A DNA stretch of 64,000 bases from assembly GCA_963760245.1 (NCBI GenBank), contig CAVXCH010000004.1, positions 20,241 through 84,240 of the forward strand. Reading direction: 5' to 3'. Numbering within the stretch: the stretch's first letter is position 1; each line of letters starts with the position of its first letter. A model generated the notes under the pieces. The model ran no database searches. It saw only the letters and a program-made list of their open reading frames with translations, and had not been told where the DNA came from. The DNA comes from an uncultured Chloroflexia bacterium. Lineage in GTDB: Bacteria > Chloroflexota > Anaerolineae > Anaerolineales > Villigracilaceae. The position numbers and the translations under genes were made by a program. Below are positions 1 to 64,000 of this stretch, piece after piece.

Positions 1-390
1 GCGAATGAGGTAGCAACCAACAACTAACCCGGTACGCCCTATTCCACCGACGCAATGGAGATAAACCTTGCGACTTTCCGAGAGAGCCGCATCAATGGCA
101 TCCAATGCGGCTACCATCATTTGGGGGGAGGGTACACTAAAATCCGGAAAAGAAAAACGCAGATGCCGGACTTCCAGTTCAAAATAGGTGGCTTCATTTT
201 TCAGAATGGATGTATACGGGGGGCGCTCATTTTCGATTGTCAGGTCTATGAAAGTGTCGAAACCGGCATTAAGGAAGGCGGAGAGACGCTCGTGGGTTAC
301 AGCCTTATTGTTACTACGGACCGGATATTCTCCCGCCAGAAACTGTCCCGGGAACACCCAGTAGGATTCGGGGATGGGCTTATCGATCAT
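1..390 (-). CDS. Dual-specificity / tyrosine protein phosphatase (partial, C-terminus beyond window edge)
   Basis: Not in the ORF track because it runs off the edge. My minus-strand translation from the ATG at 390 reads MIDKPIPESYWVFPGQFLAGEYP...SRKVYLHCVGGIGRTGLVVGCYLIR with no stops. It contains the Cys-X5-Arg(S/T) PTP signature HCVGGIGRTG. The ATG overlaps the upstream stop (ATGA at 387-390). Confidence 0.75.
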   Translation of the reverse strand, partial: MIDKPIPESYWVFPGQFLAGEYPVRSNNKAVTHERLSAFLNAGFDTFIDLTIENERPPYTSILKNEATYFELEVRHLRFSFPDFSVPSPQMMVAALDAIDAALSESRKVYLHCVGGIGRTGLVVGCYLIR

Positions 391-1415
391 GGGAAGAGGA
401 AATATACCTTCAGCATACCGGAAGATTTCCGGCTGGTAAGCACAATCCCATAATCCCCAGCCGGGAGACGGTATTGTTTTTGCCAGTCGCTGGCAACAAT
501 GGAAACATCTTCTGAGTGCAAGAGCAGGAGCGAAGGCCCCTGTGACGGTGCAAGAGCCACATCAAAGTAATGAGTATCGATGCCAGTAACGCGGATGAAG
601 ATAGCCACATCACCGGCTCTGGGCAGATTGAACATGGCGATAGTCTCAGCTTCAACGTTGCGGGTAGAGAGGTCCACCGTGTCAGCAAGGTCGAACCCTT
701 TAGGCGGCTTGAGAAGCCCGTCCCCCAGGGTGGAGGTCAAAAGCATCCCGGCCCCGATCAAAGCCGCCGCAATCACTCCCCCCGCCAACACCCAGCGCCA
801 GGCCTGTACAGATTTTCCTCCGCCTGTAAACAAACCATGCCAATCCAAGCGCATACCCGCGTAACGCCGGACAAACAAGAACCAGCCACCGGCAAAGAAG
901 GCCAAGGCTACAAAAGCCACACTCAACGGTGGCAGCCCGCTGTGGGCAAGGAACCTGGTCACATCGTCGCCAGTGGGAGCTTCCTTTATCATGTAGAAGA
1001 AGGGAATGACGACCCAGGCCAACAGGGAGCAAAGGGTACCGGCTGAGGCTATGAATTTGGTCCAAAGAACCAGCGGGCTGCTGTTTTTCGGTAAAGTGAG
1101 GATCAGCATCAGCCAAACCAGGACTGGCAGCCCCACGCCGCTGATGTTGATCACAGCATCCTGGAAGCGAGTAAATTTTCCGCCAATATAGACATGCGCG
1201 CCAAGGTTGAAAAAGTTTAAATTAACTTCCCCAATCCGACCCCCGAAAGCCAGACCAGCCAGGGCGTGCCCGCCCTCATGCAGAACGGTATATGCCAGTG
1301 CGATCCCCAAGGCAATCAGCAGCGTAAAACTGGCAAATTTGAGTCGATCGGTAGTGAATGTCATTGGATCTTCGGGCGGGTGCACAATTTTGATTAGGCC
1401 AGTAGATGCATTCAA
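387..1415 (-). CDS. Membrane zinc metalloprotease-like protein (M50B-like HExxH) with a C-terminal soluble beta-rich domain
   Basis: 342-aa ORF with an HExxH motif inside a TM helix (TVLHEGGHALAG), 5-6 predicted TM segments and a non-hydrophobic tail of about 110 aa. Stop overlaps the phosphatase start. Confidence 0.55.
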   Translation of the reverse strand: MNASTGLIKIVHPPEDPMTFTTDRLKFASFTLLIALGIALAYTVLHEGGHALAGLAFGGRIGEVNLNFFNLGAHVYIGGKFTRFQDAVINISGVGLPVLVWLMLILTLPKNSSPLVLWTKFIASAGTLCSLLAWVVIPFFYMIKEAPTGDDVTRFLAHSGLPPLSVAFVALAFFAGGWFLFVRRYAGMRLDWHGLFTGGGKSVQAWRWVLAGGVIAAALIGAGMLLTSTLGDGLLKPPKGFDLADTVDLSTRNVEAETIAMFNLPRAGDVAIFIRVTGIDTHYFDVALAPSQGPSLLLLHSEDVSIVASDWQKQYRLPAGDYGIVLTSRKSSGMLKVYFLFP

Positions 1416-1463
1416 ATCTGCTCACGATTCCTGCCCTCATTAAATATCAATATTCCGCAAAGG

Positions 1464-1910
1464 CTATTTGCCCATCATCTCCTGGACTATTTCCACTGCG
1501 TCTCCAACAAAATGAGGGCAGAGTGTTTTGAACACCTCTTTATCGACTGCCTGTTTCCGACCTGCATCGGTGCTGATATCAAAACCCAACAGTTCCCGGC
1601 AAAGGATGGAGCCATGCACGGACTCAAAACGACGTAAGAACTCCTGCCCAAGCCGGTAGGCATCCTCCTTTCCTGACGGAGTATCCGCTCCCATTGCCAG
1701 GCCGAGGGCCATCAACCCCCCCGACACTGCTCCGCATACCTGACCGCGGCGTGCAACACCGCCGCCAAAAGGTGAGGCTATTTTAAGCATGCTATTCTCA
1801 TCCATACCCAATTGAGACGCAAAGGTCGCTAATACCGACTGGGCACAATTGAAATTCCGTTTGAATAAAGAAACGGCAATTTCAGAAGGATCGAATTTAG
1901 AAGGTTCCAT
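1464..1910 (-). CDS. C_GCAxxG_C_C family redox-type protein
   Basis: Motifs NCAQSVL and QVCGAVSGG..ALG are typical of the family. I chose the ATG at 1910 (MEPSKFDP...) because the longer ORF overlaps the prs 3' end. Confidence 0.65.
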   Translation of the reverse strand: MEPSKFDPSEIAVSLFKRNFNCAQSVLATFASQLGMDENSMLKIASPFGGGVARRGQVCGAVSGGLMALGLAMGADTPSGKEDAYRLGQEFLRRFESVHGSILCRELLGFDISTDAGRKQAVDKEVFKTLCPHFVGDAVEIVQEMMGK

Positions 1911-1914
1911 TTTT

Positions 1915-2913
1915 TTATCCGGATTTCTCCGGGTTTTCGTCCCCATAAATAAACAAATCCCCAATAGACTCCCGCAAATAGTTGCGACGAATGGCATCCC
2001 CGAAAACAGGGGCGATCGAGAGCACGTGCAGTTTAGGATGACGCTTTTCAGGGGGAATATAGACGGTATCGGTGGTGACGATCTCTGTAATCTGAGGAAC
2101 GGAGGTCAGTTTTTGCAACCCACCGTGTACGAAGACCCCATGGGTGGAAGCCACCCAGATTTCCTGGACGCCCTCCCCGACCAGGATGCGGCTTAGCTCC
2201 AGCACCGACCCACCGGTGGCAATCTCATCATCATAAATAATGGCCTTCCGAAATCCCTGCACCGGGCGCCCAATCAAACCGCTGATTACAACTTTTGTGT
2301 CGGATAGGCGCTCCTTGTTCCCGGCTGCGACCGGCAGGTTCAGCCCCCTGGCAAACAAAGCGGCCGGCCCGGCTGAGCCCATATCGGGTGCAACCACCAC
2401 GGTCTCAGCCAGGTCGTGCGACTGAAAATAATTCCGGAAAACCGGTCGGCTGGTCAAGGGATCGGTGGGCACGCTGAAAAAGCCATGGGCTTGCGGCGAG
2501 TGCAATACCATTGTCATTACGTGGGTGGCACCGGCAGTCCTCAGCAGGTCGGCAACCAAGCGGGCCGTTATGGAAATGCGCGGCGCATCCTTTTTGTCTG
2601 AACGGGCAAAGGAAAAATACGGGATGATGGCATGAACTTCTTTAGCCGAGGCAGAGCGGGCGATATCCAGCATCATCAGCAACTCCACCAGGTTGTCGTT
2701 GACTGGGGGTGCAAGTGTTTGGACGATGAAAACGATGCGCGAGCGAACACTGGCACCGAGCTGGATATACAGGTTGTCATTGCTGAACCTGCTGACCAAT
2801 GTCTTTTCGAGCGGAAGGTTCAGATAGGCAGCAATATCGGCAGCCAGATGCGGGTGTGAACTGCCGCTGAAAATGCGAATTTCGTCCGGGTCAAGTGTGG
2901 TCCGATTGGTCAA
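1915..2913 (-). CDS. prs: Ribose-phosphate pyrophosphokinase
   Basis: 332 aa. N-terminal IFSGSSHPHLAADIA..L, PRPP-binding loop IIYDDEIATGGS. TTG start with GAGGAA 8 nt upstream. Confidence 0.9.
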   Translation of the reverse strand: MTNRTTLDPDEIRIFSGSSHPHLAADIAAYLNLPLEKTLVSRFSNDNLYIQLGASVRSRIVFIVQTLAPPVNDNLVELLMMLDIARSASAKEVHAIIPYFSFARSDKKDAPRISITARLVADLLRTAGATHVMTMVLHSPQAHGFFSVPTDPLTSRPVFRNYFQSHDLAETVVVAPDMGSAGPAALFARGLNLPVAAGNKERLSDTKVVISGLIGRPVQGFRKAIIYDDEIATGGSVLELSRILVGEGVQEIWVASTHGVFVHGGLQKLTSVPQITEIVTTDTVYIPPEKRHPKLHVLSIAPVFGDAIRRNYLRESIGDLFIYGDENPEKSG

Positions 2914-3056
2914 TGGATAAATTCCTCATGCGATGCGGTTGAAAGTGTGCAATATTTTAAAACTTAGAGTTTTTACAGCCCTTACCGAAGCAAGCCAAGA
3001 GCGGACTGGTTCTTTGAACACGTACTGTGCGGATTCCGGGAGTCAATGCAACCTCT

Positions 3057-3085
3057 ATAAAAAGGGGCGGAACATATTCCGCCCC
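3057..3085 (-). terminator. Rho-independent terminator ending the radical-SAM gene block
   Basis: 9-bp GC-rich stem (plus strand GGGGCGGAA 3064-3072 / TTCCGCCCC 3077-3085, loop CATA). On the minus strand it is followed by TTTTTAT. It lies 16 nt after the stop at 3101. Confidence 0.75.
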
Positions 3086-3100
3086 CAGTGGGAAATCGAG

Positions 3101-4495
3101 CTAATGATAAATTTTCTCCCAAGGATCCCTCAGGAAATTCCCCAGGATCTTATCAGCTTCGCCCTGGGTGGGAAGCACATCGCCATCCGGTTCGACATAC
3201 AACCAGGCTTTGCCCGCGCCGGAGGGTACTTCGTCCTCGATGGTCTCGTGCGCCACAGGGTTCTCAGCGGAATAGGGAACGGGCAGGTCCCAGCGCAGGG
3301 TGAGACCGAGGCTGGCGGCTTTATTGTGCAAAACATGGAGGGCTTCGTGAAGAGAAGCCTCGGAAGCGCCGAGCGAGAGACTCTTGACCTCCAGTTTCGC
3401 CAGTTTTTCCAGAATTTCCCCGGCTTTGTTCACATTCTGCGGGGTAACCGTCAAGTGGACGGTGGTGTATAAATCTTCGGGCATGACCGTTTCCAACCCC
3501 TTCCAGGAGTCTGTGTTCTCAGGATCAAGAATAAAAAGTAAATGATCGAGACCGGTTTGCAGGAGGGTGTTCAGGTATTCTTTATCAGCCAGTTTCAACC
3601 CGTCGGAGAGCAAGCCGGCAACCTGCCCAACCTTCTCGGCGTGGGCAATCAGTGCCGGCAGGTCTTCGCGCAGGGTGGGCTCACCTCCGGTGAAAGTGAT
3701 GTGGGGGATGCCAACCGCCCAGGCCTTATCCATAATGGTTTCCCATTCCTGGGTAGTGAGTTCACGGTCTACGCGCTTGGTGGGAGCAAGCGAGGCGTCT
3801 GAACCAGCGGGCAGTCGATAGGTGAGCGCACAATCCAGACGCAAGGGCGCAGTCAAGTCGTGGGAATGAGGTGCGATGCGTTCAAAGTCGAGGAAGGTGG
3901 TCGGGTCCAGATCGGGGGTATGGATGAGTGTCTGGACGCGGTCACGGAAATCGGTGTAATCCATCAGCGCTTCCGCCTGGCTAATGCGGTAACGCTTGGA
4001 GATATGCCTGGCAGTTTCATCAGGCGAAGTGCCTTTTATCATGTGATAGGCAAATTCTGAGGCTGTGGCGTTCAGATGCAAAACCGTGGCGGCGTTAACG
4101 ATGAAGATGCCGGAACCGTCCTTCAGGAGGCGCAGATGCAAGCGATACGGAGGTTCATCCGGACCGGACTGGAAGGTGTGGGTTTCGGCGGGCAAAGGCT
4201 GATGGCGACCAGGTTTTTCAGCAAGGATCCAGAGGAGGATGAATCCCACCAGCAAAAGAAGCGCCTGGATGAAAATGCTGTATTTATACAGGAACCCACG
4301 GTGAATGAAAAAATAAAAGTAAATGGCAACCAGGAGGAAGACGATCCCGATAATTCGTACGATTACCCCTTTTGCATTATAGTTGCCTACTTTTAGTCTG
4401 CCTGCGATAAGGAGGAAAAGGCCCAGGAGGGGCATAATTACAAGAAAAACATACCGGGAGAGCAGATCCAAAGTGTTCAGCACTGTTTGGGACAT
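3101..4495 (-). CDS. Membrane-anchored radical-SAM/SPASM-like pseudoenzyme with RRE (PqqD-like) domain; Fe-S cysteines lost
   Basis: 464 aa with strong RBS AAGGAGG. Three N-terminal TM helices, then a PqqD-like segment (YRLHLRLLKDGSGIFIVNAATVLHLNATASEF..). The rSAM core keeps FTGGEPTL, but the CX3CX2C position reads YRLPAGSDASLA. The SPASM-equivalent region (AWLYVEPDGDVLPTQGEADKILGNF) has no Cys. Clear paralogue of 5197..6617. Confidence 0.8.
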   Translation of the reverse strand: MSQTVLNTLDLLSRYVFLVIMPLLGLFLLIAGRLKVGNYNAKGVIVRIIGIVFLLVAIYFYFFIHRGFLYKYSIFIQALLLLVGFILLWILAEKPGRHQPLPAETHTFQSGPDEPPYRLHLRLLKDGSGIFIVNAATVLHLNATASEFAYHMIKGTSPDETARHISKRYRISQAEALMDYTDFRDRVQTLIHTPDLDPTTFLDFERIAPHSHDLTAPLRLDCALTYRLPAGSDASLAPTKRVDRELTTQEWETIMDKAWAVGIPHITFTGGEPTLREDLPALIAHAEKVGQVAGLLSDGLKLADKEYLNTLLQTGLDHLLFILDPENTDSWKGLETVMPEDLYTTVHLTVTPQNVNKAGEILEKLAKLEVKSLSLGASEASLHEALHVLHNKAASLGLTLRWDLPVPYSAENPVAHETIEDEVPSGAGKAWLYVEPDGDVLPTQGEADKILGNFLRDPWEKIYH

Positions 4496-4510
4496 CGCAG
4501 CCTCCTTAAT

Positions 4511-4855
4511 TCATTCACGAATGAAGTGCGGTATTTCAAAAGGAATTTCAAAAGAAAACTCAATATAGCCGGCGTAGCGGCCGTCCTTGAACCAGGGGGA
4601 TTGATAAATGAATTTCTTGATACCATTCTTTTCGATGGTATAAGCATTAGCCTTTTGCTCATCCATCAGGCGTTCCAGTTTGCCGCGAGCGGGGTCGGGG
4701 TGGCAGTCGAGCATGTTCTTGCCAATCAAGGCGAGCCCGCCATCCTTAGCCATGGATTTGGCGGCCTTGTCGTTCATTTCGAGGATAATGCCGTCCGGGT
4801 CACTCACGGTGATTGCGGCAGGGAATTCCTTGATCCAGGCGTTTTCTTTGCTCAT
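4511..4855 (-). CDS. Small PAS-like protein (PAS_10-like, conserved DCHPDP motif), paralogue A
   Basis: 114 aa, RBS AAGGAG. Pattern ..ITVSDPDGIILEMNDKAA..LIGKNMLDCHPDPA..YTIEKNG..QSPW fits a single PAS fold. About 45% identical by eye to the next gene. Confidence 0.7.
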   Translation of the reverse strand: MSKENAWIKEFPAAITVSDPDGIILEMNDKAAKSMAKDGGLALIGKNMLDCHPDPARGKLERLMDEQKANAYTIEKNGIKKFIYQSPWFKDGRYAGYIEFSFEIPFEIPHFIRE

Positions 4856-4858
4856 GTT

Positions 4859-5200
4859 CTACTCCTTTTTGAAATGCGGAACATTTTCCGGAACAATAAA
4901 CGATATTTCCACGTACCCGGAATACAGGCCTTCCAGGTACCAGGGCGATTGGAAAAAGAAGCGTTTCTCGCCGTTCTCTGTGTTGAAATAGCAGTTGGTG
5001 GATTGGTCGTCCAACATACCCCCCAACTTGGTAAAGGCCGGGTCAGGATGGCAGTCGAGCACATTTGCGCCAAGGAGACCTTTTCCTCCGTCACCAGCGA
5101 AGAGCGCTTCGGCGTGGTCGTTCAATTCGAGGATGATCCCGCTGGAATCACAGACCATGATCTCGGCCGGAACCCCTTTCACCCAAAGTCCGTTGCTCAT
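4859..5200 (-). CDS. Small PAS-like protein, paralogue B
   Basis: Start chosen at MSNGLWVKG (ATG 5200), which forms an ATGA overlap with the upstream rSAM stop (5197-5200). It shares LDCHPDPA, QSPW and PHF motifs with paralogue A. Confidence 0.7.
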   Translation of the reverse strand: MSNGLWVKGVPAEIMVCDSSGIILELNDHAEALFAGDGGKGLLGANVLDCHPDPAFTKLGGMLDDQSTNCYFNTENGEKRFFFQSPWYLEGLYSGYVEISFIVPENVPHFKKE

Positions 5201-6617
5201 GCGACGCTCCCCTGCGCCACGTTTTTTTCGAATTGCAACGGGCAGCCGCCACCGCACTCGGCAAGCACAGCACAGCCGTTGCATTTTGCCGGCAGGGACT
5301 GGCGTTCGCGCAGCCTGACAGCCAGGTCGTGGTTCCAGATGGAATCCCAGTCATCAGCCAACAGGTTGCCGAGTTGATGATAATAAGACTGACAGGGCAG
5401 CACCCCACCATCGGGTTCGATGCACATGTTATAGAGGGCAGCTGTGCAACCCTTTACGCCCAGGTCCAGCGCCATCGGGTCGAAATCACAATACTGGGTG
5501 GGCGTATACCAGATAAGACGCTGGCCGCGGGCGAAGGTCTTTTGACGAGCCACTTCCAGAAGCGGGGACAAATCAGACTCTGCCAGCCCCGTCCCCACCA
5601 CGGAGCCTCGGCCCGAGTGGATCAGTGCGTTAAGTCCCACCGTGGGGACGCCAGTATCAGCCAGGAAATCCAGGGTGGCCGGGATGGTGTGGGCATTCGT
5701 GCGCAGCATGGTGGTATTGGTCATCACATAAAGTGGACTGGCGAGAGCGTTCTTCAACCCTTTGATCGTCTGCGGGAAAGCGCCCCTGGTGCGTACCATG
5801 GCATCATGGACCTCAGCATCGTTCGACTCAACCGTGATCTGAACGTGATCCAGCCCTGCAGCAACCAGCTTCTCAACATAACGCGGGTCCGAAAGGCGCC
5901 GGGCATTGGTGTTCAGCCCGGTGATCTGACCATTCTTCTCGGCGTGGGCCACGAGATCAGGCAGGTCATCGCGCAGGGTGGGCTCGCCGCCGGTGAAAAT
6001 AATGTGCGGAATGCCCAGTTCCCAGGCCTTGTCGAGGACGCGTTGCCAGCCTCCGGTGGAGAGTTCAGCTTTCGCATTTGAAGCTTCGGCCCGAGTAAAT
6101 TTCCCCCCTGCTCTAATGCCGTGGGGGAGGAATGTTGGACGTTATAACAGTGGGCGCAGTCGTTATTGCAGCGATACGTAAGCGCCAGGTCGAGACGGTA
6201 GGGGGCAGTAGGGCGGGCTGAGAATGGCATGACCGTTTCGAGCCCAAGCTCGTGGATCGGACAGGCACCGTCGGGACGGACGAGTTCTTCGAGCTGGCTG
6301 CGGACGGCTGCCACGTCCGCGCGCGCCTGGGCAGCATTTACGTGATATTTCCGCCGGATCAGGCGTACGGCTTCCCGTTCGGAGATGTCCTCCAGGGAAA
6401 AGTACGCCATCAAGGCGGCAGTGGGGTTAAGGTGCAGGATGCGATTGGCATTGACGATCAAAGTACCGTGACCATCAGGGTCCAGACGAAGGTGGATACG
6501 ACTTTTTTCATCCTTATCGACGCGATTATAGTGATACAACCCGGATTGAGGCTCCCCTACGGGGGCCTTTTTTCGGCTGAGGTCTTTTGACTGAACAACC
6601 TTTTCAACATCCGACAC
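5197..6617 (-). pseudogene. RRE-radical SAM/SPASM peptide/protein maturase; reading frame broken once as assembled (possible sequencing indel)
   Basis: ORF 5913..6617 carries the PqqD-like domain and YRCNNDCAHCYN (CX3CX2C), then goes out of frame. ORF 5197..5952, extended upstream, reads ELSTGGWQRVLDKAWELGIPHIIFTGGEPTL...; its C-terminus has CX2CX5CX3C (CNGCAVLAECGGGC). The two frames overlap over 6062-6140, which contains a C6 run at 6103-6108. GTG start without an obvious SD. Confidence 0.85.
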
Positions 6618-6650
6618 CTATAAATAAGAATGGAATCTTCCGATCAAGAT

Positions 6651-8346
6651 CTACCGTCCGCCACCGGCGCAGGCGCAGGCACAACCGGCACAGGCACAGG
6701 CACAGGCGCAGAATGACCGCCGCCACCCGAGAAACCACCGGTGTGCCCGCTTTTTACGACCGGGACCGGGTTGGTGCGGTTGGTGACGCCGGAAGTGAAT
6801 GACTTTACGTCACCGAGGACCTTGCTGGAGAAGCCCTGGACGCCGGTGACAACCGAGGCGGCAAATGCCGAACCCGGCAGGCTGGCTGAAGACCGTCCTC
6901 CGGAAGACGGCATGGAGACGGATGAGCCTGCGCCGGTCGAGACCGGATCGGTAACCTGGGTCATAGCGACCCCACCACATCGGGATGAAGATCGGCCCGG
7001 TAAAGACGTCGGCGGGTGCGCTCGTCGTAATTCTTGTCGAGCATGGTCCATTCGAGGGATTCGTCGTACATCTGGCTCTTGACCTCGGGCGTACCGGCCG
7101 CTTCGATCTGCTGCCAGGCGCGTTCCATGATGCTCTGGTAGTAGGCGATGGTTTCCTTGCGGCTGAAGCCTTTCATCTTGTCGGAAACACTGTTGACCAG
7201 CTTGACGGTCATCTCCTGCAGCCCCTTGCGGCGGGCGACCAGGTCGTCGACGGCAAACGCCGCCAGGAAATCCTTTTCGTAATCCTGCAGCCCATCGGGC
7301 AGAGGAGATGCCACCTGGAGTTTGAGCGGGTCGCGGGTGACAACCGTGGCGGCGTTCTTCTTGACCACGCCAAACAGGATCATGGTCATGACCTTGTCGA
7401 GCGGCTGTTCCATCAGGATGCCCGCTTCGACCGCGGTCAGGCCGCGCTTGATGCCGTGTCCTTCGATCTGGATCTTGGGCGGCAGGTACGCCAGTTTGCG
7501 TTTGTTTCCATTGATCGCGGACAAGATCGGCGCGCCGACGAACAGCAGGATAAAAAAGCCAAAACAGCAGACGCCGCTCAGATTACTCATGATGCCGTTG
7601 ATAAATCCACCGAGGTCCAAACCCAAGGCTGAGGGTGTCGCCCCGATAGCACCCGCCGGGACATAGGAATTCGGGAAGGACATGCCAAAGATATATTCGG
7701 TCGAGCCATCGGCGTTCGGGCAAGACCAGGTAAACCTCACCCTGCCCTGTCCATCCAGGTCCGCCTGGGGATTGGCATCGCAAGGCCAGCCTCCCGTTGC
7801 CGGATAATAAATGGATTCGGCAGGCTGCACGCCCGGAGGCAGATGGAAAACGACTGTCAGGGTCTCGCTGCCATGTGCGGTTGAGAAGTAGGCGGGGGCG
7901 AATTCACCGCTGGCATAGGTGGTGGTCTTTCCGGAATCGGTGCTGGGGTATAGTACGCCGGTGATGCTGCCAACAGCTACATGGACGCTTCCGGTCTGCC
8001 CCGGCTGAATGGCATCCGATCCCATGACTACTGAAAATCCGGAACCATTACCCTGATAATCCGATTGGGAGACCGTAAGGCTGTGTCCATTGGCGTCGGC
8101 CGATGCGGTGTTCATGTCGAAATTCCCATTGGGCATGCCCACATCCACATAGTCGATCACATGACCGCCGGAGTCATTGGCGAAGGTGAAAACGTAATCG
8201 AGCGCCATGGTCCCGTCGCTATTCCAGTAAACGTTGACGACTTCCTTCGTCAAATTAAAGGAATAAGACTGGGCAGCCACGCTGGAGACCATCGTGAAGA
8301 CCATAAATATCAGCACGATAGAAGCAAGCAGGCGGAGTTTTTTCAT
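6651..8346 (-). pseudogene. DUF2207-like membrane protein with Gly/Ser-rich C-terminal region; about 3 frame breaks in the last 400 nt as assembled
   Basis: Start at MKKLRLLASIV.. (signal peptide, RBS AGGAGGAAGGG). Beta-rich ectodomain, TM helix, then GLTAVEAGILMEQPLDKV.. In the tail, frame A ends at 6961; frame B reads FTGPIFIPMWWGRYDPGY with better GC3; frame C (ORF 6644..7051) reads SSGGRSSASLPGSAFAASVVTGVQGFS...GGFSGGGGHS; a further frame gives the Cys-Ala tail. Alternatively, ORF 6644..6964 (MTQVT.., ATGA overlap with the 6961 stop) is a separate 106-aa gene. Confidence 0.6.
6660..6711 (-). repeat. Coding hexanucleotide microsatellite (TGY-GCC)n
   Basis: Minus strand reads tgcgcctgtgcctgtgcctgtgccggttgtgcctgcgcctgcgccggtggcggacggtag. 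This gives APVPVPVPVVPAPAPVADGRS in the ORF-track frame, or CACACACAGCACACAGGGR-stop (stop at 6651-6653) in the +1 frame. Confidence 0.9.
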
Positions 8347-8395
8347 CCCTTCCTCCTTTACGAAATTTATTGCGGGATTCCAAACAATTGCACAG

Positions 8396-8791
8396 CTACC
8401 ACTTGGGTTCTTCGGTGAGTTGATAAACCGTATTGCAGTACGGACAGGTGACGACAGGCGCACCGTTCACCATTTTGATGTTGTCGGTAGTCAACGCGCC
8501 GCCGCAGGAACGGCACTTCATTTGCTCAATCTTGGTGTCGCCCGGCAGGTCCACCTTGTAAGTAACGTTTTGAGCGGTGTCCGTCTTCGTCTTGCGAGCC
8601 GCCAAAACAATCATGATAATTCCAGCCACCAGGGCGACTGCTCCAAGCAGCATCCCAACGGTGCCGATCCCGGACACGCCCTGGGCACCGCCGGCTGCGC
8701 CCAACAAGATAAAGCCCCCGACACAAATTCCCGAGGCAGCCAACAAGAGCAGGATGACTGCACCGATATACAACCAGGTTCCAGGTTTCAT
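8396..8791 (-). CDS. Membrane protein with C-terminal zinc ribbon
   Basis: Start at MKPGTW (GGAGG 6 nt upstream). Two TM helices, then CRSCGG...CPYCN (CxxC x2). Confidence 0.6.
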   Translation of the reverse strand: MKPGTWLYIGAVILLLLAASGICVGGFILLGAAGGAQGVSGIGTVGMLLGAVALVAGIIMIVLAARKTKTDTAQNVTYKVDLPGDTKIEQMKCRSCGGALTTDNIKMVNGAPVVTCPYCNTVYQLTEEPKW

Positions 8792-8910
8792 GAAATTACC
8801 TCCGTGGTACTCCATGGGATATACGTTTAAACCAGGTCAAGTGTAGCACGTCTTAACCCGTGAGACAATTGACGAATTTCCCATTTTGTATAAATGTCCC
8901 GCCGGAGTTG

Positions 8911-9282
8911 TCAACCCGAACCGGAAGGACGTTTCCCATATTCGATCAACCCGTGGACGGTGTCAATGGGGAGAACGACCAGGATGCCGTTCCCGGGCTC
9001 ATCCAAGTCGCCGACAATTTCTTCGGTCACCTTGAGGATACGCCCCACCAAATCCTCCTGCACGACCGTAAAAATTGTACGGCTCAAATCCTCGCTTTGA
9101 ACAAAAAAATCACTCAAGGAAGGCATCAAGGGCAGGTCATCGCGCAGAGCCATGGACTGGTTGATGCGACCCATGCCGGTGCTGGACAAGACCGTAGCAC
9201 CGCTTACACCGGCTTCCTTCCAAGCCTTCAGGAGATCCAACAATCGCATGGGATCATTCAGGACGAAAAGAATCATCTTCAT
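8911..9282 (-). CDS. PII-like small regulatory protein
   Basis: 123 aa from MKMILFVLNDP.. with LLKAWKEAGVSGATVLSSTGMGR, which resembles the PII/GlnB-like fold signature. It starts 1 nt after the antiporter stop. Confidence 0.5.
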   Translation of the reverse strand: MKMILFVLNDPMRLLDLLKAWKEAGVSGATVLSSTGMGRINQSMALRDDLPLMPSLSDFFVQSEDLSRTIFTVVQEDLVGRILKVTEEIVGDLDEPGNGILVVLPIDTVHGLIEYGKRPSGSG

Positions 9283-9283
9283 A

Positions 9284-10507
9284 TCAGCTCTCCTCTCCCC
9301 TTTTCGCCGGAACCATTGCCTTTGGTTTGAGACGTTCAAAAGCAAAACGCAGCAGCGGCGGCGTGACGAGGGTGGTAAGCAGCACTGCGGCGACAATGGC
9401 AGAGTATGCCCCGCTTTCTAACAAGCCAGCCTTGCTGCCTGCCGCCGCAACGATCAGGGTGACCTCCCCGCGCGCCACCATCCCGGCACCCAACTGGAAT
9501 GATTCGTGACCGGGTAACCCGCCCAACCTTGCGCCTGCTGCGGCACCAAATATTTTTCCGGCAATTGCTGCCAATGCGACTACAAGAATCAGCCAGACAG
9601 CGTTTATATCCAGGGTGTGCAAATCGATTGAAAGGCCAACATTGATAAAGAAAATGGGAACAAAAAGCCCATATGCCAGAGAGGTAATCCCCTGTTCGAT
9701 TTGACCTTTTTCGGGAGTGCGGGCAAACATCAACCCAGCCAGGAAAGCACCGATCAAGGCAGCCATCTGGCCCACCAGCTCTGAGGCCAGGCCGTAAAGG
9801 AGCATGATCACGATGGCAAAAGCAAGCACGCCCTGGCTGATGGACAAGTGCCCCACCCAGCGTACCAGGGACGGAAGAACCCACAGCCCAAAGGCCGTGG
9901 CGGCGACAAGAAAAAGAGCCATGCGACCTGCAAGCAAAACCAGACCCCAGAAACCAGCAGCGCCGGTGGTGATTGCCAGGAAGACCGAGAAGGCCAGGAT
10001 GGAGAGGATATCGTCCACCACGGCAGCGCCGAGCAAGCTCAACCCCACCCGGCTGCGCAGCACGCTCATTTCCATCAACGTGCGCGCCGATATGCTTACG
10101 CTGGTGGCACCCAACGCCAGCCCCAGCAGGAGAGCAGCAGAGCCGGTGAGACCAAAAAGCCGTCCCCCACCCCAGCCCAGCCCGATGGACAGGAGCAGCC
10201 CTCCAACGCTTGCCAGGAGGGATACTCTGCGGTGGCTGGCCAGCTCGCCCAGGTGAAGTTCGAGGCCCGCGATGAACATCAACATCAAAACCCCCAGTTC
10301 GCTGAGGTCAGAAATGGTGACCCCCAGTGTAGTGCTGCTAATGAAAGGCAGACCAAGGATGTTAATCAGAGACGGGCCAAGCACCACCCCGATGAGAAGT
10401 TCCCCCAATACCGAGGGCTGCCCCAGGCGGGTGCTGATGTATCCAGCCGCTTTGGCAGCCAACAAGATGACGACCAGTTCAAAGGCGAGTTGCAGAAAGG
10501 GGGTCAT
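9284..10507 (-). CDS. Cation:proton antiporter (CPA2 / Kef-type Na+/H+ exchanger family)
   Basis: 407 aa with about 12 TM helices. N-terminal LAAKAAGYISTRLGQPSVLGELLIGVVLGPS is typical of Na_H_Exchanger proteins. No fused KTN/RCK domain. Confidence 0.8.
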   Translation of the reverse strand: MTPFLQLAFELVVILLAAKAAGYISTRLGQPSVLGELLIGVVLGPSLINILGLPFISSTTLGVTISDLSELGVLMLMFIAGLELHLGELASHRRVSLLASVGGLLLSIGLGWGGGRLFGLTGSAALLLGLALGATSVSISARTLMEMSVLRSRVGLSLLGAAVVDDILSILAFSVFLAITTGAAGFWGLVLLAGRMALFLVAATAFGLWVLPSLVRWVGHLSISQGVLAFAIVIMLLYGLASELVGQMAALIGAFLAGLMFARTPEKGQIEQGITSLAYGLFVPIFFINVGLSIDLHTLDINAVWLILVVALAAIAGKIFGAAAGARLGGLPGHESFQLGAGMVARGEVTLIVAAAGSKAGLLESGAYSAIVAAVLLTTLVTPPLLRFAFERLKPKAMVPAKRGEES

Positions 10508-10655
10508 GGCATGGAAAGTTTATCATATCCTTTCATTTGATAAAGAAGATTGCTGGCAAATCCCGATCAGGGAGGCATGGACTCCCAACCATTCCTGGAA
10601 GATGGCTTGTACTTTGCCGGACAAACCTTGGTAGAATCAAGAAGAGGAGATCAAG

Positions 10656-11297
10656 ATGAACCACCTGCCGATCGACACAAGCAAAGACCCTAAATCAATC
10701 CGCCTGTTCAAGTCGGACTTCCTGGAATTTTTTACACACATCAGCCCGGTGACGATCATCATCTTATGGGTACCGGTGACAGCGTACCTGCTTGTGGCCG
10801 CCATCCTGAGCGCTAAACCCGGGGCTTTCCCATGGTTCATCCCGGCTGCCTTCGCCGCCGGCCTGTTCGAATGGACACTGGCGGAGTACACCCTGCACCG
10901 CTTCCTCTTCCATTACCCGGCCAAGACTCCGAAAGCCGAGCGGATCTTCTTCCTGTTCCACGGCGTGCACCATGCCCAGCCCCAGGACAAGACCCGCCTG
11001 GTGATGCCGTTCCCGGTGAGCATTCCCATGTCGCTGCTTTTCTACGGGTTGTTCACATTGGTTTTGGGAGTGCTTTTGAAAGCGAACCAATGGATCAACC
11101 CGATGGCAGCCGGTTTCCTGGCGGGTTATCTCATCTACGACCTGATGCATTATGCCCAGCATCATTTCCCGATGCGCAGCGGGTATGCTAAATATATCAA
11201 ACGCTACCACATGGCGCACCACTACAAAAGCCCAAACACGCGCTACGGGGTCAGTTCCCCGCTATGGGACTGGGTGTTCGGGACAGCCGGGGAATAA
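10656..11297 (+). CDS. Fatty acid hydroxylase / sterol desaturase family membrane protein
   Basis: Histidine boxes HRFLFH, HGVHH, HYAQHH and HMAHHY. RBS GAGGAG. Confidence 0.8.
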   Translation: MNHLPIDTSKDPKSIRLFKSDFLEFFTHISPVTIIILWVPVTAYLLVAAILSAKPGAFPWFIPAAFAAGLFEWTLAEYTLHRFLFHYPAKTPKAERIFFLFHGVHHAQPQDKTRLVMPFPVSIPMSLLFYGLFTLVLGVLLKANQWINPMAAGFLAGYLIYDLMHYAQHHFPMRSGYAKYIKRYHMAHHYKSPNTRYGVSSPLWDWVFGTAGE

Positions 11298-11382
11298 GAA
11301 ATAAGAGAAGAAAGCGGAACCTGTGTGATCAAAGGGGGCGGATGGGTTTCGGGTTCGAAGAAACGGAAGGTCGTGTGCACTG

Positions 11383-12732
11383 TTATTTGCAATGCACTTG
11401 TCGAACCTGGCAAGACCGATGGAAGGGAACGAGCATTTTCCGATTCCCTTTGAGAATTAGAAAGGGACGGTTTTTTTTTCTGTAAGTCTGCGGAGGTTTG
11501 TCATCGCCTTCCAAATCAGACCCGAGATTTCCCAAATCAATAGGCGTAAACGAGTAGTCCCCTGAATCAATGTGTGGGGGAGACTGTAATACCCTTTTCC
11601 TGAGTGTATTACCAGGTTCGTTATCGTTTTCCTGATCTGATCCCAGATGTGCCAAATCGATGGGAGTGAACGAGAATATTTCCTGCTCCGTAAACGCTTG
11701 AGCCTGGGCGGCTTTTTTCCTTGCCGACAAGATAAAAGTTGGGGACTGCCGCCTGTGTTCCTGCGCTTTTTCACGCCGCTCCTTACGCAGCGCCTGATAC
11801 CCTTGCTGGAGGAACAGCAGGACAGTCCGCATTTTCCAGGATTTGTCCAAACCGTGAGGTAAAACTACCTTGTTTTCCGAGATCGCAACGCACCCCTGTT
11901 CCACCAGGACTTGGAGGCTAACCTTTCCACGGGAAAGGAGATCCTGATAAAGGGCGGAGTAGAGCAAGTCGAGACGACCGCTGAGTAACAAGCGCCGATA
12001 GTAGCGACGACAAGTGAGCATGGGAGGATACCACCCCGGCAGATCCTGCCAGGGGGCGTGATGAGCCAGTTTCCAGAAAATGGCATCGAGCAATTTGCGA
12101 GGGTCAGCAGGCGGACGGCCGCGTTTACCGGTGCGCTCAGCAGGGGGAACCAGCGGCTCAAGAACAGCCCATTGACGGGGGGTCAGGAAGGGGAATGGGG
12201 AGCGCGAGACAGAAGGACAGAGCGCTTCTTCGAGAGCAAGTGAATTAAAGTCACTTTTATTCATATAATCCCGGAACGAATAGGCTTCGCCACTGATCCC
12301 CTTTTCCAGCAAGGAATTGTGGATAAGAGCCCCGGCATGCTTTGAGACAACTTGCAGGTCGGACCCGATCAGGAAGCGCTTGACAAAATCCACCTTCATC
12401 CGCCCAACGATACCAACCATCCTCACCACAGTATTAAACCAGGCAATTATCGAGCGGTTGTCTTCGACACTCCTTAAATTCTGGTAAGCCCGGCCAATTT
12501 CTTTCATAAGGTCCAGGATCAATCGTTGGGAAACAGACGGGGAACTACAGTCGAGCAAGCGCGGATAAGCCGGCAGAGTGGACGAGAGCTCCGTGAGGGG
12601 GGTGCGATTTTTGACGGCGTAAAGCCCATGGTTAAGGGCATTATGATTTAACGGCTGCCCTCCGCGCCTGCGGAGGAGGACGGGCGGGAGACGGGGAAGC
12701 GTTGGAATAGAATAAGGAACTGAATTCAACAT
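11383..12732 (-). CDS. Hypothetical protein with an internal IS5-type transposase N-terminal HTH (DUF4096-like) and no DDE domain
   Basis: The central segment LTPRQWAVLEPLVPPAERTGKRGRPPADPRKLLDAIFWKLAHHAPWQDLPGWYPPMLTCRRYYRR matches the N-terminal module of IS5/IS4-family transposases. No catalytic domain follows and no terminal inverted repeats were seen. Confidence 0.6.
   Translation of the reverse strand: MLNSVPYSIPTLPRLPPVLLRRRGGQPLNHNALNHGLYAVKNRTPLTELSSTLPAYPRLLDCSSPSVSQRLILDLMKEIGRAYQNLRSVEDNRSIIAWFNTVVRMVGIVGRMKVDFVKRFLIGSDLQVVSKHAGALIHNSLLEKGISGEAYSFRDYMNKSDFNSLALEEALCPSVSRSPFPFLTPRQWAVLEPLVPPAERTGKRGRPPADPRKLLDAIFWKLAHHAPWQDLPGWYPPMLTCRRYYRRLLLSGRLDLLYSALYQDLLSRGKVSLQVLVEQGCVAISENKVVLPHGLDKSWKMRTVLLFLQQGYQALRKERREKAQEHRRQSPTFILSARKKAAQAQAFTEQEIFSFTPIDLAHLGSDQENDNEPGNTLRKRVLQSPPHIDSGDYSFTPIDLGNLGSDLEGDDKPPQTYRKKNRPFLILKGNRKMLVPFHRSCQVRQVHCK
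11513..11682 (-). repeat. Two imperfect ~45-nt direct repeats inside the CDS (encode FSFTPIDLxxLGSDxExD twice)
   Basis: Peptide ..IFSFTPIDLAHLGSDQENDNEP.. and ..DYSFTPIDLGNLGSDLEGDDKP.. The DNA copies lie at about 11515-11560 and 11634-11679. A T9 run (A9 in the coding sense) at 11471-11479 lies just downstream of them. Confidence 0.8.
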
Positions 12733-12876
12733 TGGGACGCTCCAGTCATTTAATGTATATAGAAGACAGGGCTAATAACGCCTATTATAGCACATCCGTT
12801 CTAGTTTGGAAATATGAAAACCGGTTTCCTCCCGTACAATGCGGATGTCCCCGGTACAAAACAAGCTTCATTAATA

Positions 12877-12916
12877 AGACTACGGACATCCTGAGATATC
12901 CGTAGTCTGGTTTTTT
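12877..12916. terminator. Intrinsic terminator hairpin, probably bidirectional
   Basis: Perfect 10-bp stem AGACTACGGA (12877-86) / TCCGTAGTCT (12899-908). It is followed by GGTTTTTT on the plus strand and by TTATTAAT on the minus strand. It lies 47 nt downstream of the GntR gene stop. Confidence 0.65.
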
Positions 12917-12963
12917 ATTGTGGGTTAGATTCTTGATTTACAGAAGCAGGGGAGGTTTGTCGA

Positions 12964-13707
12964 TTAAGTCCGCTGCAGGCGGGCGACGAACTGGTAGCGA
13001 TCGGCGTGGAAGACGACCTTGCTGTACTCCACTGTCAGCCCCCCCCGATCCGTGGAGATGCGCTTCAGGCGCATCACCGGGGCACCTTTGTTGATGCCGA
13101 GCAGTCCCGCTTCCTGCCCGGTAGCCGAACCGGCAGTGACCAGGTCGAGCGCCTCCTGCGGGTGGGCATTATAGATTTTTTCCAGGGTGGCATACACCGA
13201 AGTATTATTCAAATCCAACGTAGCCAGCGCCGGAAAGCGGTCGAACGAGAGATACATTTCCTCAATGGCGAAGGGAAGCTGCTTGGCAAGGCGCAGGTTA
13301 CATAAATGGATGACCCGGGCAGCCTTGAAAAGTTTAAGTTCATTGGCTATCTCCTCGCCAGCTGGGATCACTTCTTGCAACAGGATCGTGTTCGAAGGCT
13401 CAAGGGCATCAGCGGACAGGTTTTCGGTCATGCTGAACAGCGGGCCGGTAACCGTGTAACTGCGCTTGATGGGCGGTGCCACAAAAGTCCCCTTGGCCCG
13501 CTTGCGGATCAGCAGTCCTTCGGTGACGAGCTCGCGAAAGGCGCGATGCACCACCAGCCGACTGATGCCCAACTGCTCGCTCAGGCTGAACTCACTCGGC
13601 AGCATTTCGCCGGGTTTCAATTCACCGCTGGCGATCAAGGCTTTCACCGCTTCCTTGACCTGGTGGTAATACGGGACAGCAGATTGTTTATTGAATATAA
13701 TGTTCAA
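12964..13707 (-). CDS. GntR-family transcriptional regulator, HutC subfamily (HTH + UTRA)
   Basis: KPGEMLPSEFSLSEQLGISRLVVHRAFRELVTEGLLIRKRAKGTFV, then a UTRA-like C-terminal half. I prefer the TTG start at 13707 (GAGGAG 6 nt upstream), because the longer ORF overlaps the AOR 3' end. Confidence 0.8.
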   Translation of the reverse strand: MNIIFNKQSAVPYYHQVKEAVKALIASGELKPGEMLPSEFSLSEQLGISRLVVHRAFRELVTEGLLIRKRAKGTFVAPPIKRSYTVTGPLFSMTENLSADALEPSNTILLQEVIPAGEEIANELKLFKAARVIHLCNLRLAKQLPFAIEEMYLSFDRFPALATLDLNNTSVYATLEKIYNAHPQEALDLVTAGSATGQEAGLLGINKGAPVMRLKRISTDRGGLTVEYSKVVFHADRYQFVARLQRT

Positions 13708-13751
13708 GGGCTTCTCCTCACAAGGTCTGCAGTCGTGATCCCCGATCCAGG

Positions 13752-15555
13752 TTACAGATGCAGGTCTTCCCTGGGATGGCCGGTTTCGGGGTCCCAACCG
13801 AACTCGGCATAAGCACCAGCCAACAGGGTAGGCATATCCGGCACATAACCAGCTGCGCCGCCCTCCTTGAGCGGTTTGAGCAGCAGGTCAGGCAGCCGGT
13901 CGTTGGCTCTGGTCAGCCCGAGCTTGAAGTTCAACAGGCGTTTGATGTTGACGATGCGCTTGCCCAACGTCATCAAGTCTTCTGCTTCCAGGTCCCAGCC
14001 GGTGGCCGCGTTTATTGCTGCCAGGAGCGGTTGAACGCCCGGATTTTCGAACTGGCACAGGATGAGGGAATTATACAGGTTGCGCCAGGCCTGCAAACGT
14101 GCTGCTGTGCGGCCCTTTTCGATCGTGTTCTCATGCCGGTCGCCTGGCTCCAGACCGACTTCTCCAAGATTGCTTTGACCCAGGTCGAGGGTGAACATAT
14201 CGCCCTGCATGTGGCAGGCACCGCGGGGAGAAAGGGCGTAGGTGACAGCCATGCCCAGGTAAGCGCGTGGATCGTGCATGGGCACTTCCAATCGGTTGAC
14301 GGTGGCTGAAAGCTCCGGCACACCTGCACGCTCAGCCAGGGCGGCGTTGCCTTCGGCCAGCACAGCGCCAAAACCCTCCCGGCGGGCAGTCAGCTCGATC
14401 AGGCGGAAGACCATCTCGGGATCGCCATAACGAATTTCCAGACCACCTGTATCCGCCGAGGTGAGCAGGCCGCGGTCGAACAGTTCGCAGGCCAGACCGA
14501 TGGTCACGCCCATGCTGATAATGTCCATGCCGTAGAGATTGCACAGGTGCCCGGCGTGGATCACCGCTTCCAGGTCGAAGATCATCAACAGGGAACCCAA
14601 CGCCCCTACCGTCTCGTACTCGGGTCCATCCACCTTGGGATCTTTATAGGTAGGGGATTGTGTCTCCCGCCCGCAGGCGATCACGCACTTGTGGCAGGCT
14701 GTATTGCGCGTGAGAAACTTTTCAGCCAGGTCAACCCCGGAGAGATCGTCAGCCGGCGCGTATTCGCCCAACTGGAAGTAACGGATGGGCAGGTCGCCCA
14801 ACATATGGCTCAGGTTAACATAGCCAGCAGTGCCGTAGGCGCGGTAGGATTGGGCGGGAAAGTCATCTTTATAGAACGCCAGGATCTGGTTGGTGATGGC
14901 TTTGTATTCTTCAGGGGCATAGAGTGGAACCTTGCCTGTGCCACGCACCGCGATTGCCTTCAGGTTCTTGGAGCCCATCACTGCGCCCAGGCCGGTGCGG
15001 GCGGCAAAACGGCCGTGGTCGTTGGCGATGCCGGCCAGCTTGACCATGTTTTCGCCTGCCAGCCCGATGCAGGCCACGCGCACTTTTGGGTCACCCAGGG
15101 CCTCGCGAAGGCGGGTCTGTGTGGCGTAGATGTCGTTGCCCCACAGGTCGCCGGCTGCTATGCAGCGCAGCCTGCCCTTCGATAATCGACAACCAGACCG
15201 GCTGCTCAGCCTTGCCGGTGATCAATACTCCGTCATAACCGGCGTAGCGCAGCTCGGGGCCAAAGAAACCGCCGCTGTTGGCTTCACCCCAGATGCCCGT
15301 TAGCGGTGAGCGGGCGCACACGCTGTAACGCCCGGCTGAGGTCATCGAGGTGCCCACCAGGGGACCGGTCAGGAAGAACAGCGGGTTCTCCGGGCCAAGC
15401 GGATCTGTGCGGTCGTCTAGCAGGTCGTAAAGATAGCGCGCTGCCAGCCCACTGCCACCCACATAGGTGCGGGCGTAGTCTTCGTTGAGCGCTTCGTCCC
15501 ACAGCCGGCCGTGGCTGAGGTCGACGCGCAGGATCTTGCCCAGGTATCCGTTCAT
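13752..15555 (-). pseudogene. Aldehyde:ferredoxin oxidoreductase (tungstopterin AOR family); one frame break as assembled
   Basis: N-terminal ORF (15091..15573) reads MNGYLGKILRVDLSHG..GGSGLAARYLYD..SPLTGIWGE. C-terminal ORF (13752..15083) contains the 4Fe-4S ligand motif CHKCVIACGR. In the second frame the sequence continues AAGDLWGNDIYATQTRLREALGDPKVRVACIG. The break is near 15153-15165. ATGA overlap with the SCP2 gene. Confidence 0.85.
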
Positions 15556-15983
15556 GCGCCGCTTACGATCCAAAATCGCGTATCGATCTGCCCAGCGATC
15601 TTTGACCAGCTCGTAGGTGGCCTTGGGGTGCGCTGAACCTGCGCCATGCTGCCCACCAGTTTGAGCTTGCCGGAGAACATACCCTGGATGGGATCCAGCC
15701 TGCCTTCAAGCACCCTGCGCCAGGTGTTGAACGGCGCCGAGGTGGTGAAAAGGGCCTTCTGCTCATCCAGGCTTTTCAATTGCCTGGCATCGAATGCTTT
15801 GCCATGCTGGAGGTTTATATACAGATAAGCAGTATCCGCATAATCAGCATCCGGCAGGATGATAAAGATGTTATCGCCCTCCCAGGAGGCAGCAGCCTGG
15901 GCGTAAGATTCGCTGGCATTCAATTTTTTGCTGAGTTCCTTGATCCATTCATCGGAGGGAAATTTGATCGCCATGTTTGCCAT
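15552..15983 (-). CDS. SCP2 sterol/lipid-binding domain protein
   Basis: ..FNTWRRVLEGRLDPIQGMFSGKLKLVGSMAQV.. is a typical SCP2 C-terminal pattern. Residues encoded by about 15610-15640 look locally out of frame (see findings). Confidence 0.7.
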   Translation of the reverse strand: MANMAIKFPSDEWIKELSKKLNASESYAQAAASWEGDNIFIILPDADYADTAYLYINLQHGKAFDARQLKSLDEQKALFTTSAPFNTWRRVLEGRLDPIQGMFSGKLKLVGSMAQVQRTPRPPTSWSKIAGQIDTRFWIVSGA

Positions 15984-16007
15984 ATCCTTTCTTGGTGATC
16001 GGACTCT

Positions 16008-17424
16008 TTATTCATATTCATAAGACTCATCTATATAACCCTTCAACCCCAGGCGCAGCATTTCGCGCCCGTCCACGCTGGCACCCATCCCGTACAGGAA
16101 ACCGGTCTTGGGCACTTCGTAAGGCGGATCTTTGGCAAAGTTGACACCATCTGCCAGGTCTTTGACGAACTGCTCAGCAATACCTGGCTGGGTCTGCGGC
16201 AGGGTGATGCAGAAATGGAAACCGGGCGGGTTCTGGCAGCCGTTCATGCGCCAGCCCTTGGCATCCAGATAGTCGTTCACGAAATAGGGATTCACCACAT
16301 CGGAGGTCAGGCTGATCAGGAAGGTGGATTTGCCCATGATACGCAGCTCAGGGATCTTGGCAATTCCCGCCCGCATCTTATCCGACGTGTCCATGATCGC
16401 CTTGGCGGCTTTCAGGTAACCTTCCTCGCCCATGCAGACCATCGCTGCCCACATGGCTGCGCTCAGGCCAGCCGAGCGGCTGCCCTGCACTGTCGGAGAG
16501 AGCATACACGCCGCCCGGCCAGTCTTCCTGTGCGAAGAACATGTAGCGGCGCAGGTCCTTGTTGCGGAAGTTGATGGTCGAGGTGCCCTTGAGGGAATAA
16601 CCATACTTGTGCGTATCGCAGGAGATGGAGGTGACCCCCGGCAGGCGGAAGTCGAACACCGGCACGTCGTAGCCCAGCTTTTCGATCCAGGGCAAGATGA
16701 AGCCGCCCAGGCAGCCATCGACGTGCAGGCCAATCTTGTGCTCCAGCGCCAGGTCGGAGAGCTTGCTGATCGGGTCGACCACACCGTGGGGATAGGTGCC
16801 GGCAGACCCAGCCAGGCGACCGTGTTGGGGGTGATCTGAGCGCGCATGGCTTCCACATCGGCTTCGAAATCTGCATTGACCGGCACACGGATGACCTTCA
16901 TCCCCAGGTAGTGGGCGGCCTTCAGGTGAGCGGGGTGGATGGTCATGGGGGCAACCACTTCCGGCTCCTTGATTCCTTTCACTGCTCGTCCCCACTCGCG
17001 ATAGACGAACATGGCATTGTAGATGCTTTCCGTGCCGCCCGAGGTGATCGCACCGGCTTCCTCGTCAGAAGCGATTGACCTTGCTCACCTCTTCGCCGTG
17101 GAGCATCTTGCCCACCATGGCCAGCACTTCGGCCTCGAATTTGGTGCCGCTCGGGCACAGGTCCCGCTGCAGGAGGTTGATCGAAGAGAACATGCTGAAG
17201 ACCTTGTTCAGGAAGGCATAATGCTCCATGCCGCCGTGGTACATGGTGCCGGAACACTGACCGCCCTGCCATTTTTTATTCTCTTCTTCCGACATGTAGG
17301 CGATCTCTTTCAGGATCTCTTCTTCGTCCATGCCCTTTTCAGGCAGCTTGGTAAAGACCTGGAAGAGCTTGTTGTAGGGATGCATATCGCCAAACAAATC
17401 CATTGATTCTTGTTCGTCAGACAT
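16008..17424 (-). pseudogene. PLP-dependent lyase/decarboxylase of the sphingosine-1-phosphate lyase / group II decarboxylase family; three frame breaks as assembled
   Basis: Pieces: MSDEQESM...QGGQCSGTMYHGG..FSSINLLQRDLCPSGTKFEAEV (ORF 17065..17469); ASDEEAGAITSGGTESIYNAMFVYREW.. (frame of 16008..17012); GSAGTYPHGVVDPI..HVDGCLGGF..SISCDTHKYGYSLKG (PLP-lysine motif, ORF 16378..16995); SPTVQGSRSAGLSAAMWAAM.. (back in the first frame). Breaks near 17070-17085, 16812-16818 and 16495-16502. RBS AAGGAG before the ATG at 17424. Confidence 0.8.
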
Positions 17425-17469
17425 ATTTTTCTCCTTTGCAGGGTTCCAATAATTATTTATGAATTTCAC

Positions 17470-19060
17470 TCATGATTTATTCAAGGCATGAAAGACCGGC
17501 CGGATCTTGTCCTTGCTGGCCATGAATTGTGCAAACATGCGGTCGTAGACAGCCTGGTTCTTCGGGTCCGGCTCGAAGATCCGGTCGAACTTGATCATAT
17601 TGGGAATATCTTCCAGCTTGACCAGTCCCAGGCGGTTGAAGGCCAGCAACCCCATGCCGATCACGTTATTGTTGCGCGGGTCGGCCTGCCGGTGCATGGG
17701 AAGCCCGACCACATCCGCCATGATCTGCGACCAGACGTCTGAAAGCGCTCCGCCGCCGGTCAGCCGCCAGTATTGGAACGGCCTGCCGATCAGCTTTTCA
17801 GCCGGGCCGCGCAGCCAGCGCCAGTTCATGGCAAGGCCTTCGAAGACTGCCCGGGTGAGATGGGCGCGGCTGGTCCTGGGAGAGAGGTTCAGGAAGCCGC
17901 CGCGCATATACGGGTCTTCCCCGGGAGCAAGAATGCCATTGAACCAGGGCAGGAAGATCACGCCCTCGCTGCCAGGCGGAACCCGGGCGGCAACCTGGCT
18001 GGCGCGTTCGTACATGTCACCGGGGATCTTGCCCGGTCTCAAAGCCATCCTGTGCGTAGACCAGGTTCTTCAGGTAGGATTCCAGAACATTGCCATTGTT
18101 TGCCAGATCACCCCAGAACAGGTAACGCCCCTTGATCCCGCTGGGCATGGTTGCCATGGTGTTGAACAGATCGGTCTTTTTAAAGGAGACATGAGAGGCC
18201 AGGTGGCCCGAAGTGCCCAGCACCGCAACCGCCTCACCATCGGCAATGGCGCCGGCACCGACGGCGGAGGTGCTGTTGTCGTTGACGCCGCAGACCACCA
18301 CGGTGTCAGGTGAAAGCCCCAGTTCGCTGGCGATGGAGGGTGTGATGGTGCCCAGGATGCCGTCGATGGGCAGCAGGTCAGGCAGTTTTTCACGGTCGAT
18401 GCCCCCCATCTTGAGCAACCAGGGATCGTATTCCTGTGCATCCAGCCGGCGGTTATCCATCATCATCGACATCCAGACCGTGTTCTGCGTGGCCGCGAAC
18501 TTGCCCGTCAGGCGCATATTGATGTAATCCATCGGCTCAAAGAACTTGTAGGTCCGCCGGTAGATCTCCGGACGTTCATTCTTGATAAAGAGCATGTGCC
18601 CCAACGAATCAATCCCTTTGAGGGAAGGAACCAGACCGTTGATTCCGATATACTTGAGCAAGGTGCTCAATTTGTACCCCTGGATGTTGGGGAATCCTTT
18701 GACGATCTCGCGGTTGTATGGCGCGCCACGCCCATCCATCCAGGAAATTACGTTCATCAGCGGCTCGCCGTTCTCGTCCACCGGCAGGGTGACCGACCAC
18801 TGACTGGTGACGGCGATGGCAATGATTGCAGCCTGGGCCACGCGGGAGGTTTGAATCACTTTTTTCACACAGGCGGTAATGGCTGCCCACCACTCAGCGG
18901 GGTCGTGTTCCGCGCCGCCGTCAGGTGGAAAGAAAAGTTGTACTGGAGCGGAAGTGCTGCAAGTCACCCGTCCCTGCTGATCGACGAGCCCGACCTTTGG
19001 TCCGCTGGTACCCAGGTCGATGACCAGGACATATTTGCTCGATGGTTGATCTTCGGACAT
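17470..19060 (-). pseudogene. FGGY-family carbohydrate/polyol kinase; one frame break as assembled
   Basis: N-terminal VLVIDLGTSGPKVGLVD. C-terminal fragment RLTGGGALSDVWSQIMADV. The break lies at GCCCGG 18031-18036: KNLVYAQDGFETG / KIPGDMYERAS read through if one G is removed. RBS AAGGAG. Confidence 0.85.
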
Positions 19061-19129
19061 ATTTATGGCTCCTTAATTTTATTTCGGGGAGAGATTAAAT
19101 AATGTCAATAATGCAATTATATCATCAAT

Positions 19130-19137
19130 GTATATAC
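19130..19137. promoter_or_regulatory. Candidate HutC/GntR operator palindrome GTATATAC
   Basis: Perfect 8-bp palindrome fitting my recollection of the HutC-subfamily core GT-M-TA-K-AC. It lies 70 nt upstream of the kinase start, in the AT-rich divergent promoter region 19061-19250. Confidence 0.35.
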
Positions 19138-19250
19138 GTAAATACATTTATACGTGAAACAAAACAAGTATTTAATAATTTAGCATATCCCATTTGAAAA
19201 GCGCATGCAAATCCCCCGTTTTTTCATCCATCCGGAGTAGAATCAACCCC

Positions 19251-19763
19251 ATGCCAGCAAACATCGAAATCAAAGCACGCGCCAGCAATTTTGCCGACCT
19301 GCGCAGCCGCGCCGAAGCGCTCAGCGACACTCCCGCCCAGGTGATCCCACAGGAAGACACATTTTTCAACACGGCCAAGGGACGCTTGAAATTGCGACAA
19401 CTTGCACCCGACCACGGACAACTGGTGTATTACGAACGGGCAGATGCATCCGGCCCCAAGCGCTCCAACTATTCCATCTTCGAAACCCAAGACCCCGACA
19501 GCCTGAAGAACGCCCTCAGTCTCGCCCTGGGAGTGCGGGGAGTTGTCCGCAAAAAGCGCACCCTGTTCCTGGTGGGCCAAACCCGCGTGCACCTGGACGA
19601 GGTGGAGGGACTCGGGGATTTCATGGAACTGGAAGTGGTGCTTCACCCGGGTCAGCCGGACGCGGAAGGACAGGCGATCGCCCGGGATCTGATGACCCAG
19701 TTGGGCGTGGCGGAAGACGACCTGCTTGAGTGCGCTTACATGGACCTGCTGGAAGGAAAATGA
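19251..19763 (+). CDS. CYTH-domain protein (class IV adenylate cyclase / triphosphatase-like)
   Basis: MPANIEIKARA.. (the ExExK signature of CYTH), followed by ..RVHLDEVEGLGDFMELEV.. Confidence 0.75.
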   Translation: MPANIEIKARASNFADLRSRAEALSDTPAQVIPQEDTFFNTAKGRLKLRQLAPDHGQLVYYERADASGPKRSNYSIFETQDPDSLKNALSLALGVRGVVRKKRTLFLVGQTRVHLDEVEGLGDFMELEVVLHPGQPDAEGQAIARDLMTQLGVAEDDLLECAYMDLLEGK

Positions 19764-20773
19764 CCACCGCCTGTGCACTCGTACTCTCGCCGGGGCATGC
19801 TTACCCGGACCACGAAGAGGCGCCTTCCCGCTTCAAATACCTGGGCGGATGGGAGGCGAAACCCTATGCGGATTCGCTTCATTTTATTGAACCTCGACCC
19901 GCGCCACGCGAATCTGTGACTGCCGTCCACTCAGAGAGGATGCTGAAGGAATTCGAAGATGCCTGCCGCAGAGGACCGGGGATCACCGATTACGCTCCAA
20001 CATACGTCACACCAAGCACCTTTAAGGATGCTTTCCTGGCAGCAGGTGCGACGCTAGGTTGCACAGAGGCCGTGCTGGCAGGGGAGGCGCAAAACGCTTT
20101 TGCCATCGTCCGCCCACCGGGGCATCATGCCGAGCCGGAAGCCTCGATGGGATTTTGCCTGCTCAACAACATCGCCATCGCCTGCCGGCAGTCGCTATCA
20201 GAGGGCATCGGGAAGGCGCTGATCGTCGACTTCGACGTCCACCACGGGAATGGGACACAGGCAGTCTTCCTTAACGAGGCGCGTACCGCCTTCCTTTCGA
20301 CCCAGCAGGAAAACATCTACCCATTCCGGACTGGCTTCATCGAAGATGCCCCGCAGGCGCGCGGCCGGATCGTCAATGTTCCGCTGCCCGCCCGCGCCGG
20401 GGACAGTACTTTTACCCGGATTGCTGAGCAGGTGCTTACACCGCTGGTGGAACGATTCAAGCCGGAAATGATGTTCGTTTCGGCGGGCTTCGACAGCCAC
20501 TGGGATGATCCGCTGGCTGAACTGGGACTCTCGTCGGCAGGATATTATCGTTATGCCTGCCGGTTGGTGGAACTGGCTACACAGTATTGCGTCGGAAAAA
20601 TCATCTTCGTGCTGGAGGGCGGTTACAACCCCAAGAATGTGACTTCCGGGGTGGATGCCGTTCTATCCGCGCTAACCGGAACGGAGTTCAATCCACAAGA
20701 CCCCAGTCCATTCTCAGAGCCGGATATAACGAGGCGGCTGAAAGAAGTTCGCATTTGGAACGGGTTCGAATAA
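19760..20773 (+). CDS. Histone deacetylase-family amidohydrolase (acetoin utilisation / acetylpolyamine deacetylase-like)
   Basis: RPPGHHAE, DFDVHHGNGTQ and EGGYN motifs. ATGA overlap with the CYTH stop. Confidence 0.85.
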   Translation: MTTACALVLSPGHAYPDHEEAPSRFKYLGGWEAKPYADSLHFIEPRPAPRESVTAVHSERMLKEFEDACRRGPGITDYAPTYVTPSTFKDAFLAAGATLGCTEAVLAGEAQNAFAIVRPPGHHAEPEASMGFCLLNNIAIACRQSLSEGIGKALIVDFDVHHGNGTQAVFLNEARTAFLSTQQENIYPFRTGFIEDAPQARGRIVNVPLPARAGDSTFTRIAEQVLTPLVERFKPEMMFVSAGFDSHWDDPLAELGLSSAGYYRYACRLVELATQYCVGKIIFVLEGGYNPKNVTSGVDAVLSALTGTEFNPQDPSPFSEPDITRRLKEVRIWNGFE

Positions 20774-20963
20774 AGTTTTTTGATTTTCCTGGTTATTGAT
20801 GGTTGAAGAAACCCGGGAGTGAATATAATTTTATTAAGACATTGGAAAGAATGTTGACATGCTTGGGTAATTCGGTTGAAAAACTTGTGTTATAAGGGGC
20901 AGAAGACTGGTCTCCGATAACCTGCTCATGGTCAAATGGTAATAACATATGGAGGAATCAACC

Positions 20964-21986
20964 ATGTCCTGGCAGAATCAACTTAAAGGCGACTCTTTGG
21001 AATGGGTGCTGGAATCCCAAACACCCGAAGTCCGCTACCTGGCTTTGCGCGATCTGCTGGAACTCCCAGAAACCGATGCGGAATATCGTGCAGCCCGCAG
21101 GGCTGCGCACCGAGACGGTCCCATCGCCTCCATCCTGGGAAAGATGGATCAAGATGGATATTGGGTCGCACCCGGTCCCGGTTACAACCCAAAATACCGT
21201 TCCACCGTCTGGGCGATCATCCTGCTGGCGCAATTGGGCGCCGGCGTAGAAGAGGACGAACGGATCGCACAGGCATGTAAATATCTTCTTGAGCATGCCT
21301 TGTCTCCAAACGGGCAATTCACGATCACGGGCGCACCCTCAGGTACGATTGATTGTTTACAAGGGAACCTTTGCTGGGCTTTAATGGAACTCGGATATGA
21401 AGACCCCCGCCTGGAAATGGCGTTCGATTGGATGGCGCGCAGTGTTACGGGCGAAGGGATTGCAACATCCGAGGATCGGCAGGCAGAAATCCGCTACTAC
21501 GCAGGCAAGTGCGGGCCGAATTTCGCGTGCGGGGCAAACAACAAGTTGCCGTGCGCTTGGGGAGCCGCCAAAGTTATGCTGGCGTTGGGGAAATTACCAA
21601 AGGAAAGATACACCCCCGTGATCAAGCGCGGCATCCAAAAAGGCGTTGATTTCCTGCTCAGCGTCGACCCGGCCGAGGCAAACTACCCCACAGGCTACGC
21701 AAACAAACCCAGCGGAAACTGGTGGAAATTCGGTTTCCCGGTATTCTACGTCACCGATCTGCTGCAGATTGTGGAGGCATTGGCCACGTTGGGATATGGG
21801 AATGACCCGCGCTTGCAGAATGCGCTCAAGATCATCCGCGAAAAACAGGATGAAAACGGGCGCTGGGCGTTGGAGTTTGAATATACAGGCAAGACCTGGG
21901 TGGAATTCGGAAAGAAGAAACAGCCCAACAAATGGGTAACGCTGCGGGCTTTACGAGTTTTGAAAGTCTTAGGCCCCGGGAAATAA
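20964..21986 (+). CDS. Alpha/alpha-toroid repeat protein (prenyltransferase / terpenoid cyclase-like fold), function unknown
   Basis: Repeated aromatic/Gly-rich QxxxGxW-like segments (QDGYW, ENGRW). GGAGGA 7 nt before the ATG at 20964. Confidence 0.45.
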   Translation: MSWQNQLKGDSLEWVLESQTPEVRYLALRDLLELPETDAEYRAARRAAHRDGPIASILGKMDQDGYWVAPGPGYNPKYRSTVWAIILLAQLGAGVEEDERIAQACKYLLEHALSPNGQFTITGAPSGTIDCLQGNLCWALMELGYEDPRLEMAFDWMARSVTGEGIATSEDRQAEIRYYAGKCGPNFACGANNKLPCAWGAAKVMLALGKLPKERYTPVIKRGIQKGVDFLLSVDPAEANYPTGYANKPSGNWWKFGFPVFYVTDLLQIVEALATLGYGNDPRLQNALKIIREKQDENGRWALEFEYTGKTWVEFGKKKQPNKWVTLRALRVLKVLGPGK

Positions 21987-22066
21987 AACCATCAGACGAA
22001 TTTATTTTTTCAACCAAACCGGGGTGAAATACATTTCCCGAATAGTTGTATAACGGATAAGAAACA

Positions 22067-22099
22067 GGGTTGGTGAGCGCGGAATATGCTTACCAACCC
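22067..22099 (-). terminator. Hairpin terminator after the polyprenol-kinase-like gene
   Basis: 11-12 bp stem GGTTGGTGAGC / GCTTACCAACC (one G-U pair), followed on the minus strand by CTGTTTCTTAT. Confidence 0.45.
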
Positions 22100-22115
22100 C
22101 GACGCATTTAATAAT

Positions 22116-22817
22116 CTAGAAGATCAATTGACCCAGAAGCACCGCCACCAGAGTGACGGTAATATTGTCCACATCCTTGAGCGGCAGGGATTCCACCAGA
22201 GTCCCGACCAGGGCAATGACCGTGATGGGAAGCAGGTAGCCGCTGAAGGGGGAGGAGATTACACCCGCCAGGACAAATATTAACACAATGAATGCCGCCA
22301 ATACCCAGCCACCCAGCAGCATACCCAGCGAGCCGGCTACCGATTTGCCTTTGCTCCACGGTAACTTTGGGGATTGAATGCCGCGTCCCATGATGTCGGC
22401 CAGACCGTCGCCACCGCACATCAGCATCAGAGCTACCATGCCGATAGGAGAGGTCTTCCAGTAGACCAGGGTCATGACCACGAAGATAATGCCGTAGAAA
22501 AGGGGACCTCGCAAAATCTCGCGGCGGTCTCCGCTGCGCGACATGGCTTTGACGGAGGCTTCATCCTTCATGATGCCCAGCCCAATCAGGGCGAACTGGA
22601 CGGTGATCGCAAACGGCACCAGCGCCGCCAGCCAGCGGGAATACCACACCTCCGGAAAAAGCAGCCAGCACAGGACAAACAGCGGACCAGTGAAGATATG
22701 GATGAGTTTGCGACTCAGGTGTGATTCGATCCAGCCGCGGTGGGCGGCGAAATCCAGCAGGCGCAGTTCGATGAGGGCCACAGCAAAGGTGATGATTAGG
22801 GCGAGGAAGGGGTTCAT
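22116..22817 (-). CDS. CTP-dependent polyprenol/phytol kinase-like membrane protein (phosphatidate cytidylyltransferase superfamily)
   Basis: 233 aa with 6-7 TM helices. The overall pattern HLSRKLIHIFTGP...GGDGLADIMG resembles the dolichol/phytol kinase family. Confidence 0.5.
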   Translation of the reverse strand: MNPFLALIITFAVALIELRLLDFAAHRGWIESHLSRKLIHIFTGPLFVLCWLLFPEVWYSRWLAALVPFAITVQFALIGLGIMKDEASVKAMSRSGDRREILRGPLFYGIIFVVMTLVYWKTSPIGMVALMLMCGGDGLADIMGRGIQSPKLPWSKGKSVAGSLGMLLGGWVLAAFIVLIFVLAGVISSPFSGYLLPITVIALVGTLVESLPLKDVDNITVTLVAVLLGQLIF

Positions 22818-23066
22818 TTCTTCTCCGTTTATCAAATCAGGATATGCCTATTAAAACACCTTCAACCTGAATTGTATACGGGGATAGGAATTCAACCCTC
22901 TACTCACGGGATGGGACAAGTGTGAACTCATTCCAGAAGGGGTCCAAAGAACGAAATCCGGTGAACAGCGTATGTTTCTTTGTAACTGATTTCAATTCCG
23001 AATAAAATACCCTCATTACTCGTTATATTTGTGAACGCCGCAATCAACGTAAAAAAAGGATGACTG

Positions 23067-23645
23067 GTGGTGCAATCCCAAACTGCGGACACTGAAACCG
23101 GCCTGATCGAACAGGCCCAGCACGGTGACCGCAACGCATTCGGTGAACTGGTCCGCCGCCACTATCAGGGAGTTGTCCTGGTGGTCACCCGCATGTGCGG
23201 TGACACCGGACTGGCGGAAGATGCCGCCCAGGAAGCCTTCATGCGGGCCTGGGTGAACCTGCCATCCTTCCAGCCCAAAGGCTGCCTGCGGAACTGGTTA
23301 TACCGGATCGCCATCAACGCCGCACTGGACGTCCTGCGACATAAGCCGGAAGAAACGCTCGATGACGAACAGGCGCTCAAGATGCCAGACCAGGCAGCGG
23401 ACCCGGAAACGGCTTTGATCGAAAAAGAACGAGCAGCCGTGCTCCATCAGGCAGTCAAGTCCCTGCCGGATGCGGCCCGTGCGGTGCTGGTGCTGAGGGA
23501 GTACGGCGGGCTCTCGTACCAGGAAATTGCCGGAACGCTGGATGTGCCGATCGGCACGGTCATGTCCCGCCTGAATTACGCCCGCAACCGGCTGCGGGAA
23601 GTCCTTATCGGTGAAATGGAAATAACGGAGAGCAAATATGCATGA
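23067..23645 (+). CDS. ECF-type RNA polymerase sigma factor
   Basis: Region 2 (AFGELVRRHYQGV..EDAAQEAFMRAW) and region 4 (LREYGGLSYQEIAGTLDVPIGTVMSRLNYAR). GTG start. Confidence 0.9.
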   Translation: MVQSQTADTETGLIEQAQHGDRNAFGELVRRHYQGVVLVVTRMCGDTGLAEDAAQEAFMRAWVNLPSFQPKGCLRNWLYRIAINAALDVLRHKPEETLDDEQALKMPDQAADPETALIEKERAAVLHQAVKSLPDAARAVLVLREYGGLSYQEIAGTLDVPIGTVMSRLNYARNRLREVLIGEMEITESKYA

Positions 23646-24246
23646 AGAGATGCGCACCCTGCTGAATGCTTACCTGGATGGCGAACTTCAAGGCCAGCGC
23701 CTGCGGGAAATGGAGACCCACCTGGCTTCCTGTGCGATTTGCCAGAAAGAGCTCAAGGAACTGCGCCTGATTTCGGAACAGCTGCAAGCCGACACAGCAC
23801 TGGAGGCTCCTTCCGCAGAGCGCTTCGTTTCACAACTGACCCTGAGCCTGCCGCGCACGGCCTCAGGAAGACCGCCCGCCAAAACCCGTCTCGCTGGTCT
23901 GGTGGCTCGTCCCGGCAGGGTTGCTGGTTTCTTGGTTTTTATCCAGACGGTGTACACCCTGACCGATGTAGTGACGGCCGCGAATTTGACAGGCTTGCTG
24001 GGTAGTGCCTCCCGGTGGTTGGGGAGCGGAGAGGAATCGCTCTGGTTAAGCGCGGCGACAACATTGTTCGGTGGACAAATCCTGGCACAACCCATCCTCT
24101 CCCTGCTGAATAATGTGAGCGTTGCCATCGCCGGACTTTTTAGTGGATTCCTCTGGCAGGCAGTCATCGTTCTGCTCTACTGGGCCTGGCTATGTTTCTG
24201 GTGGCTGCGGCACAACCCTCGGCCGGTTAGGATGAAAACGTCGTAA
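23638..24246 (+). CDS. Anti-sigma factor (zf-HC2) with TM segments
   Basis: N-terminal H-x3-C-x2-C (HLASCAICQKEL). 8-nt overlap with the sigma gene. C-terminal hydrophobic segments. Confidence 0.8.
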   Translation: MHEEMRTLLNAYLDGELQGQRLREMETHLASCAICQKELKELRLISEQLQADTALEAPSAERFVSQLTLSLPRTASGRPPAKTRLAGLVARPGRVAGFLVFIQTVYTLTDVVTAANLTGLLGSASRWLGSGEESLWLSAATTLFGGQILAQPILSLLNNVSVAIAGLFSGFLWQAVIVLLYWAWLCFWWLRHNPRPVRMKTS

Positions 24247-24320
24247 CGGCTAAAGAAGAGCGACCAGTTCAAAAAGCACGTATCGCGGTCGTTTCAAAAT
24301 CTGGATAAGGAGAAATTAAC

Positions 24321-25427
24321 ATGATCAACATTGGAAAAATCCTCAAACGTTCCTGGCACATCCTGTGGAATTATCGCGTCCTGTGGATCTTTGGTATCCT
24401 GGTGGTCCTCACGGGCGCCGGTGCATCAGGCGGAGACAGCCTGCGCTACTCGTTTGGCGGCAACCGTGGTAATACCGGAAGCAGTGGCTACAACCCCAAC
24501 TTCCAACCCGGTCCCTACCTGGTGCAATTGACGAACTGGTTCAACCAAAACATCAAACCCCTGTTTGAACATCCAGACCAGCACGTGGTAACTTTCATCT
24601 GGATCGGCGTCGCCTTCCTGCTCTTCATCCTCATCGTAGGAGTGATCACCACTGTCATCCGCTACGTTTCGGAAACCGCGATCATCCGCATGGTGGACGA
24701 GTACGAACAGACTGGCGCAAAAGTGGTTTTCAAGCAGGGCTGGAAAATGGGCTGGAACCGGCGTGCCTTCCGCTTGTGGGTGATCGACCTGGTGGTCAAT
24801 TTACCGGTGCTGATCTTCCTGGGCTTCCTGATCGTGCTGGGGCTGGTGGTTTACTTAAGTGTGACCAGCGGCGCAAATGTGCTTGCTGTCGGCGGGACGA
24901 TCACGGCCGTCGGGTGCGCATTCCTGTTCGTTTTTGCCCTGATCATCGTGATGGTTTTCCTGTCTTTGCTGCGTCAATTCTTTATGCGGAAGGCAGCGCT
25001 TGAAGGAACGGGCATCGGTGAATCTTTTCGCAGTGGATGGGCGCTGTTTAAAAACAACTGGAAAAGTGCAGCACTGATGTGGCTGGTGATGCTGGGGATC
25101 GGATTTGGATTTGGGATTTTGGGAATTCCACTGTTCTTTCTGCTCATCCCAATATATATCCTCCTTGCCCTGCCAGGGTTGATCGTAGCTGTCATCCCTG
25201 GTGCGATAGCCTTCGGCATTGCGAGCCTGCTTGGAGCCGGACCGGTGGCGTGGATCGTGGCTGCCCTGGTAGCAGCGCCGTTCTTCCTGCTGGTTACCCT
25301 GGCCCCCCTCACCTTGATCAGCGCCTGGTTCCATATCTATTCTACAAATGTCTGGACGCTGACCTACCGGGAAATCAGGGCGCTCGACCTGGTCAAACCG
25401 GATGTGATCCCGCCTGCTAAAGCCTGA
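24321..25427 (+). CDS. Polytopic membrane protein of unknown function
   Basis: 368 aa with about 7 TM helices. RBS AAGGAG. Follows the sigma/anti-sigma pair on the same strand. Confidence 0.6.
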   Translation: MINIGKILKRSWHILWNYRVLWIFGILVVLTGAGASGGDSLRYSFGGNRGNTGSSGYNPNFQPGPYLVQLTNWFNQNIKPLFEHPDQHVVTFIWIGVAFLLFILIVGVITTVIRYVSETAIIRMVDEYEQTGAKVVFKQGWKMGWNRRAFRLWVIDLVVNLPVLIFLGFLIVLGLVVYLSVTSGANVLAVGGTITAVGCAFLFVFALIIVMVFLSLLRQFFMRKAALEGTGIGESFRSGWALFKNNWKSAALMWLVMLGIGFGFGILGIPLFFLLIPIYILLALPGLIVAVIPGAIAFGIASLLGAGPVAWIVAALVAAPFFLLVTLAPLTLISAWFHIYSTNVWTLTYREIRALDLVKPDVIPPAKA

Positions 25428-25442
25428 CCTTTTCGAAAAAAA

Positions 25443-25476
25443 CTCCTGGCTGGAATGTTTCAGCCAGGAGTTTTTT
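25443..25476. terminator. Bidirectional intrinsic terminator
   Basis: CTCCTGGCTG (25443-52) / CAGCCAGGAG (25461-70), flanked by an A7 run upstream and a T6 run downstream. It sits between convergent genes. Confidence 0.8.
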
Positions 25477-25491
25477 AGATTAGAGGTTGCT

Positions 25492-27078
25492 TTATTTCAC
25501 TTTGTAGATCGAGACAGCGTCATTTTGATACACGAGCATAGCATACTCTTGGGAAACAGATAAATCCCCCAAGGCGCTGGTAAAGAACGCCCCCGTTTGC
25601 GGGTCTGTCTGAAGAACCGGATTGTGAAAATAGATGTAATCAAATCCCGTTTGGTTACTTTCAGCCCAACTTTCCATGCATCGAATTGATTGACCAATAC
25701 ATTTTTGGACATTTACCGATTGAGACAGGATCTCTTCAAATGAGTTTTTATTATCCCATTCATGCCCTTGAACAGTAGCGACGCTTGTGCGCTCGGTTAT
25801 CGCAGGGAACCATTCTGAAACGGGGTCATTGAGAGGGGAATCACCGGTCAACACCAGGAATTTGCTCTGGCTGCTTGTATTACTCTTAACCCAATCAAAT
25901 GCATTTTTATCAGAATTGGTAAGGGTGGCATTATTTAATATTGCAAAAATGGTGCCCGTGGAAGAAACAATCCAAAAAATCGTCAAAATGATAAAGAAAC
26001 CCCTGGATGCCCAGCCCGATAACGGGTGTGGATCACCGGTCCCAGCCTGGGGAGGATTTGTGGCACGATTAAACAACTGCAGGATACCAACCAATGCAGA
26101 ACTGGCAAGAATAGCCACACAGGGGCATAAAAACAGGGGTGCGCTGCGCGGTTCAGAAAAAAAGATCACCAACGTCCATACAGGCACAAAATATTTGCGC
26201 TCTGCGACCTGCCAGAACAACCCGATCAATGCAAGGGTTCCGATGATTTGAAGCCCTACTTCGTGCGTGAGGTTGGATTGGAAGATTTGCAGGATCCCCT
26301 CGATGCTGTATACACCCGTTTTTCCGGCAGCGATGAATGGGGTAATGCCATTGTGAACTAACACGGTGAACCACCATGGCGCGGTGACAATCAAGATCAG
26401 CCCGGCTACAAGAAGTGATCTCAATAATCCCTTTTTATCTCTTCCAAAGAATAAGAAGAACACCAATGCGCTGGCAGCAGTATGCAATGCGGTCTCAGGG
26501 TGGCTGAGAATCGTTAAGGAGGAAAAGACAGTCACCCATAAAATGTCCCGCTTACGGTTTTGGGAATATAACCTGTAAATAAAGTACAGGGATAAAAGAG
26601 CAAAGAAGAAGGCAGGTGACCTGGTAAGACCACCTCCCATGATCAACCAATCGAAGGAAGCCGGGATAAAAGCGAAAATAAATGTGGCGAAAACTACCTG
26701 CACCTTATTTTTAATCAGGAGGCTGGCCAGCAAATAAAAGGCCGGGATGGCGAGGACGGTAAAAATGGCAGGCATAACTCTGATAATATTTAGGAGTCCC
26801 CAGGAGGTCAGGTCAGACAGGAATCCGGTCAGGTACAAAAATAAAGGAGGATACGCGAAAGGCAGGTTAAGGTGGTTGTAGCTTGTGGTTACCGGCAAGC
26901 GATAGCCGTTTGCCATTAAATCCTTGATCATTGTATAAAATAGGCCGCCGTCATTTATCGGGAAATTAGATTGAAGAACGCCATAAAGGCGGATGGTTCC
27001 CCCAATCAAGATCGCCACTGCAAGAAAAATGATCGAAGGATCGATATCATTCAATCTGCGGGATACTCTCGTGCTCAT
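25492..27078 (-). CDS. GT-C-fold glycosyltransferase-like membrane protein (ArnT/PMT-like)
   Basis: 528 aa with 11 or more TM helices, an early loop FPINDGGLFY, and a C-terminal soluble domain. Confidence 0.5.
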   Translation of the reverse strand: MSTRVSRRLNDIDPSIIFLAVAILIGGTIRLYGVLQSNFPINDGGLFYTMIKDLMANGYRLPVTTSYNHLNLPFAYPPLFLYLTGFLSDLTSWGLLNIIRVMPAIFTVLAIPAFYLLASLLIKNKVQVVFATFIFAFIPASFDWLIMGGGLTRSPAFFFALLSLYFIYRLYSQNRKRDILWVTVFSSLTILSHPETALHTAASALVFFLFFGRDKKGLLRSLLVAGLILIVTAPWWFTVLVHNGITPFIAAGKTGVYSIEGILQIFQSNLTHEVGLQIIGTLALIGLFWQVAERKYFVPVWTLVIFFSEPRSAPLFLCPCVAILASSALVGILQLFNRATNPPQAGTGDPHPLSGWASRGFFIILTIFWIVSSTGTIFAILNNATLTNSDKNAFDWVKSNTSSQSKFLVLTGDSPLNDPVSEWFPAITERTSVATVQGHEWDNKNSFEEILSQSVNVQKCIGQSIRCMESWAESNQTGFDYIYFHNPVLQTDPQTGAFFTSALGDLSVSQEYAMLVYQNDAVSIYKVK

Positions 27079-27432
27079 CCGGAAGTCTCCAATAACTCAA
27101 TTCACTTCAACTGTTGCAGCTGCCGTTCATTTGTGTGGTTATTTAATATTCCTCGACCAGTAATATTCAAACCACAATTCGATTATATATGATTCATCCA
27201 TTTTAGAGACACCAAGCAGAACTCATGGAATGGACTTTCTCTCGAGAGTTGTGTTACCCAAATGTGCTTTTCGAATGCCACTGGGTTTGCGTATTTCAGA
27301 TATCGAGGTTTGCGCACTTTATGCCTGCTCATGGATGAAACACTTAATTGAATGAATGCATTGAATATTCCCCACTCGCTAACCGAGATCAGATACTCCC
27401 ACCGGCTTTATTTCCAGCAAAGGAACAGCCGG

Positions 27433-27951
27433 TTATTTCTCTTCGACGCTGATCTGAAAGTCACATTTCTCCCCACCTTCCATGATCGTCTGGGTGCGGA
27501 TCAGTTTCATGCGCGGGTTGAAACCGCTAATAAAAGACTCATCCCGATTGCAGGATAGGCAATAACCGAATTCCTTCATCCCCAGGCGCGCATACATTTC
27601 AGCGTAGCGGCAGTGGTTTACATTGAAACTCAACCTTTGGTCGGTTTGTTCCAAAATATCGTAGCACAGGGCATTATCTTCGGCCCAAATTTGTCTCACC
27701 ACTTGCAGGAGTTCGCGTGTGCTATTACCCCCATATTTCCCCGCCATGGTTTTCCCGGTTTCCCTGGCATCTGTCCGGATTGCTGCTGTCGCCACCTGCA
27801 TAGCTTTTTCTTGACCCAGCTCGCGGGTGAAACCATTTATGAGGGATACCAATAACGGTGCTTGAATCTCACGGCGTTCGAGGGTGCTGATCTCACGAGT
27901 GGAATGATTAGATTTGTTCCTATTTCTGTGACTCACATCATCTTCACTCAT
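27433..27951 (-). CDS. L-2-amino-thiazoline-4-carboxylic acid hydrolase family protein
   Basis: C-terminal CRYAEMYARLGMKEFGYCLSCNRDESF..GGEKCDF pattern is typical of the family. Confidence 0.65.
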   Translation of the reverse strand: MSEDDVSHRNRNKSNHSTREISTLERREIQAPLLVSLINGFTRELGQEKAMQVATAAIRTDARETGKTMAGKYGGNSTRELLQVVRQIWAEDNALCYDILEQTDQRLSFNVNHCRYAEMYARLGMKEFGYCLSCNRDESFISGFNPRMKLIRTQTIMEGGEKCDFQISVEEK

Positions 27952-28088
27952 ATAAATTCTCCCATTATGCCCAAGTAGGTCACTTTATATCTGGTTTTAC
28001 CTCAAGGAAAACCAGGCACGTATTCATCTCATGTAAAAATGCAGCATATTTGAGAGCCATAACGTGTTGGTTATTTTATAACATAAAA

Positions 28089-28257
28089 TCATCCGTAAAT
28101 TTCAGCACGCCCAAAGGCAGCCAGATTTACGGATGATGCAGGAATTGATTTGAGTAATAAACCCTGCTCTCAGATGTGCTGACTTTGTTACCTTCCAGCT
28201 AAGTTCCCGTTATTTTGGATTGGAATCCTAAGAAGGTTTCTGCTGCCTTAGCTGGAA
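28089..28257. other. Structured intergenic segment (candidate ncRNA or regulatory RNA); strand unknown
   Basis: Perfect 12-bp hairpin TCATCCGTAAAT (28089-100) / ATTTACGGATGA (28125-136). Perfect 11-bp long-range stem TTCCAGCTAAG (28193-203) / CTTAGCTGGAA (28247-257) enclosing GGATT-GG-AATCC. No ORF in the 444-nt gap. Confidence 0.3.
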
Positions 28258-28395
28258 CCGAAATCTTTAATGTGTGTTACTCGAACCTGACTAAATAAGG
28301 GTGATCACTCCTTATCCCTGCCCAGCAAGCAGGACGAGACGCCCCGTCCATCTCAGAGAACCAGCAGGCTCCCTCTAAGGGTCAGGAATTTTCGT

Positions 28396-29037
28396 CTATT
28401 TAGTGGCAATTTCCAGAAGACTGATCACCAGCGGCTTAATCAACTTTTGAAGAGCCTTCTGTTCGATGCCATCGACTTTCATAGTCAACATGTAGGTCGA
28501 GCTAGAATCGCCTTCAAAGGTGCTCAAGGCAGTAATATCGCCACCCTTTTCATAAATCGCCTTCGAAATCTTGGCAATTTGACCGGGCTGAGGAGGGATC
28601 AGGACGCTAAAGTGCACCCCCGGGCGGCGCGCTCCCAGCATTTCCAACATAATGTTGAAGAGATCCGCCTCGGTAATAATTCCAACCAATTCTTTTCCAC
28701 GCATTACAGGCAGGGAGCTGATCACGTTATCAACCATAATCCGGGCAGCTTCTTCGATGAGAGTATCTTCCTGGACCGTCCGGACGGTTTTAACCATGAC
28801 ATCCTTAACCTTGATCTTTTCGAGCAGGGAGGCGATTTCCCAGACTGCCAGGGAGGTCACGGAGGAAGGATAGGCTTTGCTGATGTCGTTCTTTGAAACT
28901 ATGCCCACCAGCTTGCCATTCTTGACCACGGGCAATTGCCCGATCTTTTCATGAGCCATCAACTCATGGGCTTTTGTGATCTGCAGATCGGGCTGGACCG
29001 TGATCACCGGGTGAGACATGCGTCTGCCAACGTTCAT
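28396..29037 (-). CDS. CBS-pair + ACT domain protein (AcuB-like)
   Basis: Two CBS repeats (MSHPVITV..LPVVKNGKLVGIVS; VRTVQEDT..LPVMRGKELVGIIT) and a C-terminal ACT-like segment. Confidence 0.8.
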   Translation of the reverse strand: MNVGRRMSHPVITVQPDLQITKAHELMAHEKIGQLPVVKNGKLVGIVSKNDISKAYPSSVTSLAVWEIASLLEKIKVKDVMVKTVRTVQEDTLIEEAARIMVDNVISSLPVMRGKELVGIITEADLFNIMLEMLGARRPGVHFSVLIPPQPGQIAKISKAIYEKGGDITALSTFEGDSSSTYMLTMKVDGIEQKALQKLIKPLVISLLEIATK

Positions 29038-29263
29038 AATTAGCCTCCAATGGAAATATTAATTAAATACGATGTAGTTGATGAGATACAATTTATTTTA
29101 CCACGCCCATCTTGTGCATTGGACTCTTCCCATGCTCGCACCGGTCGAAATATCCCCCGCAGGATCCGAGAACTCTTCCTCATGATTTCAACCACGGGCG
29201 CGGATCAGGTGACTTGCTGATCATGAGACAGCGACAGGTATATAATAAACCAGGAGATTTCGA

Positions 29264-29593
29264 ATGAACATTCAAGATGTCCCTTTTGGAACCATGGATT
29301 GGAGCACTGTGCCTCCCAGCGAACACCCGGGAACGACCGGCAAAGCCCTCTGGCGCACCCTTGAAATTGGTAACATCCGGGTGCGTATGGTGGAATACAC
29401 CCCGGGTTACCTGGCAGACCACTGGTGCAAGCGCGGGCACGTGCTGCTCGTGCTGGAAGGTGAGTTGGTGACCGAGTTGAGCGATGGACGAAAATTCCTG
29501 CTAAAAGCGGGGATGAGTTACCAGGTTGCCAATGACATCAACCCGCACCGGTCTTCCACCAGCACAGGGGCGAAACTGTTTATCGTGGATTAA
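29264..29593 (+). CDS. Small cupin-fold protein
   Basis: 109 aa with RVRMVEYTPGYLADHWCKRGHVLLVLEGEL...AKLFIVD. RBS AGGAG. Confidence 0.7.
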   Translation: MNIQDVPFGTMDWSTVPPSEHPGTTGKALWRTLEIGNIRVRMVEYTPGYLADHWCKRGHVLLVLEGELVTELSDGRKFLLKAGMSYQVANDINPHRSSTSTGAKLFIVD

Positions 29594-29731
29594 GGGTATA
29601 GGATTTCCGAGATACGCTGAGAACCCGTCCTGCAATCGAGGGATTTTCCATTGTGCCCGATGGCGTCATTTAATCCATGCGACATTACCAAAGCCAGGCT
29701 CTTTGACAATGAGAAAGGGGTGGCTGAAAGT

Positions 29732-30251
29732 TCATCTGGTGAAGGCGGGTGATTCCTTGCGGTACCGCAGCATCTCCATCCCCCAATAGACTTTGCGGTC
29801 AATGAAAGTTAATCCACATTTCTCCAGAACACGTATAGAGCCAAAGTTCTGCGGGTGGACCAGCCCAATGATGGCATTTAAATCTGCGTTATCAAACCCA
29901 AATCTCACAGCCGCCTGCGCCGCCTCGGTGGCGAAGCCACGTCCCCACACCCAACCGCTGAGCAAGTAGGCTACTTCATTCTCGCCGGTTTCGGGCAGGA
30001 ATTCCAGGCCATCCCAGCCAACCACCCTAAGATCCTCTCTTAAAGTGACAGCCCAGTGTCCATAGCCGCGCTCCTGCCAATGGTCGAGCTGGTGAGTAAT
30101 GTAGAGTTGCGTTTTTTCCAAGGTGAAAACAGTGGGCGGAAAAATATTTCAGGATATCAGCTTCCTGCAGGATCGCAAAGAGCGCCTCGGCGTCATCCAA
30201 TTTCCAAGGGCGCAGGATTAGATGTGGGGTCTTGAGAGTGGGGATGGTCAT
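29732..30251 (-). pseudogene. GNAT N-acetyltransferase (RimJ/RimL-like); one frame break as assembled
   Basis: MTIPTLKTPHLILRPWKLDDAEALFAIL.. (ORF 30027..30251) continues as PPTVFTLEKTQLYITHQLDHWQERGYGHWAV..GRGFATEA.. (ORF 29732..30121). The break is at the A5 run 30140-30144. Confidence 0.8.
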
Positions 30252-30352
30252 AATACGCGTCCATTAAGTGTTTAAAAAGCTCTCCCATCACTGGTGCTGG
30301 CAGTAACCCATTCAAGAGGCTGAAAAGAGCAATAAATATTATGCCGATGTGA

Positions 30353-30919
30353 TTAATTCCGCCCGGGGGAAGCCAGGAGTTTACCCAACTCGTAAGCCTC
30401 CTTCATCAGTTCGGGGCTCTTTTCAGCATCTCCGACTGCATCCAGCGAGCCGTGAACGATGCCGACAATCTCACTTTTAAGGAAGCGGCACATGGTTTCA
30501 TAAGTATGGATGGCATTGATGGCGCCGGAGGTATAGAGATCGGTGTCGCCGTAGGTGAGGATGATGCCAAACTGCTTGTGGCTGACCTCCTTCCACTTGT
30601 GGCCCTGGAATCCGTACCAGCGATCGATGCAGAGTTTAAGCTGGGCAGAAATCGTAAACCAATAAATAGGCGAGGCCAGCAGGATGGCATCCGCGGCAGC
30701 TAATTTGGGGTAGAGCGGTTGCATGTCGTCTTCGATGACGCATTCTCCATCAGCGCATAATTCACAGGCGTCGCATGGCCGAATATCGAGGCCGTGGAGG
30801 TAGATGCTTTCAACCTGCGCACCGGCATCCAATGCACCCGCGGCGGCACGACCAGCCAGGACGGCGCTGTTGCCCTTTTCGCGCGGGCTACCATTCAATA
30901 TGAGGATATTCTTGGTCAT
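30353..30919 (-). CDS. Flavodoxin-like NAD(P)H-dependent FMN reductase / iron-sulfur flavoprotein-like
   Basis: MTKNILILNGSPREKGNS.., Cys cluster CDACELCADGEC, and ASPIYWF. Confidence 0.75.
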   Translation of the reverse strand: MTKNILILNGSPREKGNSAVLAGRAAAGALDAGAQVESIYLHGLDIRPCDACELCADGECVIEDDMQPLYPKLAAADAILLASPIYWFTISAQLKLCIDRWYGFQGHKWKEVSHKQFGIILTYGDTDLYTSGAINAIHTYETMCRFLKSEIVGIVHGSLDAVGDAEKSPELMKEAYELGKLLASPGRN

Positions 30920-30929
30920 GAAGTTCTCC

Positions 30930-31376
30930 TTATCCGTGTTGAACGCGTGCAAAAGACCAGGCAGTGGCTGCCAGGTTAATAAAATACGTTACCAGGGTGA
31001 TAAAACCGCAAGGCTTGCTGACCGCGAATGAGAAACCGATCATGCCCATCAAGGCCAGGTAATACAGGCCCAGGTACAGTCCCAACCAGCGAGAATGGCG
31101 GAAATCAAATTTTAGCAGATAATCCAAGATGAATTCAACCGCATCATAGAGGACCAAAAGTCCTGGCAGGACGAACGTCCACCACGGTCGCGCCGCCGTT
31201 GCATTTAGGATGACCGCAGCCAGGAGGGGAACCCCCAATACGACCGCGGCCCAGCCGAATGCCCTCCCAACTTTAGGTTTGCCGCCTCCCCGGAACAGGA
31301 ACATGAACGCCAGCAGCAGATTGGCAAGGTTGGCAATAATGAAGACAGAAAAGTCGATAATATTGTTTAAGGTCAT
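30930..31376 (-). CDS. Small 4-TM membrane protein, unknown function
   Basis: Start at MTLNNIIDF (ATGA overlap with the CPBP stop at 31373-31376). Hydrophobic throughout. Confidence 0.55.
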   Translation of the reverse strand: MTLNNIIDFSVFIIANLANLLLAFMFLFRGGGKPKVGRAFGWAAVVLGVPLLAAVILNATAARPWWTFVLPGLLVLYDAVEFILDYLLKFDFRHSRWLGLYLGLYYLALMGMIGFSFAVSKPCGFITLVTYFINLAATAWSFARVQHG

Positions 31377-32239
31377 ATCATCCCTGAAAAAATTCCCAAG
31401 AAGATCGGGATATCCGTCCCAGCATGGAATAATATAGAGCCCCAAATGCTGTCCGTTTTTTGCATGATGTATCCCCAGGCCAGCCCCAGAGGGATAAGAA
31501 TTGCGAGAAATATGTAATCATTTGATGAATAAGTTACCCCTTTATGCAACAGGGTGAATACAAAGACAATCAACAGATTGGAAAGGAGACTGCCGAGGAA
31601 GGGCTGCAGCTTCCTTAAAAACAACCCCCGGAACAAAAGCTCTTCCTGGGCAGCGTTCGCAAGGACAGAGATCAATATCCAGGGGGTCCAGGAAAGGATC
31701 CTGGTGAATGACAGGTCTCCGGGTTTGAACATGAGAAAAGCCATGGGGATGGAACCTGCCACACAAATCGCGAAAGCGATCAATCCAATACTGAGTCCCT
31801 GCTTCAGGTTACCTTTCTGGATGAAGATCGATCCCAGGCTGCCGCCTGCCATGCGGGTGAAGAGGATAACCAAGCAAACAACAATGAAGCCCTCGTTCAA
31901 CTTCAACAGAGCAAAACTGGCAGGAGTGCTGCCATCGACACCCAATGAATCCATCAGGTATCTTCCAAATATCCAGTCAAGCGAGACTACGACGGCCAGG
32001 ATCAGAAGGCCAACCAATACTGGTAGATATTTGTCGTAGCGCGCGCTTTTCCGCACCAACCCAACAGCGATCATTAGCAAGGCGATCAAACCGATCCTCC
32101 CCAGGTAATCCGCACCACGTTCGAGGACAGGTCGCAAGGGACTGAAAACAATCATGACCAGCGATCCGATGACTGTGAAAAACAGAACCAGAAACAACCG
32201 TTCACTCCATTTTCCTGCCGAGGGTCGGTTATTTTCCAT
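31373..32239 (-). CDS. CPBP-family intramembrane glutamic endopeptidase (CAAX protease-like)
   Basis: Motifs EELLFRG, FTLLH and ILFHAGTD. Confidence 0.8.
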   Translation of the reverse strand: MENNRPSAGKWSERLFLVLFFTVIGSLVMIVFSPLRPVLERGADYLGRIGLIALLMIAVGLVRKSARYDKYLPVLVGLLILAVVVSLDWIFGRYLMDSLGVDGSTPASFALLKLNEGFIVVCLVILFTRMAGGSLGSIFIQKGNLKQGLSIGLIAFAICVAGSIPMAFLMFKPGDLSFTRILSWTPWILISVLANAAQEELLFRGLFLRKLQPFLGSLLSNLLIVFVFTLLHKGVTYSSNDYIFLAILIPLGLAWGYIMQKTDSIWGSILFHAGTDIPIFLGIFSGMI

Positions 32240-32326
32240 GCCGATTCTCCTTTTCCATGACTTCCTAATTCCATTCACCTATAGATTATTCCGTTTATAT
32301 ACTCACGTCAACACCTATTTTGGTTG

Positions 32327-32354
32327 GAAAAAATCCCTGCTGCCAGGCAGGGAT
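32327..32354 (-). terminator. Intrinsic terminator after the ABC-2 permease gene
   Basis: On the minus strand ATCCCTGC-CTGGCA-GCAGGGAT is followed by TTTTTT (plus-strand A6 at 32328-32333). Confidence 0.65.
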
Positions 32355-32418
32355 GGAATTGAAATTTCTACAAGTGTGTAATGGACGGCAAAAGAATTAA
32401 TTATTTAAGATCAAATTC

Positions 32419-33210
32419 CTAGAACTCCTCGCGGTTGAACCGCCACACCGCAACCAGGACGAACAGGATGCACTCCAATCCCACTACCACCAGCGGGATG
32501 TAAGAATAGATCGGCTGGTTGGACAGCAAAGCAGGCACAATGGCATTCGTCTCGTTATTAAGAGGGACGACCAGAGTCCATGGGATCAGGTATCTCAGTG
32601 CTGGCAACAATCCGACCAGGTACTGCTGCAGGAAAAGAAACGCCAGCCCAAGGCCAATAACCGGGCCACGGCTGTTGAAAAGGCTCCCAAGCATGAGCGT
32701 CAGGGTTAGAAAGAAAAGGTGGTTGAGAAAAATGACCCCAAGAGCCGCCAGGAAACGGAATGGATCCAGCGGTGCTTGCGTCCGGATAAAAAAGATGACA
32801 TAGGCGACCAATCCAGGCACTACCACCATGGTTGCCAGTACGCCGAGGCCGTTGGCAAGCAGCTTGGAAAGAATGAATGCGGGGCGGGCAGTTGGTTTGG
32901 ACATCACCCAGGCAGCCGTCCCGTCCTTTTTCTCCCCAACCAGGGCACCCTGCATGATAATGACAACGGCTACCGCTGGAAAGATTCCCGCAAAAAGGGC
33001 ATAGATCATCAACCCTTCCTCGATCTTAAAATCCGGCGAACTAAATAAAACCGCACCCAACAAGAACCCGATCACACCAGTCCAGACCAGGCATTCCACC
33101 CACCACATCCTGGTCTTCCACCAGCGGGACAGCTCATTGTTGAGAAGGTTATTAAGCCCACGCTGCCAGCCTCGCTCGCTCACCAATTCGAAATCACTAT
33201 TTCCGGACAT
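32419..33210 (-). CDS. ABC-2 type transporter permease
   Basis: 6 TM helices. Start MSGNSDF overlaps the ATPase gene by 14 nt. Confidence 0.7.
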   Translation of the reverse strand: MSGNSDFELVSERGWQRGLNNLLNNELSRWWKTRMWWVECLVWTGVIGFLLGAVLFSSPDFKIEEGLMIYALFAGIFPAVAVVIIMQGALVGEKKDGTAAWVMSKPTARPAFILSKLLANGLGVLATMVVVPGLVAYVIFFIRTQAPLDPFRFLAALGVIFLNHLFFLTLTLMLGSLFNSRGPVIGLGLAFLFLQQYLVGLLPALRYLIPWTLVVPLNNETNAIVPALLSNQPIYSYIPLVVVGLECILFVLVAVWRFNREEF

Positions 33211-34162
33211 CTTGATCTCCTTCGATGACCTGGATGAAGATATCTTCCAACTCATAGCGCTTACGACGGAATTCGGTCACCACCACCGGAGGGTTGGCCA
33301 GCAGTTTGAGCAGCTGCGCTTCTGCAGCCTGTGGGTCAGACACACTGACCTGCCAAGTGGTTTCATCCCCATGTTCACCGGTCTTGATCCCGCTGACCCA
33401 CGGTTGGGAACCAACCTGTTTGAGAGCCTGTTCCGTGTCACCCTTCAAGTTGATCAGGTAGATCACGCCTTCGCTTCCGGCGAGCAATTCCTCGATCGGA
33501 CCCTCAGCCACCAGTTGACCCTTGTTCAAGATAACCACCGTATCGCTTATGCGTTGGACGTCGTCCAGGATGTGCGTGGAGTAGAAGACGGTAGTGTACT
33601 TTCGCAATTTGGACATCACTTCCAGCACGTCACGACGGCCGATCGGATCGAGCGATGCAGCCGGTTCGTCCAGGATGAGCAGGTCAGGGTAATTGACCTG
33701 GGCCTGGGCGATCCCCAACCGCTGCCGCTCGCCACCTGAAAAGGTCTTCAAGGGGCGGTCGGCTTTGTCGGCAAGGTCAACCAGGTGAAGCATTTCTTCC
33801 ACCCGATCCTCTATTTTCTGTTTGGGTCCCTTGAAAAAAAACCTGGCGGTGAAGCGCAAGGTCTGACGGGCGGTCATGTATTCATAGAAATGCGGTTCCT
33901 GCGGCAGGTAACCCACGCGAGCGCGGATATCAACGCTCTGATCGATCGTGTCCAGTCCAAATACAGTGGCACTTCCTGCCGTGGGGCGGATCAGGCCAAG
34001 CAGCAGCTTGATCGTGGTGGTTTTCCCTGCACCGTTGGGTCCCAGGAAACCAAAAATGGAATTCTGGTGAACATGCAGGTCTAACGAATTAAGTACCTTA
34101 ACGCCTTTATAGGTCTTGGTCATGTCATGCGTGTCAATGACAAGGGGCGTGGATTCTTTCAT
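33197..34162 (-). CDS. ABC transporter ATP-binding protein (ABC-2 / DrrA-like, with C-terminal extension)
   Basis: Walker A GPNGAGKTT, signature FSGGERQRL, Walker B LLILDEP. Confidence 0.9.
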   Translation of the reverse strand: MKESTPLVIDTHDMTKTYKGVKVLNSLDLHVHQNSIFGFLGPNGAGKTTTIKLLLGLIRPTAGSATVFGLDTIDQSVDIRARVGYLPQEPHFYEYMTARQTLRFTARFFFKGPKQKIEDRVEEMLHLVDLADKADRPLKTFSGGERQRLGIAQAQVNYPDLLILDEPAASLDPIGRRDVLEVMSKLRKYTTVFYSTHILDDVQRISDTVVILNKGQLVAEGPIEELLAGSEGVIYLINLKGDTEQALKQVGSQPWVSGIKTGEHGDETTWQVSVSDPQAAEAQLLKLLANPPVVVTEFRRKRYELEDIFIQVIEGDQDVRK

Positions 34163-34234
34163 AATGTTTTCTCCGCTTGCGATTTGCCTTTATTGTATCA
34201 AACTACAAATCAACAAGATGCTATAATTTTGATC

Positions 34235-35048
34235 ATGAGATACGAGACCCTTCACAATTTGTGCATCCCGAAGATAGGATTCGGGACATGGAGGATTGGT
34301 GGCGAGAACAGCCCCAACCCCGCCCAGGATGCCCGGTCTCTGACTGCACTGCGTTCAGCTCTTGACCTGGGGTACACGCATATCGATACCGCCGAATCCT
34401 ATGCCGCCGGTCATGCAGAAGAACTGATCGGGAGGGCGGTGCGCTCCGCGGGGATTTCGAGGGAAACTTTGTTCATCACTTCGAAGGTCAGCCCGGAGCA
34501 CTTAGGTTTTGAAGACGTCCTGCGTTCCTGTGAAAACAGCCTACACCGGCTTGATATGGATTATATAGACTTGTATTTGATCCACTGGCCAACGAGAGGA
34601 ATGGACCTGAATGAGGCCTTCCGCGCCCTCAACACGCTGGTCAAAGACGGCAAGGTCAGGCACCTGGGGGTAAGCAATTTTGATCTCAAACTCCTCAAAG
34701 AAGCCGTGGATTTGTCGAATAGCGCGCTTCTTACGAACCAGGTGTCTTACAGCCTGCCAGACCGGTCCTGCGTAGAGAATGGCGTCCTGGCAGTACTGCC
34801 AGGAAAATGACATCCTTTTGACAGCTTATTCTCCCGTAAAGCGCAGGTTTATCCGTGGGGACAACCCGTTAAAGTCTCTAGCGAAGAAGCGAGGCGTTTC
34901 AACTCAGCAGCTTGCTCTGGCCTGGCTCGTCCGACAGCCGCGTGTCATCGCCATCCCCATGTCGTTCAACCCGCAGCACCAAGCTGAAAACCTGGCCGCG
35001 GCAGACATGGATCTGACCGAGATTGAATTAGCCCTATTTGAAAAATGA
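34235..35048 (+). pseudogene. Aldo/keto reductase; one frame break as assembled
   Basis: GFGTWRIGG..DTAESYAAGHAEE..DLYLIHWP..GVSNF, then ..ENGVL / YCQENDILLTAYSP.. in the next frame (ORF 34779..35048). Break near 34788-34795. Confidence 0.85.
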
Positions 35049-35075
35049 TGGAGGGGGGAGCAGGGATGAGATAGG

Positions 35076-36623
35076 ATGTTCCTACAAGCACTTTTTTTTA
35101 TCCTTTCGCTCGCCATTACCCTTCTTTTTTTCCTGTATGGATTTAATCATTATTACCTGCTGAACTCAGCTCGAAGATATAAGACCCCGGCCTTGCCGGG
35201 CTTCCCCCACGTTCGCCCGACTGTTTCAATCCAACTGCCTGTTTACAATGAAAGGTATGTCATCCGCAGACTAATCTCCGCCTGTGCCGGCATGGCAGGC
35301 GCATACGGGAGCGACAAGGTGAAGATCATGATCCTTGACGATTCCGACGATGATACCATTATAGAAGTTGACAAGGTTGTGGCGGAATACAGGGAAAAGC
35401 ATTTCATCATAGAGGTCCAGCGACGGGAAAACCGGAGTGGCTTCAAAGCCGGCGCACTGCAGGTTGCGCTCACGGGAACCCAGGAAGAATTCATCGCCAT
35501 TTTCGACGCAGACTTCATCCCACCCGATGATTTTCTTCTGCGCACCATCCCCCATTTTGAACACGATAAACACCTGGGTATCGTCCAAAGCCGCTGGACA
35601 TATCTCAACCGCGATTTCAACCTGCTCACCCAGGCGATCGGCCATGCGATCGACGTCCATTTCCTGGTCGAACAACCGGGAAGATATGCGGCCGGGTGCT
35701 TTCAAAACTTCAATGGCAGCGGAGGAGTGCTCCGCAAGAAAGCCGTTCTTGAAGCCGGTGGTTGGTGTGCTGACACCCTTGCAGAGGACCTGGACCTCAG
35801 CTACCGGATGCAGATGCGCGGGTATGGAATTTTATATTTGAGAGATCTTGCATGCCCGGGGGAAATCCCCCCCACCCTCCCGAGTTTCAAAATGCAGCAG
35901 GGGCGCTGGGCTAACGGATCTTTGAGGAATGCCAGGAAGATCCTTCCCGACCTTCTCCAGGATCACAAAATTGGGCTCAAGCAACGCCTGCAAGCGTTCA
36001 TCCATCTTACGGGATATATCATTCATCCTTTGATGGTTATATCTTTCTTATTAAGTTGTTTCGATGTGTTATTGGGAGTGAATGTTCCACAAGCCAACCA
36101 GGGACACGTATTGAATCCCGTTTCGGGAAACGGTTTCATCCCGGGAATCTTCCACATCCATGCCCTGCAAAACGTAATCTGGGCAATCCTTTTACCTCTG
36201 ATCATCCTCTGCACGCTGGCACCGTGGATCTCCCTGCTCTCCACCTTGAAGATCCAAAACCTTCCCTTGGCGCAAAACCTTGTAAGCCTGCTGGTACTGG
36301 TTCTGCTCAGCCTTGGAATAAGTCTCAGCAACCTGCGAGAAGCTGTCAAAGCCTTGTTCACGAATCGGTCCTGGGAATTTGCCAGGACGCCGAAGTACGC
36401 GGACCTTCAAAATAAGCACGATTGGAAAAAGAAAAAATACCAGATGCCGGTGGACATTATTTGGGTAACAGAGTTGATTTTGGTGATCCTGGGATTATGG
36501 GCGATAGGGACTGCCATCCGGCAAACGAGCTATCCTGTATTACTGATCCTGGTCCCTTTTACCGTCAGCTATGGATTTGTCATGTCGATATCGATCCTGC
36601 AGAGTCGCAAAGCCAAGGCCTGA
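35076..36623 (+). CDS. Processive family-2 glycosyltransferase (CslA / monoglucosyl-diacylglycerol-synthase-like) with C-terminal TM domain
   Basis: LPVYNE, ILDDSDD, FDADF, VQSRW, TLAEDLDLSYR and QQGRWANG motifs. One N-terminal and 4-5 C-terminal TM helices. Confidence 0.8.
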   Translation: MFLQALFFILSLAITLLFFLYGFNHYYLLNSARRYKTPALPGFPHVRPTVSIQLPVYNERYVIRRLISACAGMAGAYGSDKVKIMILDDSDDDTIIEVDKVVAEYREKHFIIEVQRRENRSGFKAGALQVALTGTQEEFIAIFDADFIPPDDFLLRTIPHFEHDKHLGIVQSRWTYLNRDFNLLTQAIGHAIDVHFLVEQPGRYAAGCFQNFNGSGGVLRKKAVLEAGGWCADTLAEDLDLSYRMQMRGYGILYLRDLACPGEIPPTLPSFKMQQGRWANGSLRNARKILPDLLQDHKIGLKQRLQAFIHLTGYIIHPLMVISFLLSCFDVLLGVNVPQANQGHVLNPVSGNGFIPGIFHIHALQNVIWAILLPLIILCTLAPWISLLSTLKIQNLPLAQNLVSLLVLVLLSLGISLSNLREAVKALFTNRSWEFARTPKYADLQNKHDWKKKKYQMPVDIIWVTELILVILGLWAIGTAIRQTSYPVLLILVPFTVSYGFVMSISILQSRKAKA

Positions 36624-36627
36624 AACA

Positions 36628-37932
36628 ATGGCTCAACCTACCGGATCTACATCTAATTTACTATGTCACAAAGGATACCCGAATTCTGATCTGTTTCTGG
36701 TTGCCACCAGCATTATTTTACAGATCATCCTTGCGCTGTTCCTTGGGCATGCTTATGATATGCGGGTTTTCATGGCAACCGGTTATTTGGTGGGCACCGG
36801 TCAGAATCCATACATTGCACAAGACCTGAGCTCAGTTTTTCATAACAGCAGCTTCCAGGGGATCACCACGTTGGGATATTTTCCTCCCTGGGCCATGATT
36901 TTGGGGCTGATATATCTTCTAACTTATCGTGTCATCCCCAACTTTCTCCTTTACAACCTGGCCATCAAGCTCCCGGTCATCGCTACCAACATCTGCCTGG
37001 CTTACCTAGTCCTTTCAATATTACGAAAAATGGGTGTCCGGGAAAAAATCGCACACAGGGCCTGGATATTTCTCCTCTTCAATCCATTCCTCCTTTTGAT
37101 GTCAGCCGCCTGGGGACAATTTGATTCCATCGTGACGTTGCTGTCCCTGTTATCTCTCCTGCTAATCAGCGAAGGAAAGCTTACCGGTCCAGCAATCCTG
37201 CTTGCGCTGGCAATTTCTTTCAAACCCATCGCCCTCCCGATCATTCCGGTGATACTTGTTTTCCTGGCAGGAAAGTCCATCAAACGCACTTTGTATTATT
37301 TAGCCATATTCGCTGCCGGCATGGTTTTATTCTGTGCGGCGCCCTTCGCCCTCTTTGGATGGAGCCCGGCGCCGATCCTTCAGCATTGGGATTTTCATTT
37401 TACAGTAGGAGGTGGCCTGTCGTTCATGACATTTCTGGAGTTCACAGAATGGTCCTATGCACTGCCGGGACAGTTTTGGTTCCTGGGGTGGCTATGGGTG
37501 CCGGCTTTGGGCGTTGCCACATATATTATTGGAAAAGGAGGGGTAAAGGATTTCAATGATCTGATTAAGAAAAGCGCCGCCCTGATCTTGATCTTTTATC
37601 TCTGCCGGGCATGGGTTGCCGAAACAAATGTTGTTTTGCTGCTCCCTTTTGTACTCATCCTGATTTCATCGAAAGGGTTAAATCGGCTTTCCCTCGCCGC
37701 GGTATGGGTCCTGCCGTTGATATTCAGCTTTTTCAATACCTCCCTTTTCCAGCTTTTATTTCCCAGCCTGCCCGGATTAATGGACAGGCTGCTACAATTG
37801 GCAGGTAACTTCTCGGCTGCCCGGTATGACCTGCGGACATTGATCGTGATCATCTGGCTAGTTGCAGGATGGTTGGTCGCGATCGCCTGTCTTAAAAAAA
37901 ATTCGTTAAAGGCAGAAACTATCTCTGCCTGA
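36628..37932 (+). CDS. GT-C-like polytopic membrane protein (DUF2029 / mannosyltransferase-like)
   Basis: About 434 aa with 10 or more TM helices. Early motif LFLGHAYDMRVFMATGYLVGTGQNPY. The ATG lies 5 nt after the GT2 stop. Confidence 0.5.
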   Translation: MAQPTGSTSNLLCHKGYPNSDLFLVATSIILQIILALFLGHAYDMRVFMATGYLVGTGQNPYIAQDLSSVFHNSSFQGITTLGYFPPWAMILGLIYLLTYRVIPNFLLYNLAIKLPVIATNICLAYLVLSILRKMGVREKIAHRAWIFLLFNPFLLLMSAAWGQFDSIVTLLSLLSLLLISEGKLTGPAILLALAISFKPIALPIIPVILVFLAGKSIKRTLYYLAIFAAGMVLFCAAPFALFGWSPAPILQHWDFHFTVGGGLSFMTFLEFTEWSYALPGQFWFLGWLWVPALGVATYIIGKGGVKDFNDLIKKSAALILIFYLCRAWVAETNVVLLLPFVLILISSKGLNRLSLAAVWVLPLIFSFFNTSLFQLLFPSLPGLMDRLLQLAGNFSAARYDLRTLIVIIWLVAGWLVAIACLKKNSLKAETISA

Positions 37933-37964
37933 GAATATCCGCTTGAATTAGAGATAATTTTTAT

Positions 37965-38795
37965 ATGGGACTCAACATTCCGATCATCCCGGGGTTCTCC
38001 CTGAACTTCGGCGATCCCCTCCCCGACCAGAAATATCCGACCGCCCGTTTGCAGAAGGGTTTCATCCTGCTGGACGAAGGCGTGGAACTGACCGAAGAAG
38101 CGGTGGGGTTTGGAGTCCCTGTGGTTAAGCGCGGGCTGCAAACCATATTTCCAGGGGACGTATCGTTGACCTGGCAGAAGGAAGGAACAACCTGGGTTGT
38201 CACGGCGCAATTCAAATTGAATTTGGTCGAAAAAATCACGAGGGGCGGGAACGGAAATGTTGGGAATGGATCGTTTTACGCCTTGAAGGATTTCCTGGCA
38301 GAAGTCATCCGCCGCTTCCCCATCTTCCGCAGACTCCTGACGAACATCTCCAGCTTGTTGAGGCGTATTTTCAACTGGAAGACGAACTACGCGGCGGAAG
38401 GCGCCTTAACGGAAGTCAAGGTGAACTATACCATCGAGGCAGGGACGGGAAAGACGATGGTGGATATCGATTTAAGCGATCTGCCTGCAGATCTTACAGA
38501 AGTGGTGGTGATGAATGAGCAGGGTGCGCACGCTTTCGATCGATACCAGGATACTTCCGGAAACTACTTCCAGGGCGAGGAGGTTGGCTGCTGGGATGAA
38601 GTGGAAGCCGAAGAAGCCTGGTTCGAGAGCAGCGCCCGGCGGGTCGCGTTCGGGCTCGGTAAGGTAAAAGGGGCGCGACTTTTCAGAGGCAGGGAATTGA
38701 TCGGGTCCCGGTTGGCCTGGGCTGGTTTTGGTTATTCCTTCCCGCCTTCCATCCAAAGATTCCAGTATGAATTGAAAATCAAAAGGCTTGCATGA
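37965..38795 (+). CDS. Hypothetical soluble protein (no motif recognised)
   Basis: 276-aa ORF with coding-like composition. ATGA overlap with the next gene (38792-38795). Confidence 0.5.
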   Translation: MGLNIPIIPGFSLNFGDPLPDQKYPTARLQKGFILLDEGVELTEEAVGFGVPVVKRGLQTIFPGDVSLTWQKEGTTWVVTAQFKLNLVEKITRGGNGNVGNGSFYALKDFLAEVIRRFPIFRRLLTNISSLLRRIFNWKTNYAAEGALTEVKVNYTIEAGTGKTMVDIDLSDLPADLTEVVVMNEQGAHAFDRYQDTSGNYFQGEEVGCWDEVEAEEAWFESSARRVAFGLGKVKGARLFRGRELIGSRLAWAGFGYSFPPSIQRFQYELKIKRLA

Positions 38796-40159
38796 CATCC
38801 GTGCTTCTAATCTACCCCTTTTTCGTTCCTCACCGGGACCGGTCGGTTTTCAGGTTCCCTCCATTAGGACTCAGCTACATCGCTGCCAGCTTGCAAAAGG
38901 CCGGTCACGAGGTGCACTTGATCGACTGCACCTTCCTGGGAAGGACCGAAGCCCTGGAAAAAGCGCAGGCGGTGAAGGCTGAGGTGGTGGGCATCTACTG
39001 CATGGTGACCATGGTGGATGAATGCGTTTGGTTTGCAGAGCAACTGCGTCCCCAAAGCCGGCTGCTGGTCGCTGGCGGACCGCTGCCAACCTGCGACCCA
39101 GAACCTTTTTTGAGTAATTTCGACGTGGTGGTGCGCGGCGAGGGGGAACAGACCATGCAGGAACTCCTGCAGGCTCACATGGATGGGTCTGCACTGGAAA
39201 CCATCCCCGGGATAGTATACCGGACTGATCCGGGCTGGCCGGGGAAAGGCAGGCTCGTCTACACCCCCGAACGCAAATTTACGAAAGAGCTGGACCGCAT
39301 CCCCTTCCCCGCCCGCACGCTGCTCCCCAACGAAAGCTACATCCGCCAAGGCAGGAAAAAGTATGGATATTCGATCACCACGGTCATGAGCACACGCGGC
39401 TGTCCGTATCGCTGCGAATTTTGCAGCAACGTGGTCTTCGGCGGCTCCTACCGGGAGCGCTCGCCTGAGAACGTGGTGGACGAGATAGAATCGGCGCTTG
39501 CAATGGGATACGAACGAATTTCTTTCGCGGATGATGTGTTCACGATGAAAAAGGAAAGAGTGGTGGGGGTATGCCGGGAGATCACACGGCGAGGATTGCA
39601 TTTCAACTGGGAATGCCTGGGCCGGGTGGATGCTCTTGATTATCCGACCGCACTCGAGATGAAAGCAGCCGGTTGCTCACGGATCTTCTTCGGGATCGAG
39701 TCCGGCAATGAACAGATGCTCGAGCGCATGAATAAAAAGATATCGCTGAATGAGGCGCGCCGAGCTGTCCATGCTGCTCACCAGGCAGAACTCCAAGTGG
39801 GGGCTTTCTTCATCCTGTGTTACCCCGGGGATACGAACGACACCGTGCTCGAAACCTTGCATTTCGCCACGTCATTACCCCTGGACTACCTGGGACTTAG
39901 TATGCCCTATCCGCTCCCTGGAACGGAACTATATCGAAGGACCAGGGAACGGATCAACCGTCAATGGCATCCGGACGAAAGCCCCTTTGGAAGCCACGTG
40001 CTGATCTTCGACGCGGATTTTTCAGAAACCAAAATGTGGTTCGGGATCATGAAGGGACATGCCCAGTTCGAGATTAAAAAAAGAACCGGGAAGCTGGCGC
40101 CTCTGTTTTTAACCCTCTTTGAAAAACCAACCGATGCGATCTTCAGGCTCTTGAAATAA
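38792..40159 (+). CDS. B12-binding-domain radical SAM protein
   Basis: N-terminal Rossmann-like LLIYPFF..PPLGLSYIAASL..VVGIY. CX3CX2C motif STRGCPYRCEFCSN. Confidence 0.85.
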   Translation: MTSVLLIYPFFVPHRDRSVFRFPPLGLSYIAASLQKAGHEVHLIDCTFLGRTEALEKAQAVKAEVVGIYCMVTMVDECVWFAEQLRPQSRLLVAGGPLPTCDPEPFLSNFDVVVRGEGEQTMQELLQAHMDGSALETIPGIVYRTDPGWPGKGRLVYTPERKFTKELDRIPFPARTLLPNESYIRQGRKKYGYSITTVMSTRGCPYRCEFCSNVVFGGSYRERSPENVVDEIESALAMGYERISFADDVFTMKKERVVGVCREITRRGLHFNWECLGRVDALDYPTALEMKAAGCSRIFFGIESGNEQMLERMNKKISLNEARRAVHAAHQAELQVGAFFILCYPGDTNDTVLETLHFATSLPLDYLGLSMPYPLPGTELYRRTRERINRQWHPDESPFGSHVLIFDADFSETKMWFGIMKGHAQFEIKKRTGKLAPLFLTLFEKPTDAIFRLLK

Positions 40160-40188
40160 ACCTGCGACCTAAATATGGATGAATAAGG

Positions 40189-41484
40189 TTATATTTTCCT
40201 GCCTGCAAATGCCTGCATCGTCTCCCCGATCCTGCGCTGCAGCCAGTTGGGATCGAACTCCGATTCGTAAAGGAAAGTGACCTCGTTCTCCACATTCCAA
40301 TCATTGGTTGTATCCACTTTGCTCACGTGCTCGAACAATTGGGAACCAGGAAGCGGGTAGGGGACATTGAAAGAGATGGAGTCCAGGGGGAGTTCCAGAG
40401 CGAAACGAAAGGTGTCTTCAATGGCAGGAACAGTTTCGCCCGGATAACCGACGATAAAAAAGGCAGCCACTTCGATACCGGCATTATGGAATAATTGTAC
40501 GGCGTGTTTCCCCTCATCCACAGTCGCTTTCTTCTTCATCAACGTGAGAGTATCCTGGTTGCCGGTTTCCAGACCCAGGTAAACCCTACGGCAGCCAGAT
40601 TCCTTCATCAACCTGGTAGTCTCCACATCGATCCCCGTGACACGTGACAGACAGCTCCAGGCCATGTTCTGACCGGCAATGCGGCGGCAGAATTCCCGGA
40701 GGAAAGCAGGATCCAGGGTGAAGTTATCGTCTGCGATCCACAAGCTGTCGTAGCCCAGGCTGCGGATTTGCTGAATCTCTGCGAAAACCGCCTCGAGGTT
40801 TCGGCGCCGAAACCGGTTGCCAAAGACCGGACGGGAGCAAAAATCACAATTGAAGGGGCAGCCAAAGGTCGTGATGATGGAGGCTGTTTTCGAACCATCC
40901 AGCTGTTGCCACACCTTTTGATAAGCCCGATGGTCAAAGTCATCCCGGTAGGGAAGCGGGAAGGTTTCGAGCTCTTTTTCCCTGTAGTGAACAATGGGAT
41001 TTTTTACACATAATTTTTCGCGCTGTATAAAAAGCCCCTCGTATTTATCGAGCGCCAAGTCCATTACTTGCAGACGGGAAAGTTTTCGATCGAACAGGTC
41101 TTTGCAAAACCTGGGAAAACTCAAGTCGGCTTCCCCCCTGAATACAGCATCGAAAGCCTGACCATACTGTTCAGGGTAAAGGGTTGGTAAAGGTCCCCCG
41201 GCGACCAGGATGCAATCGGGAAGGTCGGTCCGTACCATCCCTGCGATCCGGAAGGTGTTCCGGCTCAGGGTCACCATCGAATAAATGCCGACCATATCCG
41301 CCCGGTAGGATCCCAGTTTTTTACGGATGCCCTCGAAGGTATCGAAGGTGCAGTCAAAGATCTTGACTTCGACGCCAAGCCTGTGAAGCTGGGCAGCCAG
41401 GCTGGCCATACCGAGCGGTGGAAACAAAAGTTCGTTGGGGGATTTTGTGCGGAAATAGGGGTAAACCAGGGCAGCCCGTGACAT
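40189..41484 (-). CDS. B12-binding-domain radical SAM protein (paralogue of 38792..40159)
   Basis: ALVYPYF..PPLGMASLAAQL..MVGIYS, TTFGCPFNCDFCSRP, and the shared C-terminal PYPLPGSQLF motif. Convergent with its paralogue, separated by a 29-nt gap. Confidence 0.85.
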   Translation of the reverse strand: MSRAALVYPYFRTKSPNELLFPPLGMASLAAQLHRLGVEVKIFDCTFDTFEGIRKKLGSYRADMVGIYSMVTLSRNTFRIAGMVRTDLPDCILVAGGPLPTLYPEQYGQAFDAVFRGEADLSFPRFCKDLFDRKLSRLQVMDLALDKYEGLFIQREKLCVKNPIVHYREKELETFPLPYRDDFDHRAYQKVWQQLDGSKTASIITTFGCPFNCDFCSRPVFGNRFRRRNLEAVFAEIQQIRSLGYDSLWIADDNFTLDPAFLREFCRRIAGQNMAWSCLSRVTGIDVETTRLMKESGCRRVYLGLETGNQDTLTLMKKKATVDEGKHAVQLFHNAGIEVAAFFIVGYPGETVPAIEDTFRFALELPLDSISFNVPYPLPGSQLFEHVSKVDTTNDWNVENEVTFLYESEFDPNWLQRRIGETMQAFAGRKI

Positions 41485-41525
41485 GTCGTTTATTTTCTCC
41501 GATTACCAAATAAAGGATACTTAAC

Positions 41526-41993
41526 TTATATACCGATAATGAATGCTTCCGTATAAACGATCACTCCGAGCAACGTGGCAGCCATATACAGAGCATAGGC
41601 TGCCCTCATAAATGGCTTGTACTTCTTGAAGCGCAAAGCCCGTGGGACCAGTTCATTTCCCCTCAGGACCACGAATATTCCAAAGAGAAGACCGATTGCG
41701 CCAACGATCGCATGGACTGTCGTGACCGCATAATCACCCTGCAAAAGTTTGCCGGGTATCCCCGGAAGGATGTGGAGGACAAACGACCTGATCATCACCA
41801 CCAGAACAACAATGGCATTCAGGCTGGCAGCGGAGGTTTGAACCCAACGGTGGGCTTCGAAATGGTTGTGGCGCGCCAACTGCCATCCGATGGTGATCAA
41901 TACGGCAGTCAGCAATATCAGGATGAGGGTCAGATCGGAAAGGGAAGTGGCGTGAGTCCCGAGAAACCCAGGTCCGTTGAGGAAATTTATCAT
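41526..41993 (-). CDS. DUF420-like 4-TM membrane protein
   Basis: 155 aa with four TM helices and conserved His residues (HNHFEAHRW). The family assignment is from memory. Confidence 0.5.
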   Translation of the reverse strand: MINFLNGPGFLGTHATSLSDLTLILILLTAVLITIGWQLARHNHFEAHRWVQTSAASLNAIVVLVVMIRSFVLHILPGIPGKLLQGDYAVTTVHAIVGAIGLLFGIFVVLRGNELVPRALRFKKYKPFMRAAYALYMAATLLGVIVYTEAFIIGI

Positions 41994-42214
41994 GGCTCAA
42001 AGAGTAATTGGGAAAACCCGACTAGTAAAAGAAATTAACCTTATCCACACGTTTGCCAACGAATCAAAGTCGCCAATATTGCTCCTATTATATGCTCATT
42101 TCCCCCGCCCATGGGGATTGCCTGGGAAACGGATGCAATTCTGTCAAACTCCCTAATAAATTGGGTTTTGGAGGCAATAATGTTGGAAATACATTGGAGC
42201 CGAAGGTCTAAAAG

Positions 42215-42243
42215 TTGACTTGAACCCGACTAAGTGATAATAT
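42215..42243 (+). promoter_or_regulatory. Sigma-70-type promoter
   Basis: TTGACT (42215-20), a 17-nt spacer, then TAATAT (42238-43), about 80 nt upstream of the peroxiredoxin-like ATG. Confidence 0.5.
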
Positions 42244-42323
42244 TTTTAATATGTTTGCAAAAAATTAAGTGTCATCCGGATAATTCGAGAAGCTCCGGTT
42301 TATGGTGGTTCAAGGAGGTAACG

Positions 42324-42785
42324 ATGGCTGATAAGGAATTGGAGGTCGGATCGCCTGTCCCAGATTTCACACTCCCAGCCAATACGGGCGGTGAGATCAA
42401 ATTTTCCGATTATCGCGGCAAAAAAATTGTCCTGTTCTTCGTGCGAGAGTACGAGTGACTGCAGTGCCGATCGCATGTCGCCCAGTTGGGGCGCTTGAAT
42501 GATGAGTTTGTCAAGGCAGGCGTGCAGGTTCTGGTGATCATCGGCGAACCTTTGGAGCGGGCGCGCAAGTATGCCGAGTCTCTCAAGGCACCATTTCCCG
42601 TCCTGGCTGATCCCGAACGCACGATCTATCACCGGTTTGAACTTACAAAGAATTTCATAGGGATTCAACATACCGCCTCTGTCATCGTGGACCCAAACGG
42701 TGTGATCACTTACATCAAGCGAGCCTTGAACCCGATGACCTGGCTGCAGGAAAGCAAGGAATTGGTCCGGGTTATTTTGTCATAA
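42324..42785 (+). CDS. Peroxiredoxin-like (PRX_like2 / AhpC-TSA) thioredoxin-fold protein with in-frame TGA; selenocysteine candidate (UxxC)
   Basis: RBS AAGGAGG. MADKELEVGSPVPDFTLPANTGGEIKFSDYRGKKIVLFFVREYE-TGA-LQCRSHVAQLGRLNDEFVKAGVQVLVI... ORFs 42234..42458 and 42486..42785 are in the same frame (offset 252 nt), so this is a stop codon and not a frameshift. Confidence 0.7.
42477..42494 (+). promoter_or_regulatory. Candidate bacterial SECIS hairpin
   Basis: G(U)CGCCC-AGUUG-GGGCGC: a 6-bp GC stem with a bulged U and a GU in the loop. It starts 19 nt after the UGA at 42456-42458. Confidence 0.4.
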
Positions 42786-42874
42786 GATTCGTTCTGCAGA
42801 AAATAACCGCAGGGTTTAATTTGCGGTCGGGATGATTTCAGCGCAGAGGTTGAAAAGAGTTTTCAGGAGTGGAT

Positions 42875-44050
42875 ATGGAAAACTTCAAATATCTGATCAT
42901 CGGCGGCGGGATGACCGCCGCGGCTGCCATGCGTGGTATCCGGGAGCTTGACCAGCAGGGATCGATCGGGGTGGTGGGCCTTGAATCGGACCCTCCCTAC
43001 AAACGCCCTCCTCTCAGCAAGGGGTTGTGGAAGGGCAAGCCCTTGGACAGCATCTGGTTAAAGACCGAAGACCTGCAGGCGGAGCTTCGCCTGGGTCGAA
43101 AAATTGTTTCGCTAGACCCGGGAAGTCTCACCGTCCAGGATGAACAGGGGACGAGCTACAAGGGTGAAAAGATCCTGCTGGCAACCGGGGGCACTCCCCG
43201 CCGGCTGCCGTTCGGCGGCGACCAAATCATCTACTACCGTACCCTGGCCGATTACAAGCGGCTGGCGGAGCTCAGCCAGGGCAACATGACATTTGCCGTG
43301 ATCGGTGGAGGCTTCATCGGGTCGGAAATTACGGCTGCCCTGGCAATGAACGGCAGGCAAGTGACCATGCTGTTCCCCGAGGACGGCATCGGTGCAGCGA
43401 TCTACCCGCACGACCTAGCCCTTTTCTTAAACGATTATTTTGTTAAAAAGGGCGTTTCAGTTTGGCCAGGGGAGGTATTGAGCGGAGCCAAAGCGAGCCA
43501 GGGGAAGGTGGCGCTGCAGACAAAAAATGGCAGGGAGTTGATCGTTGACGCGGTCATCGCGGGGATCGGAATCCAGCCGAATGTGGAACCGGCCAAATCG
43601 GCCGGCTTACAAGTCGGTAATGGCATCCTCGTTGACAGGACCCTTGCCACCAGTTATCCCGGCATCTTTGCCGCCGGAGACGCGGCCGAGTTTTTCAACC
43701 CAGCCCTCAACAAGCGCATGCGCGTCGAGCACGAAGACAATGCCAATACTATGGGACGCCAGGCTGGACGCAACATGGCAGGCGCCTCCGAACTTTACGA
43801 TCACCTTTCTTATTTTTACTCGGACATTTTCGAGCTTGGATATGAGGCGGTCGGTGAGCTTGACCCCCGCCAAGAAACCTTTGTGGATTGGAAAGAGCCA
43901 TTTAATAAAGGTGTGGTCTATTACATGGCAGGTGGCAAGGTGCGGGGCGTGCTGCTTTGGAATGTTTGGGACACAGTACCGGCAGCCCGAGCCCTGATCG
44001 CCGAGACAGGTCCCTTCACGGCTGCCGATCTGAAAAACCGCCTGGGATAA
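42875..44050 (+). CDS. FAD-dependent pyridine nucleotide-disulfide oxidoreductase (ferredoxin reductase / AIF-like)
   Basis: YLIIGGGMTAAAA (FAD GxGxxA), FAVIGGGFIGSE (NAD) and IFAAGDAA motifs. Confidence 0.85.
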   Translation: MENFKYLIIGGGMTAAAAMRGIRELDQQGSIGVVGLESDPPYKRPPLSKGLWKGKPLDSIWLKTEDLQAELRLGRKIVSLDPGSLTVQDEQGTSYKGEKILLATGGTPRRLPFGGDQIIYYRTLADYKRLAELSQGNMTFAVIGGGFIGSEITAALAMNGRQVTMLFPEDGIGAAIYPHDLALFLNDYFVKKGVSVWPGEVLSGAKASQGKVALQTKNGRELIVDAVIAGIGIQPNVEPAKSAGLQVGNGILVDRTLATSYPGIFAAGDAAEFFNPALNKRMRVEHEDNANTMGRQAGRNMAGASELYDHLSYFYSDIFELGYEAVGELDPRQETFVDWKEPFNKGVVYYMAGGKVRGVLLWNVWDTVPAARALIAETGPFTAADLKNRLG

Positions 44051-44234
44051 TTACATTGTGAAATGGGGGTCATGGTTAACCGGTCCGTGTCCGTCTCGGT
44101 TGAGATAATCGTCGACCGGAGGCTCCCATCATATTATTTATTTCTCCATCCGAGCTGCCCGGATTGGAAGACTGCCATATAATGTAACGGACGAGTGTTT
44201 AATCATCGGATAAGTATAATTGGAGTGAAGCGAT

Positions 44235-44594
44235 ATGGTTGATTTAGCCCAATTGCATTGCACCAAGATCGAAGCAAATACCCTCCCACTAAATAATAAG
44301 GAAATCGGTAACCTTGCAGCAGACCTGCCCGGTTGGCATGTTTTTGAAAAAGACGGTGAACCGCGACTGGAAGCATTGTTCAAATTCGAGAATTTTCGCA
44401 AGGCAATGGATTTCACCCTCCAGGTTGCACAGATTTCCAATGAAGAGGACCATCATCCCGCCATCCTGACCGAATGGGGAAAGGTAACTGTCACCTGGTG
44501 GACCCATAGAATCAAAGGATTGCACCAGAACGACTTCATCATGGCTGCGAAAACATCGAAAATCTATGGAGATCAATATGGAACCTATAAATAA
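44235..44594 (+). CDS. Pterin-4-alpha-carbinolamine dehydratase
   Basis: EEDHHPAILTEWGKVTVTWWTHRIKGLHQNDFIMA is the hallmark PCD/DCoH motif. Confidence 0.85.
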   Translation: MVDLAQLHCTKIEANTLPLNNKEIGNLAADLPGWHVFEKDGEPRLEALFKFENFRKAMDFTLQVAQISNEEDHHPAILTEWGKVTVTWWTHRIKGLHQNDFIMAAKTSKIYGDQYGTYK

Positions 44595-45225
44595 ATACGA
44601 TGATGACCTGAATGACTTGGTCGATCTGACAAAACGGGAAATCTCAGAGGAGCAAAAGCGCAAGTTCGAGGGCTATGCGGCAGAAATCCTCACCTGTCTT
44701 GGGATGGATTTGAAAACCCCGAGTACTTCCGACACCCCGCGCCGTTTCATCCAGGCGCTGATCGATGCTACCAAAGGGTACGATGGGGATCCCAAGCTGC
44801 TAAAAACCTTCCGTACAGAATGCCGCGGGGAACCTGACTGCCGTCTAAGCCAGGTGATTGAGGGCCCGATCCATTTCTTTTCATTTTGCGAGCATCATGT
44901 ATTTCCATTTTACGGCGAGGCTTACGTGGGTTACATTGCAGACGAGAATATCATCGGCATTTCCAAGCTGACTCGGCTCGTGCGCCTGTTCGCCCAGCGG
45001 TTTGCCGTGCAGGAACGGATCGGGCAGCAGGTAGCAGATACCCTCGAGGCGGTGCTCATGCCGCATGGGGTGGCTGTTTACCTGCAGGCCCATCACCTGT
45101 GCGTCGAGATGCGCGGAGTGAGGGAACTGGCGCCGATCACGCGCACGTTGGTCTGGCGCGGTTATTATGCCGATGAAGCCTCCCTCAGAGATGAATTCTT
45201 AACCAGTTGTGGTTTCAAGAGATGA
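44578..45225 (+). CDS. folE: GTP cyclohydrolase I
   Basis: FFSFCEHHVFPFYGEAYVGYI and ..QERIGQQVAD. Alternative ATG at 44566; the ATG at 44578 has GGAG 5 nt upstream. Confidence 0.9.
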   Translation: MEPINKYDDDLNDLVDLTKREISEEQKRKFEGYAAEILTCLGMDLKTPSTSDTPRRFIQALIDATKGYDGDPKLLKTFRTECRGEPDCRLSQVIEGPIHFFSFCEHHVFPFYGEAYVGYIADENIIGISKLTRLVRLFAQRFAVQERIGQQVADTLEAVLMPHGVAVYLQAHHLCVEMRGVRELAPITRTLVWRGYYADEASLRDEFLTSCGFKR

Positions 45226-45267
45226 ACATTTCCCAGGAAGGAAGGGACCAGGGATAACCTGAAAGCC

Positions 45268-45993
45268 ATGTCACTCGAAGGAAAAACAGTCCTGATCACC
45301 GGCGCGGCCCTGCGGATCGGGCGCTCGCTGGCACTGGCGGTGGCCCAGGCGGGCGGGGATGTCATTTTGCACTTCGGCAAATCCCGCAAGGAAGCTGAAA
45401 GCCTCCAGACGGAGATTGAAGTTATCGGCCGGAAAGCTTTCATCCTGCAAGCCGACCTGGCGGACCCCGCACAGGCGGCTGCTTTGGTCGACAATGCCAG
45501 GGAATACTCTCCGCTATTCGCCCTGGTCAACAACGCTTCCATATTCGAACCAGCCGGGTGGGCGGATACCAGCCTGGACCAGTGGAACCGCACCCTTGCG
45601 GTCAACCTGACGGCACCCTTCCTGCTCAGCCAGGCTTTCGCCCGTTCTCTGGAACCAGACGGAACGGGGCGCATCGTCAACCTGATGGATTGGCGCGCCC
45701 TCCACCCCAGGCCGGATCATTTGGCGTACATGATCAGCAATTCCGGCCTGGCCGCCCTTACCCATTCCCTCGCCGTAGCCCTGGCGCCGCGCATTACAGT
45801 CAACGGGCTGGCGCTGGGAGCCGTCCTGCCTCCCGGCGACGGGTCACCCGCCAATGTCAACCTTGAGAAGGTACCCGCCCGGAGGTGGGCTAAACTTGAG
45901 GAAGTAGGGCAGGCTTTGATCTTCCTCCTGGACGGCCCGGCTTATATCACGGGTGATGTGCTCCACGTGGACGGCGGCAGGCACCTGGTGTAG
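45268..45993 (+). CDS. Short-chain dehydrogenase/reductase, pteridine reductase (FolM-like) by context
   Basis: TGAALRIGRSLA (TGxxxRIG is typical of pteridine reductases). YxxxK region YMISNSG (atypical). Sits inside the pterin cluster. Confidence 0.65.
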   Translation: MSLEGKTVLITGAALRIGRSLALAVAQAGGDVILHFGKSRKEAESLQTEIEVIGRKAFILQADLADPAQAAALVDNAREYSPLFALVNNASIFEPAGWADTSLDQWNRTLAVNLTAPFLLSQAFARSLEPDGTGRIVNLMDWRALHPRPDHLAYMISNSGLAALTHSLAVALAPRITVNGLALGAVLPPGDGSPANVNLEKVPARRWAKLEEVGQALIFLLDGPAYITGDVLHVDGGRHLV

Positions 45994-46004
45994 GAGAATT
46001 TTTT

Positions 46005-46364
46005 ATGGATCAGGTTTTAATAAAAGATCTGGTGGCACGCGGTATCATCGGGATCAACGATTGGGAGCGAGAAAAGCCCCAGGAGATCCTGATCAATATT
46101 GTCCTCTTCGTCGATCTTATAAAGGCCGGGAAAAGTGACGATATCAAGGATTGCGTTGACTACCGCACGGTGGCCAAAAAAGTAATTGCACACTCCGAAA
46201 CAGCTCACAGGTTGACAGTGGAAGCGCTGGCAGCCGACCTGGCGCGCATCTGCCTGGAGGTACCCGGGGTGATGAAAGTGAGAATACGCGTCGAAAAACC
46301 GGGGGCCGTCCGGTTTGCCAGATCGGTGGGGGTCGAAATTGAACGCTCGCAAGAGGAGCTTTGA
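46005..46364 (+). CDS. folB: Dihydroneopterin aldolase
   Basis: 119 aa with IKDLVARGIIGINDWEREKPQEILINI...VRIRVEKPGA. Confidence 0.8.
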   Translation: MDQVLIKDLVARGIIGINDWEREKPQEILINIVLFVDLIKAGKSDDIKDCVDYRTVAKKVIAHSETAHRLTVEALAADLARICLEVPGVMKVRIRVEKPGAVRFARSVGVEIERSQEEL

Positions 46365-46366
46365 GT

Positions 46367-46852
46367 ATGGTTTCGGAGCACCAGGCTTGCCTGCTGCTGG
46401 GATCGAATATACAGCCGGAAAACAACCTCCCGCTTGCCATTGATCAACTTCAGAATCATCTGACCATCCTGCGGATATCACGAGTCTGGGAAACAGCCTC
46501 CGTGGGTTCCGCAGGCCCGAATTTCCTAAATGCTGCCCTTTTAGCGCGCACTCCCCTGGACCAAAAATCTTTGAAATTGGAGATCCTAACTCCGCTGGAA
46601 GCCAGCCTGGGCAGGGTGCGTTCTGCGGACAAGAACGCACCGCGTCCCATCGACCTGGATATCATCCTCTTTGACGGACGAGTGTTGGACTCCGCTCTTT
46701 GGCATTTCGCCCATCGGGCCGTCCCGGTTGCAGAAATTCAGCCCGAGCTCCATTCTGACTCTGGTGAGACATTGAAAGTGATTGCTGAGAAATTCACCGC
46801 TGAAGGTTCCATCCGCTTGCGACCTGACGTCGTTCTCAAAAAGAGCGATTGA
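46367..46852 (+). CDS. folK: 2-amino-4-hydroxy-6-hydroxymethyldihydropteridine pyrophosphokinase
   Basis: CLLLGSNI..., FLNAALLARTPL, RPIDLDIILFD. ATG at 46367 with GAGGAG 8 nt upstream (the track uses TTG at 46361). Confidence 0.85.
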   Translation: MVSEHQACLLLGSNIQPENNLPLAIDQLQNHLTILRISRVWETASVGSAGPNFLNAALLARTPLDQKSLKLEILTPLEASLGRVRSADKNAPRPIDLDIILFDGRVLDSALWHFAHRAVPVAEIQPELHSDSGETLKVIAEKFTAEGSIRLRPDVVLKKSD

Positions 46853-47124
46853 TCTTCCAAGGTTCCATGCAGATGGGTTACCGGGATACCGGCTTGTGAC
46901 CCCAAAGAATGATTGTATAAATCTTCACGCTTGTAAAACCTTACATCAAGAATGCCCTTGCTGTGGGATAATGCTGATTATCGGAATTTATAAATTGCTG
47001 GATGGAATTGAGCCTATTCCTTAAACCGAGGCACAGCCTGCAGATTACATCGAACAAACCGCCTGAATTAATTAAAGATTATCTGCCCGGATCACGAAAC
47101 TTTTATGGAAGCGAGGGACACATT

Positions 47125-48201
47125 ATGGCTAAATTTTCCCGCGTTGAAGTGATCAACGAAATTCTCCGCATCGGGGTGGTCCCCGTTTTCTACCACGCCG
47201 ACATCGACATTGCTAAAAAGGTGGTCGAAGCTTGTGCGGCTGCCGGGCTGAGGGTCATCGAGTTCACCAACCGCGGTGACAATGCCTGGCGTGTTTTCTC
47301 CGACCTGGTGCAGTACTTCGCGGCTGACGACCCAGGAGTGATCCTGGGGGTCGGCTCGGTGGTCGACCCGGGCACCGGAGCATTATATATCTCGAGCGGC
47401 GCCAATTTTGTGGTCGGTCCCGTATTGAACCCCGAGCTTGCCCGGGTATGCAACCGCCGCAAGATCTCCTACAGCCCAGGCTGCGGCAGTGCCTCCGAGA
47501 TCTCCCAGGCGGAAGAATTGGGCGCCGAGATCGTCAAAATCTTTCCAGGGGATTCGGTGGGCGGCCCAAAATTCGTCAAATCGATCCTGGCTCCCATGCC
47601 CTGGTCACGTCTCATGCCTACCGGGGGTGTCGACTCCAGCCGCGAGAGCCTTGAGGCATGGTTCAAAGCCGGCGTAGCAGTGGTGGGCGTCGGCTCCAAC
47701 CTGGTGCGCTCGGAGTGGGTCGCAGCGGGCGAGTTCGACAAGATTACCGATTTGGGCCGCAAGATGATCGGCTGGGTGCGCCTTGCGCGCGGCCAAAGTC
47801 CCTTTATTGACATCGAGCACGTGGGCCTTTATGGTCACGGCGGTGTCACAGGCGAGGATATCGCCAATTGGTATCATAAGCTCTTTGGCTTTGAGCTGGA
47901 GGAGAACCTGAATAGTATATTTGTTGGAGGCATGCGCCCGGGATCGATCGATGTCTCCAAAGAGGATAAGAACGAACGCTGCCACATTGCTGTGCGTGTG
48001 GCTGATTTCGATGAAGCAATAGCCCATCTCAGGGCACTGGGCATCGAATTTGGGGAACCAAAGATCGGGCCGGGTTCGAAAGCGGTATTCCTAAAGAACC
48101 CCGATCCGGCTGGTAATCTGGTGCATTTAATCTGGCGGACGTATGACCGCGCCATTAATTACCCTTCTCAAGGTATGAGGATTGGTGGAGGAAAGCAATG
48201 A
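47125..48201 (+). CDS. KDPG/KHG aldolase (Eda-like) fused to a C-terminal VOC/glyoxalase domain
   Basis: N-terminal half: [32 protein letters not shown]-terminal ~125 aa: IEHVGLYG...[36 protein letters not shown]. Confidence 0.75.
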
Positions 48202-49254
48202 GCGCTGTGGTTAACCGTGTCGTCACCCTGGGCGAGATCATGCTACGCTTGAAATCACCGGGGTTTGAACGTCTCCTGCAATCGCCCGTATTAGAGGCAA
48301 TTTTTGGAGGCGGGGAAGCCAATGTAGCTGCTTCCCTGGCGAATTTTGGTGTCGATACAGCTTTTATGACCGTGATCCCCAATAATACAATTGGAGATGC
48401 CTGCATTTCATTCCTGAAAAGCTGCTCGATCGACACCTCCCTGATCGTACGAGGTGGCGAACGATTGGGGGTTTATTACATCGAGGCGGGGTCGAACCAG
48501 CGCCCCTCCGTGGTTATCTACGACCGGGAAGGTTCGGCAATCGCAAAGGTCGAGGCAGGCGATCTGAATTGGGAGGCGATCTTCAAAGGAGCGACCTGGT
48601 TTCACATCACCGGAATCACTCCTGCCCTCAGCCAGCGCGCCGCGGATTTATCGCTTATGGCGGTCCACAAGGCAAAGGAAAGCGGCCTGACCGTTTCGTG
48701 TGATTACAACTATCGCAAGAACCTGTGGAAATACGGGAAGAAAGCCCCCGAGGTGATGCCCGAAATCGTGTCGCAGGTGGACGTTGGTATCGCCAATGAG
48801 GAGGACTGCCAGAAGGCACTTGGGATCAACGTCCAGGAGGATGCCTCGGAAAAAGATGTTAATTTCGGGATGTTAAATATTGAAAAATACCAGGCACTGT
48901 GTGAAAAGGTGTTGGATACGTTTCCGAACCTTAAGATCCAGGCGATCACCCTTCGTGAAAGTTTTAGCGCTGACCATAACGGCTGGTCGGGCTGCCTGCA
49001 CGACCGTAAGGATTTCATCCTCGGCCCGCACTTTGACATCCCTAATATCGTCGACCGCGTGGGGAGCGGGGATGCCTTCGCGGCAGGTCTGATCTACGGT
49101 CTCCTGAGCGGCAAGGGCCACAAGGATGCCCTGGGGTTCGCGGTCGCGGCTTCCTGCCTCAAGCATTCGATCCCGGGTGACATCAACCGGGTGAATGTTA
49201 TCGAGGTCAACCAACTGTTTGGCAGGCGATGCCTCGGGTCGGGTGCAGAGGTAA
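48198..49254 (+). pseudogene. kdgK: 2-dehydro-3-deoxygluconokinase (PfkB family); 3'-terminal frame break as assembled
   Basis: [19 protein letters not shown]..., [16 protein letters not shown]. After the T3 run at 49218-49220 the +1 frame reads [10 protein letters not shown]-stop (TAA 49252-49254), the canonical KdgK end. The track ORF runs on to 49304 instead. ATGA overlap with eda. Confidence 0.85.
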
Positions 49255-49327
49255 TCCAGCTCAGTAGTCTCTCCATTCAATTTTTCTTCAGGCGTCATTC
49301 TTAGGCATCTGTACTCAGGAGCGTATT

Positions 49328-49654
49328 ATGAGACCCGAGCCAAAGGTTATCAAGTCCGAAACAGGAGGCAAGGATTATGTCCGATTGTTGAGCGGACCGC
49401 CTGAGAGCATATTATTGCGGTCGGGCGCGGTTTCACTTCAACCTGGCAAGACTGTTGGGAAGCACAGTACAGAAGGCAACGAAGAGCTTCTGATCGTGCT
49501 GAACGGTGAAGGGTCGCTTCTGCTGGGCGAGAGCAGGCAGCTAAAAATGAATATTGGTACTGTCCTTTATTGTCCACCGGATACTGAACATGATGTCCGA
49601 AACACGGGTTCGAATATTCTGCGGTACATCTATGTAACAGCCAGAACGAAATGA
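49328..49654 (+). CDS. Cupin-domain protein
   Basis: 108 aa with GKHSTEGNEELLIVLNGEG...PPDTEHDVRNTG (cupin motifs 1 and 2). Confidence 0.7.
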   Translation: MRPEPKVIKSETGGKDYVRLLSGPPESILLRSGAVSLQPGKTVGKHSTEGNEELLIVLNGEGSLLLGESRQLKMNIGTVLYCPPDTEHDVRNTGSNILRYIYVTARTK

Positions 49655-50043
49655 AAAACCAGATTACTAAGCCATTTTTGAAACTTTTTCTGCTGTCATT
49701 GTACGTCAGCCTCCCACATATGGTACCTGACAGTATTTATGCTGCCAAATAAGGGGTATCCCCGCGGATTTGGTTTGAATTTGGTTCTAAACCTTACAGT
49801 TTTGGAATAGCAATTTAAGGGTTGAGCGTCTATTTGGTTTATAATGCGCTCTTCTTCGTCGTACGTCATAAACAGCCGGTTTACTAGTCGAATACCATAC
49901 CAGGGGGGTTAAAAGATAACCATCAGGAATCAATTTTTTTTCGGATGTGTTAGTCAACTCCTGAAATCTGCACAATTAGAAACCTGGATTATTCAATCGT
50001 TTGATATCTTCAAACAATCTGTGAAAATGAAAGGATTATTGGT

Positions 50044-51528
50044 ATGAAAAAATACAGCATTTACCGGTTGGCAAGTTTGTTTATTTTGATCTCCTTCCTG
50101 GTTGGGACGAACCTGGTGGTGCAAGCCGCCAGTCAATTTGCACCTGCCAGCGCAACGGCGCTTACCTTCAATCCGGTTGCCGATGCCTATGTGGTCCAAA
50201 CCTCAGCCTCGACAAATTATGGCACGGGTACATCCCTGCGGGTGGATAGCAGCCCAGAAACTCGTAGTTACCTGCGCTTTGTTATAAGTGGCCTGAATGG
50301 ATCTTCCATTCAAACTGCGTTTCTACGCATTTATGCCAACAGCGCAAATTCGACCGGTTTTTCCGTTCAGGCTGTGTCAAACAACGCCTGGGTCGAAAAC
50401 CAGATCACTTATTCAAATGCACCTGCTGCAGGGAATACAATAAACAGCTCGAAATCCTTTGCTGCGGGGACATGGATGGATGTGGATGTGAGCACCTACA
50501 TTAAGGCTGCAGGTACTTTCAGTCTTGTGTTGACCACCTCGAGTTCGACCAATACCAACCTGGCCTCCCGTGAGGACCCCAGTCATGCTCCTCAACTTGT
50601 GGTCACTACAGGATCAGGTCAGGGAGTGCCTACCTCGACCCCCACTCCAGTCCCACCCGGCAGCGGAACCGGCAACATTCTGCTCATCGCTGGAGACATT
50701 TGCAAGCATAATTTTGATTCCGTCGATTACACAGCAAATTGCAAGAAAACAGGCGACCTTGTCCGCAGTGTACTGGGTGCCAATCCAGGTGCCCAGGTTC
50801 AAACTCTCGGTGATAACGTCAATAATGACGGAGGTACATCCTCATATGATGCCGAGTACCAGGACCTTTACGCACCAAATTGGGGCAGCTTCCTGAATGT
50901 AACTCATGCCCTGATGGGCAACCACGATACTTACCCACCTGGCGGAGATACAGCCTACTTTAATTACTTCGGGAACGCCGCCGGACCTCAGCCGGGAGGC
51001 TATTACAGCTATAACATTGGATCAAGTTGGCATGTGATCGTGTTGAACGCGCAATGCTCCAAAGCTGGGGGCTGTGGTGCCAGTAGTGTACAAACCACAT
51101 GGTTGAAAAATGATTTGGCTGCCAATACCAGGCAATGTGTCCTGGCAGTCTGGCACCAGCCGCGCTGGACAAGCGGGCGGCATGCCGATGATGCCACCTA
51201 CGCTCCATGGTGGAACCTGCTATACCAATATAAGGCAGACATCATTGCTGGAGGTCATAACCACAACTACGAACGCTTCGATCAGATCAATGCTCAGGAA
51301 CAGGCTGCTTCGGATGGCATTCGTGAGTTTGTGGTAGGCACCGGAGGCGCTCCGGGAGATGGATATACTTATGCATCCCATCCTCTTGATCCCAACGAGG
51401 TCATCCGCAACCAGACCCCTGTCTATGGCGTACTCAAGCTGACCCTCTCTGTCAACTCTTATTCCTGGAAATTCCTGCCGGCGGCTGGTTATACCTTCAG
51501 CGATTCGGGAACATCCACCTGCCATTGA
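50044..51528 (+). CDS. Secreted DNRLRE-like domain + calcineurin-like metallophosphoesterase
   Basis: Signal peptide. PVADAYV..TNYGT..LRVDSS..SYLRF (carbohydrate-binding-like module). Then GDICKH, GDNVNNDG, GNHD and GGHNHNYERF phosphoesterase motifs. Confidence 0.75.
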   Translation: MKKYSIYRLASLFILISFLVGTNLVVQAASQFAPASATALTFNPVADAYVVQTSASTNYGTGTSLRVDSSPETRSYLRFVISGLNGSSIQTAFLRIYANSANSTGFSVQAVSNNAWVENQITYSNAPAAGNTINSSKSFAAGTWMDVDVSTYIKAAGTFSLVLTTSSSTNTNLASREDPSHAPQLVVTTGSGQGVPTSTPTPVPPGSGTGNILLIAGDICKHNFDSVDYTANCKKTGDLVRSVLGANPGAQVQTLGDNVNNDGGTSSYDAEYQDLYAPNWGSFLNVTHALMGNHDTYPPGGDTAYFNYFGNAAGPQPGGYYSYNIGSSWHVIVLNAQCSKAGGCGASSVQTTWLKNDLAANTRQCVLAVWHQPRWTSGRHADDATYAPWWNLLYQYKADIIAGGHNHNYERFDQINAQEQAASDGIREFVVGTGGAPGDGYTYASHPLDPNEVIRNQTPVYGVLKLTLSVNSYSWKFLPAAGYTFSDSGTSTCH

Positions 51529-51779
51529 TCGACTCTCCCATTTCCATGTGAATCGGTGACTCAAGGGTAGTTCATCAGTCGTCTTCCAATATATTTGGCT
51601 AACACCCCAATATCGAGGCATTCCTCTTGATATTGGGATGCTATTGTTAGAAGGACGTTTATTTTCCCAAACCTGACATTGCGAAACGACTGGTCAAGTG
51701 CTAAAATACGATAAATATCGTTCGAATTTGTCGCATTAATGAATACAGGAGTTCCTGTCAGTCAGGTCGGAAAGTAACC

Positions 51780-54692
51780 ATGTCAGATCCCGTTTTTGTC
51801 GGTCGCGAGACCGAACTCCGCAAGCTCAATACTATCCTTCAAACAGCCTCGCAGGGAAAAACGCAGGTCGTTTTTATCGCAGGCGAGGCGGGCGCGGGAA
51901 AATCCTCCCTGGTGACCGAATTCGTTCGCAAGAGTGAAGCCGCAGATCCAAAATTGATCTCCTCGCTGGGTGAGTGCAACGCTCAGACCGGGGTGGCCGA
52001 TCCATACCTCCCCTTCCGCCAGGTGCTGACCGCGCTGACTGCCGGGAATGAAGAAGCAGCTTCCGAGGAAAAAGACAAGAATAAAAAACTGAACCGCTGG
52101 AAGGATTTTGTGCAGGTCTCGACCAAGACCCTGATGATGGTGGGGCCCGACCTGGTCGGTATTTTTGTTCCGGGCGGCACCCTGCTTACCCGCATCGGCA
52201 CACAGATCGCCCTCAACAGCAACCTGGCCGGGAAACTTTCCGAGCGGGTCGGGAAAAAACCGGGTAAGGAACCCCCAAAAGTCGACTCCGCCCTCGACCA
52301 GGAAAAGATCTTCGAACAATACGCGGCGGTGTTGAAGACCCTGGCAAAGGACCGCACCCTGGTCCTGATCCTGGATGACCTGCAATGGGCTGACAGCGGC
52401 TCGATCAACCTGTTGTTCCACCTGGCGCGCCAGCTGAAAGACAGCCGCCTCCTGCTGGTGGGCACTTACCGACCCGACGATGTGTCCCTCGGCCGCGATG
52501 GCGGGAGGCATCCGCTGGAGGCGATCCTCAACGAGCTCAAACGCTATTACGGCGACATTGTCATGGATCTGTCGCAAACCGAGAAAAGCGAAGGGCGCGC
52601 CTTTGTGGATGCCCTGGTGGATTCTGAGCCGAATCACCTCGACCGCGGCTTCCGGGATGAACTGTTCGCCCATACCGGCGGACACCCGCTCTTCACGGTG
52701 GAACTGCTGCGCAACCTGCAGGAATGCGGCACCCTTGTTAAAGATGCGCAGGGCAGGTGGATCCAGGCAAATAAGCTGGACTGGGATGACCTGCCGGCCC
52801 GCATCGAAGGCGTGATCGGCGAACGAATCGCCCGTCTGCCCGCCGACCTGCACGAGACCTTGACCATCGCCAGCGTCATGGGGGAGGAATTTGCCGCCCA
52901 GGTGGTGGGGCAGGTTCAAAAGGTGGACGAAGGCGAGGTGGTCAGGAACCTCTCGCGGGAGTTGGAGAAGCGCTACCTGCTGGTTATCGAACAGGGGGAA
53001 ATAAAGATCGGTACGCAGTATTTATCCCAATACCGCTTTGAGCACATCCTGATCCAGCAATACCTGTATGATGAACTCAGCGCGGGCGAACGGCGCATCC
53101 TGCATGGCAAAATTGCCGAAATCCTGGAGACCCTTTACGGAGATCAGGCGGATGAGATCGCCCTGCAGCTGGCCCGTCATTTCGAAGCGGCCGGGAACGC
53201 CGAGAAAGCGATCACCTACCTGATCTGTGCTGGCGATAGCGCCTTTCGGGTTTATGCACACGATGAAGCGGTAGCCGCTTACACGCGCATCCTTGAGCTG
53301 GACGATCAGGCCTCGCTCGATGGGGAGCAGCTCACCCATGTTTATCTCCGCCGCGGTCGAGCGCTCGAATTGAGCAATCGGTACCAACTGGCGCTGCAAA
53401 ATTATGACGATATGCTGGCAGCCGCTCGAAAACGTCAGGACCGGGCCATGGACCTCTCCGCCAGCATTGCCGCCGGCACGTTGTACTCCACCATCACTCC
53501 TGTGGCGGATGCAGCCAGGGGCATTGCCCTCTCTGAAGACAGCCTGAAATTGGCCCGTGAGTTGGGAGACCGCGCCGCCGAAGCCAAGGTCTTGTGGAAT
53601 TTACAGTTGGTCAACCTGTTTCAGAACAAGACCGCCGAGGCCATTGACTATGGCGAAAAAAGCCTTGCAATTGCGCAGGAATTGAATCTCCGCGAGCATA
53701 TGGCTTACGTGCTCAGCGACCTGGGCTGGGCGTACACCGTGGCCTGCCAGTTTGATAAAGCCGGGGAAAGCCTAGACGCCGGCACCCGCATCTGGAAGGA
53801 GTTGGGGAACATGACCATGCAGACCAACAACCTGAACACCGCCATGTTTGGCGCGTATTGGGCGGGCAGGGACGGGCTGGTCTTACAGAGCGCCGAGGAA
53901 GCCTTGAAGATCAGTACCGCCATAAAGGAAATTTGGAACCAGGCTTCGGCTCGAAATTTCCAGGGGCTGGTCTGGCTGGAAGCACGGGGAGATCGACCAG
54001 GGGCTGGAAGCTCTGGAAGACAGTATCCGCCTGGCAAGCAAAGGAAATACCTATTACGAAGCCTGGTACCGTGCCATGCGTTGGCGGGCTTATGCAGAGC
54101 TGGGCGCTGCTGCACTGGAGACGGAAACGTACCGGCTCCATCGGATACCCAATGCGGAACTCCCGACCTCGCCCATGCGGGTCAGCACGTTGATTTGCTA
54201 TGCAACGTTCGAAATTGCCAGCGGGGAGCTGGATAAAGCCTCAGCTACCCTGGCTGAGTGCACCCCCGACGCTCCCCCTGGGAAGCAGTCCTCATTAATG
54301 CCAGGTGCAGCCTTGCCCTTGCACGCGCAGACTTTTCGAGCGCACTGTCGCTTGCGGATGAGGCGGTCGGGTTCACCCGTGAACGCAACCTGGGCCGTTA
54401 CCTGCCCGAAGCCCTGCTTCTGAAAGGGAAAGCGCATCTTTTACAAGGGGATTTGGAGAAGGCAAAGGCTGCACTCGAGCAGGCACGCCTGGAAGCGGAA
54501 AAGCTCGGGTCACGCCGCCTGCTTTGGCAGGTCATCGCCCCCCTCGCCGAACTCGAAACCGACCCGCAGCGCTCTGCTGCATTAAAAGCCGAAGCCCGCA
54601 CTTTCGTACAATTTATTGCGGATCACATCACACGCCCCGATCTGCGCGCCTCGTTCCTGGCGTCCACGACTGTCACTGCGGTAAAGGTATAA
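51780..54692 (+). pseudogene. STAND-type AAA_16 ATPase with C-terminal TPR array; two frame breaks as assembled
   Basis: FVGRETELRKL..FIAGEAGAGKSSL (Walker A), LVLILDDLQWAD (Walker B). TPR-like repeats run to the end. Break 1 at the G4 run 53986-53989 (next frame reads GEIDQGLEALEDSIRLASKGN..). Break 2 at the C5 run 54274-54278 (next frame reads WEAVLINARCSLALA..). Confidence 0.8.
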
Positions 54693-55081
54693 ACGAATAT
54701 TGTCAATTGGAATATAACTGCATCTCTTCAGTCGACTCCCTGACTAAACCCCGTCATATAAGTCTTTTTTGCTTCATGCTTTTCCAGTTTCCCGACCCGA
54801 TAGTTGTAAGGTGGTTGTAATCGCGTTTTGCCCCAGGTTGGTATATCCTATAGGAAAGGCCAATTCAGGGACAGTTTGGCTTTATTATTTTCAATGCTCT
54901 TAGGGGGTAATTTTCCGACCACAATTTTATTTGATTGGTTTTGTTGACGATTATTGAAAAGAATAGGCGTGACGTTTCCGGAAATGGAATTTTTGGGGTT
55001 GTCCAAAGATCCATTCGGGAAATGCAATCTGCTGTTCTGCTGTTCTTCTCTTCCCACCAGCCCTTGGGAATACGAGTCAAT

Positions 55082-56542
55082 ATGCCAATCGAAAAGTCCA
55101 ACCCACCCAAATGTGAACTTTGTGGCCGTTCATTGCCCGAAAATGCGGCTGTTTGCCCAAATTGTGGAGCAAATTTGTCTTTGATCCAAATGATCAAAGC
55201 AATTCCTCCTGTTAATTCCATCCGAAAACAGGTTTCCGTCCCTGCAATGGTTTCACGACCAGAAGGTAACCCTGTCAATGCTGCACCCAAGACCTTGCCT
55301 GTCCGAAAACCACCCACAGTTCCCCTCGGGGTTTTGGGACCTGCAGGGGACGAACCAAATGACATGCACCGGGTTGTGCTCACCCGGAAACCGTCCTCTA
55401 TACCTGCCAGGGTTTTAAAACCAGCACGTGACGAAACGATTGGAGCGCTCCAGGGCTTGCCCAACCGGAATCAGCCTGCTGCCCCTGCCAGGGTTTTAAA
55501 TTCGGAAGGTAACCAGACAAAAGTTGTGTCCCAGGTTGTAGCTGCCCCAATCATTCCCCCGCAGCAAGCGGGTGCCAGCGTTAACCGGAGAAATCTCGTG
55601 CGTGACCAGGGCGGTATAAGGCTGCCTCAAATAGAGGAGCCTAGCGTGCATAATGTACCGCTAAAAAGGTTAATCACTCTGGCTGGTGAGGCAGTTAAAT
55701 CAAATCTTAAACGCTTTTTTTCACACTCGTCTGCTGCCTCAAAGCCTGCTACTCAACAGAAGCCAGTTTCCCATCGTTTTATAAAGGACTGGATTCTTCC
55801 GACCATTTTGGTTTCAGCTTTGTTTTTCCTTCTCATGGAATACCTGGTAAAAAATTATCAGGCGAGCGCAAGCGGCAGCGCCTACCAGGAACCTCAGAGT
55901 ACCATGCTGGCCCTGGGAGAAAGAATAAGCCAGGCAGAGTCCACGATATCAGCCCAGCAAGATACGATTTTTGCTCTGCAGAGTACGAGTGCCGCACAGC
56001 AGTTCCCGTTGGCGGCGCAGGATACGCTCCCTGCCACGCAGATCGATTTGAGTAAGACTCTGCTCCTTGGACCTTTGGATGGAGAATTGATTCACAGTAA
56101 TGATGGATTGATTAAAACGTTTTGGGCGGATCAGGATACTAAAAATTTTATTTTAAGCGTAGTGCTGGTAAATCCTTATTCCGGCATATCCCATCCCTGG
56201 GACACATGTATCCGCTTCAGGCGGATGTACACCAATGAATATCGCTTGACATTGTTTTCCACTCGTAAGTGGACACTCACATTTGGCTTATCAACGGAAC
56301 CTATCGCTGGCGGTACAATCACAAATCTTAAAACGGGAGAGGCTGAATCAAATGCTGTTTCCCTGGTAGTTCGGGACGGAATTGCGTCCCTTAAAGTTAA
56401 TGATGTGCTTTTACCCAATATAGACATATCAGCTTATCAAGACTCTGGTGATGTTGGAATTGCGATTGGAACCCAGAAGGGGGATGAAGTTGATGGGAAA
56501 ACAACCATTTATCATGAATTTACTCTCTGGAATATTCCGTGA
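55082..56542 (+). CDS. Zinc-ribbon / Pro-rich repeat / single-TM protein with C-terminal beta-sandwich (LamG-like?) ectodomain
   Basis: MPIEKSNPPKCELCGRSL..CPNCGA. Four imperfect ~22-aa repeats (..PARVLKPARDET.., ..PARVLNSEGNQT..). TM helix WILPTILVSALFFLLMEYLV. Start uncertain (weak RBS). Confidence 0.55.
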   Translation: MPIEKSNPPKCELCGRSLPENAAVCPNCGANLSLIQMIKAIPPVNSIRKQVSVPAMVSRPEGNPVNAAPKTLPVRKPPTVPLGVLGPAGDEPNDMHRVVLTRKPSSIPARVLKPARDETIGALQGLPNRNQPAAPARVLNSEGNQTKVVSQVVAAPIIPPQQAGASVNRRNLVRDQGGIRLPQIEEPSVHNVPLKRLITLAGEAVKSNLKRFFSHSSAASKPATQQKPVSHRFIKDWILPTILVSALFFLLMEYLVKNYQASASGSAYQEPQSTMLALGERISQAESTISAQQDTIFALQSTSAAQQFPLAAQDTLPATQIDLSKTLLLGPLDGELIHSNDGLIKTFWADQDTKNFILSVVLVNPYSGISHPWDTCIRFRRMYTNEYRLTLFSTRKWTLTFGLSTEPIAGGTITNLKTGEAESNAVSLVVRDGIASLKVNDVLLPNIDISAYQDSGDVGIAIGTQKGDEVDGKTTIYHEFTLWNIP

Positions 56543-56963
56543 AATTTATCCGACCTGATACCGATGTGTTGAAAATAATTCATTCAAACTAAAAAAAGCG
56601 GGGTATTCCACGATCTCCATTATCCTTGTCTATGACCGATCGTCATCCAGATTAGATACCCGTCTTCCAATTCATCTCTGCCCTGCTGAATTTAATTATT
56701 TATCTTTGTAAACAAACTTCTTCTACAACGCGGGATAATTGTGATCCTAACTGCAATTTGGGGGTGGATATTTGCATATCACGGTGATTCATTTAGAGAT
56801 TTTGTTTGTCCCTCTTTTTTTGATTTCTCTTTCGCAAATATTGGAGGGGATTGGAAACATTGTCTTTTTCTTATCAGCCCATTAAAGGGGTTATTGTCTT
56901 TGAGGGAAAGTGGTAATATTCTGCCCAATCATCATGCAAATTGCACCATAAGGAAAATATGTC

Positions 56964-57584
56964 ATGATCATTTGTCCATGGTGTGGCACCACCTACCTTG
57001 ATTTTCAATCCAACTGTAAGAATTGTGGGGGACCTTTACAAGCAATCGCAGAGACAGCCGCCCCATCCGTCTCGACCGAAAGCCTGCCCACGCCTCCGCC
57101 TGCCCCGCGCCCGATTTCCGACAAGTATATTTGGCGGCTCTTGCTTACCGACGGTTGGGCGATCTTTGCTTCCGTCTTAGTGCTGCTCGGAGTGATTTTC
57201 GGCATGGTCGGGGCAGGTCTCACCATTGGCATCATCACAGCTTTTGTCGGGATTCCCATTCTCCTGCTCGGAATTGCATTTCTTGGGGCGGGCGTCGGGG
57301 TGATCATCTGGCGCTACCAGGGAGCACAGAAAGTCGTTAATGTTCTTCGGGATGGGGAAGCCACGCACGGGCAGGTGGTTGAAGTCCAGGAGGACTATTC
57401 GGTCAGTATCGATGGACGACATCCCTGGGGAATTCGCTATCAATTTCAAGCTGGTGGACAGGACCATGAAGGAAAGGTTACAACATTGAACCAGCCGGGG
57501 TCGCAATTGCAGGTGGGGAAAGCGATCTGCGTATTGTATTTATCAACGGATGCGAAATGGAGCTCCATTTATCCACACCCATAG
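56964..57584 (+). CDS. Zinc-ribbon + 2-TM + DUF3592-like protein
   Basis: MIICPWCGT..CKNCGG, two TM helices, and a C-terminal beta-rich segment GEATHGQVVEV... typical of DUF3592. Confidence 0.6.
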   Translation: MIICPWCGTTYLDFQSNCKNCGGPLQAIAETAAPSVSTESLPTPPPAPRPISDKYIWRLLLTDGWAIFASVLVLLGVIFGMVGAGLTIGIITAFVGIPILLLGIAFLGAGVGVIIWRYQGAQKVVNVLRDGEATHGQVVEVQEDYSVSIDGRHPWGIRYQFQAGGQDHEGKVTTLNQPGSQLQVGKAICVLYLSTDAKWSSIYPHP

Positions 57585-57665
57585 CTTGATTTGAGGTGGA
57601 ATTCCGCCTGGTCATTATTTTCACAAAATATTGGTGCCAACGGTTGTTTTGGAAAAAAATAGAAA

Positions 57666-58290
57666 ATGAATAATTCCTACCCCAGTATCTTCAACGACGT
57701 GATCGGTCCTGTTATGCGCGGTCCTTCCAGCTCCCATTGTGCCGCCGCAGTGCGAATCGGCCGGATCGTCAGGGACTTGATGGAGGGCGAGATCAAAGAG
57801 CTATTGGTTGAATTCGATCCGCACGGCTCGCTGGCTACCACCCACACAAGTCAGGGTTCCGACATGGGCTTGTTCGCCGGTTTATTGGGGTGGGAAACCA
57901 CTGACGACGCGTCTTTTAAAATCGGCAGAAGCTATCCAAGCAGCCGGGATTAATGTCAAATTCAATGTAACCCCAATCAAAGCCAACCACCCAAACACAT
58001 ACAAAATGATGGTTTCCAATTCCAAGGAGAGCCATACTCTTTCTGCCATTTCCACCGGCGGAGGCATTATCGAAATTATCGATATAGATGGGGTCAAGGT
58101 TTCACTGGCAGGCGACTATTTCGAAACCCTGATCTACGTTGGATCAGACGGTGATCAGCTGCTGGCACACTTGAAAGAGAATATCCAGTTCGATGAAATT
58201 ATCGCCCTGCGGAGCGGGGAAATCCAGTTTTTAGAGATCAAGTCCCAAAGATTTTTACCAATAGGAATCATCGCAGCATTCGCGCGCTAA
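57666..58290 (+). pseudogene. sdaAB: L-serine dehydratase, iron-sulfur-dependent, beta subunit; frame break as assembled
   Basis: SIFNDVIGPVMRGPSSSHCAAA.. (ORF 57666..57953) continues as RLLKSAEAIQAAGINVKF..ISTGGGIIEIIDIDG.. (ORF 57808..58290). Break near 57908-57912. The 3' end may contain a further break. Confidence 0.8.
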
Positions 58291-58324
58291 ATTCGACATC
58301 CGCTCTGTTAAGCAGATTTCGCCG

Positions 58325-59242
58325 GTGCTGCCGGTCTTGTCCCATAATGAGAGCAAGGTACCCTTCATTACTTGCGACGAAATGCTGGAATACAACCGGG
58401 ATAAAGATCTCGACCTGGGGAACCTGGCAATCCATTATGAGTCCGCCAGGGGAGCCCTAACCACCGAACAGGTTTGGGAAATGATGACAGGCATCCTCGA
58501 CATCATGCAGGGCGCCGTCCGTCTCGGCCTGGCAGGCACGCAATACGACGACCGGATCCTGGGTTATCAATCCGGCAATTTCCGAGCGCAGATGGAAAAT
58601 CACCACCTGATCGATGGAGGCGTGTTGAACCAGATCATCCTGGACACCACCGCCTTGATGGAATCGAAGAGCGCCATGGGCTTGATCGTTGCCGCCCCTA
58701 CCGCCGGGTCGTGCGGCGGGCTGCCCGGAGCCTGTATCGGGGCCGCGGATGCCATGGGTCTTTCCGGGTCGGAACTCACAAATGCCATGCTCGCCGGTGG
58801 GTTGATCGGCGTGTTTATCGCTGCCCATGCCACCTTCGCTGCGGAGGTTGGCGGATGCCAGGCCGAGTGCGGCTCCGGGTCGGGGATGGCTGCTGCCGCG
58901 CTGGTTACCCTGGCGGGTGGCTCGACCCTGCAGGCGGTTAATGCTGCCTCGATGGCTCTCCAGAACGTCCTCGGGATGATTTGTGACCCGGTTGCCAACC
59001 GGGTGGAAGTGCCCTGCCTTGGGAAAAATGTGCTGGCAGCCAGCAATGCCCTCGCCTGTGCCAACATGGCTCTCGCCGGATTTGACCCGGTCATCCCTCT
59101 GGATGAAGTAATCCAAACCATGGACAAGGTTGGGAAGATGCTCCCCTCTGCCTTACGCTGCACTGGCTATGGAGGTCTGTCAATCACTCACACATCGAAA
59201 GAGATCGAAAAGCAATTGGCTAAAAAAGAGGCTCACAGCTAA
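58325..59242 (+). CDS. sdaAA: L-serine dehydratase, iron-sulfur-dependent, alpha subunit
   Basis: VAAPTAGSCGGLPG, AEVGGCQAECGSG and ICDPVANRVEVPC motifs. GTG start. The open frame extends upstream to 58265. Confidence 0.85.
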   Translation: MLPVLSHNESKVPFITCDEMLEYNRDKDLDLGNLAIHYESARGALTTEQVWEMMTGILDIMQGAVRLGLAGTQYDDRILGYQSGNFRAQMENHHLIDGGVLNQIILDTTALMESKSAMGLIVAAPTAGSCGGLPGACIGAADAMGLSGSELTNAMLAGGLIGVFIAAHATFAAEVGGCQAECGSGSGMAAAALVTLAGGSTLQAVNAASMALQNVLGMICDPVANRVEVPCLGKNVLAASNALACANMALAGFDPVIPLDEVIQTMDKVGKMLPSALRCTGYGGLSITHTSKEIEKQLAKKEAHS

Positions 59243-59254
59243 AGGGAGGTTCCC

Positions 59255-60379
59255 ATGACAACTTCTCTCGATCCAGAAAAACAAAAACAAGCGAAGCTAT
59301 ATTCCCGGATCCGGCGCAGGCTTTGGGTCGTTGAGACCGTGGCGGGTGCCATTTACCTGCTAGCCTGGCTCTTCTTTGGCTGGGCCCGCGTCATGACGAC
59401 CTGGTTGAAGACCATCACAACGAATGATTGGCTGCTGGTGCTCGGCTTTTTCGTCGTTTTTGGCGGCATCGCTTTCATCCTTGAGCTTCCGTTGGATTAT
59501 TACTCCGGCTTCACCCTGCCGCACCGCTTTGGCCAATCCAACCAGGACCTCAAGGGTTGGATCACCGACCAATTGAAAGGTTTGTTGATCAATGTGCCTA
59601 TCGGCTTGATCGTCCTGGAGTTGGTCTACCTGGCGCTGCGCACAGCCGGTCCCTGGTGGTGGTTGTGGACCGCGGCGGGGATGCTGGTCTTCACCGTCCT
59701 GCTCACCAATCTGGCTCCCATATTGATCATGCCATTATTCAACAAGTTCGTCCCGCTCGGCGATGAACATGCAGAGCTGGCTGACCGTTTGATGAAGTTG
59801 GCCGACCGCGCTCACACAAAAGTGCGTGGCGTGTTCAAGTTCGATATGTCCAGACGGACGAAAGCTGCCAACGCGGCCCTCACCGGCATTGGCAATTCCC
59901 GCCGCATCGTCCTGGGCGACACGCTTATTAACGAATTCACCCACGACGAGATCGAGTCCGTCCTAGCACATGAGCTGGGGCACCAGGTCCACAAGGATAT
60001 CCCCATCCTGATCGCTTTCAGCACCCTGATGACCCTTGCCGGTCTTTACCTGGCTTCCCTGGCGCTTAACTGGGCTGCTGGTTATTTCTCCTTTTCCGGT
60101 CCCGGCGACATCGCCGGGCTGCCAGCATTGGGGATTGTGATCGGGGCGTTCGGACTGGTCACCCAGCCGCTCGGGAACCTAGTATCCCGCTGGCGCGAGC
60201 GCCTGGCGGATGAGTATTCCCTTCAAAGTACCGGCAAGCCTGAAGCTTTTGCTTCAGCATTTGTCCGCCTGGCGAACCAGAACCTGGGGGAAGTGGACCC
60301 GGAGAAGTGGGTGGTGGTCATGTTCTACGACCACCCGCCGCTGGGTGAACGCATTAAAATGGCGGAAGGATGGAAGTAG
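59255..60379 (+). CDS. M48-family zinc metalloprotease (Ste24/HtpX-like)
   Basis: HELGHQVHKD, multiple TM helices, DHPPLGERI near the C-terminus. RBS GGGAGG. Confidence 0.85.
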   Translation: MTTSLDPEKQKQAKLYSRIRRRLWVVETVAGAIYLLAWLFFGWARVMTTWLKTITTNDWLLVLGFFVVFGGIAFILELPLDYYSGFTLPHRFGQSNQDLKGWITDQLKGLLINVPIGLIVLELVYLALRTAGPWWWLWTAAGMLVFTVLLTNLAPILIMPLFNKFVPLGDEHAELADRLMKLADRAHTKVRGVFKFDMSRRTKAANAALTGIGNSRRIVLGDTLINEFTHDEIESVLAHELGHQVHKDIPILIAFSTLMTLAGLYLASLALNWAAGYFSFSGPGDIAGLPALGIVIGAFGLVTQPLGNLVSRWRERLADEYSLQSTGKPEAFASAFVRLANQNLGEVDPEKWVVVMFYDHPPLGERIKMAEGWK

Positions 60380-61236
60380 AGGGTTTATCAGAATTCACTT
60401 CTGATTCAAAAATCCCATACGCGCTTTCGACAAAGTCGATCCGGGTTGATGGCTTGGTTGCCGATTTTTTCTATTGCGTTTCAGCCAAGCCCCGGGAGGC
60501 GTTGGTCTTGTTGGGAGGTTCTGAAGGGGGTAAATGTTGGAGCGATCACACCGCGCAAATTCAGCAGTTCATCGAACGGGGGTATGCCGTCCTGTCGCTG
60601 GCATACTTCGGTCTGGACCCGCTTCCGGTCCACTTGCAGGCAATTCCCCTGGAATACTTCACGAGGGCATTTCAATGGTTGGCATCCCAACCGGAAATAA
60701 TCCCCGGAAGATATACGCTGCTGGGGGTTTCGCGCGGCGCCGAGGCTGCGCTGCTCCTGGGGAGCATATGCCCCCAGGTCAAAGCCGTGGTAGCGATCGC
60801 GCCCAGTTCGGTCGTATTTCCTGGGTCACCTAAAAACATCCTGGATGCATTGCGCGGGCAGCATTCAGCCTGGAGCCTCCGGGGTCATGAAATCCCGTAT
60901 GTGCCCCTGCCGTATTCATGGACCACTTTGCACGGGATTATCACCGGCAGGCGCACCCACATGTTTGAGCAGGCGCTTCTAAATGCCGCAGCCGTGGAAG
61001 CCGCGGAAATTCCCGTGGAAAAGATCCGGGGACCGGTGCTGTTGGAATCATTCACGCAGGACCAGATCTGGCCTTCGACCCTAATGGCGGAACAAATAGT
61101 AGCCCGGCTGAATGCCAGTGAGTTCCGCTTTTATTTCAAACATAATGCTCACAATACCACCCACTCCAACTGGTCCTTCGAGCCATGTTGGACCAACATC
61201 CTGGCCTTTTTGAAGGAATACCAAGGTGTGTCCTAG
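60370..61236 (+). CDS. Alpha/beta hydrolase (BAAT / acyl-CoA thioesterase C-terminal domain-like)
   Basis: Nucleophile elbow GVSRGAE; LVLLGGSEGG upstream of it. Overlaps the M48 gene by 10 nt. Confidence 0.65.
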   Translation: MEVEGLSEFTSDSKIPYALSTKSIRVDGLVADFFYCVSAKPREALVLLGGSEGGKCWSDHTAQIQQFIERGYAVLSLAYFGLDPLPVHLQAIPLEYFTRAFQWLASQPEIIPGRYTLLGVSRGAEAALLLGSICPQVKAVVAIAPSSVVFPGSPKNILDALRGQHSAWSLRGHEIPYVPLPYSWTTLHGIITGRRTHMFEQALLNAAAVEAAEIPVEKIRGPVLLESFTQDQIWPSTLMAEQIVARLNASEFRFYFKHNAHNTTHSNWSFEPCWTNILAFLKEYQGVS

Positions 61237-61496
61237 ATTTCTGGTATGAAAGAGTCCATGAGCAGAAATAGGATTTTGGAGAAAATATTCGGAAATTTTT
61301 TTCACCAGAACACGTATTCCTGCGAAGCGAGGCTCCCTTGACCTATAATAAATATCCGTCTCGTTGATCGAGTCAATTCTTATACCACCCGTGAAGTAGG
61401 CAGATAAATTTGTTCGCCCAAGAGGGTACCATACGAACCCGTCACCGTTACAACTGAGCCCAATCTAGACGCAAAATAATTGCTATTTATGACTGT

Positions 61497-62627
61497 CTAC
61501 ATTGAAGTAAGGATATCAGCAATGCGGCTGGCTGCTTTCCCATCTCCATAAGGGTTATTTACCTTGGCCATTTTCAAACGTGCCTCTGGATTTTTTAGCA
61601 GATGGGTTAACTCTTTCACAATTCGCTCCTGCTGTGTTCCAACCAGCATCGCATTCCCGGCTTGAATACCTTCCGGGCGTTCAGTTTCCTCCCGCGTCAC
61701 CAGGACAGGCTTTCCCAGGGAGGGTGCTTCCTCCTGAACGCCACCCGAATCGGTCAACACTATTTCAGCCTGATCCATTAACCATATGAAGGAGGCATAG
61801 GGCAAGGGCTCGATCAATTGAACATGGTGCTGGTGACCAAGGATTTGGTTTACCGGTTGACGCACATTCGGATTGAGATGAACAGGGAAAATAAACATTA
61901 CATTATTAAATTCCTCCGACACTTGGCGGATTGCATAGCAAATGTTCTTCAAGCCCTCTCCAAAACTTTCGCGGCGGTGCCCGGTAACCAAGACCAGCCT
62001 GTTACCCTCCATTAACTCTTTCACGCCTTCTGGTAAATCAGGAGGTGACAGGCGGATACGATCGCGCACCCACAGCAAAGCATCTACAACCGTGTTGCCG
62101 GTAATAAATATTGAAGATGGAGGAATGCCTTCTTCCATGAGGGTGTTCCTTGCATGCTCGGTTGGAGCGAAATGATAGTCCGCCAGGCGGCTCACCAAAC
62201 GACGGTTAATCTCTTCGGGGAACGGCGCATATTTATTCCCGGTCCGCAAACCTGCTTCCACGTGTCCAACCTTCAAATGGTGATAAAAAGCCGCCAATGC
62301 ACCACAAAAAGCTGTTGTAGTATCGCCCTGCACTAACACTACATCTGGTTGCTCCTTGGACAAGATATCATCCAGCTTTTCAATCATCCGGCTCGTAATC
62401 TGACCCAATGTCTGATCAAACGTCATGATATCCAAATCATGATCGGGTCGAACATCAAAAAGCGTTAACACCTGGTCCTGCATTTCACGCTGCTGGGATG
62501 TGACACAAACCCGGGTCACAAACTGTTCCGGTCTGCGTTCCAATTCTCTAAACACGGGGATAAGCTTGATCGCCTCGGGGCGGGTGCCAAAAATGATCAG
62601 TACTTTCCGCTTAGTCATTCCTGACAT
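61497..62627 (-). CDS. wecB: UDP-N-acetylglucosamine 2-epimerase (non-hydrolysing)
   Basis: IFGTRPEAIKL, VQGDTTT, HVEAGLRT and TDSGGVQEEAPSLGKPVLV motifs. Confidence 0.9.
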   Translation of the reverse strand: MSGMTKRKVLIIFGTRPEAIKLIPVFRELERRPEQFVTRVCVTSQQREMQDQVLTLFDVRPDHDLDIMTFDQTLGQITSRMIEKLDDILSKEQPDVVLVQGDTTTAFCGALAAFYHHLKVGHVEAGLRTGNKYAPFPEEINRRLVSRLADYHFAPTEHARNTLMEEGIPPSSIFITGNTVVDALLWVRDRIRLSPPDLPEGVKELMEGNRLVLVTGHRRESFGEGLKNICYAIRQVSEEFNNVMFIFPVHLNPNVRQPVNQILGHQHHVQLIEPLPYASFIWLMDQAEIVLTDSGGVQEEAPSLGKPVLVTREETERPEGIQAGNAMLVGTQQERIVKELTHLLKNPEARLKMAKVNNPYGDGKAASRIADILTSM

Positions 62628-63036
62628 TCAGGGTCTCCTCATAAACATAAGGCGTTGGCCAGGTAATTTGCTGAGCATCAAAATACATACTGGGTAAAAC
62701 ATCAAGCCTGTTTTCTCGGATAAATCTTCAGAATATTAACCGATCTTCCGATTTGATATTCCAACCGTGATCATTCCATTTCGTGGGCAGGCAAGAAAGT
62801 TCCACCATCCACGATAAACAGGTTTACCAAGATCTCTATTCCCGTTCTCTTATTTCTGCAAATTCTAGTAATTATAGTGCATCCCTCCATCCGGGGGACC
62901 CATTGCCAACCTGATCGATCGCAGGATTATTATGTTAATTTGGGTATAATATTCCTCTAGGGGAAATCGCTCCTGGAAAGATCGAGTCTGTCTTTTTGCG
63001 ATCCCTTAATTTGTTCTGCTTATTACTTATTCCATA

Positions 63037-64000
63037 ATGAAGAAACATGTCCTGATTGCAGGGTACTACGGTTTTCATAATAACGGGGATGAAGCCATTT
63101 TGCGCGTCCTGCTTGAGGACCTTAGACAGGCTGAACCAAACGTGTCTATCTGTATATTATCCGGCGATCCCGAATCTACCCGGCGAAATTATGGCGTCGA
63201 GGCCATCACTCACGGAGACATCAATGGGATTATCGAGCAGGCACGCCGGAGTGATGCCCTGATCGTTGGCGGGGGAGGAATTTTCCAGGATTACTGGGGA
63301 TCTCTAAAACACACCCTCCTTACCAGCGAGCAGGCTGGTCTTCCATTCTACAGCAGTCTGCCTATATTGGGCCACTTGTTGGATAAACCTGTTCTCATCT
63401 ATGCCGTCGGAGCCGGACCCTTCCTCAGCCCAGAAGCAAAAGAGTTGACGCGCCTGTCCTTTGAGATCGCGACCATCTCCACCGTGCGGGACCGCGAATT
63501 CACTTGAATTACTCCATTCAATCGGTGTTCCGGCCAAGAAGATGCAAATCACAGCTGATCCAGCCTTTGCTTTGCATGCGGATTCTATCCATTCCTTGGA
63601 GATTCTCAATGCTTTGTCTGTCGATCCCAGTCGCCCGGTTGTAGGAGTCTGCTTGCGGAATTGGGACCTTGGAATTGAGCAATCGATCTGGCAGGCAGGG
63701 ACAGCAGCCGGTCTTGACAATTTTGCCGATCGTACAGGCTGTTCGTTTATCTTCCTGCCATTCCAGGATCTTCCCTCTTCCCCTCTCACCCAGGACTCGC
63801 TCGCTGCCATGGCAGTGATTCAGCACATGAAGCATCAGCAGGACTGTGTGCTGGTCCCTTCGCAAGAGGATCCGACAGTCACTGCCGGGATCCTGGCTAC
63901 CTGTGCCATGGTCGTCGGGATGCGCTATCACTCTATCGTTTTTGCAGCCAGTTCTGGTGTCCCATTGGTTGCTTTGGCGTACGATTCCAAAGTAGCCCAC
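63037..64000 (+). pseudogene. Polysaccharide pyruvyl transferase (CsaB-like), 3' partial; one frame break as assembled
   Basis: LIAGYYGFHNNGDEAIL..GGGGIFQDYW.. (ORF 63037..63507), then in the next frame ANSLELLHSIGVPAKKMQITADPAFAL...GMRYHSIVFAASSGVPLVALAYDSKVA to the window end. Break near 63488-63496. Confidence 0.8.

Follow-up and report, generated by a model that had tools for sequence, protein, structure and literature searches.

What does a radical-SAM enzyme act on when its locus holds no short precursor peptide? The question is raised by an operon in the window, a 64,000-nucleotide stretch of a contig from an uncultured Anaerolineae bacterium. Six gene products are encoded there, all on the minus strand, and we name them H, A, B, C, D and E (Table 1). 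A preliminary description of this DNA had recognized five genes joined by ATGA overlaps or by gaps of less than 50 nt, and we recovered both their coordinates and their spacing: 40 nt separate A from B, B overlaps C by ATGA, and gaps of 3 nt and 15 nt lie between C and D and between D and E, respectively. The strong terminator that it had placed at 3057-3085 was also found; our best terminator-like site is a hairpin at 3086-3063, which closes the operon. However, the unit does not consist of five genes. H, overlooked in that description, ends 49 nt before A and is part of the same operon. Its start is probably at 8791, as in a relative of the window (L083; 131 aa), and its matches in Pfam and NCBIfam are weak and below cut-offs.

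Table 1. Features of the operon, listed in the direction of transcription (positions in the window)
Feature	Positions	Strand	Remark
H	8396..8815	-	ORF; small membrane protein, two TM helices, zinc ribbon (CxxC...CxxC) at the C terminus
A, bitopic membrane protein	6651..8346	-	564 aa once repaired
Leader-like motif of A	6758..6880	-	Ortholog conservation
Invariant C-terminal tail of A, CACACACAGCACACAGGGR, with stop codon	6651..6709	-	Ortholog comparison
B, soluble PqqD-like RRE + radical-SAM + SPASM enzyme	5197..6610	-	471 aa once repaired
C, PAS-like protein 1	4859..5200	-	113 aa; accessory
D, PAS-like protein 2	4511..4855	-	114 aa; accessory
E, catalytically dead paralogue of B	3101..4495	-	464 aa
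Intrinsic-terminator-like hairpin	3063..3086	-	10-bp stem with 7 GC pairs, then TTTTT

By its motifs and profile scores, B has two hallmarks of an RRE-radical-SAM-SPASM maturase and probably also the third, the RRE. The CX3CX2C motif reads CNNDCAHC (6170-6147) and is intact in relatives; the SPASM motif CX2CX5CX3C, CNGCAVLAECGGGC, lies at 5283-5242, and the upstream Cys residues are also there. After repair of two single-base deletions, B scored 86.9 bits against Pfam Radical_SAM (PF04055; cut-off, 29.5) and 37.8 bits against SPASM (PF13186; cut-off, 21.5). The preliminary description had given B this same composition, and its motifs and domains held up, except that the PqqD/RRE score stayed just under the cut-off (PF05402; 22.7 versus 23.4 bits). 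The RRE, or RiPP-recognition element, is a PqqD-like peptide-binding domain and a signature of peptide or protein substrates.

Perhaps B belongs to a maturase family that is already known? Among profiles and structures, PqqE, MftC, SkfB and CteB come closest to B, and its best NCBIfam scores are to PqqE, NirJ2, AhbD and AhbC, all of them far below cut-offs. It is not a member of the PqqE (TIGR02109; 113.7 versus 381.35 bits), MftC (TIGR03962; 80.1 versus 265 bits) or TIGR04347 (95.9 versus 525 bits) families, and neither StsB (75 versus 625 bits) nor SkfB (56 versus 300 bits) gave a family-level match in NCBIfam. No description of the cluster was found in Pfam, NCBIfam or the literature searched, which agrees with the initial impression that the system is undescribed.

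E is a paralogue of B (34 % identity over 396 residues, E = 7e-65) that has lost its Fe-S ligands. It has no CX3CX2C motif, in whose place LDCALTYRLPAG stands, and its SPASM region is cut off before CX2CX5CX3C, with all SPASM cysteines missing. Three TM helices are predicted at residues ~16-92, a membrane anchor that is restricted to the window's own clade. E had been described as a second copy of the RRE-rSAM-SPASM scaffold with three TM helices and its Fe-S cysteines gone, and the identity to B and the loss of motifs bear this out. PF05402 is listed for several E orthologs. In the AF2 model of E, the core reaches a pLDDT of 70-90 and best matches PqqE, SkfB and BlsE in Foldseek, while confidence is low for the RRE beta-strands. 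E reaches the cut-off of neither PqqE (68.1 versus 381.35 bits) nor MftC (24.2 versus 265 bits), and it is not a member of TIGR04347 (45 versus 525 bits). Mean column identity among its orthologs is 77 %, with hundreds of invariant columns, and by this measure E is under strong purifying selection.

A is annotated as a hypothetical protein in every source. At its N terminus, a signal/anchor helix leads into an ectodomain of beta-sandwich type; a TM helix (residues ~259-277) separates this from a helical region in the cytoplasm, after which come a Gly-rich linker and a Cys-Ala tail. The preliminary description had called A DUF2207-like, but the resemblance is one of architecture only: DUF2207 (PF09972) matched neither full-length A nor its ectodomain or cytoplasmic part on their own, at a threshold as loose as E <= 10, and at the same threshold TPM did not match A in Pfam or NCBIfam, separate domains included. 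Profile searches placed A in no Pfam or NCBIfam family, and none of 120 A orthologs carries a precomputed Pfam domain. DUF2207/YgcG proteins have a layout like that of A, with a signal peptide, a beta-rich ectodomain, one or more TM segments, a cytoplasmic PP...G...EAG start and a Gly-rich C terminus; A is set apart from them by the missing DUF2207 and TPM matches and by its CACACACAGCACACAGGGR ending. We know of no description of this ending, and a literature search on it found nothing. One tail fragment has been named YgcG by JGI. In the AF2 model of A, the ectodomain (residues 30-225; pLDDT ~55-88) best matches Ost1/ribophorin I and the N-domain of LTA4H/M1 aminopeptidases; confidence is low for the cytoplasmic half. 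The TM helix is followed by KRK, and the number of TM helices is odd in a divergent homologue as well (three); together these features place the tail probably in the cytoplasm, where radical-SAM enzymes work.

The tail comprises 19 residues with seven alternating cysteines. Of 69 orthologs, 61 share it without any change; the remaining eight have one CA unit more or fewer and differ in nothing else. It is coded by 60 distinct DNA sequences. Hence, the constraint acts on the protein. The tail is unchanged in A homologues that are only 25-31 % identical, and it is identical in two very distant loci, L086 and L088, the second of which encodes a very divergent A of 639 aa. Upstream of it, conservation across 53 orthologs and the C termini of 49 define a leader-like motif, LPGxxFAxSVxxGVQxFSxKVxGDVxxFTSGVTNRTNPxP, which is retained in distant A homologues; between motif and tail, the Gly-rich linker is variable. 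This layout matches, on the evidence of the alignments, that of a RiPP precursor. We found no separate tail peptides, and the fragments with the tail at their end derive from A. The locus thus has no classical short precursor, as had been proposed.

Does this gene arrangement hold across genomes? A relative of E is encoded in at least 570 GTDB species genomes, the best 80 of which are all Chloroflexota, and the system occurs in hundreds of Anaerolineae (Chloroflexota) species and in thousands of metagenomic proteins. Among 60 loci that were reached through E and had enough flank, A and B were each present in 58 and H in 56, and the order was always H-A-B-...-E. An independent sample was drawn from metagenomes by the DNA pattern of the tail. 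In this sample A lay upstream in 96/98 loci, a B- or E-type gene followed the tail in 91/94, and H was present in 58/60. In most loci the tail precedes B by 14-190 nt, and their adjacency survives insertions of an M28 peptidase gene, an IS200-like gene and an unknown 340-aa gene. Some genomes with a full locus elsewhere carry A-E pairs without B (L044 with L017, L057 with L019), which ties E to A; distant lineages have kept A and an active B but lack E, which ties B to A. In two loci (L049 and L080), B stands without A nearby, and among 35 loci of the tail-first sample there were 8 in which B had no E next to it. We conclude that the arrangement is far beyond chance and that its conserved core is H, A and B, with E common but not universal. 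Co-occurrence of the genes across related genomes is reciprocal. However, the conserved trio that had been proposed, an rSAM enzyme with PAS-like proteins and a dead rSAM paralogue, was not what we found, given the loci that lack E, the restriction of its membrane anchor to one clade and the scatter of the PAS genes.

C and D are paralogues of ~113 aa (45-57 % identity in tblastn). As had been suggested, they are PAS-like: D passes the PAS_4 gathering score (25.6 versus 23.1 bits), while C, clearly its paralogue, falls below the PAS gathering score and has only a weak PAS_9 match. Invariant residues across 92 D orthologs form a Cys-His-(Pro) motif, and D weakly matches PDB 2qkp, with a CHP motif in common. 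Among the 60 loci found through E, C was present in 11-12 and D in 46, and 15 had no PAS gene; in the tail-first sample, 8 of 35 loci had any. The PAS proteins are accessory and missing from many loci, and hence they are very unlikely to be the core substrate.

The window copy itself presented a difficulty. A and B are not continuous ORFs there, as the preliminary description had assumed, having overlooked five single-base indels. A changes frame three times (an extra base at 7008, an extra base at 6948 and a missing base at 6710), and its tail is out of frame with the remainder of the protein; B changes frame twice (A6 for A7 at 6573, G6 for G7 at 6108). Perhaps the indels are real and the module in this genome is a decaying pseudogene cluster, inactivated very recently? 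Compared with L083, which is 97.6 % identical and has both B and a 564-aa A intact, five of ten gap positions (one of them a 2-nt gap) fall within 0.9 of 14.3 kb, a significant clustering, and three of the five indels lie outside homopolymers. Yet the same 900 bp hold 16 synonymous versus 4 non-synonymous changes, and pN/pS is 0.07 for A and 0.20 for B. H, C, D and E are intact, the FGGY kinase and AFOR genes of the window are likewise split, and many "MFD" MAGs (metagenome-assembled genomes), long-contig assemblies of relatives, show similarly split matches in A and B. B is intact also in short-read MAGs. Given the predominance of synonymous substitutions near the indels, and given the other split genes of the window, the frame breaks are most likely assembly errors, and we regard a pseudogene cluster as improbable. 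With five frame-breaking indels, the window copy of A and B is unusable as it stands.

What, then, does B modify? The PAS-like pair and the Cys-Ala tail had both been put forward as substrates. The first is very unlikely; the tail is strongly favored by sequence considerations, namely its invariance down to 25 % identity of A, its position before B, and the leader-like motif with its linker. The most likely function of the locus would be RiPP-like maturation of the tethered tail by B. A would then bear, in cis at its cytoplasmic C terminus, a counterpart of a RiPP precursor made up of the leader-like motif, the Gly-rich linker and the core CACACACAGCACACAGGGR. The RRE of B would bind the leader-like motif and B would modify the core, most likely by radical thioether formation or other Cys/Ala-centered cross-links, to give a fixed cofactor-like or structural element and not a diffusible natural product. 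E, a duplicate of B in which all Fe-S ligands were lost, would have kept RRE and barrel; with no catalysis of its own, it may present the tail to B or recruit B, anchored to the membrane in the window's clade. H may be a further obligatory membrane partner, and C and D optional sensors or regulators. To the proposal as a whole, a vertically inherited, housekeeping-type protein-maturation operon of Anaerolineae with the tail as in-cis substrate, we assign about an even chance. In a bolder form, B and its dead paralogue would build a protein-tethered prosthetic group in cis on the tail of A; such a group might be a thioether ladder or a cage that binds a cluster. It would be a membrane-anchored, housekeeping, Anaerolineae-specific counterpart of PQQ/mycofactocin biogenesis, in which RiPP-like chemistry of a new class takes place on an entire protein. 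That version is possible but doubtful.

Could the tail instead be left unmodified? Seven alternating cysteines under strict invariance would fit a fixed coordination geometry, and the tail is always accompanied by H with its zinc ribbon. The tail might be a metal-thiolate or Fe-S module with a metallothionein-like CxCxC pattern, with B and E acting elsewhere or with A serving as a membrane dock or cluster donor for B; modification of the tail is, after all, so far a prediction. However, B carries a probable RRE and the locus offers no other conserved candidate peptide, the leader-like motif and variable linker have no obvious metal-binding role, and the tail is adjacent to a B-type gene or its paralogue with the regularity described above. 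We consider an unmodified tail unlikely. Still less probable is that B works on a small molecule or cofactor, in the way of NirJ, AhbD or PqqE, and that its place next to A is synteny with no substrate relationship. Its best NCBIfam scores do point to such enzymes, at the low levels given above, but the locus has no tetrapyrrole or PQQ genes, both B and E have a probable RRE domain, and the adjacency to A persists at 25 % identity and through many local rearrangements. As for the PAS-like proteins, their position between B and E, with the ATGA overlap and 3-nt gap, and the invariant Cys-His motif could be taken to mark them as substrates of B; given their scattered occurrence and their nature as folded PAS domains, not leader-core peptides, this is the most remote of the readings that we weighed.

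Maturation of the tethered tail by B would have partial parallels. PqqA/PqqD/PqqE and MftA/MftB/MftC combine a radical-SAM/SPASM enzyme with a PqqD-type RRE, as the system here probably does, and their precursors have an invariant, not hypervariable, C-terminal core; for B as well as E, PqqE was the top match by profile, by sequence and by fold. Their precursors, however, are 20-30 aa long, whereas the putative core here sits at the end of a membrane protein of ~560 aa. In addition, the probable RRE and the enzyme form one polypeptide, other pqq and mft genes are absent, and a dead paralogue is included. Cys-rich substrates and an RRE-radical-SAM-SPASM architecture are found in AlbA, SkfB and CteB/SCIFF (sactipeptides and ranthipeptides) and in QhpD, whose cross-linked substrate QhpC is a protein subunit retained inside the cell; the PDB matches include SkfB and CteB. 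Unlike in these thioether maturases, only Ala or Gly could be acceptors, a membrane protein carries the putative substrate, and the chemistry is predicted. The pseudo-SAM/SPASM family TIGR04347 of Halobacteria, among the better NCBIfam matches of E and B, resembles E in conserving the radical-SAM fold with its cluster motif lost; E differs in having lost every SPASM cysteine, in having an RRE-like domain and, in the window's clade, in its three TM helices.

To our knowledge, RRE-containing radical-SAM/SPASM enzymes are the main route to new peptide chemistry, and nearly all those known act on short free peptides. Here, in a system very widespread within one bacterial class, the apparent substrate forms the end of a membrane protein and has stayed constant across deep divergence. 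If our reading is true, the locus would be a testable case of in-cis, protein-tethered RiPP-type maturation, and E, with its peptide-binding domain retained, would clearly illustrate how a pseudo-enzyme can serve as a partner within the radical-SAM superfamily. The locus would also offer a first lead on what a large family of "hypothetical" membrane proteins of Anaerolineae does.

Six tightly packed genes occupy the minus strand of the window from 8815 to 3101: H, encoding a zinc-ribbon protein; A, a membrane protein ending in a 19-residue Cys-Ala tail; B, a radical-SAM/SPASM enzyme; C and D, PAS-like paralogues; and E, a catalytically dead paralogue of B. They are separated, in that order, by 49 nt, 40 nt, an ATGA overlap, 3 nt and 15 nt. 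The ORF coordinates and the terminator hairpin agree with the gene order, overlaps and terminator of the preliminary description. All genes of its five-gene unit are indeed present, but A and B are frame-broken here and H had been overlooked. Window positions 1-13000 contain no match to a riboswitch or any other Rfam family. Two genes precede H on its strand (8911-10507, minus strand), one for a P-II-like protein of 123 aa and one for a Na+/H+ exchanger. We rejected an operon reaching further upstream, since this pair is found there in only 21 loci: its synteny is conserved in part of the clade and is not core. A mobile or defence-island origin was rejected because the distribution is class-wide and the locus keeps its synteny with housekeeping genes, among them that for PRPP synthetase.

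Features of the locus, with single-base indels relative to the intact relative L083
Feature	Position	Strand	Description
H	8815/8791->8396	-	two TM helices and a CxxC...CxxC zinc ribbon
A	8346->6651	-	membrane protein
B	6610->5197	-	radical-SAM enzyme
C	5200->4859	-	PAS-like protein
D	4855->4511	-	PAS-like protein
E	4495->3101	-	dead paralogue of B
Terminator-like hairpin	3086-3063		strong; 3' of E
Indel	7008		extra base
Indel	6948		extra base
Indel	6710		missing base
Indel	6573		A6 vs A7
Indel	6108		G6 vs G7

Neither A nor B is a continuous ORF in the window. B is divided into two pieces (5913-6617 and 5197-5952), while A runs into a stop at 6961 and continues, for its C-terminal part, in two other frames. 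Our reference was L083 (GCA_049514675.1), which is 97.6% identical to the window over 14.3 kb and was reached through a member of the same 90% cluster as the window's E protein; a look-up of that exact protein yielded no contig. L083 has intact copies of A (564 aa) and B (471 aa), and five single-base indels relative to it coincide exactly with the frame changes. Could this strain carry a true pseudogene cluster here, inactivated very recently? Five of the ten gap positions fall within 0.9 kb, which speaks for such an event. However, pN/pS between window and L083 is low (0.07 for A and 0.20 for B), and of the substitutions in the 900 bp containing the five indels, 16 are synonymous and 4 non-synonymous. 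Split matches in A and B also occur in many relatives assembled as very long contigs. Moreover, an FGGY carbohydrate kinase at 17470-19060 (minus strand) lies in two ORFs, one with a complete FGGY_N and the other with an FGGY_C that begins at profile position 75, and the aldehyde:ferredoxin oxidoreductase ORF at 13752-15185 (minus strand) begins at AFOR_N profile position 151; both look frameshifted too, so indel errors seem general in the assembly. Hence, the frame breaks in A and B are most likely assembly indel errors, and we consider true pseudogenes very unlikely.

Elsewhere in the window, a 449-aa ORF (11383-12732, minus strand) corresponds to two genes in L083, of 182 aa and of 313 aa (a DUF4096 protein), and differs from them by an A9/A7 homopolymer at 11478-11479 and an extra base at 12258. 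The ORF may represent a gene related to transposases, with a reading frame that is set by these indels.

None of the six proteins was assigned to a curated specific family by Pfam or NCBIfam scans. B contains CNNDCAHC and CNGCAVLAECGGGC, the CX3CX2C and complete SPASM motifs that had been read from the sequence, and scores 86.9 bits on Pfam Radical_SAM and 37.8 bits on SPASM. Its match to PqqD, the model for the RiPP-recognition element (RRE), is borderline, with 22.7 bits where the cut-off is 23.4. At the superfamily level B is thus a radical-SAM/SPASM protein with a borderline RRE and an unusual precursor layout. Every NCBIfam match fell far under its cut-off, the best being PqqE (113.7 vs 381 bits), and B stayed below all the specific cut-offs tested (PqqE, MftC, SkfB, StsB, ScmE/F, GeoRSP and others). 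The nearest solved structures are PqqE, BlsE, SkfB and CteB.

E aligns with B from the RRE to the first SPASM hairpin, with 34% identity over 396 residues (E = 7e-65). It carries LDCALTYRLPAG in place of the CX3CX2C of B, lacks every auxiliary-cluster cysteine and terminates ahead of the CX2CX5CX3C motif; the FTGGEPTLR motif is retained. These features uphold its earlier description as an Fe-S-less membrane paralogue of B, with the reservation that the three TM helices are confined to the window's clade; elsewhere the family is soluble and about 385 aa long. The AF2 model of E is mediocre (mean pLDDT 57); it bears out the TM helices and the radical-SAM barrel but nothing more, and the modelled core matches PqqE, SkfB and BlsE. 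E falls below the cut-off of TIGR04347 and is not a member of that family. Its conservation is high, with 77% mean column identity across 12 orthologs.

A is a "hypothetical protein" in every source and belongs to no Pfam or NCBIfam family. The "DUF2207-like" label given to it earlier therefore has to be withdrawn, the resemblance being at most an architectural analogy. Its N-terminal half comprises a signal/anchor helix, a beta-sandwich ectodomain and one TM helix followed by KRK; then come a helical cytoplasmic region, a conserved motif (LPGxxFAxSVxxGVQxFSxKVxGDVxxFTSGVTNRTNPxP), a variable Gly-rich linker and the tail, CACACACAGCACACAGGGR. AF2 models the ectodomain at pLDDT ~55-88, with Ost1/ribophorin I and the N-domain of LTA4H/M1 aminopeptidases as top folds; because the cytoplasmic half and tail have pLDDT <50, fold assignment is limited to the ectodomain.

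The tail is far more constant than the protein that bears it. Exactly this C-terminus is present in 61 of 69 orthologs, with one CA unit fewer in five and one more in three. It is unchanged where the remainder of A is only 25-31% identical, in a locus whose E is 36% identical (L086), and in L088, whose A is 639 aa long and very divergent. The 61 orthologs that share the tail exactly use 60 distinct DNA sequences to encode it, every codon showing synonymous variation, which rules out a constraint at the DNA level. Judged from these codings and from the fixity of the tail despite the divergence of A, the constraint acts on the peptide and is extreme. A search for the tail module found no stand-alone precursor: short proteins ending in the tail were contig-end or frame-broken fragments of A, as expected of a system that lacks a classical short precursor.

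We sampled the family through E by scanning one genome per GTDB species. At least 570 genomes encode a relative of E, and the best 80 of these matches are all from Chloroflexota, mostly labelled Anaerolineales or Anaerolineae. Sixty loci had 5.5 kb or more of sequence upstream of E; among these, A and B were each present in 58, H in 56 and at least one PAS gene in 45; 12 loci had two PAS genes and 15 had none. Gene order was constant: H-A-B-(PAS)-E. Because this sample had been selected through E, we took a second from metagenomes, using a degenerate DNA pattern of the tail (at least 120 loci). Among the loci listed, A lay upstream of the pattern in 96/98, a B- or E-type gene directly downstream in 91/94, H was found in 58/60, E after B in 27/35 and any PAS gene in 8/35. 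Eight loci lack E; in these the one downstream gene encodes an active B that has both Cys motifs. A-E pairs without B occur in genomes that have a full locus elsewhere (L044 with L017, L057 with L019). Given these variants and the patchy PAS genes, we conclude from gene content that the universal core is H, tail-bearing A and B, that E is a frequent addition and that the PAS genes are clade-specific accessories. The radical-SAM, PAS-like and dead-enzyme trio suggested earlier is not the conserved unit.

Several variant arrangements accompany this core. A is paired solely with a dead radical-SAM-type gene in L044, L057, L156 and L088, the last having a very divergent A followed by a dead B/E-like gene. 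Tandem A-A-B-E arrangements occur (tandem A-A in L116, L163 and L186). In one subclade a Peptidase_M28 lipoprotein gene (~335 aa, signal peptide and lipobox) lies between B and a PAS gene (L017:8499-9503, L001:6639-7643). In another, a conserved ~340-aa protein (ICYLLAFPD, GLKDAPYFQPVD) with no credible Pfam match is encoded directly upstream of E (L069:8949-9971; also L043, L054, L056, L066, L067, L070, L071 and L081) and may represent an additional accessory component. An IS200-like Y1 transposase gene (REP-associated type, ~175 aa) stands between A and B in L019:6457-6981, L008:6557-7090, L052:5372-5899 and L081:7009-7539, disturbing neither gene.

C and D are paralogous PAS domains, as first described, and D scores above the PAS_4 threshold. 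Both carry an invariant Cys-His(-Pro) motif. Their sole PDB match, the uncharacterised PAS domain 2qkp, is weak (E = 0.35), and we drew no function from it; the Cys-His-Pro motif recurs there, which hints at a ligand- or metal-binding PAS subtype.

What, then, might B act upon? Among RiPPs, a hypervariable core is the mark of a diffusible natural product and an invariant one that of a cofactor-type precursor, as in PqqA and MftA; by analogy, the tail resembles the latter. The layout of A's C-terminus matches that of a RiPP precursor: a conserved motif for recognition, then a variable linker, then the core at the end. This region is predicted to lie in the cytoplasm, and in most loci it lies 14-190 nt upstream of an RRE-rSAM-SPASM gene. 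Of the two substrates proposed in the preliminary description, we favor the tail, which is invariant and adjoins B. The PAS proteins are contradicted as substrates by their patchy presence, and we regard that role as barely conceivable. Alternatively, the tail could serve unmodified as a metal or Fe-S binding site, which we think unlikely, or B could be a small-molecule enzyme with A merely its neighbor, which is more doubtful still.

We put the chance that B acts on the tail at about even, and our confidence in any particular chemistry is much lower. B would recognize the conserved motif of A via its RRE and modify the Cys-Ala core; for a SPASM enzyme and a substrate with seven cysteines, the most likely chemistry would be thioether cross-linking. 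What is formed would remain on A as a fixed element with a structural or redox-active role. Loci that pair A with B and lack E suggest B as the catalyst, and those that pair A with E and lack B suggest a relationship between A and E. Having lost catalysis and kept the RRE and barrel, E is best explained as a putative substrate-presenting or recruiting partner. H would be a membrane partner and the PAS proteins optional sensors.

Literature searches (tail sequence, pseudo-SAM, Anaerolineae rSAM/RiPP, Chloroflexi thioether, DUF2207) found no description of the system in the library searched. The suspicion that this combination is not a described one thus holds, with neither a family placement nor a published account found of the tail, the pairing or the family. 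From sequence, we classify it as a candidate RRE-dependent radical-SAM maturation system with an invariant substrate tethered to a membrane protein and a dead paralogue of the enzyme. It would be more than a variation on such maturation if its product proves to be a new protein-derived cofactor.

Follow-up and report, generated by a model that had tools for sequence, protein, structure and literature searches.

A radical SAM/SPASM paralogue without cluster cysteines, maintained by purifying selection within a conserved Anaerolineae gene cassette

The window analysed here is a stretch of 64,000 nucleotides of DNA from an uncultured Chloroflexia bacterium. It encodes a paralogue of a PqqD-radical SAM-SPASM maturase that contains no cluster cysteine (the dead copy; Table 1). 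Its conserved cysteine loss, purifying selection and retained fold are best read as a non-catalytic, binding-subunit role. The dead protein would thus be a peptide-binding partner of the active radical SAM enzyme, and the form found in the window would be tethered beside a membrane-bound substrate. We give this reading a probability of about 0.55.

BLASTP aligned the dead copy with the neighbouring PqqD-radical SAM-SPASM protein, after frame correction of the latter, over 396 columns at 34% identity (E 5e-61). The active copy has 12 cysteines, including C150/C154/C157 and the SPASM set; the dead copy has one, C222, and in alignment to its active paralogue CX3CX2C and all SPASM cysteines are absent from its 464 residues. 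These data confirm the proposal of an earlier note on this DNA, made from the letters alone, that the gene encodes a radical SAM/SPASM paralogue without cluster cysteines, and the three active/dead alignments quoted there were all recovered. The note counted a single cysteine outside the transmembrane (TM) region; the single cysteine stands, but it is the only one in the whole protein, TM region included. The strong ribosome-binding site that it described is also present.

Table 1. Features of the cluster-less gene and its neighbourhood (positions in the window).
Feature	Position	Strand	Description	Basis
Intrinsic-terminator-like hairpin	3063..3086	minus	10-bp stem, 7 GC pairs, then T run; directly after the dead-gene stop	consensus match only
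Cluster-less PqqD/radical SAM/SPASM-like paralogue (dead copy)	3101..4495	minus	464 aa, one Cys (C222)	ORF, paralogy, Cys counts
Cys-free SPASM remnant	3104..3295	minus	residues 401-464, WLYVEPDGDVLPTQG...LGNF	alignment, dN/dS
Degenerate radical SAM (beta/alpha)6 core	3296..3856	minus	residues ~214-400	family-versus-family alignment, AlphaFold2, PDB match
PqqD-like/RRE-like winged-helix domain	3911..4198	minus	residues ~100-195	alignment to PqqD region of active copy, PF05402, AlphaFold2
N-terminal membrane anchor, three TM helices	4211..4495	minus	residues 1-95	hydropathy, AlphaFold2
Shine-Dalgarno AAGGAGG	4501..4507	minus	5 nt upstream of ATG at 4495	direct sequence reading
Small PAS-like protein b	4511..4855	minus	114 aa, LDCHPDP motif	PF08448, 25.6 bits
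Small PAS-like protein a, paralogue of b	4859..5200	minus	113 aa; ATG overlaps stop of radical SAM gene (ATGA)	
Active PqqD-radical SAM-SPASM partner	5197..6610	minus	471 aa when intact; broken by two -1 indels	three-frame translation
Candidate substrate, single-pass membrane protein (tail protein)	6651..8346	minus	564 aa when intact; ends in CACACACAGCACACAGGGR	
Two-TM protein with C-terminal zinc ribbon	8396..8791	minus	131 aa; first cassette gene	weak zinc-ribbon matches, synteny

The domains of the parent enzyme are still recognizable in the dead copy. In its AlphaFold2 model (pLDDT 82), the PqqD-like domain comprises strands across residues 104–141 and three helices across 143–192, and the barrel contains six β/α units. 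PF05402 (PqqD) matches 56 of the 62 family members, with a best E of 5.6e-8, pointing to a PqqD/RRE-like domain in the family; the window protein itself falls short of E 0.01, so the retained PqqD-like domain claimed earlier holds at the family level but not for this protein taken singly. CX3CX2C, the motif through which radical SAM proteins bind the SAM-cleaving [4Fe-4S] cluster, is absent in the dead copy, in 120 orthologues and in soluble relatives, whereas the superfamily profile and fold are both detected. PF04055 matches at 35.1 bits (cut-off 29.5), though over residues 239–321 only, and a Foldseek search returned SkfB, PqqE, SuiB and MoaA with E values between 1e-10 and 1e-6, the first three on top. 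PqqE (PDB 6c8v) is also the best PDB match by sequence (E 5e-15). These model-based results support retention of both the RRE-like and the radical SAM-like fold.

Family-versus-family alignment revealed that the barrel core keeps an invariant GGE motif (FTGGEPTLR) but carries two deletions of ~14 residues. GLDH is likewise invariant in the dead family. In that family, NTN, QITxES, MTNTT and GLNALIYSG, all invariant in the active partners, are degenerate or partly deleted; we take these four blocks to include SAM-contacting strands and named SAM motifs (ribose, GxIxGxxE and β6) of radical SAM structures. In the SPASM remnant, every aligned cysteine is replaced and the C-terminal CX2CX5CX3C segment is deleted. 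The seven-cysteine pattern of SPASM domains, which serves two auxiliary [4Fe-4S] clusters, is thus absent from the dead copy, and PF13186 (SPASM) gives weak matches in just 10 of the 62 family members.

The three TM helices reported earlier are predicted both by hydropathy (residues 8–37, 39–70 and 67–96) and by AlphaFold2 (3–31, 44–63 and 73–91), and an N-out, C-in topology is expected. The anchor is the least constrained region of the protein, with amino acid identities of 34–79% and dN/dS values of 0.10–0.44; nonetheless, the helices are kept. The nearest 50%-identity clusters, which are soluble, have neither CX3CX2C nor the anchor. Judged from these sequences, the anchor is a late gain in one nested subclade, and the cysteine loss is far older. 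The statement that a dead paralogue gained a membrane anchor is therefore correct as to the two features, but they arose in separate events. An origin of the anchor by fusion with a nearby membrane gene, for which the PAP2, CDP-alcohol transferase and acyltransferase genes of the sister-type locus were compared, was rejected, as no significant similarity was detected.

The cysteine loss is clade-wide. Among 120 orthologues of the dead copy at ≥70% identity, CX3CX2C occurs in none and C222 in all. Soluble cluster-less relatives of ~385 aa number in the thousands in Anaerolineae, with more than 7,600 matches to the soluble form at E < 1e-20, and the loss is conserved among relatives down to ~30% identity. 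At 80 metagenome loci, CX3CX2C is missing from the dead genes (median 2 cysteines) and is kept in 57 of 57 active partners (median 13 cysteines). In a neighbor-joining tree, the anchored clade has a support of 100/100; the split that separates exactly the cluster-less sequences from the rest reaches no more than 39/100, owing to long-branch members (P0248). P0177 and P0234, which lack the motif, are placed among the active enzymes in this tree and may be fragments or cases of separate loss.

The dead copy is under purifying selection comparable to that on the active copy, with dN/dS values of 0.07–0.18 and 0.09–0.16, respectively; locus L012, from a long-read MAG in which the dead gene is frameshifted, was left out of the former range. 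An unsaturated comparison with L101, a short-read contig 97.7% identical to the window, gave 0.12 (11 synonymous and 4 nonsynonymous changes). Among the domains, the SPASM remnant shows the lowest values, 0.00–0.04, at 92–100% amino acid identity, and the barrel core shows 0.04–0.24. Two of the checks that the earlier note had named, alignment of homologues and dN/dS, thus bear out its view that the gene is maintained rather than decaying. A decaying pseudogene or a recently inactivated duplicate would account for the loss of catalytic cysteines and for nothing else; the open reading frame and ribosome-binding site are intact, the operon is conserved, and the conservation of the loss in thousands of relatives together with the dN/dS values rules this explanation out, leaving it a negligible probability.

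Several residues are invariant specifically in the dead family: C222 (62 of 62 members; Leu in the active partner), H347, T349, W331, Y433 and D439. Such residues suggest that the protein has a site for catalysis or for a ligand or metal, beyond the needs of a pure scaffold, and the invariant GGE leaves room for SAM binding by the dead protein. It is therefore possible, although we hold it to be a minority prospect, that the protein is a neo-functionalised enzyme or ligand binder that lost radical chemistry and took on a cluster-independent function in the pathway through C222 and H347, for example, a Cys/His-based step on the tail of the candidate substrate or the binding of a metal, SAM or a SAM-derived ligand. 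The constraint on the barrel core and the invariance of GGE and GLDH would fit such a function. Yet, most of the invariant polar residues are common to the active paralogue and may be structural, the four blocks presumed to contact SAM are degenerate, and two barrel loops are deleted.

The dead gene belongs to a five-gene cassette, which comprises a zinc-ribbon membrane protein, the CACACACAGCACACAGGGR-tailed membrane protein, the active radical SAM enzyme, the dead paralogue and a SAM methyltransferase. In 57 of 58 informative loci, the gene immediately upstream of the dead gene is the active one; the active and tail protein genes occur together in 45 of 47 loci, and the methyltransferase gene lies downstream of the dead gene in 60 of 62. 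Gene adjacency in the cassette is near-obligate. The same order is found in L018–L020 and in Anaerolineales MAG loci with long enough flanks. Every anchored-clade locus with flanking sequence encodes PAS-like protein b next to the dead gene, on its upstream side, and no match to it is listed for any of the 80 soluble-form loci.

A chaperone or escort that acts independently of the active enzyme, and that binds the tail protein at its Cys-rich tail or cytoplasmic domain so as to protect, target or regulate it, is an unlikely alternative on this evidence, given the upstream position of the active gene and the origin of the dead protein as a paralogue of that enzyme. The escort would be consistent with the membrane anchor, which places the dead protein with the tail protein, and with the separation of the active and dead genes in several lineages by accessory genes, either the two PAS-like genes or a trio of lipid-related ones. 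It would also fit loci L070, L075 and L092, in which the tail gene is followed by the dead gene with no active radical SAM gene between them; however, these are short contigs, and the active gene may sit elsewhere.

The tail protein is ~560–590 aa long across loci, and its CACACACAGCACACAGGGR tail is nearly unchanged among 64 unique C-termini: most loci have it exactly, and three differ by a single CA unit, gained or lost. Two blocks, TPEVKS..WTMLD..PVFVP.WW.RYDP and PGS.FAAS..FTS..TN.TNP.P, are also conserved in the C-terminal part of the protein. A signal peptide, an outside β-sandwich and one TM helix followed by KRK are predicted, which would place the tail in the cytoplasm, within reach of the radical SAM enzyme. 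No Pfam or NCBIfam family matches the protein at E ≤ 1. For its outside domain, the only resemblance is to the β-sandwich of M1 aminopeptidases and OST1/ribophorin, and it gives no function; the structure model is poor beyond residue 410. A literature search returned nothing relevant on the tail motif or on Anaerolineae combined with SPASM and radical SAM. This hitherto undescribed cassette is widespread in Anaerolineae, and its apparent role is to modify the Cys-Ala tail of a membrane protein.

In the window itself, two −1 indels interrupt the active gene, one in an A run near 6574 and the other in a G run near 6109. The tail gene, in which ~6651–6710 encodes the tail, is interrupted by 1-bp indels at three places, near 7008, 6948 and 6711. 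The active paralogue quoted in the earlier note is thus not an intact open reading frame in the window, and the quoted strings come from different reading frames. These frameshifts and the partner and substrate context (the five-gene cassette and its Cys-Ala tail) were absent from the earlier note. Correction of the G-run indel alone gives an active protein that matches PF04055, PF13186 and PF05402. A heuristic frameshift scan of the window was mostly uninformative, apart from a pyruvyl-transferase gene (PS_pyruv_trans, 63010–64000) that is split likewise.

The frameshifts are almost certainly assembly errors. The active gene is intact, encoding 471 aa, in L101 and also in L102 and L103, all short-read contigs of the same population. 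Over 10.5 kb, all five 1-bp indels between the window and L101 fall inside 900 bp of the active and tail genes. This clustering would fit a genome where the system is defunct, both genes being true pseudogenes and the dead paralogue persisting alone. We consider this very improbable: two of the indels are single-base losses in homopolymer runs, the window was drawn from a 1.5-Mb metagenomic contig, the pyruvyl-transferase gene is split in the same way, the genes are intact in the three short-read contigs, and the dN/dS values against L101 (0.19 for the active gene and 0.07 for the tail gene) indicate that both are still under strong purifying selection.

For the favored reading, that of a non-catalytic partner, we infer the following sequence of steps. 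The dead protein is an old duplicate of the adjacent PqqD-radical SAM-SPASM maturase that lost all three Fe–S cluster sites and most of the blocks invariant in the active partner, while keeping two putative surfaces for handling peptides, namely the PqqD/RRE-like domain and the β-hairpin of SPASM. As a non-catalytic partner, it would join the active enzyme, probably as a heterodimer, and would hold or present the conserved C-terminal part of the membrane protein encoded upstream. The active subunit would then carry out radical chemistry on the CACACACAGCACACAGGGR tail, most plausibly Cys-based cross-linking, and the methyltransferase of the cassette would also act. In the sublineage of the window, the three TM helices would tether the complex to the membrane on the cytoplasmic side, close to its membrane-bound substrate. 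A more specific proposal can be offered only tentatively. The dead protein may be the obligate pseudo-enzyme subunit of an undescribed maturation system of many Anaerolineae lineages, in which a natural radical SAM/cluster-less heterodimer and the methyltransferase turn the cytoplasmic CACACACAGCACACAGGGR into a cross-linked and sulfur-rich structure, cofactor-like or metal-binding in nature, that remains attached to the protein, with the pseudo-enzyme bolted to the membrane in the lineage of the window.

The order of RRE, barrel and SPASM domains is shared with PqqE/PqqD, SkfB, SuiB and MftC, which are RRE-dependent maturases (of RiPPs in the case of SkfB and SuiB), and PqqE leads the sequence matches of the dead copy. 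However, its score against the PqqE model TIGR02109 is 68 bits, compared with an equivalog cut-off of 381, and no pqq genes occur in the neighborhood; assignment as PqqE was therefore rejected. Lacking Fe–S ligands, the dead copy is unable to perform the chemistry that defines PqqE-type maturases. The target motif of PQQ and mycofactocin precursors is invariant rather than hypervariable, and the same holds for the window system. TIGR04347 is among the better NCBIfam matches, but at 45 bits (37–77 for soluble relatives) against a cut-off of 525 it was likewise rejected. TIGR04150 (IPR026418) is not among the NCBIfam matches of the window protein (best 25 of 32) or of the relatives listed, and membership was rejected; the host is a member of the Chloroflexota, and the target differs from the GG-leader peptides of Bacteroidales. 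The dead copy belongs to no curated NCBIfam family, with all scores far under the cut-offs.

The pseudo-radical-SAM families TIGR04150 and TIGR04347 keep their SPASM domain, whereas the window family has no SPASM cysteine and has lost the C-terminal half of the domain. It further differs in its fused PqqD/RRE-like domain, its restriction to Chloroflexota, the membrane anchor of the window subclade and its apparent target, the tail of a ~560–590-aa membrane protein. TIGR04150 (GG-Bacteroidales) and TIGR04347 (Halobacteria) are radical SAM homologues without CX3CX2C that adjoin a true radical SAM/SPASM gene and a candidate target peptide; partnership with the true enzyme is presumed, and function has not been experimentally established (PMC10352776). 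The window family shares with them the missing motif and the adjoining radical SAM/SPASM gene and candidate target. TrnC and TrnD, the thuricin CD sactisynthases, are adjacent radical SAM paralogues that form a heterodimer through their RREs; catalysis requires the radical SAM cluster of only one subunit, and the main role of its partner is to bind the leader peptide (PMC12406949). Both systems have two adjacent radical SAM paralogues in one operon and a Cys-rich substrate, a candidate one in the present case. Yet, TrnD keeps its clusters and cleaves SAM, whereas the dead copy naturally lacks all clusters and its pairing is putative; the candidate substrate here is a protein tail and that of TrnC/TrnD a small leader-core peptide.

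On this analysis, the dead gene resembles the TrnC/TrnD asymmetry and the pseudo-radical-SAM families, and the cassette may be of more interest than the dead gene itself. Pseudo-radical-SAM proteins are listed in databases, none with an assigned function (PMC10352776), and the 2025 work on TrnC/TrnD (PMC12406949) is the sole experimental hint of a non-catalytic role for a radical SAM paralogue. The present family would be a large natural case, in which a second subunit without any cluster is strongly selected, and it makes the role of a cluster-less radical SAM protein directly testable. The five-gene cassette is found in thousands of sequences of Anaerolineae, whose phylum is abundant in sludge, sediments and soils, and its near-invariant Cys-Ala tail points to an unknown modification or a protein-borne cofactor. 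If the maturation-system reading is true, it would represent radical SAM maturation at the level of a protein and not of a secreted RiPP, and the anchored variant would show how such a complex could relocate to its substrate.

The dead (cluster-less) gene is an intact open reading frame preceded by a Shine-Dalgarno sequence, AAGGAGG, 5 nt ahead of its ATG. Its product is 34% identical to the neighboring radical SAM (rSAM) enzyme over 396 columns (E 5e-61, BLASTP), a search that reproduced every paralogue alignment quoted in the earlier note. The dead protein contains one cysteine, C222, within RLDCALTYR, while the active neighbor has 12, among them the CX3CX2C cysteines C150/C154/C157 and those of the SPASM domain. 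The description of a paralogue without cluster cysteines is thus borne out by the single C222, but the "active" copy is not one open reading frame in the window. The claimed anchor of three N-terminal TM helices is found both by hydropathy and in the AlphaFold2 model (helices 3–31, 44–63, and 73–91). This model (pLDDT 82) also contains an RRE-like domain, six β/α units, and a C-terminal hairpin, with SkfB, PqqE, and SuiB as the closest PDB folds; by sequence, the nearest solved structure is PqqE 6c8v. PF05402 matches 56 of 62 dead-family members, and all NCBIfam models score far under their cut-offs against the dead protein (PqqE, 68 vs 381; TIGR04347, 45 vs 525).

Features of the window, with selection and identity ranges for the domains of the dead protein
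Feature	Position	Strand	Remarks
Peptidase_M50B membrane protein	387-1415	-	downstream neighbor conserved with anchored clade
C_GCAxxG_C_C family protein	1464-1997	-	downstream neighbor conserved with anchored clade
Terminator-like hairpin, strong	3086..3063	-	3' of dead-gene stop codon
Dead gene	3101..4495	-	intact ORF, 464 aa
TM anchor of dead protein			dN/dS 0.10-0.44; aa identity 34-79%
PqqD-like domain of dead protein			dN/dS 0.09-0.14; aa identity 71-86%
Barrel of dead protein			dN/dS 0.04-0.24; aa identity 75-91%
SPASM remnant, cysteine-free	residues 401-464		dN/dS 0.00-0.04; aa identity 92-100%
PAS-like proteins, two small paralogues	4511-4855, 4859-5200	-	between active and dead genes; conserved LDCHPDP motif
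-1 indel, G run (G7 to G6)	near 6109	-	active rSAM gene, vs L101
-1 indel, A run (A7 to A6)	near 6574	-	active rSAM gene, vs L101
Tail gene	6651-8346; tail at about 6651-6710	-	single-pass membrane protein, 564 aa when intact; upstream of active rSAM
Three 1-bp indels	near 7008, 6948, 6711	-	tail gene, vs L101
ECF sigma factor, then zf-HC2 anti-sigma factor	23064-24243	+	ordinary pair
Polysaccharide pyruvyl transferase (PF04230)	63010-63504, 63449-64000	+	split in two abutting ORFs; profile positions 3-131, 132-280

Comparison of 80 dead with 57 active sequences separates the parts kept from those lost. The dead family keeps the RRE strands (YRLHLR and LIVNAxTVLHLNxTA), RLDCALTYR, GLDH, VWDxPVPYS, the GGE motif inside GIPHxxFTGGEPTLRxDL, WLYVEPDGDVLPxQG, and LGNxLxDxW. 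The cluster loop is lost, as are NTN, QITxES, MTNTT, and GLNALIYSG, which do not vary among the active partners; two barrel loops of ~14 residues each and the C-terminal part of SPASM (CX2CX5CX3C) are missing. Invariant residues peculiar to the dead family include C222, W331, H347/T349, Y433, and D439. The main rival to a non-catalytic role takes up two of these: C222 and H347 would form the center of a new activity independent of clusters, or of a ligand site. This reading appears less likely.

The loss of the cysteines is shared among orthologues and maintained by selection. Among the 120 best database matches (70–100% identity, 382–478 aa, mostly 455–478), CX3CX2C is absent and C222 is kept in all 120. 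Pairwise dN/dS among orthologues is 0.07–0.18 for the dead gene and 0.09–0.16 for the active gene; in the least saturated pair, L007–L014, the values are 0.16 and 0.135, respectively. The unsaturated comparison with L101, a related contig, gives 11 synonymous and 4 nonsynonymous changes in the dead gene (dN/dS 0.12). The TM anchor is the most variable domain in sequence, yet its three helices are kept. Thus, neither retention of the motif in orthologues nor relaxed selection, which the earlier note had named as signs against a maintained protein, was observed.

The cluster loss and the gain of the anchor are two separate events, the former ancient and far older, the latter recent. In an exhaustive HMMER search on 50%-identity representatives, the nearest clusters are proteins of 370–400 aa with 1–5 cysteines that align from residue ~100 on, and neither a TM segment nor CX3CX2C was found in them. 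At E < 1e-20, a profile of these soluble relatives retrieves over 7,600 sequences; where an organism is named, it is always Anaerolineales, Anaerolineaceae, or Chloroflexota, with an annotation that says no more than "radical SAM protein." In a neighbor-joining tree, the anchored proteins form a clade (100/100) nested within the soluble cluster-less group; a long branch parts the cluster-less group as a whole from the motif-bearing enzymes, the exact bipartition being weakly supported. The title of the earlier note, a dead paralogue that gained an anchor, therefore merges two events.

In the window, the pieces of the active rSAM gene sit in different frames owing to two −1 indels, and three 1-bp indels put the tail in another frame than the body of the tail protein. 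Across 10.5 kb, L101 (GCA_049514675.1), a short-read contig found with the second member of the 90% cluster to which the window protein belongs, shares 97.7% identity with the window; exactly five 1-bp indels differ, all within 900 bp. An intact 471-aa rSAM/SPASM protein is encoded in L101–L103, and an intact 564-aa tail protein in L101, whose flank extends far enough. Substitutions against L101 are purifying in both genes (dN/dS 0.19 for rSAM and 0.07 for the tail gene). The split pyruvyl-transferase gene, another frameshift, is consistent with assembly indel errors, and the window derives from a 1.5-Mb metagenomic contig. On these grounds, assembly error is the most likely source of the frameshifts, despite their clustering.

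The gene order around the dead gene is conserved. In Anaerolineales MAG loci with long enough flanks, the anchored form follows a Na/H exchanger, a two-TM zinc-ribbon protein, the large membrane protein, the active rSAM, and PAS-like a and b, and precedes prs. The soluble-form core comprises the zinc-ribbon protein, a 557–592-aa membrane protein, the active rSAM, the dead gene, and a class-I SAM methyltransferase. The most divergent cluster-less clade retrieved 80 metagenome loci. In these, the active gene is found upstream of the dead gene in 57/58 informative loci, together with the membrane protein in 45/47, and as part of the full set of three upstream genes in 39/41; the methyltransferase follows in 60/62. 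In the anchored clade it persists 2–6 kb downstream, and in the window's genome it would lie just past coordinate 1. The PAS-like pair was not detected in the 80 soluble-form loci and appears specific to the anchored clade; its sole, weak PDB match is 2qkp, an uncharacterized PAS-like protein sharing the CHP motif.

Several loci vary on this order. The active/dead junction holds other inserts in L051, L073, L074, L081, L090, and L019/L020 (5856–7986), the last comprising three membrane-lipid genes (CDP-alcohol phosphatidyltransferase, lipid A-type acyltransferase, and PAP2); in the neighbor-joining tree, the anchored clade has the L019 type as its sister. On the short metagenome contigs L070, L075, and L092, the dead gene directly follows the tail gene without an active rSAM between. 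In part of the anchored clade (L001, L005, L007, and L012–L016; e.g., L007 9420–10097), a gene absent from the window lies directly 3′ of the dead gene, before prs, and encodes a 226-aa multi-TM protein; judged by sequence, it presumably resembles isoprenylcysteine-carboxyl or phospholipid methyltransferases. Downstream in the window, the Peptidase_M50B gene has a raised dN/dS (0.59 vs L101). Past the window edge, L101 carries a PTP-like phosphatase, the cassette methyltransferase, and an S26 signal peptidase.

Wherever a locus reaches the 3′ end of the membrane-protein gene, the encoded C-terminus is CACACACAGCACACAGGGR, exact in most cases and one CA unit off in three. In the 64 unique C-termini, this tail comes after two blocks of conserved sequence and a Gly-rich linker that varies. 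Prediction gives the membrane protein a signal peptide, a confident outside β-sandwich, and a single TM with KRK and a cytoplasmic region after it, a topology that places the tail in the cytoplasm. Pfam and NCBIfam searches with this protein gave no match.

The most economical reading, in which we infer interaction, substrate, chemistry, and topology alike, is that the dead paralogue is a non-catalytic partner of the active maturase (probability about 0.55). Retaining its peptide-handling parts, it would help in presenting the membrane protein's conserved C-terminal region, whose invariant Cys-Ala tail the active subunit would next modify; the anchor would hold the dead partner at the membrane, beside the membrane-bound substrate. 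A parallel with experimental support is TrnC/TrnD, a working heterodimer of two rSAM paralogues: of their clusters, TrnC's alone is needed, TrnD is mainly leader-binding, and the subunits meet through their RREs (PMC12406949). By this analogy, the dead family would be an evolutionary end state of such asymmetry.

Cluster-less rSAM homologues beside true rSAM/SPASM enzymes have already been cataloged as TIGR04150/IPR026418 and TIGR04347, their function never demonstrated (PMC10352776), so this kind of protein is known. The dead family belongs to neither. It differs in that the SPASM clusters are also lost, an RRE-like domain is fused, the apparent substrate of its cassette is a protein tail, it is very numerous within one phylum, and the window lineage carries a membrane anchor. 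A literature search found no paper on the cassette or the tail motif. It is the cassette, more than the dead enzyme by itself, that merits follow-up.

Follow-up and report, generated by a model that had tools for sequence, protein, structure and literature searches.

The window analyzed here, 64,000 nt of DNA from an uncultured Chloroflexota bacterium, contains a run of alternating cysteine and alanine codons beside a radical SAM/SPASM gene, in a frame other than that of the open reading frame called there. The locus raises the question of which frame closes the gene of the adjoining membrane protein, why the assembled DNA presents a different one and what the neighboring enzyme does. We consider it likely that, taken jointly, the Cys-Ala tail is genuine and masked by assembly indels, that it belongs to a conserved gene module and that it is modified by the radical SAM/SPASM enzyme, the modification itself being inferred. 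The features of the locus are collected in Table 1.

Table 1. Features of the tail-protein locus (positions in the window)
Feature	Position	Strand	Basis
Gene of the ~565-aa tail-bearing membrane protein, complete	6651..8346	(-)	tblastn of P0001, homologs, AlphaFold2, Foldseek, hydropathy
Cys-Ala tail, 19 codons, CACACACAGCACACAGGGR	6654..6710	(-)	Direct reading; alignment A2; 72-locus DNA comparison
TAG stop closing the tail frame	6651..6653	(-)	Direct reading
Extra base (+1), CGCCG[A]CGTC	7009	(-)	Alignment A1 with intact ortholog; tblastn frame change
Second extra base (+1), TACC[G]ATCC	6949	(-)	Alignment A1; tblastn frames
Missing base (-1; TT to T) right before the first Cys codon, hiding the tail	6710..6711	(-)	Alignment A1
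PqqD-like (RRE) / radical SAM / SPASM enzyme	5197..6611	(-)	Pfam, NCBIfam, tblastn
Small membrane protein, ~131 aa, with N-terminal TM helices, C-terminal CxxC...CxxC zinc ribbon and the end LTEEPKW	8396..8791	(-)	
Small PAS-like protein 1, paralog of PAS-like protein 2	4859..5200	(-)	tblastn
Small PAS-like protein 2, accessory gene	4511..4855	(-)	PF08448 PAS_4, 25.6 bits (cut-off 23.1)
Catalytically dead radical-SAM paralog	3101..4495	(-)	Domain searches, tblastn

Conservation of the Cys-Ala tail

Direct translation of the minus strand yields CACACACAGCACACAGGGR at 6710-6654, followed at once by the TAG, and so bears out to the base the reading given in the first-pass annotation. The tail consists of two cysteine blocks, CxCxCxC and CxCxC, with Ala-Gly between them and AGGGR at the end. 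The same DNA gives APVPVPVPVVPAPAPVADGRS in the frame of the ORF track and LRLCLCLCRLCLRLRRWR in the third frame. Across all six frames of the 64-kb window, the tail is the only run of at least four Cys-X dipeptides (0.11 such runs are expected per window from mononucleotide shuffles), and a period-6 array was found by TRF at 6662-6711.

Which of the two possible C-termini is conserved, a test suggested together with that first reading, was decided in favor of Cys-Ala. Of the best 120 homologs, 119, all of them full-length, end in CACACA(CA)GCACACAGGGR; the one close homolog that lacks the tail, P0099, comes from an entry with a frameshift of its own. Among more distant homologs, the tail or a near variant is kept in 90 of 93 full-length representatives of 50% clusters and in all 116 full-length homologs from Bathyarchaeia, and a genome scan found it in 76 of 80 species-level loci, in frame with a reading frame of 549-622 codons in every one of those 76 except L012. 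The 19 residues are identical in proteins that are otherwise ~50% identical, and near-identical down to ~31% identity. In alignment A2 the tail columns are invariant or near-invariant: the Cys positions never vary, the X positions of C-X-C tolerate Val, His and Ser, and the tail cysteines, seven to ten in number, keep a strict C-X-C spacing. The stop codon that follows is TAA, TAG or TGA in orthologs.

At the DNA level, the 72 loci compared, each from its own genome, encode one 19-residue peptide through 72 distinct sequences that differ only synonymously, and either of the other two frames gives 72 different peptides. These comparisons show that the Cys-Ala frame is the frame under selection, and by the same evidence the membrane protein encoded at 8346-6651 genuinely ends in CACACACAGCACACAGGGR. 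We defined the Cys-Ala-tail family by full-length homology together with a C-terminal (C-X)3-4 / xx / (C-X)3 / GGG(R), and the window protein, once frame-repaired, meets both requirements; its identity to P0001 is 91%, and its last residues match the consensus tail exactly. Several database entries of the family are mistranslated (frameshifted) at this point.

Architecture of the tail protein

The protein opens with a signal peptide and a beta-sandwich ectodomain, crosses the membrane by one TM helix and continues on the cytoplasmic side with a winged-helix and helical domain. Its C-terminal region begins with a conserved segment that resembles a leader (..LPG.AFAA.VV.GVQ.F....G....FT.GVT..TNP.P..), which a Gly/Ser linker connects to the Cys-Ala tail. 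The AlphaFold2 model and hydropathy place the single TM helix at residues ~245-285, followed by NSNKRK and by no further hydrophobic segment; everything past the helix, including the tail, is inferred to be cytoplasmic. The model has a mean pLDDT of 84 and leaves the tail disordered, with values of 31-46 in the last four blocks of ten residues; it thus gives no structural clue to the tail. Foldseek matched the ectodomain alone, to M1 aminopeptidase N-domains and to ribophorin I/OST1, and was uninformative for the tail. No match to P0001 was found in a PDB sequence search at E up to 1, and Pfam and NCBIfam scans that covered the window ORFs as well as intact orthologs yielded no family for the tail protein, even at E up to 10. 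The best explanation is that this is a type-I membrane protein and that the large family to which it belongs, as yet unnamed, has DUF2207 and TIGR04222 as remote relatives.

A conserved gene module

The gene for the small TM and Zn-ribbon protein always lies directly upstream of the tail gene, and homologs of it (30-38% identity) occupy that position in Bathyarchaeia (115 aa) and in L089. On the other side, an ortholog of the radical-SAM gene follows on the same strand, at a median distance of ~50 nt, in 64 of 67 Chloroflexota genomes; the loci L018, L049 and L076 (3 of 67) have only the dead paralog beside the tail gene. The same triad recurs in three Bathyarchaeia contigs with unrelated flanks, and a third lineage, represented by L087, has it in the rearranged order radical SAM, pseudo-radical SAM, tail protein. 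The truncated gene after P0254 is an enzyme ortholog; the contexts of P0145, P0254 and P0235 were too short to inform. These linkage counts start from tail-gene loci, and enzyme orthologs without a tail protein were not counted.

The expectation that such tails co-occur with radical SAM/SPASM genes was thus met in Chloroflexota (64 of 67), in the three Bathyarchaeia contexts and in the rearranged third lineage. The adjacency that the first-pass annotation had pointed out also stands, and only its distance of 33 nt from the tail stop to the maturase needs revision: the most likely start of the enzyme is the ATG at 6611 (MLKRLF..., as in L001 and L003) and not the GTG at 6617, which makes the gap 39 nt.

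Of the 67 Chloroflexota loci, 64 have the dead paralog downstream. It combines three N-terminal TM helices with an RRE-like domain and a barrel of radical-SAM type, and it lacks the CX3CX2C motif, which occurs in none of 64 orthologs, as well as the SPASM cysteines. PAS-like protein 1 is an accessory gene of only part of the Anaerolineae loci. A C_GCAxxG_C_C protein, a methyltransferase and a phosphatase were rejected as cluster members, their linkage being looser or limited to Anaerolineae. Taken across genomes, gene order shows a conserved three-gene module of TM and Zn-ribbon protein, tail protein and RRE-radical SAM/SPASM enzyme. By this evidence Chloroflexota (Anaerolineae) and Bathyarchaeia have it in common with one or more other lineages, and its Anaerolineae version adds the membrane-anchored dead paralog of the enzyme. 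With hundreds to thousands of members, this unnamed module is carried by two abundant, poorly cultured anaerobic lineages, Anaerolineae and Bathyarchaeia; its carriers include L033, a MAG labelled Anaerolinea thermophila.

The radical SAM/SPASM enzyme

The N-terminal fragment of the enzyme in the window contains CNNDCAHC, an instance of the CX3CX2C radical-SAM motif that is present in 70 of 71 orthologs. Its match to PF04055 (37.3 bits; cut-off 29.5) meets Radical SAM membership, and the SPASM criterion is met by PF13186 (38.5 bits against 21.5) and TIGR04085 (47 bits against 27); the auxiliary-cluster cysteines are seen as CNGCAVLAECGGGC, with the full CX2CX5CX3C motif present. The PqqD/RRE assignment is borderline in the window copy (PF05402, 23.3 bits against a cut-off of 23.4; NF033530, E = 5.4e-6), and the Bathyarchaeia orthologs carry precomputed 'PqqD (weak)' matches. 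The nearest solved relatives are PqqE (6c8v, E = 1e-17), SkfB (6efn, E = 1.5e-14) and SuiB, all peptide-modifying RRE enzymes, and the alignment with SkfB 6efn runs from residue 62 on and so covers the N-terminal domain in part. Between the three lineages, the enzymes share 39-43% identity from end to end, the putative N-terminal RRE included.

Proposed function of the tail

The tail is most likely the substrate of the enzyme, an inference for which there is no experimental evidence of modification. We propose that the conserved helical segment lying 20-60 residues before the tail would act as a built-in leader for the RRE of the enzyme, a binding that is itself inferred, and that the radical SAM/SPASM enzyme would then modify the tail cysteines. 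Cys-derived thioether cross-links might form within the tail, or across its two Cys blocks folded as a hairpin. The product, rigid and rich in sulfur, would work as a functional group fixed in place, with a redox-active, metal-binding or structural role, and not as a diffusible antibiotic. Thioether cross-linking is our best guess for the chemistry and rests only on the class of the enzyme. By sequence, PqqE- or MftC-like chemistry is equally close to it. That the tail is absolutely invariant is more in keeping with a cofactor-like or structural product than with the usual hypervariable RiPP core; constancy of this kind is what cofactor precursors (PqqA, MftA) typically show, and not antibiotic RiPPs. 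If modification does occur, RiPP-type radical chemistry would reach the cytoplasmic end of a large membrane protein, and an uncharacterized branch of SPASM enzymes would gain a defined substrate.

Several considerations run against the substrate reading. Known RRE-dependent enzymes act on short peptides, not on 560-residue membrane proteins; the PqqD/RRE match of the window copy is borderline, and 3 of 67 loci have the dead paralog only; and no covalent modification would be needed for seven cysteines so close together to bind metal or Fe-S clusters. This last point leads to the alternative that survives best, in which the tail is real and is no substrate: it would be a metallothionein-like C-X-C tail for metal or Fe-S, and the enzyme would act elsewhere, on the Zn-ribbon protein or on a small molecule. 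The protein that bears it would then be a membrane sensor or an accessory protein of a transporter. This reading is favored by the strict C-X-C spacing of the seven to ten cysteines, by Cys positions that never vary beside X positions that admit Val, His and Ser, by the three loci with no active enzyme nearby and by the disorder of the tail in the AlphaFold model. It does not account as readily for the putative peptide-binding RRE/PqqD domain of the enzyme, for the persistence of the gene pair across two domains of life and through a change of gene order, or for the continued linkage of a dead paralog that has kept its RRE; moreover, modification and metal binding are not mutually exclusive. 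We regard this alternative as unlikely, though it cannot be set aside.

As an extension of the substrate reading, the enzyme, the dead paralog and the Zn-ribbon partner may together convert the tail into an unseen protein-bound structure, for example a Cys-to-Ala thioether ladder or a multi-sulfur cofactor; we hold this to be possible and put it forward only tentatively. The ladder would in effect be lanthionine made by radical chemistry. The multi-sulfur option would be a metal- or redox-active cofactor fixed at the cytoplasmic end of a receptor-like membrane protein. If such a structure is real, protein-tethered, cofactor-like RiPP chemistry would be common to Bacteria (Anaerolineae) and Archaea (Bathyarchaeia).

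Indels in the window copy

We compared the window copy with the intact ortholog L003 (93% nucleotide identity, 500 nt aligned; alignment A1). Three 1-nt indels, at 7009, 6949 and 6711/6710, spread the final 360 nt of gene 8346-6651 over three frames. The first moves ..ERTRRRL into a frame that ends at a false stop, 6961-6963; at the third, a T is absent between 6711 and 6710 (CATTC-TGCGCC in the window and CACTCTTGTGCC in L003). These positions agree with what the first-pass annotation had postulated: the single-base indel near 6708-6714 that would rejoin the Gly-rich ..HTGGFSGGGGHS to the tail is the missing T, and the two other frame corrections required in the gene tail are the extra bases at 7009 and 6949. 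With the gene end broken by these three errors, the tail looks like a non-coding 'hidden frame'. The radical-SAM gene (5197..6611) contains two more 1-nt indels, at ~6569, in a G-run, and at ~6084-6105.

Five 1-nt indels within 925 nt (6084-7009), two of them outside homopolymers, in a cluster whose flanking genes (3101-5284 and 7010-10507) are intact, could mean that the frameshifts are real and that the tail-protein and radical-SAM genes are decaying pseudogenes in this organism. Against such decay, two unrelated genes of the same window, an AFOR (13755-15705) and an FGGY kinase (17473-19072), are likewise split by frameshifts. (Split genes were judged by the splitting of Pfam domains in selected ORF pairs, the GC3-based ORF listing being too noisy for counting.) Constraint is also alike before and after the indels: relative to L003, dN/dS is 0.13 before the first indel, 0.12 between the second and third and 0.10 past the last radical-SAM indel, and the tail has five synonymous and no non-synonymous differences. 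These values come from four long or in-register segments; three short out-of-register segments were left out. Many related public loci stem from MFD-labelled MAGs with Flye-style contig names that suggest long-read assembly; in L012, one such MAG locus, more than one gene of this cluster is broken, and several database entries are also frameshifted in the tail. Because other genes in the window are split and dN/dS is equally low (0.10-0.13) on both sides of the indels, we infer from these comparisons that the five indels are assembly errors and not decay, which leaves pseudogenes improbable; in the absence of reads, an inactivation that is real and very recent, in this one organism, stays formally possible.

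That the repeat might be a programmed frameshift or phase-variation site that turns the tail on and off is very improbable. The repetitive hexanucleotide DNA at the 3' end of the gene and the several database entries that are out of frame there would suit such a switch, but the indel lies just before the repeat and not within it, two more occur 240 and 300 nt further upstream, where the DNA is not repetitive, the repeat is imperfect as DNA owing to synonymous variation, and L012 is the only out-of-frame case among the 76 species-level loci with the tail. Finally, the reading in which the assembled frame is correct, the Pro/Val/Ala-rich end is real and Cys-Ala arises merely by chance from a (TGYGCN)n DNA repeat has in its favor that the ORF caller reports the Pro/Val/Ala frame and that TRF detects a period-6 repeat, but it retains practically no credibility and is already refuted by the 119 of 120 homologs that end in the tail and by the 72-locus codon pattern, in which third codon positions are free, the Cys-Ala peptide is fixed and the other frames give 72 peptides in 72 loci, the Pro/Val/Ala-rich C-terminus being conserved in no homolog and present only in entries frameshifted in the tail.

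The Cys-Ala tail is thus a real, strongly selected protein feature that could be recovered from sequence although an indel-prone assembly hides it.

Comparison with known systems

The tail-protein/radical-SAM system is unnamed and has no Pfam or NCBIfam family, and we found no paper that describes it; full-text literature searches on a Cys-Ala repeat or Cys-rich C-terminus with radical SAM, SPASM or Chloroflexi returned only primer sequences and unrelated papers. The suggestion in the first-pass annotation that such tails occur on membrane proteins of this type has some basis in sub-threshold matches of some members to TIGR04222 and DUF2207. DUF2207 proteins (PF09972 / PF20990) share with the tail protein a signal peptide or anchor, a beta-sandwich ectodomain, a TM region, an intracellular domain and a Gly-rich C-terminal tail. 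Membership is not met: weak sub-threshold matches to DUF2207_C occur in 3 of 53 family members (best E = 1.2e-4) and to DUF2207 in 1 of 53, and P0001 has no DUF2207 match at E up to 10. DUF2207 tails are Gly-rich and are not known to carry a Cys-Ala repeat or to be linked to radical-SAM genes.

TIGR04222 membrane proteins with Cys-containing, Ser/Gly-rich C-terminal tails have been proposed as substrates of MNIO (DUF692) enzymes (PMC12452194). As here, these are whole membrane proteins with an unstructured, Gly/Ser-rich, Cys-bearing C-terminus and a linked RiPP-type maturase. The differences lie in the partner, a radical SAM/SPASM enzyme here and not an MNIO; in the cysteines, scattered there and an invariant C-X-C repeat here; in the location of the tail, periplasmic in PMC12452194 and predicted to be cytoplasmic here; and in distribution, mostly Actinomycetota there, Anaerolineae and Bathyarchaeia here. 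No DUF692 / MbnB_TglH_ChrH gene occurs in the gene tables of the seven loci with listed genes. Sub-threshold TIGR04222 matches were obtained for 9 of 53 tail-family members, in the domain that follows the TM helix (best E = 4.8e-6); none reaches the 43-bit cut-off, and the window protein and P0001 have no match, so the matches indicate remote relationship and not membership. The system described here thus parallels the recently proposed MNIO/TIGR04222 pairs with another class of enzyme.

In 2011, Haft and Basu reportedly identified pairs of repeat peptides and radical SAM/SPASM maturases by comparative genomics (ACGX-repeat TIGR04340/04341, CXXX-repeat and SCIFF/ranthipeptides). The likeness to ACGX and CXXX systems, noted at first reading, holds as an analogy, a Cys-rich low-complexity target adjoining a dedicated radical SAM/SPASM gene, and fails as family membership. 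TIGR04340 scores 37.8-67.8 bits against a cut-off of 400, and the tail is (C-A)n, not A-C-G-X; its cysteines fall at every second residue and not every fourth, as in CXXX repeats, and the CXXX-repeat maturase model is not among the 25 best NCBIfam matches of the enzyme. Furthermore, the target is a short stand-alone peptide in those pairs, whereas here it is the tail of a ~560-aa membrane protein and is invariant across phyla and domains.

If its borderline RRE is counted, the enzyme has the domain order RRE, radical SAM, SPASM in common with the sactipeptide synthases SkfB, AlbA and StsB and with PqqE, MftC and SuiB. It misses the cut-offs for AlbA (NF012164, 63.7 against 850), SkfB (TIGR04403, 65.7 against 300) and StsB (NF045574, 77.8 against 625) and is related to sactipeptide maturases at class level only. 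PqqE membership (TIGR02109) is likewise not met, at 119-135 bits against 381, and no pqq genes occur in the contexts examined. In the QhpC/QhpD system, a radical SAM/SPASM enzyme makes Cys thioether cross-links in a protein subunit of a larger assembly and not in a secreted peptide. QhpC is, unlike the tail protein, a small soluble subunit, and the likeness is drawn by analogy, not from sequence; it provides a precedent for cross-linking by a SPASM enzyme of cysteines within a functional protein.

The Cys-Ala reading of the tail DNA

Translation of window positions 6600-7130 in three frames gives ...GGFSGGGGHSAPVPVPVPVVPAPAPVADGRS in the ORF-track frame, ...RLCLCLCRLCLRLRRWRTV... in the second and ...WFLGWRRSF-CACACACAGCACACAGGGR in the third, the minus-strand text at the tail junction being ...ggt cat tc|t gcg cct gtg.... 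The Cys-Ala codons and TAG stop that the first-pass annotation had placed in a hidden frame match exactly on translating the minus strand. This stretch, which overlaps a period-6 repeat at 6662-6711 (TRF), is the sole run of at least four Cys-X dipeptides across all frames of the window; after shuffling, 0.11 such runs are found per window.

The window gene, mended by eye to 565 aa, yielded 4460 homologues at E <= 1e-3. Among the best 120 of these (68-94% identity, 548-587 aa, mostly Chloroflexota/Anaerolineales MAGs), 119 have CACACA(CA)GCACACAGGGR as their C-terminus, and the sole tail-less entry, P0099, is itself frameshifted. P0001, an intact orthologue encoded at locus L003, was used to search 50%-identity clusters exhaustively and recovered 836 of their representatives. 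Within the best 150, the tail is kept in 90 of 93 full-length sequences, and exactly the same 19 residues end 66 of the 150, at overall identities down to ~31%. In 72 fetched genome or metagenome loci, the identical 19-mer is specified by 72 different DNAs, with synonymous variation at every Cys, Ala, Gly and Arg codon, whereas the other two frames each give 72 different peptides. Together, the homologue C-termini and this single peptide from 72 DNAs show that it is the Cys-Ala reading on which selection acts, and they expose the Pro/Val/Ala reading as an artefact. Public entries P0099, P0155, P0239, P0250, P0253, P0257 and P0265 are mis-translated through the tail by the same artefact, as Leu/Arg/Cys-rich or Pro/Val/Ala-rich peptides.

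Frameshifts in the window

Indels were placed by alignment to L003 (93% nucleotide identity over 500 nt aligned). The single-base indel predicted near 6708-6714 proved to be an absent T directly before the first Cys codon, and the two further frame corrections that had been called for in the gene tail correspond to extra bases. In the radical SAM gene, a missing G masks the true ATG start at 6611 (MLKRLF..., as in loci L001 and L003). Frameshifts extend beyond the tail cluster, because two other minus-strand genes each fall into a pair of ORFs whose Pfam coordinates abut or overlap: an aldehyde:ferredoxin oxidoreductase gene (13755-15705; AFOR_N 1-132, then AFOR_N 121-199 plus AFOR_C) and an FGGY sugar kinase gene (17473-19072; FGGY_N and FGGY_C ORFs). 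Relative to L003, dN/dS values of 0.13, 0.12 and 0.10 were obtained for the segment ahead of the first indel, the segment separating indels two and three and the segment beyond the last radical SAM indel, respectively; the tail differs from that of L003 by 5 synonymous and 0 non-synonymous changes. Among the related loci, many are MAGs that carry the label MFD and have contig names in the style of Flye; one of these (L012) is broken in the same cluster, and several database proteins have frameshifts within the tail. Consensus errors explain the indels best; ruling out a very recent real inactivation in the window organism would require reads. In the window, the hidden frame thus arises from errors of assembly.

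The bases inserted at 6949 and 7009 lie outside homopolymers; one makes GATC (CCGATCC) and the other sits in GACGTC. If the assembly derives from nanopore reads, methylation-motif-associated miscalls could be the cause of these insertions.

Features of the tail locus (window coordinates) and of the P0001 model (residues)
Feature	Position	Strand	Basis or remark
TM+Zn-ribbon protein	8791-8396	-	first in order
Tail protein	8346-6651	-	second in order
PqqD-like/radical SAM/SPASM enzyme	6611-5197	-	third in order
Two small PAS-like proteins	5200-4859 and 4855-4511	-	after enzyme
464-aa enzyme paralogue (dead)	4495-3101	-	three TM helices, RRE-like domain
Cys-Ala codons	6710-6654	-	direct translation
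TAG stop of Cys-Ala frame	6653-6651	-	direct translation
Extra base, tail gene	7009	-	alignment to L003
Extra base, tail gene	6949	-	alignment to L003
Missing T, tail gene	between 6711 and 6710	-	alignment to L003
Missing G, radical SAM gene	near 6569	-	comparison with L001, L003
Second shift, radical SAM gene	~6084-6105	-	
P0001 signal peptide	N-terminal		AlphaFold2 model
P0001 beta-sandwich ectodomain	30-225		AlphaFold2 model
P0001 long TM helix	245-285		AlphaFold2 model
P0001 winged-helix-like unit and helical domain	305-447		AlphaFold2 model
P0001 short conserved PxWW segment	after helical domain		AlphaFold2 model
P0001 two amphipathic helices	492-525		spanning conserved ..LPG.AFAA.VV.GVQ.F....G....FT.GVT..TNP.P..
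P0001 Gly/Ser linker, then disordered tail	C-terminal		AlphaFold2 model

Architecture of the tail protein

P0001 was modelled with AlphaFold2 from a 53-sequence alignment (mean pLDDT 84). In Foldseek, the ectodomain alone gave matches, with ribophorin I/OST1 and the M1 aminopeptidase N-domain. Because hydropathy reveals no TM segment beyond residue 278 and NSNKRK follows the TM helix, all parts past this helix, including the tail, are inferred to be cytoplasmic; the three TM helices that P0209 has there lead to the same orientation. For the tail protein, every Pfam and NCBIfam model stays below threshold. Sub-threshold matches to TIGR04222 in 9 of 53 members (best 4.8e-6), and to DUF2207_C or DUF2207 in a few, indicate that the family is a remote relative of the TIGR04222 and DUF2207 membrane-protein families.

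Several members depart from this layout. P0121, P0122 and P0128-P0130 (766-838 aa) have an additional N-terminal region of ~230 residues, and P0137, P0139 and P0141 have long Ser-rich linkers ahead of the tail. Tandem tail-protein genes, each with its own Cys-Ala tail, occur in two genomes, at L081:10001-13464 and L055:39-104 and 2207-2266.

A module shared by bacteria and archaea

Scanning one genome per species identified at least 436 loci with a relative, the best 80 of which are all labelled Chloroflexota/Anaerolineae except one contig labelled Syntrophothermus. Of these 80, 67 include the tail plus 1.5 kb or more downstream. In 64 of the 67, an enzyme orthologue lies on the same strand, a median of ~50 nt downstream; the dead paralogue is likewise present in 64/67, and the Zn-ribbon gene lies upstream in nearly all. 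The window's paralogue lacks CX3CX2C and the SPASM cysteines, and CX3CX2C occurs in 70/71 enzyme orthologues versus 0/64 dead paralogues.

At L018, L049 and L076, the dead paralogue alone follows the tail gene, with no active enzyme within 10 kb either side of the L018 tail gene. A C_GCAxxG_C_C family protein with putative redox-active Cys is encoded a few genes past the dead paralogue (window 1467-1835, minus strand; also L001:16097-16471 and L002:16372-16854); with a homologue in 11 of the 37 related loci whose flanks are complete, it is loosely linked, perhaps merely by synteny. In 31/37 full-flank Anaerolineae loci, the same strand encodes, further downstream, an orthologous class-I SAM methyltransferase (L001:18561-19292; 44-74% identity), directly 3' of the dead paralogue in compact clusters; at L090, too, a methyltransferase gene adjoins the tail gene on its downstream side. 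The class-I methyltransferase may be part of the system; its gene falls outside the window, whose edge cuts the preceding phosphatase gene (1-384, minus strand).

P0219, which shares 31% identity with P0001, and its 370 relatives come from archaea, two of these proteins being named Candidatus Bathyarchaeia at NCBI. Bathyarchaeia tails contain ten cysteines set in three blocks, e.g. CVCACHACACACACVSCACACAGGGAR. The intact triad recurs at the Bathyarchaeia loci L084, L091 and L092 (115-aa TM+Zn-ribbon protein, tail protein, PqqD-radical SAM-SPASM enzyme) amid entirely different flanking genes. At L087, which represents a third lineage and has multihaem cytochromes in its vicinity, the order is enzyme, SPASM-only paralogue without CX3CX2C, tail protein. 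Across the three lineages, the enzymes share 39-43% identity over their full length and the Zn-ribbon proteins 30-38%. The co-occurrence of Cys-Ala tail and radical SAM/SPASM gene raised in the first-pass annotation thus holds in 64/67 Chloroflexota loci, the Bathyarchaeia triads and L087. That the linkage persists across the domain boundary, unrelated flanks and a change of gene order indicates that the triad is a functional module.

In the Bathyarchaeia versions (L084-L086, L091, L092; P0271-P0389), cysteines are arranged 3+4+3 = 10 with His in the first linker, endings include GGGAR, GGGAH and GGGGR, and no dead paralogue adjoins the enzyme.

Proposed mechanism and relation to known systems

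The enzyme is probably one of the RRE-dependent SPASM enzymes that modify peptides; the solved structures closest to it are those of PqqE, the sactisynthase SkfB and SuiB. Since it scores far under every curated equivalog cut-off, it is an uncharacterised branch. In the mechanism that we infer, the conserved helical stretch ahead of the tail would serve as a built-in leader for the RRE and the enzyme would then alter the cysteines of the cytoplasmic tail; no such chemistry or modification has been shown. The membrane-anchored dead paralogue, which keeps an RRE-like domain, may bind the substrate in place or present it to the enzyme. The tail is built as (CxCxCxC)-xx-(CxCxC), with one extra block in archaea; Cys positions are invariant and X positions allow Ala, Val, His or Ser, a pattern suggestive of beta-strands that two-residue turns connect and that place every thiol on one face. 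The main rival is that the tail stays unmodified and binds metal or Fe-S. If the cysteines are modified, thioether cross-linking is our best guess. Because the tail's invariance resembles, by analogy, that of cofactor precursors, unlike antibiotic RiPP cores, we would expect a fixed functional group (redox-active, metal-binding or structural).

The original observation is confirmed and its interpretation supported: what the frame concealed is an unnamed system, strongly conserved and common to bacteria and archaea. Full-text search found no description of the Cys-Ala tail or module. The repeat-peptide maturase systems named in the first-pass annotation (ACGX- and CXXX-repeat), and SCIFF, resemble the tail/enzyme pair in logic only, and membership in them failed its tests. 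In the literature, the nearest parallel comes from PMC12452194, which proposes MNIO enzymes as modifiers of certain TIGR04222 membrane-protein subsets with Cys-containing, Ser/Gly-rich C-terminal tails. Here the partner is of another enzyme class, radical SAM/SPASM, as no MNIO gene occurs in the contexts examined; moreover, the tail is an invariant C-X-C repeat, and its predicted membrane side and the taxa differ. We rate the system as a radical SAM/SPASM maturase paired with a putative Cys-rich target, new in that a membrane protein supplies this target as its tail.

Follow-up and report, generated by a model that had tools for sequence, protein, structure and literature searches.

A probable Prx-like selenoprotein gene with a conserved SECIS-like hairpin in Anaerolineae

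A single reading frame interrupted by one in-frame TGA

The window, which is the whole 64-kb stretch of DNA that was analysed, contains a frame that opens with an ATG at 42324 and continues to a TAA stop codon, its sole interruption being a TGA at codon 45. The features of the locus are as follows.

42215..42243, + strand: sigma-70-like -35/-10 match TTGACT-N17-TAATAT with a TG before the -10 (9 of 12 positions; a pattern only)
42313..42318, + strand: Shine-Dalgarno sequence AGGAGG, 5 nt before the ATG, read directly
42324..42785, + strand: coding sequence of the predicted Prx-like selenoprotein, 153 residues including Sec45 (ATG 42324, TAA 42783-42785)
42456..42458, + strand: UGA codon 45, predicted Sec, which opens U-L-Q-C (TGA in 50/50 related loci; Cys in homologues)
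42465..42467, + strand: TGC codon 48, Cys48, aligned to the peroxidatic Cys of BCP/PrxQ and the proposed partner of Sec45
42474..42497, + strand: SECIS-like hairpin, identified from folding, covariation and constrained codon choice

The two open reading frame pieces, 42234..42458 and 42486..42785, share one frame and belong to a single gene. An earlier note on this DNA had joined them into a 153-codon gene for a thioredoxin-fold protein with the TGA as codon 45, a model borne out by the match of the product to the Pfam AhpC-TSA profile from end to end: with the TGA read as Cys, residues 8-131 cover the whole domain (PF00578, profile positions 1-124 of 124; E=1e-27; 96.9 bits against a cut-off of 26), and Redoxin and AhpC-TSA_2 are matched in addition. 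Full-length homologues begin at the same Met as the model starting at 42324. Around the interrupted codon the product reads VLFFVREYE-U-LQ-C-RSHVAQLGRL; Cys48 is the only Cys among the 153 residues, and the N-terminus, read directly from the sequence, has no signal-peptide-like stretch. The best explanation of the sequence data is that 42324-42785 encodes a predicted cytoplasmic, single-domain, thioredoxin-fold Prx-like oxidoreductase.

Neighbouring genes and promoter-like sequence

A scan with one genome per species yielded 50 related loci, nearly all of them labelled as Anaerolineae or Chloroflexota MAGs, whose proteins are 51-92% identical to that of the window gene. Among these loci no neighbour of the prx-like gene is universal: a gene for a DUF420 membrane protein is adjacent in 10, and one for a Luciferase-domain (PF17648) protein adjoins it in another 15. 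In locus L017, only the prx-like gene (10001-10444) is inverted relative to a conserved block made up of DUF420, at +421..+885 from the TGA, and two B12-binding radical-SAM genes; this block corresponds to window positions 38792-41993. Because of this inversion and the lack of a universal neighbour, the prx-like gene appears to behave as an independent unit. The two radical-SAM genes of the window, 38792-40159 (+) and 40189-41484 (-), are convergent paralogs and lie beside glycosyltransferase genes (35076-37932).

The earlier note had credited the gene with its own strong promoter and with a redox partner encoded immediately downstream. The TTGACT-N17-TAATAT motif is indeed present, and 42215-42243 is possibly a promoter, compatible with an independent unit; the epithet "strong" finds no support in so partial a match to the consensus. 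The downstream gene (42875-44050) encodes a protein with Pyr_redox_2 and AIF-type C-terminal domains, which among NCBIfam models resembles ferredoxin-NAD+ reductases most closely. Lacking any cysteine, this FAD protein cannot be a dithiol disulfide reductase. Only in the seven closest loci is its gene next to the prx-like gene; in L018 it is found 4-5 kb upstream of the prx-like gene, still together with pterin genes. The two genes thus show no conserved pairing, and on synteny and the absence of Cys the proposed role of a disulfide-reductase-type partner was rejected.

The FAD oxidoreductase gene is the first of a four-gene block (42875-45993) that continues with genes for pterin-4a-carbinolamine dehydratase (44235-44594), GTP cyclohydrolase I (44566-45225, overlapping the preceding gene by 29 nt), and an SDR (45268-45993). 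The same block occurs in L018 at -5.0 to -2.0 kb from its TGA. This arrangement suggests a pterin-related cluster that is independent of the selenoprotein.

Conservation of the TGA and its alignment with cysteine

The TGA is present at the homologous codon in all 50 related loci, 49 of which were checked directly; the remaining one, L047, begins at the TGA itself. The gene halves on either side are both conserved in one frame across the loci. Elsewhere in the window TGA serves as an ordinary stop codon: it terminates 21 of the 53 long open reading frames, including that of GTP cyclohydrolase I, which matches its Pfam profile to the end. The genetic code is therefore standard, and reassignment of TGA is excluded.

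The earlier note had placed the TGA at the first Cys of a CxxC motif and had suggested a comparison with Cys-containing homologues. When this check was run, the homologues aligned as anticipated. Three of them (P0033, P0050, and P0114; ~54-61% identity) carry TGC or TGT at the Sec site; in the DNA of the Cys forms the codon is TGC in L052 and L054 and TGT in L053, and the motifs at the site include YSCAQC, YNCMQC, and FNCAPC. In the wider family, sampled as 50%-identity representatives, CxxC is common (P0121, P0123, P0126, and P0128, for example), and the CxxC clusters are interleaved with clusters truncated exactly after the Sec site. The alignment of TGA with Cys across homologues is the standard signature of predicted Sec/Cys pairing.

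Two of the related loci carry labels from other phyla. L036 is labelled as Acidobacteria Bin_42R, and the 72 nt of DNA around its site are identical to those of L034/L035 (CFX5/CFX11); L051 is labelled as Gammaproteobacteria DTUPRO9 and is likewise identical over the 72 nt to L030/L031 (UBA2395/CFX2). In the region of the DsbA-like gene described below, L030, L031, and L051 give translations that match equally well across 348 residues. L036 and L051 are probably mis-binned contigs and not evidence of the gene in other phyla.

Truncated and mistranslated database copies

Relatives sought among about 5.8 billion proteins fall into two kinds. Those of the first kind are ~153 residues long and all come from short contigs; the ones fetched (P0001-P0011 and P0034; 152-161 residues) have W at the site. 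In L001:101-562, where the DNA was read, the W codon is a TGA translated with genetic code 4, and the W-bearing short metagenome contigs have evidently been translated with that code. Proteins of the second kind comprise 87-114 residues, are labelled "peroxiredoxin," and start either right after the site ("MQCR..." or "LQCR...", some of them 108 aa long) or at the next possible start. All public copies inspected either are cut short (87-114 aa) or have Trp by mistranslation. The truncated copies from NCBI-sourced assemblies probably arise because no NCBIfam selenoprotein cut-off is reached. As a consequence, annotations of Anaerolineae, a group abundant in soils, sediments, and wastewater sludge, show neither the active-site half of the protein nor its presumed selenium dependence.

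A covarying hairpin downstream of the UGA

The GC-rich hairpin that the earlier note had described at 42477-42494, with a bulged U and a GU-containing loop, was found as placed. Its core is a stem of 5 bp, all G+C (42479-42483/42489-42493), closed by the apical loop AGUUG (42484-42488), which lies 25 nt from the UGA. Below the core, G42477 pairs with C42494, U42478 is bulged, and further pairs form between 42474-75 and 42496-97. As a 25-mer the element folds with -10.1 kcal/mol (z=-2.1; 7 of 200 shuffles fold as well), and its folding energy is ordinary in a 71-nt context (z=+0.35). The significance of the hairpin derives from the comparison with relatives and not from its folding energy.

This comparison used a gap-free alignment of the 72 nt around the site in 46 distinct sequences. 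RNAalifold predicts a single consensus element, the 5-bp stem, in which 4 of the 5 pairs show double compensatory changes. In a version extended to 7 pairs, 84.8% of the cells are paired, 5 pairs have changed on both sides, and the covariation score is 0.199 as against 0.080 in shuffles, a value reached by 0 of 500 shuffles. Registers slid by 1-3 columns are 35-64% paired and have hardly any double changes; the outer two pairs switch between two registers across the relatives. In one example of compensation, an Ala-to-Gly change (GCC to GGC) is matched by a synonymous change of the opposite Gly codon from GGG to GGC or GGU, and in L048/49 the stem is GUUUCGC/GCGAAAC with an unchanged loop. Covariation at a distance typical of SECIS elements bears out the SECIS likeness that the earlier note had seen.

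Codon choice provides a further view of the same element. The Leu codon within the hairpin is TTG in 44 of 46 sequences, compared with 20% of the Leu codons in window genes; the Ala codon is GCC in 38/38; and Gln +9, inside the hairpin, is CAG in 45/46, as against 31 CAG to 15 CAA for Gln +2, outside it. The codons for Arg +4 and His +6, also outside the hairpin, vary freely. Only the codons of the hairpin are held back in their synonymous changes, a constraint that acts at the level of the RNA. Part of the hairpin's conservation is nevertheless protein-driven, the short element overlapping the conserved peptide HVAQLGR.

Of 49 hairpins with five or more pairs, of which four or more are G-C, and the loop AGTTG that occur on both strands of 1.7 Mb, 45 are located at the Sec site. 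The only other AGTTG-loop hairpin in the window (23158-23188, +; 10 pairs) was rejected as a chance occurrence, the TGAs upstream of it being out of frame with the open reading frame 23067-23645. Features invariant among the Sec forms are altered in each of the Cys-form genes (n=3, all that are available): a core pair is broken in two of them, and the third has the loop AACUC, encoded by CAA-CTC instead of CAG-TTG yet specifying the same VAQLGR peptide. An Rfam scan of 42300-42650 at E<=10 matched no family.

Selenocysteine machinery and a second candidate selenoprotein

ARAGORN detected no tRNA gene in the 64-kb window and no tRNA-Sec in 40 related loci. Likewise, tblastn searches with approximate E. 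coli SelA/SelB/SelD queries gave no match in the window, and in ~0.8 Mb of DNA from related loci only one weak GTPase match, in L043.

Ten of the related loci contain a second gene with an in-frame TGA, located 2.7-3.8 kb upstream of the prx-like gene (TGA gene at L025:6674, L026:4434, L030/L031/L051:7404, L032:5909, L033:231, and L034/L036:6321, and also present in L035). Its protein is DsbA-like (PF01323, E=2.4e-40) with the motif SDYV-U-PWC, and a Cys form of the gene occurs at L029:7848. The hairpin that follows its TGA, GUCGGCC-AGGGUGU-GGUCGC, has a stem in common with some of the prx-like variants, such as that of L039 (GUCGGCC-AGUUG-GGUCGA). No second selenoprotein was found in the close-clade loci L002-L008. 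When further conserved in-frame TGAs were sought in a blind scan, most hits proved to be off-frame artefacts, and the DsbA-like gene alone survived filtering; candidates in L008, L028, and L041 were rejected, their TGAs being ordinary stop codons.

DsbA-like UxxC proteins are a recognised family of selenoproteins (PMC13188914). The use of Sec in Chloroflexi has been on record since 2006 (PMC1794560), and the type strain Anaerolinea thermophila UNI-1 is listed as SelD+, SelA+, and SelB+ with 4 selenoproteins (Peng et al. 2016; PMC5029168 Tables S1/S2). The DsbA-like UxxC gene and the A. thermophila listing are indirect lines of support for a Sec-decoding trait in the window's group.

Interpretation of the in-frame TGA

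That the earlier note was right to take the TGA for Sec in a UxxC Prx-like protein is argued by its occurrence in 50/50 loci of this gene, by the Cys-containing homologues aligned at the site, by the covarying hairpin, and by the use of TGA as a normal stop elsewhere in the window. Based on these comparative data, it is highly probable that UGA45 is read as selenocysteine, helped by the conserved RNA hairpin, and that the gene encodes a genuine selenoprotein. A different decoding event would be the insertion of a standard amino acid (Trp, Cys, Gly, or Arg) at UGA45 by near-cognate or suppressor decoding or a local change of the code, with the hairpin as a generic stimulator of read-through. 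Such a scheme would accommodate the intact 153-aa proteins with W at the site that code-4 gene callers produce, and also the failure to see Sec machinery in the window and related loci. It is difficult to reconcile with the many long window frames that end in TGA, among them that of full-length GTP cyclohydrolase I, which speaks against reassignment; moreover, the site is aligned to the redox Cys of CxxC homologues, which only Sec replaces functionally, the loop and spacing fit the SECIS model, and relatives contain a second UxxC/CxxC gene. Decoding as a standard amino acid is accordingly judged improbable.

Slightly less credence is given to the TGA as a true stop, either in a split or decaying gene or between a 44-residue peptide and a separate protein of 99-108 residues starting at TTG 42486. 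Annotation pipelines do call short C-terminal proteins of 87-108 aa, and the TTG start is present, but the two pieces together make up one thioredoxin-fold domain, and the C-terminal piece by itself would be deprived of strands beta1-beta3 and of the first redox residue. The N-terminal 44 codons are kept in frame down to 51% identity, a strong RBS is found only at 42324, and a stop held at one codon in 50/50 genomes is not decay. Finally, although a single substitution would suffice for the TGA to be a sequencing or assembly error in place of TGC or TGT, the same codon recurs in 50 independent assemblies, produced in different studies with different sequencing technologies, which makes an error scarcely conceivable.

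Fold, active site, and proposed mechanism

The closest solved sequence is the BCP/PrxQ protein 5enu (E=7.7e-15). In an AF2 model (pLDDT 86.6) of P0033, a Cys homologue, the first Cys caps the N-terminus of helix 46-57, and Foldseek identified BCP/PrxQ structures as the closest folds to this model (TM 0.81-0.85), followed by the CxxC oxidoreductase ResA. In the alignment with 5enu, P-x3-T-x2-C corresponds to R41-x3-U45-x2-C48, and on this basis Cys48 would be at the peroxidatic position and Sec would replace the catalytic Thr. The Prx signature of Pro, Thr, Cys, and Arg is only partly preserved: Cys48 is kept, Pro is replaced by Arg41, Thr by Sec45, and Arg by His116 (42669-42671). His at the catalytic-Arg position is shared with the nearest relatives (IQHTAS), whereas most family members, including Cys forms, have Arg there (IQRTAS).

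A simple model would suggest that the hairpin, with its G+C core and its AGUUG loop 25 nt past the UGA, causes Sec to be inserted instead of translation being terminated, presumably through SelB binding to the hairpin and incorporation of Se at UGA45. Judging from the P0033 model, Sec45 would cap the N-terminus of helix alpha-1, as in thioredoxins, with Cys48 one turn later. The two residues may form a U-x-x-C center that cycles between a selenol/thiol and a selenenylsulfide. Peroxides or disulfides would be the likely substrates, with re-reduction presumably by a thioredoxin-type system encoded elsewhere.

Comparison with known selenoproteins, peroxiredoxins, and SECIS elements

The Prx-like thiol:disulfide oxidoreductase family is defined by pfam00578 together with UxxC or UxxU (PMC9312934). 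Its representative is WP_010940744.1 from Geobacter, it is described as "predicted with high confidence" (PMC13188914, PMC9312934), and its counterpart in the GOS survey is "Prx-like 1" (PMC2398784). The window protein, like this family, combines PF00578 with UxxC, and in both cases function is predicted; by the rule of domain and motif, the window gene is a member of this known UxxC kind, as far as sequence can assign it. For selenoprotein biology overall, this is an expected kind of finding that leaves the picture unchanged. Unlike the family at large, the group around the window gene is limited in the present sampling to Chloroflexota, mostly Anaerolineae, and has its own signature, FFVRE-x2-U-x-Q-C-R-x-H-V-A-Q-L-G-R. 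Several further Prx-like subfamilies are named in selenoproteome reviews (PMC9312934, PMC13188914, PMC2398784).

A search of the window protein against NCBIfam matched no model above its cut-off. The best match was to the SelL-related model (NF040769; E=3e-19), but with 69.3 bits against a cut-off of 120 the protein is not a member, and SelL has UxxU where the window protein has UxxC. PRX_like2/AhpC-TSA_2 (PF13911) is matched above its cut-off (36.2 vs 27 bits). SelL and PRX_like2 both carry a thioredoxin-like dithiol motif at the same structural place as that of the window protein. BCP/PrxQ proteins (PDB 5enu and 3drn) are the closest solved sequences and folds, with PxxxTxxC in the place of RxxxUxxC. 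PrxU (NF040737) is also an AhpC/TSA-fold selenoprotein, but the window protein reaches only 44.6 bits against a cut-off of 270; in PrxU, Sec is the peroxidatic residue (TxxU), whereas the Sec of the window protein is three residues earlier (UxxC).

These differences raise the possibility, which we regard as doubtful, of a distinct Chloroflexota-specific Prx lineage in which Sec has taken the place of the catalytic Thr (RxxxUxxC), the peroxidatic Cys and, in most members, the catalytic Arg are retained, and Sec is essentially fixed (50/50 sampled). If such a lineage exists, its chemistry would be undescribed for Prx, with Sec either attacking the peroxide or resolving, one helical turn before the peroxidatic Cys. 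Its lineage-specific SECIS element, CGCCC-AGUUG-GGGCG, whose stem is common to the DsbA-like selenoprotein, would then define a SelB recognition code of Anaerolineae.

Bacterial SECIS elements, as described by the bSECISearch model and the E. coli fdhF prototype, are likewise hairpins within the open reading frame immediately 3' of the UGA. In the published model, position 1 or 2 of a small apical loop is a G, frequently with G or U after it, and the UGA and the loop are 16-37 nt apart (PMC13188914). The loop A-G-U-U-G, with G at position 2 and a distance of 25 nt, agrees with it; as in the bacterial consensus, the loop is small, has G then U at positions 2-3, and is accompanied by a U bulged below the core. 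The AGUUG loop and the stem, unlike the prototype, are specific to the lineage of the window family. More generally, the 46 distinct sequences provide a covariation-supported SECIS model for a phylum without characterised SECIS elements, and this model could be used for finding more Chloroflexota selenoproteins.
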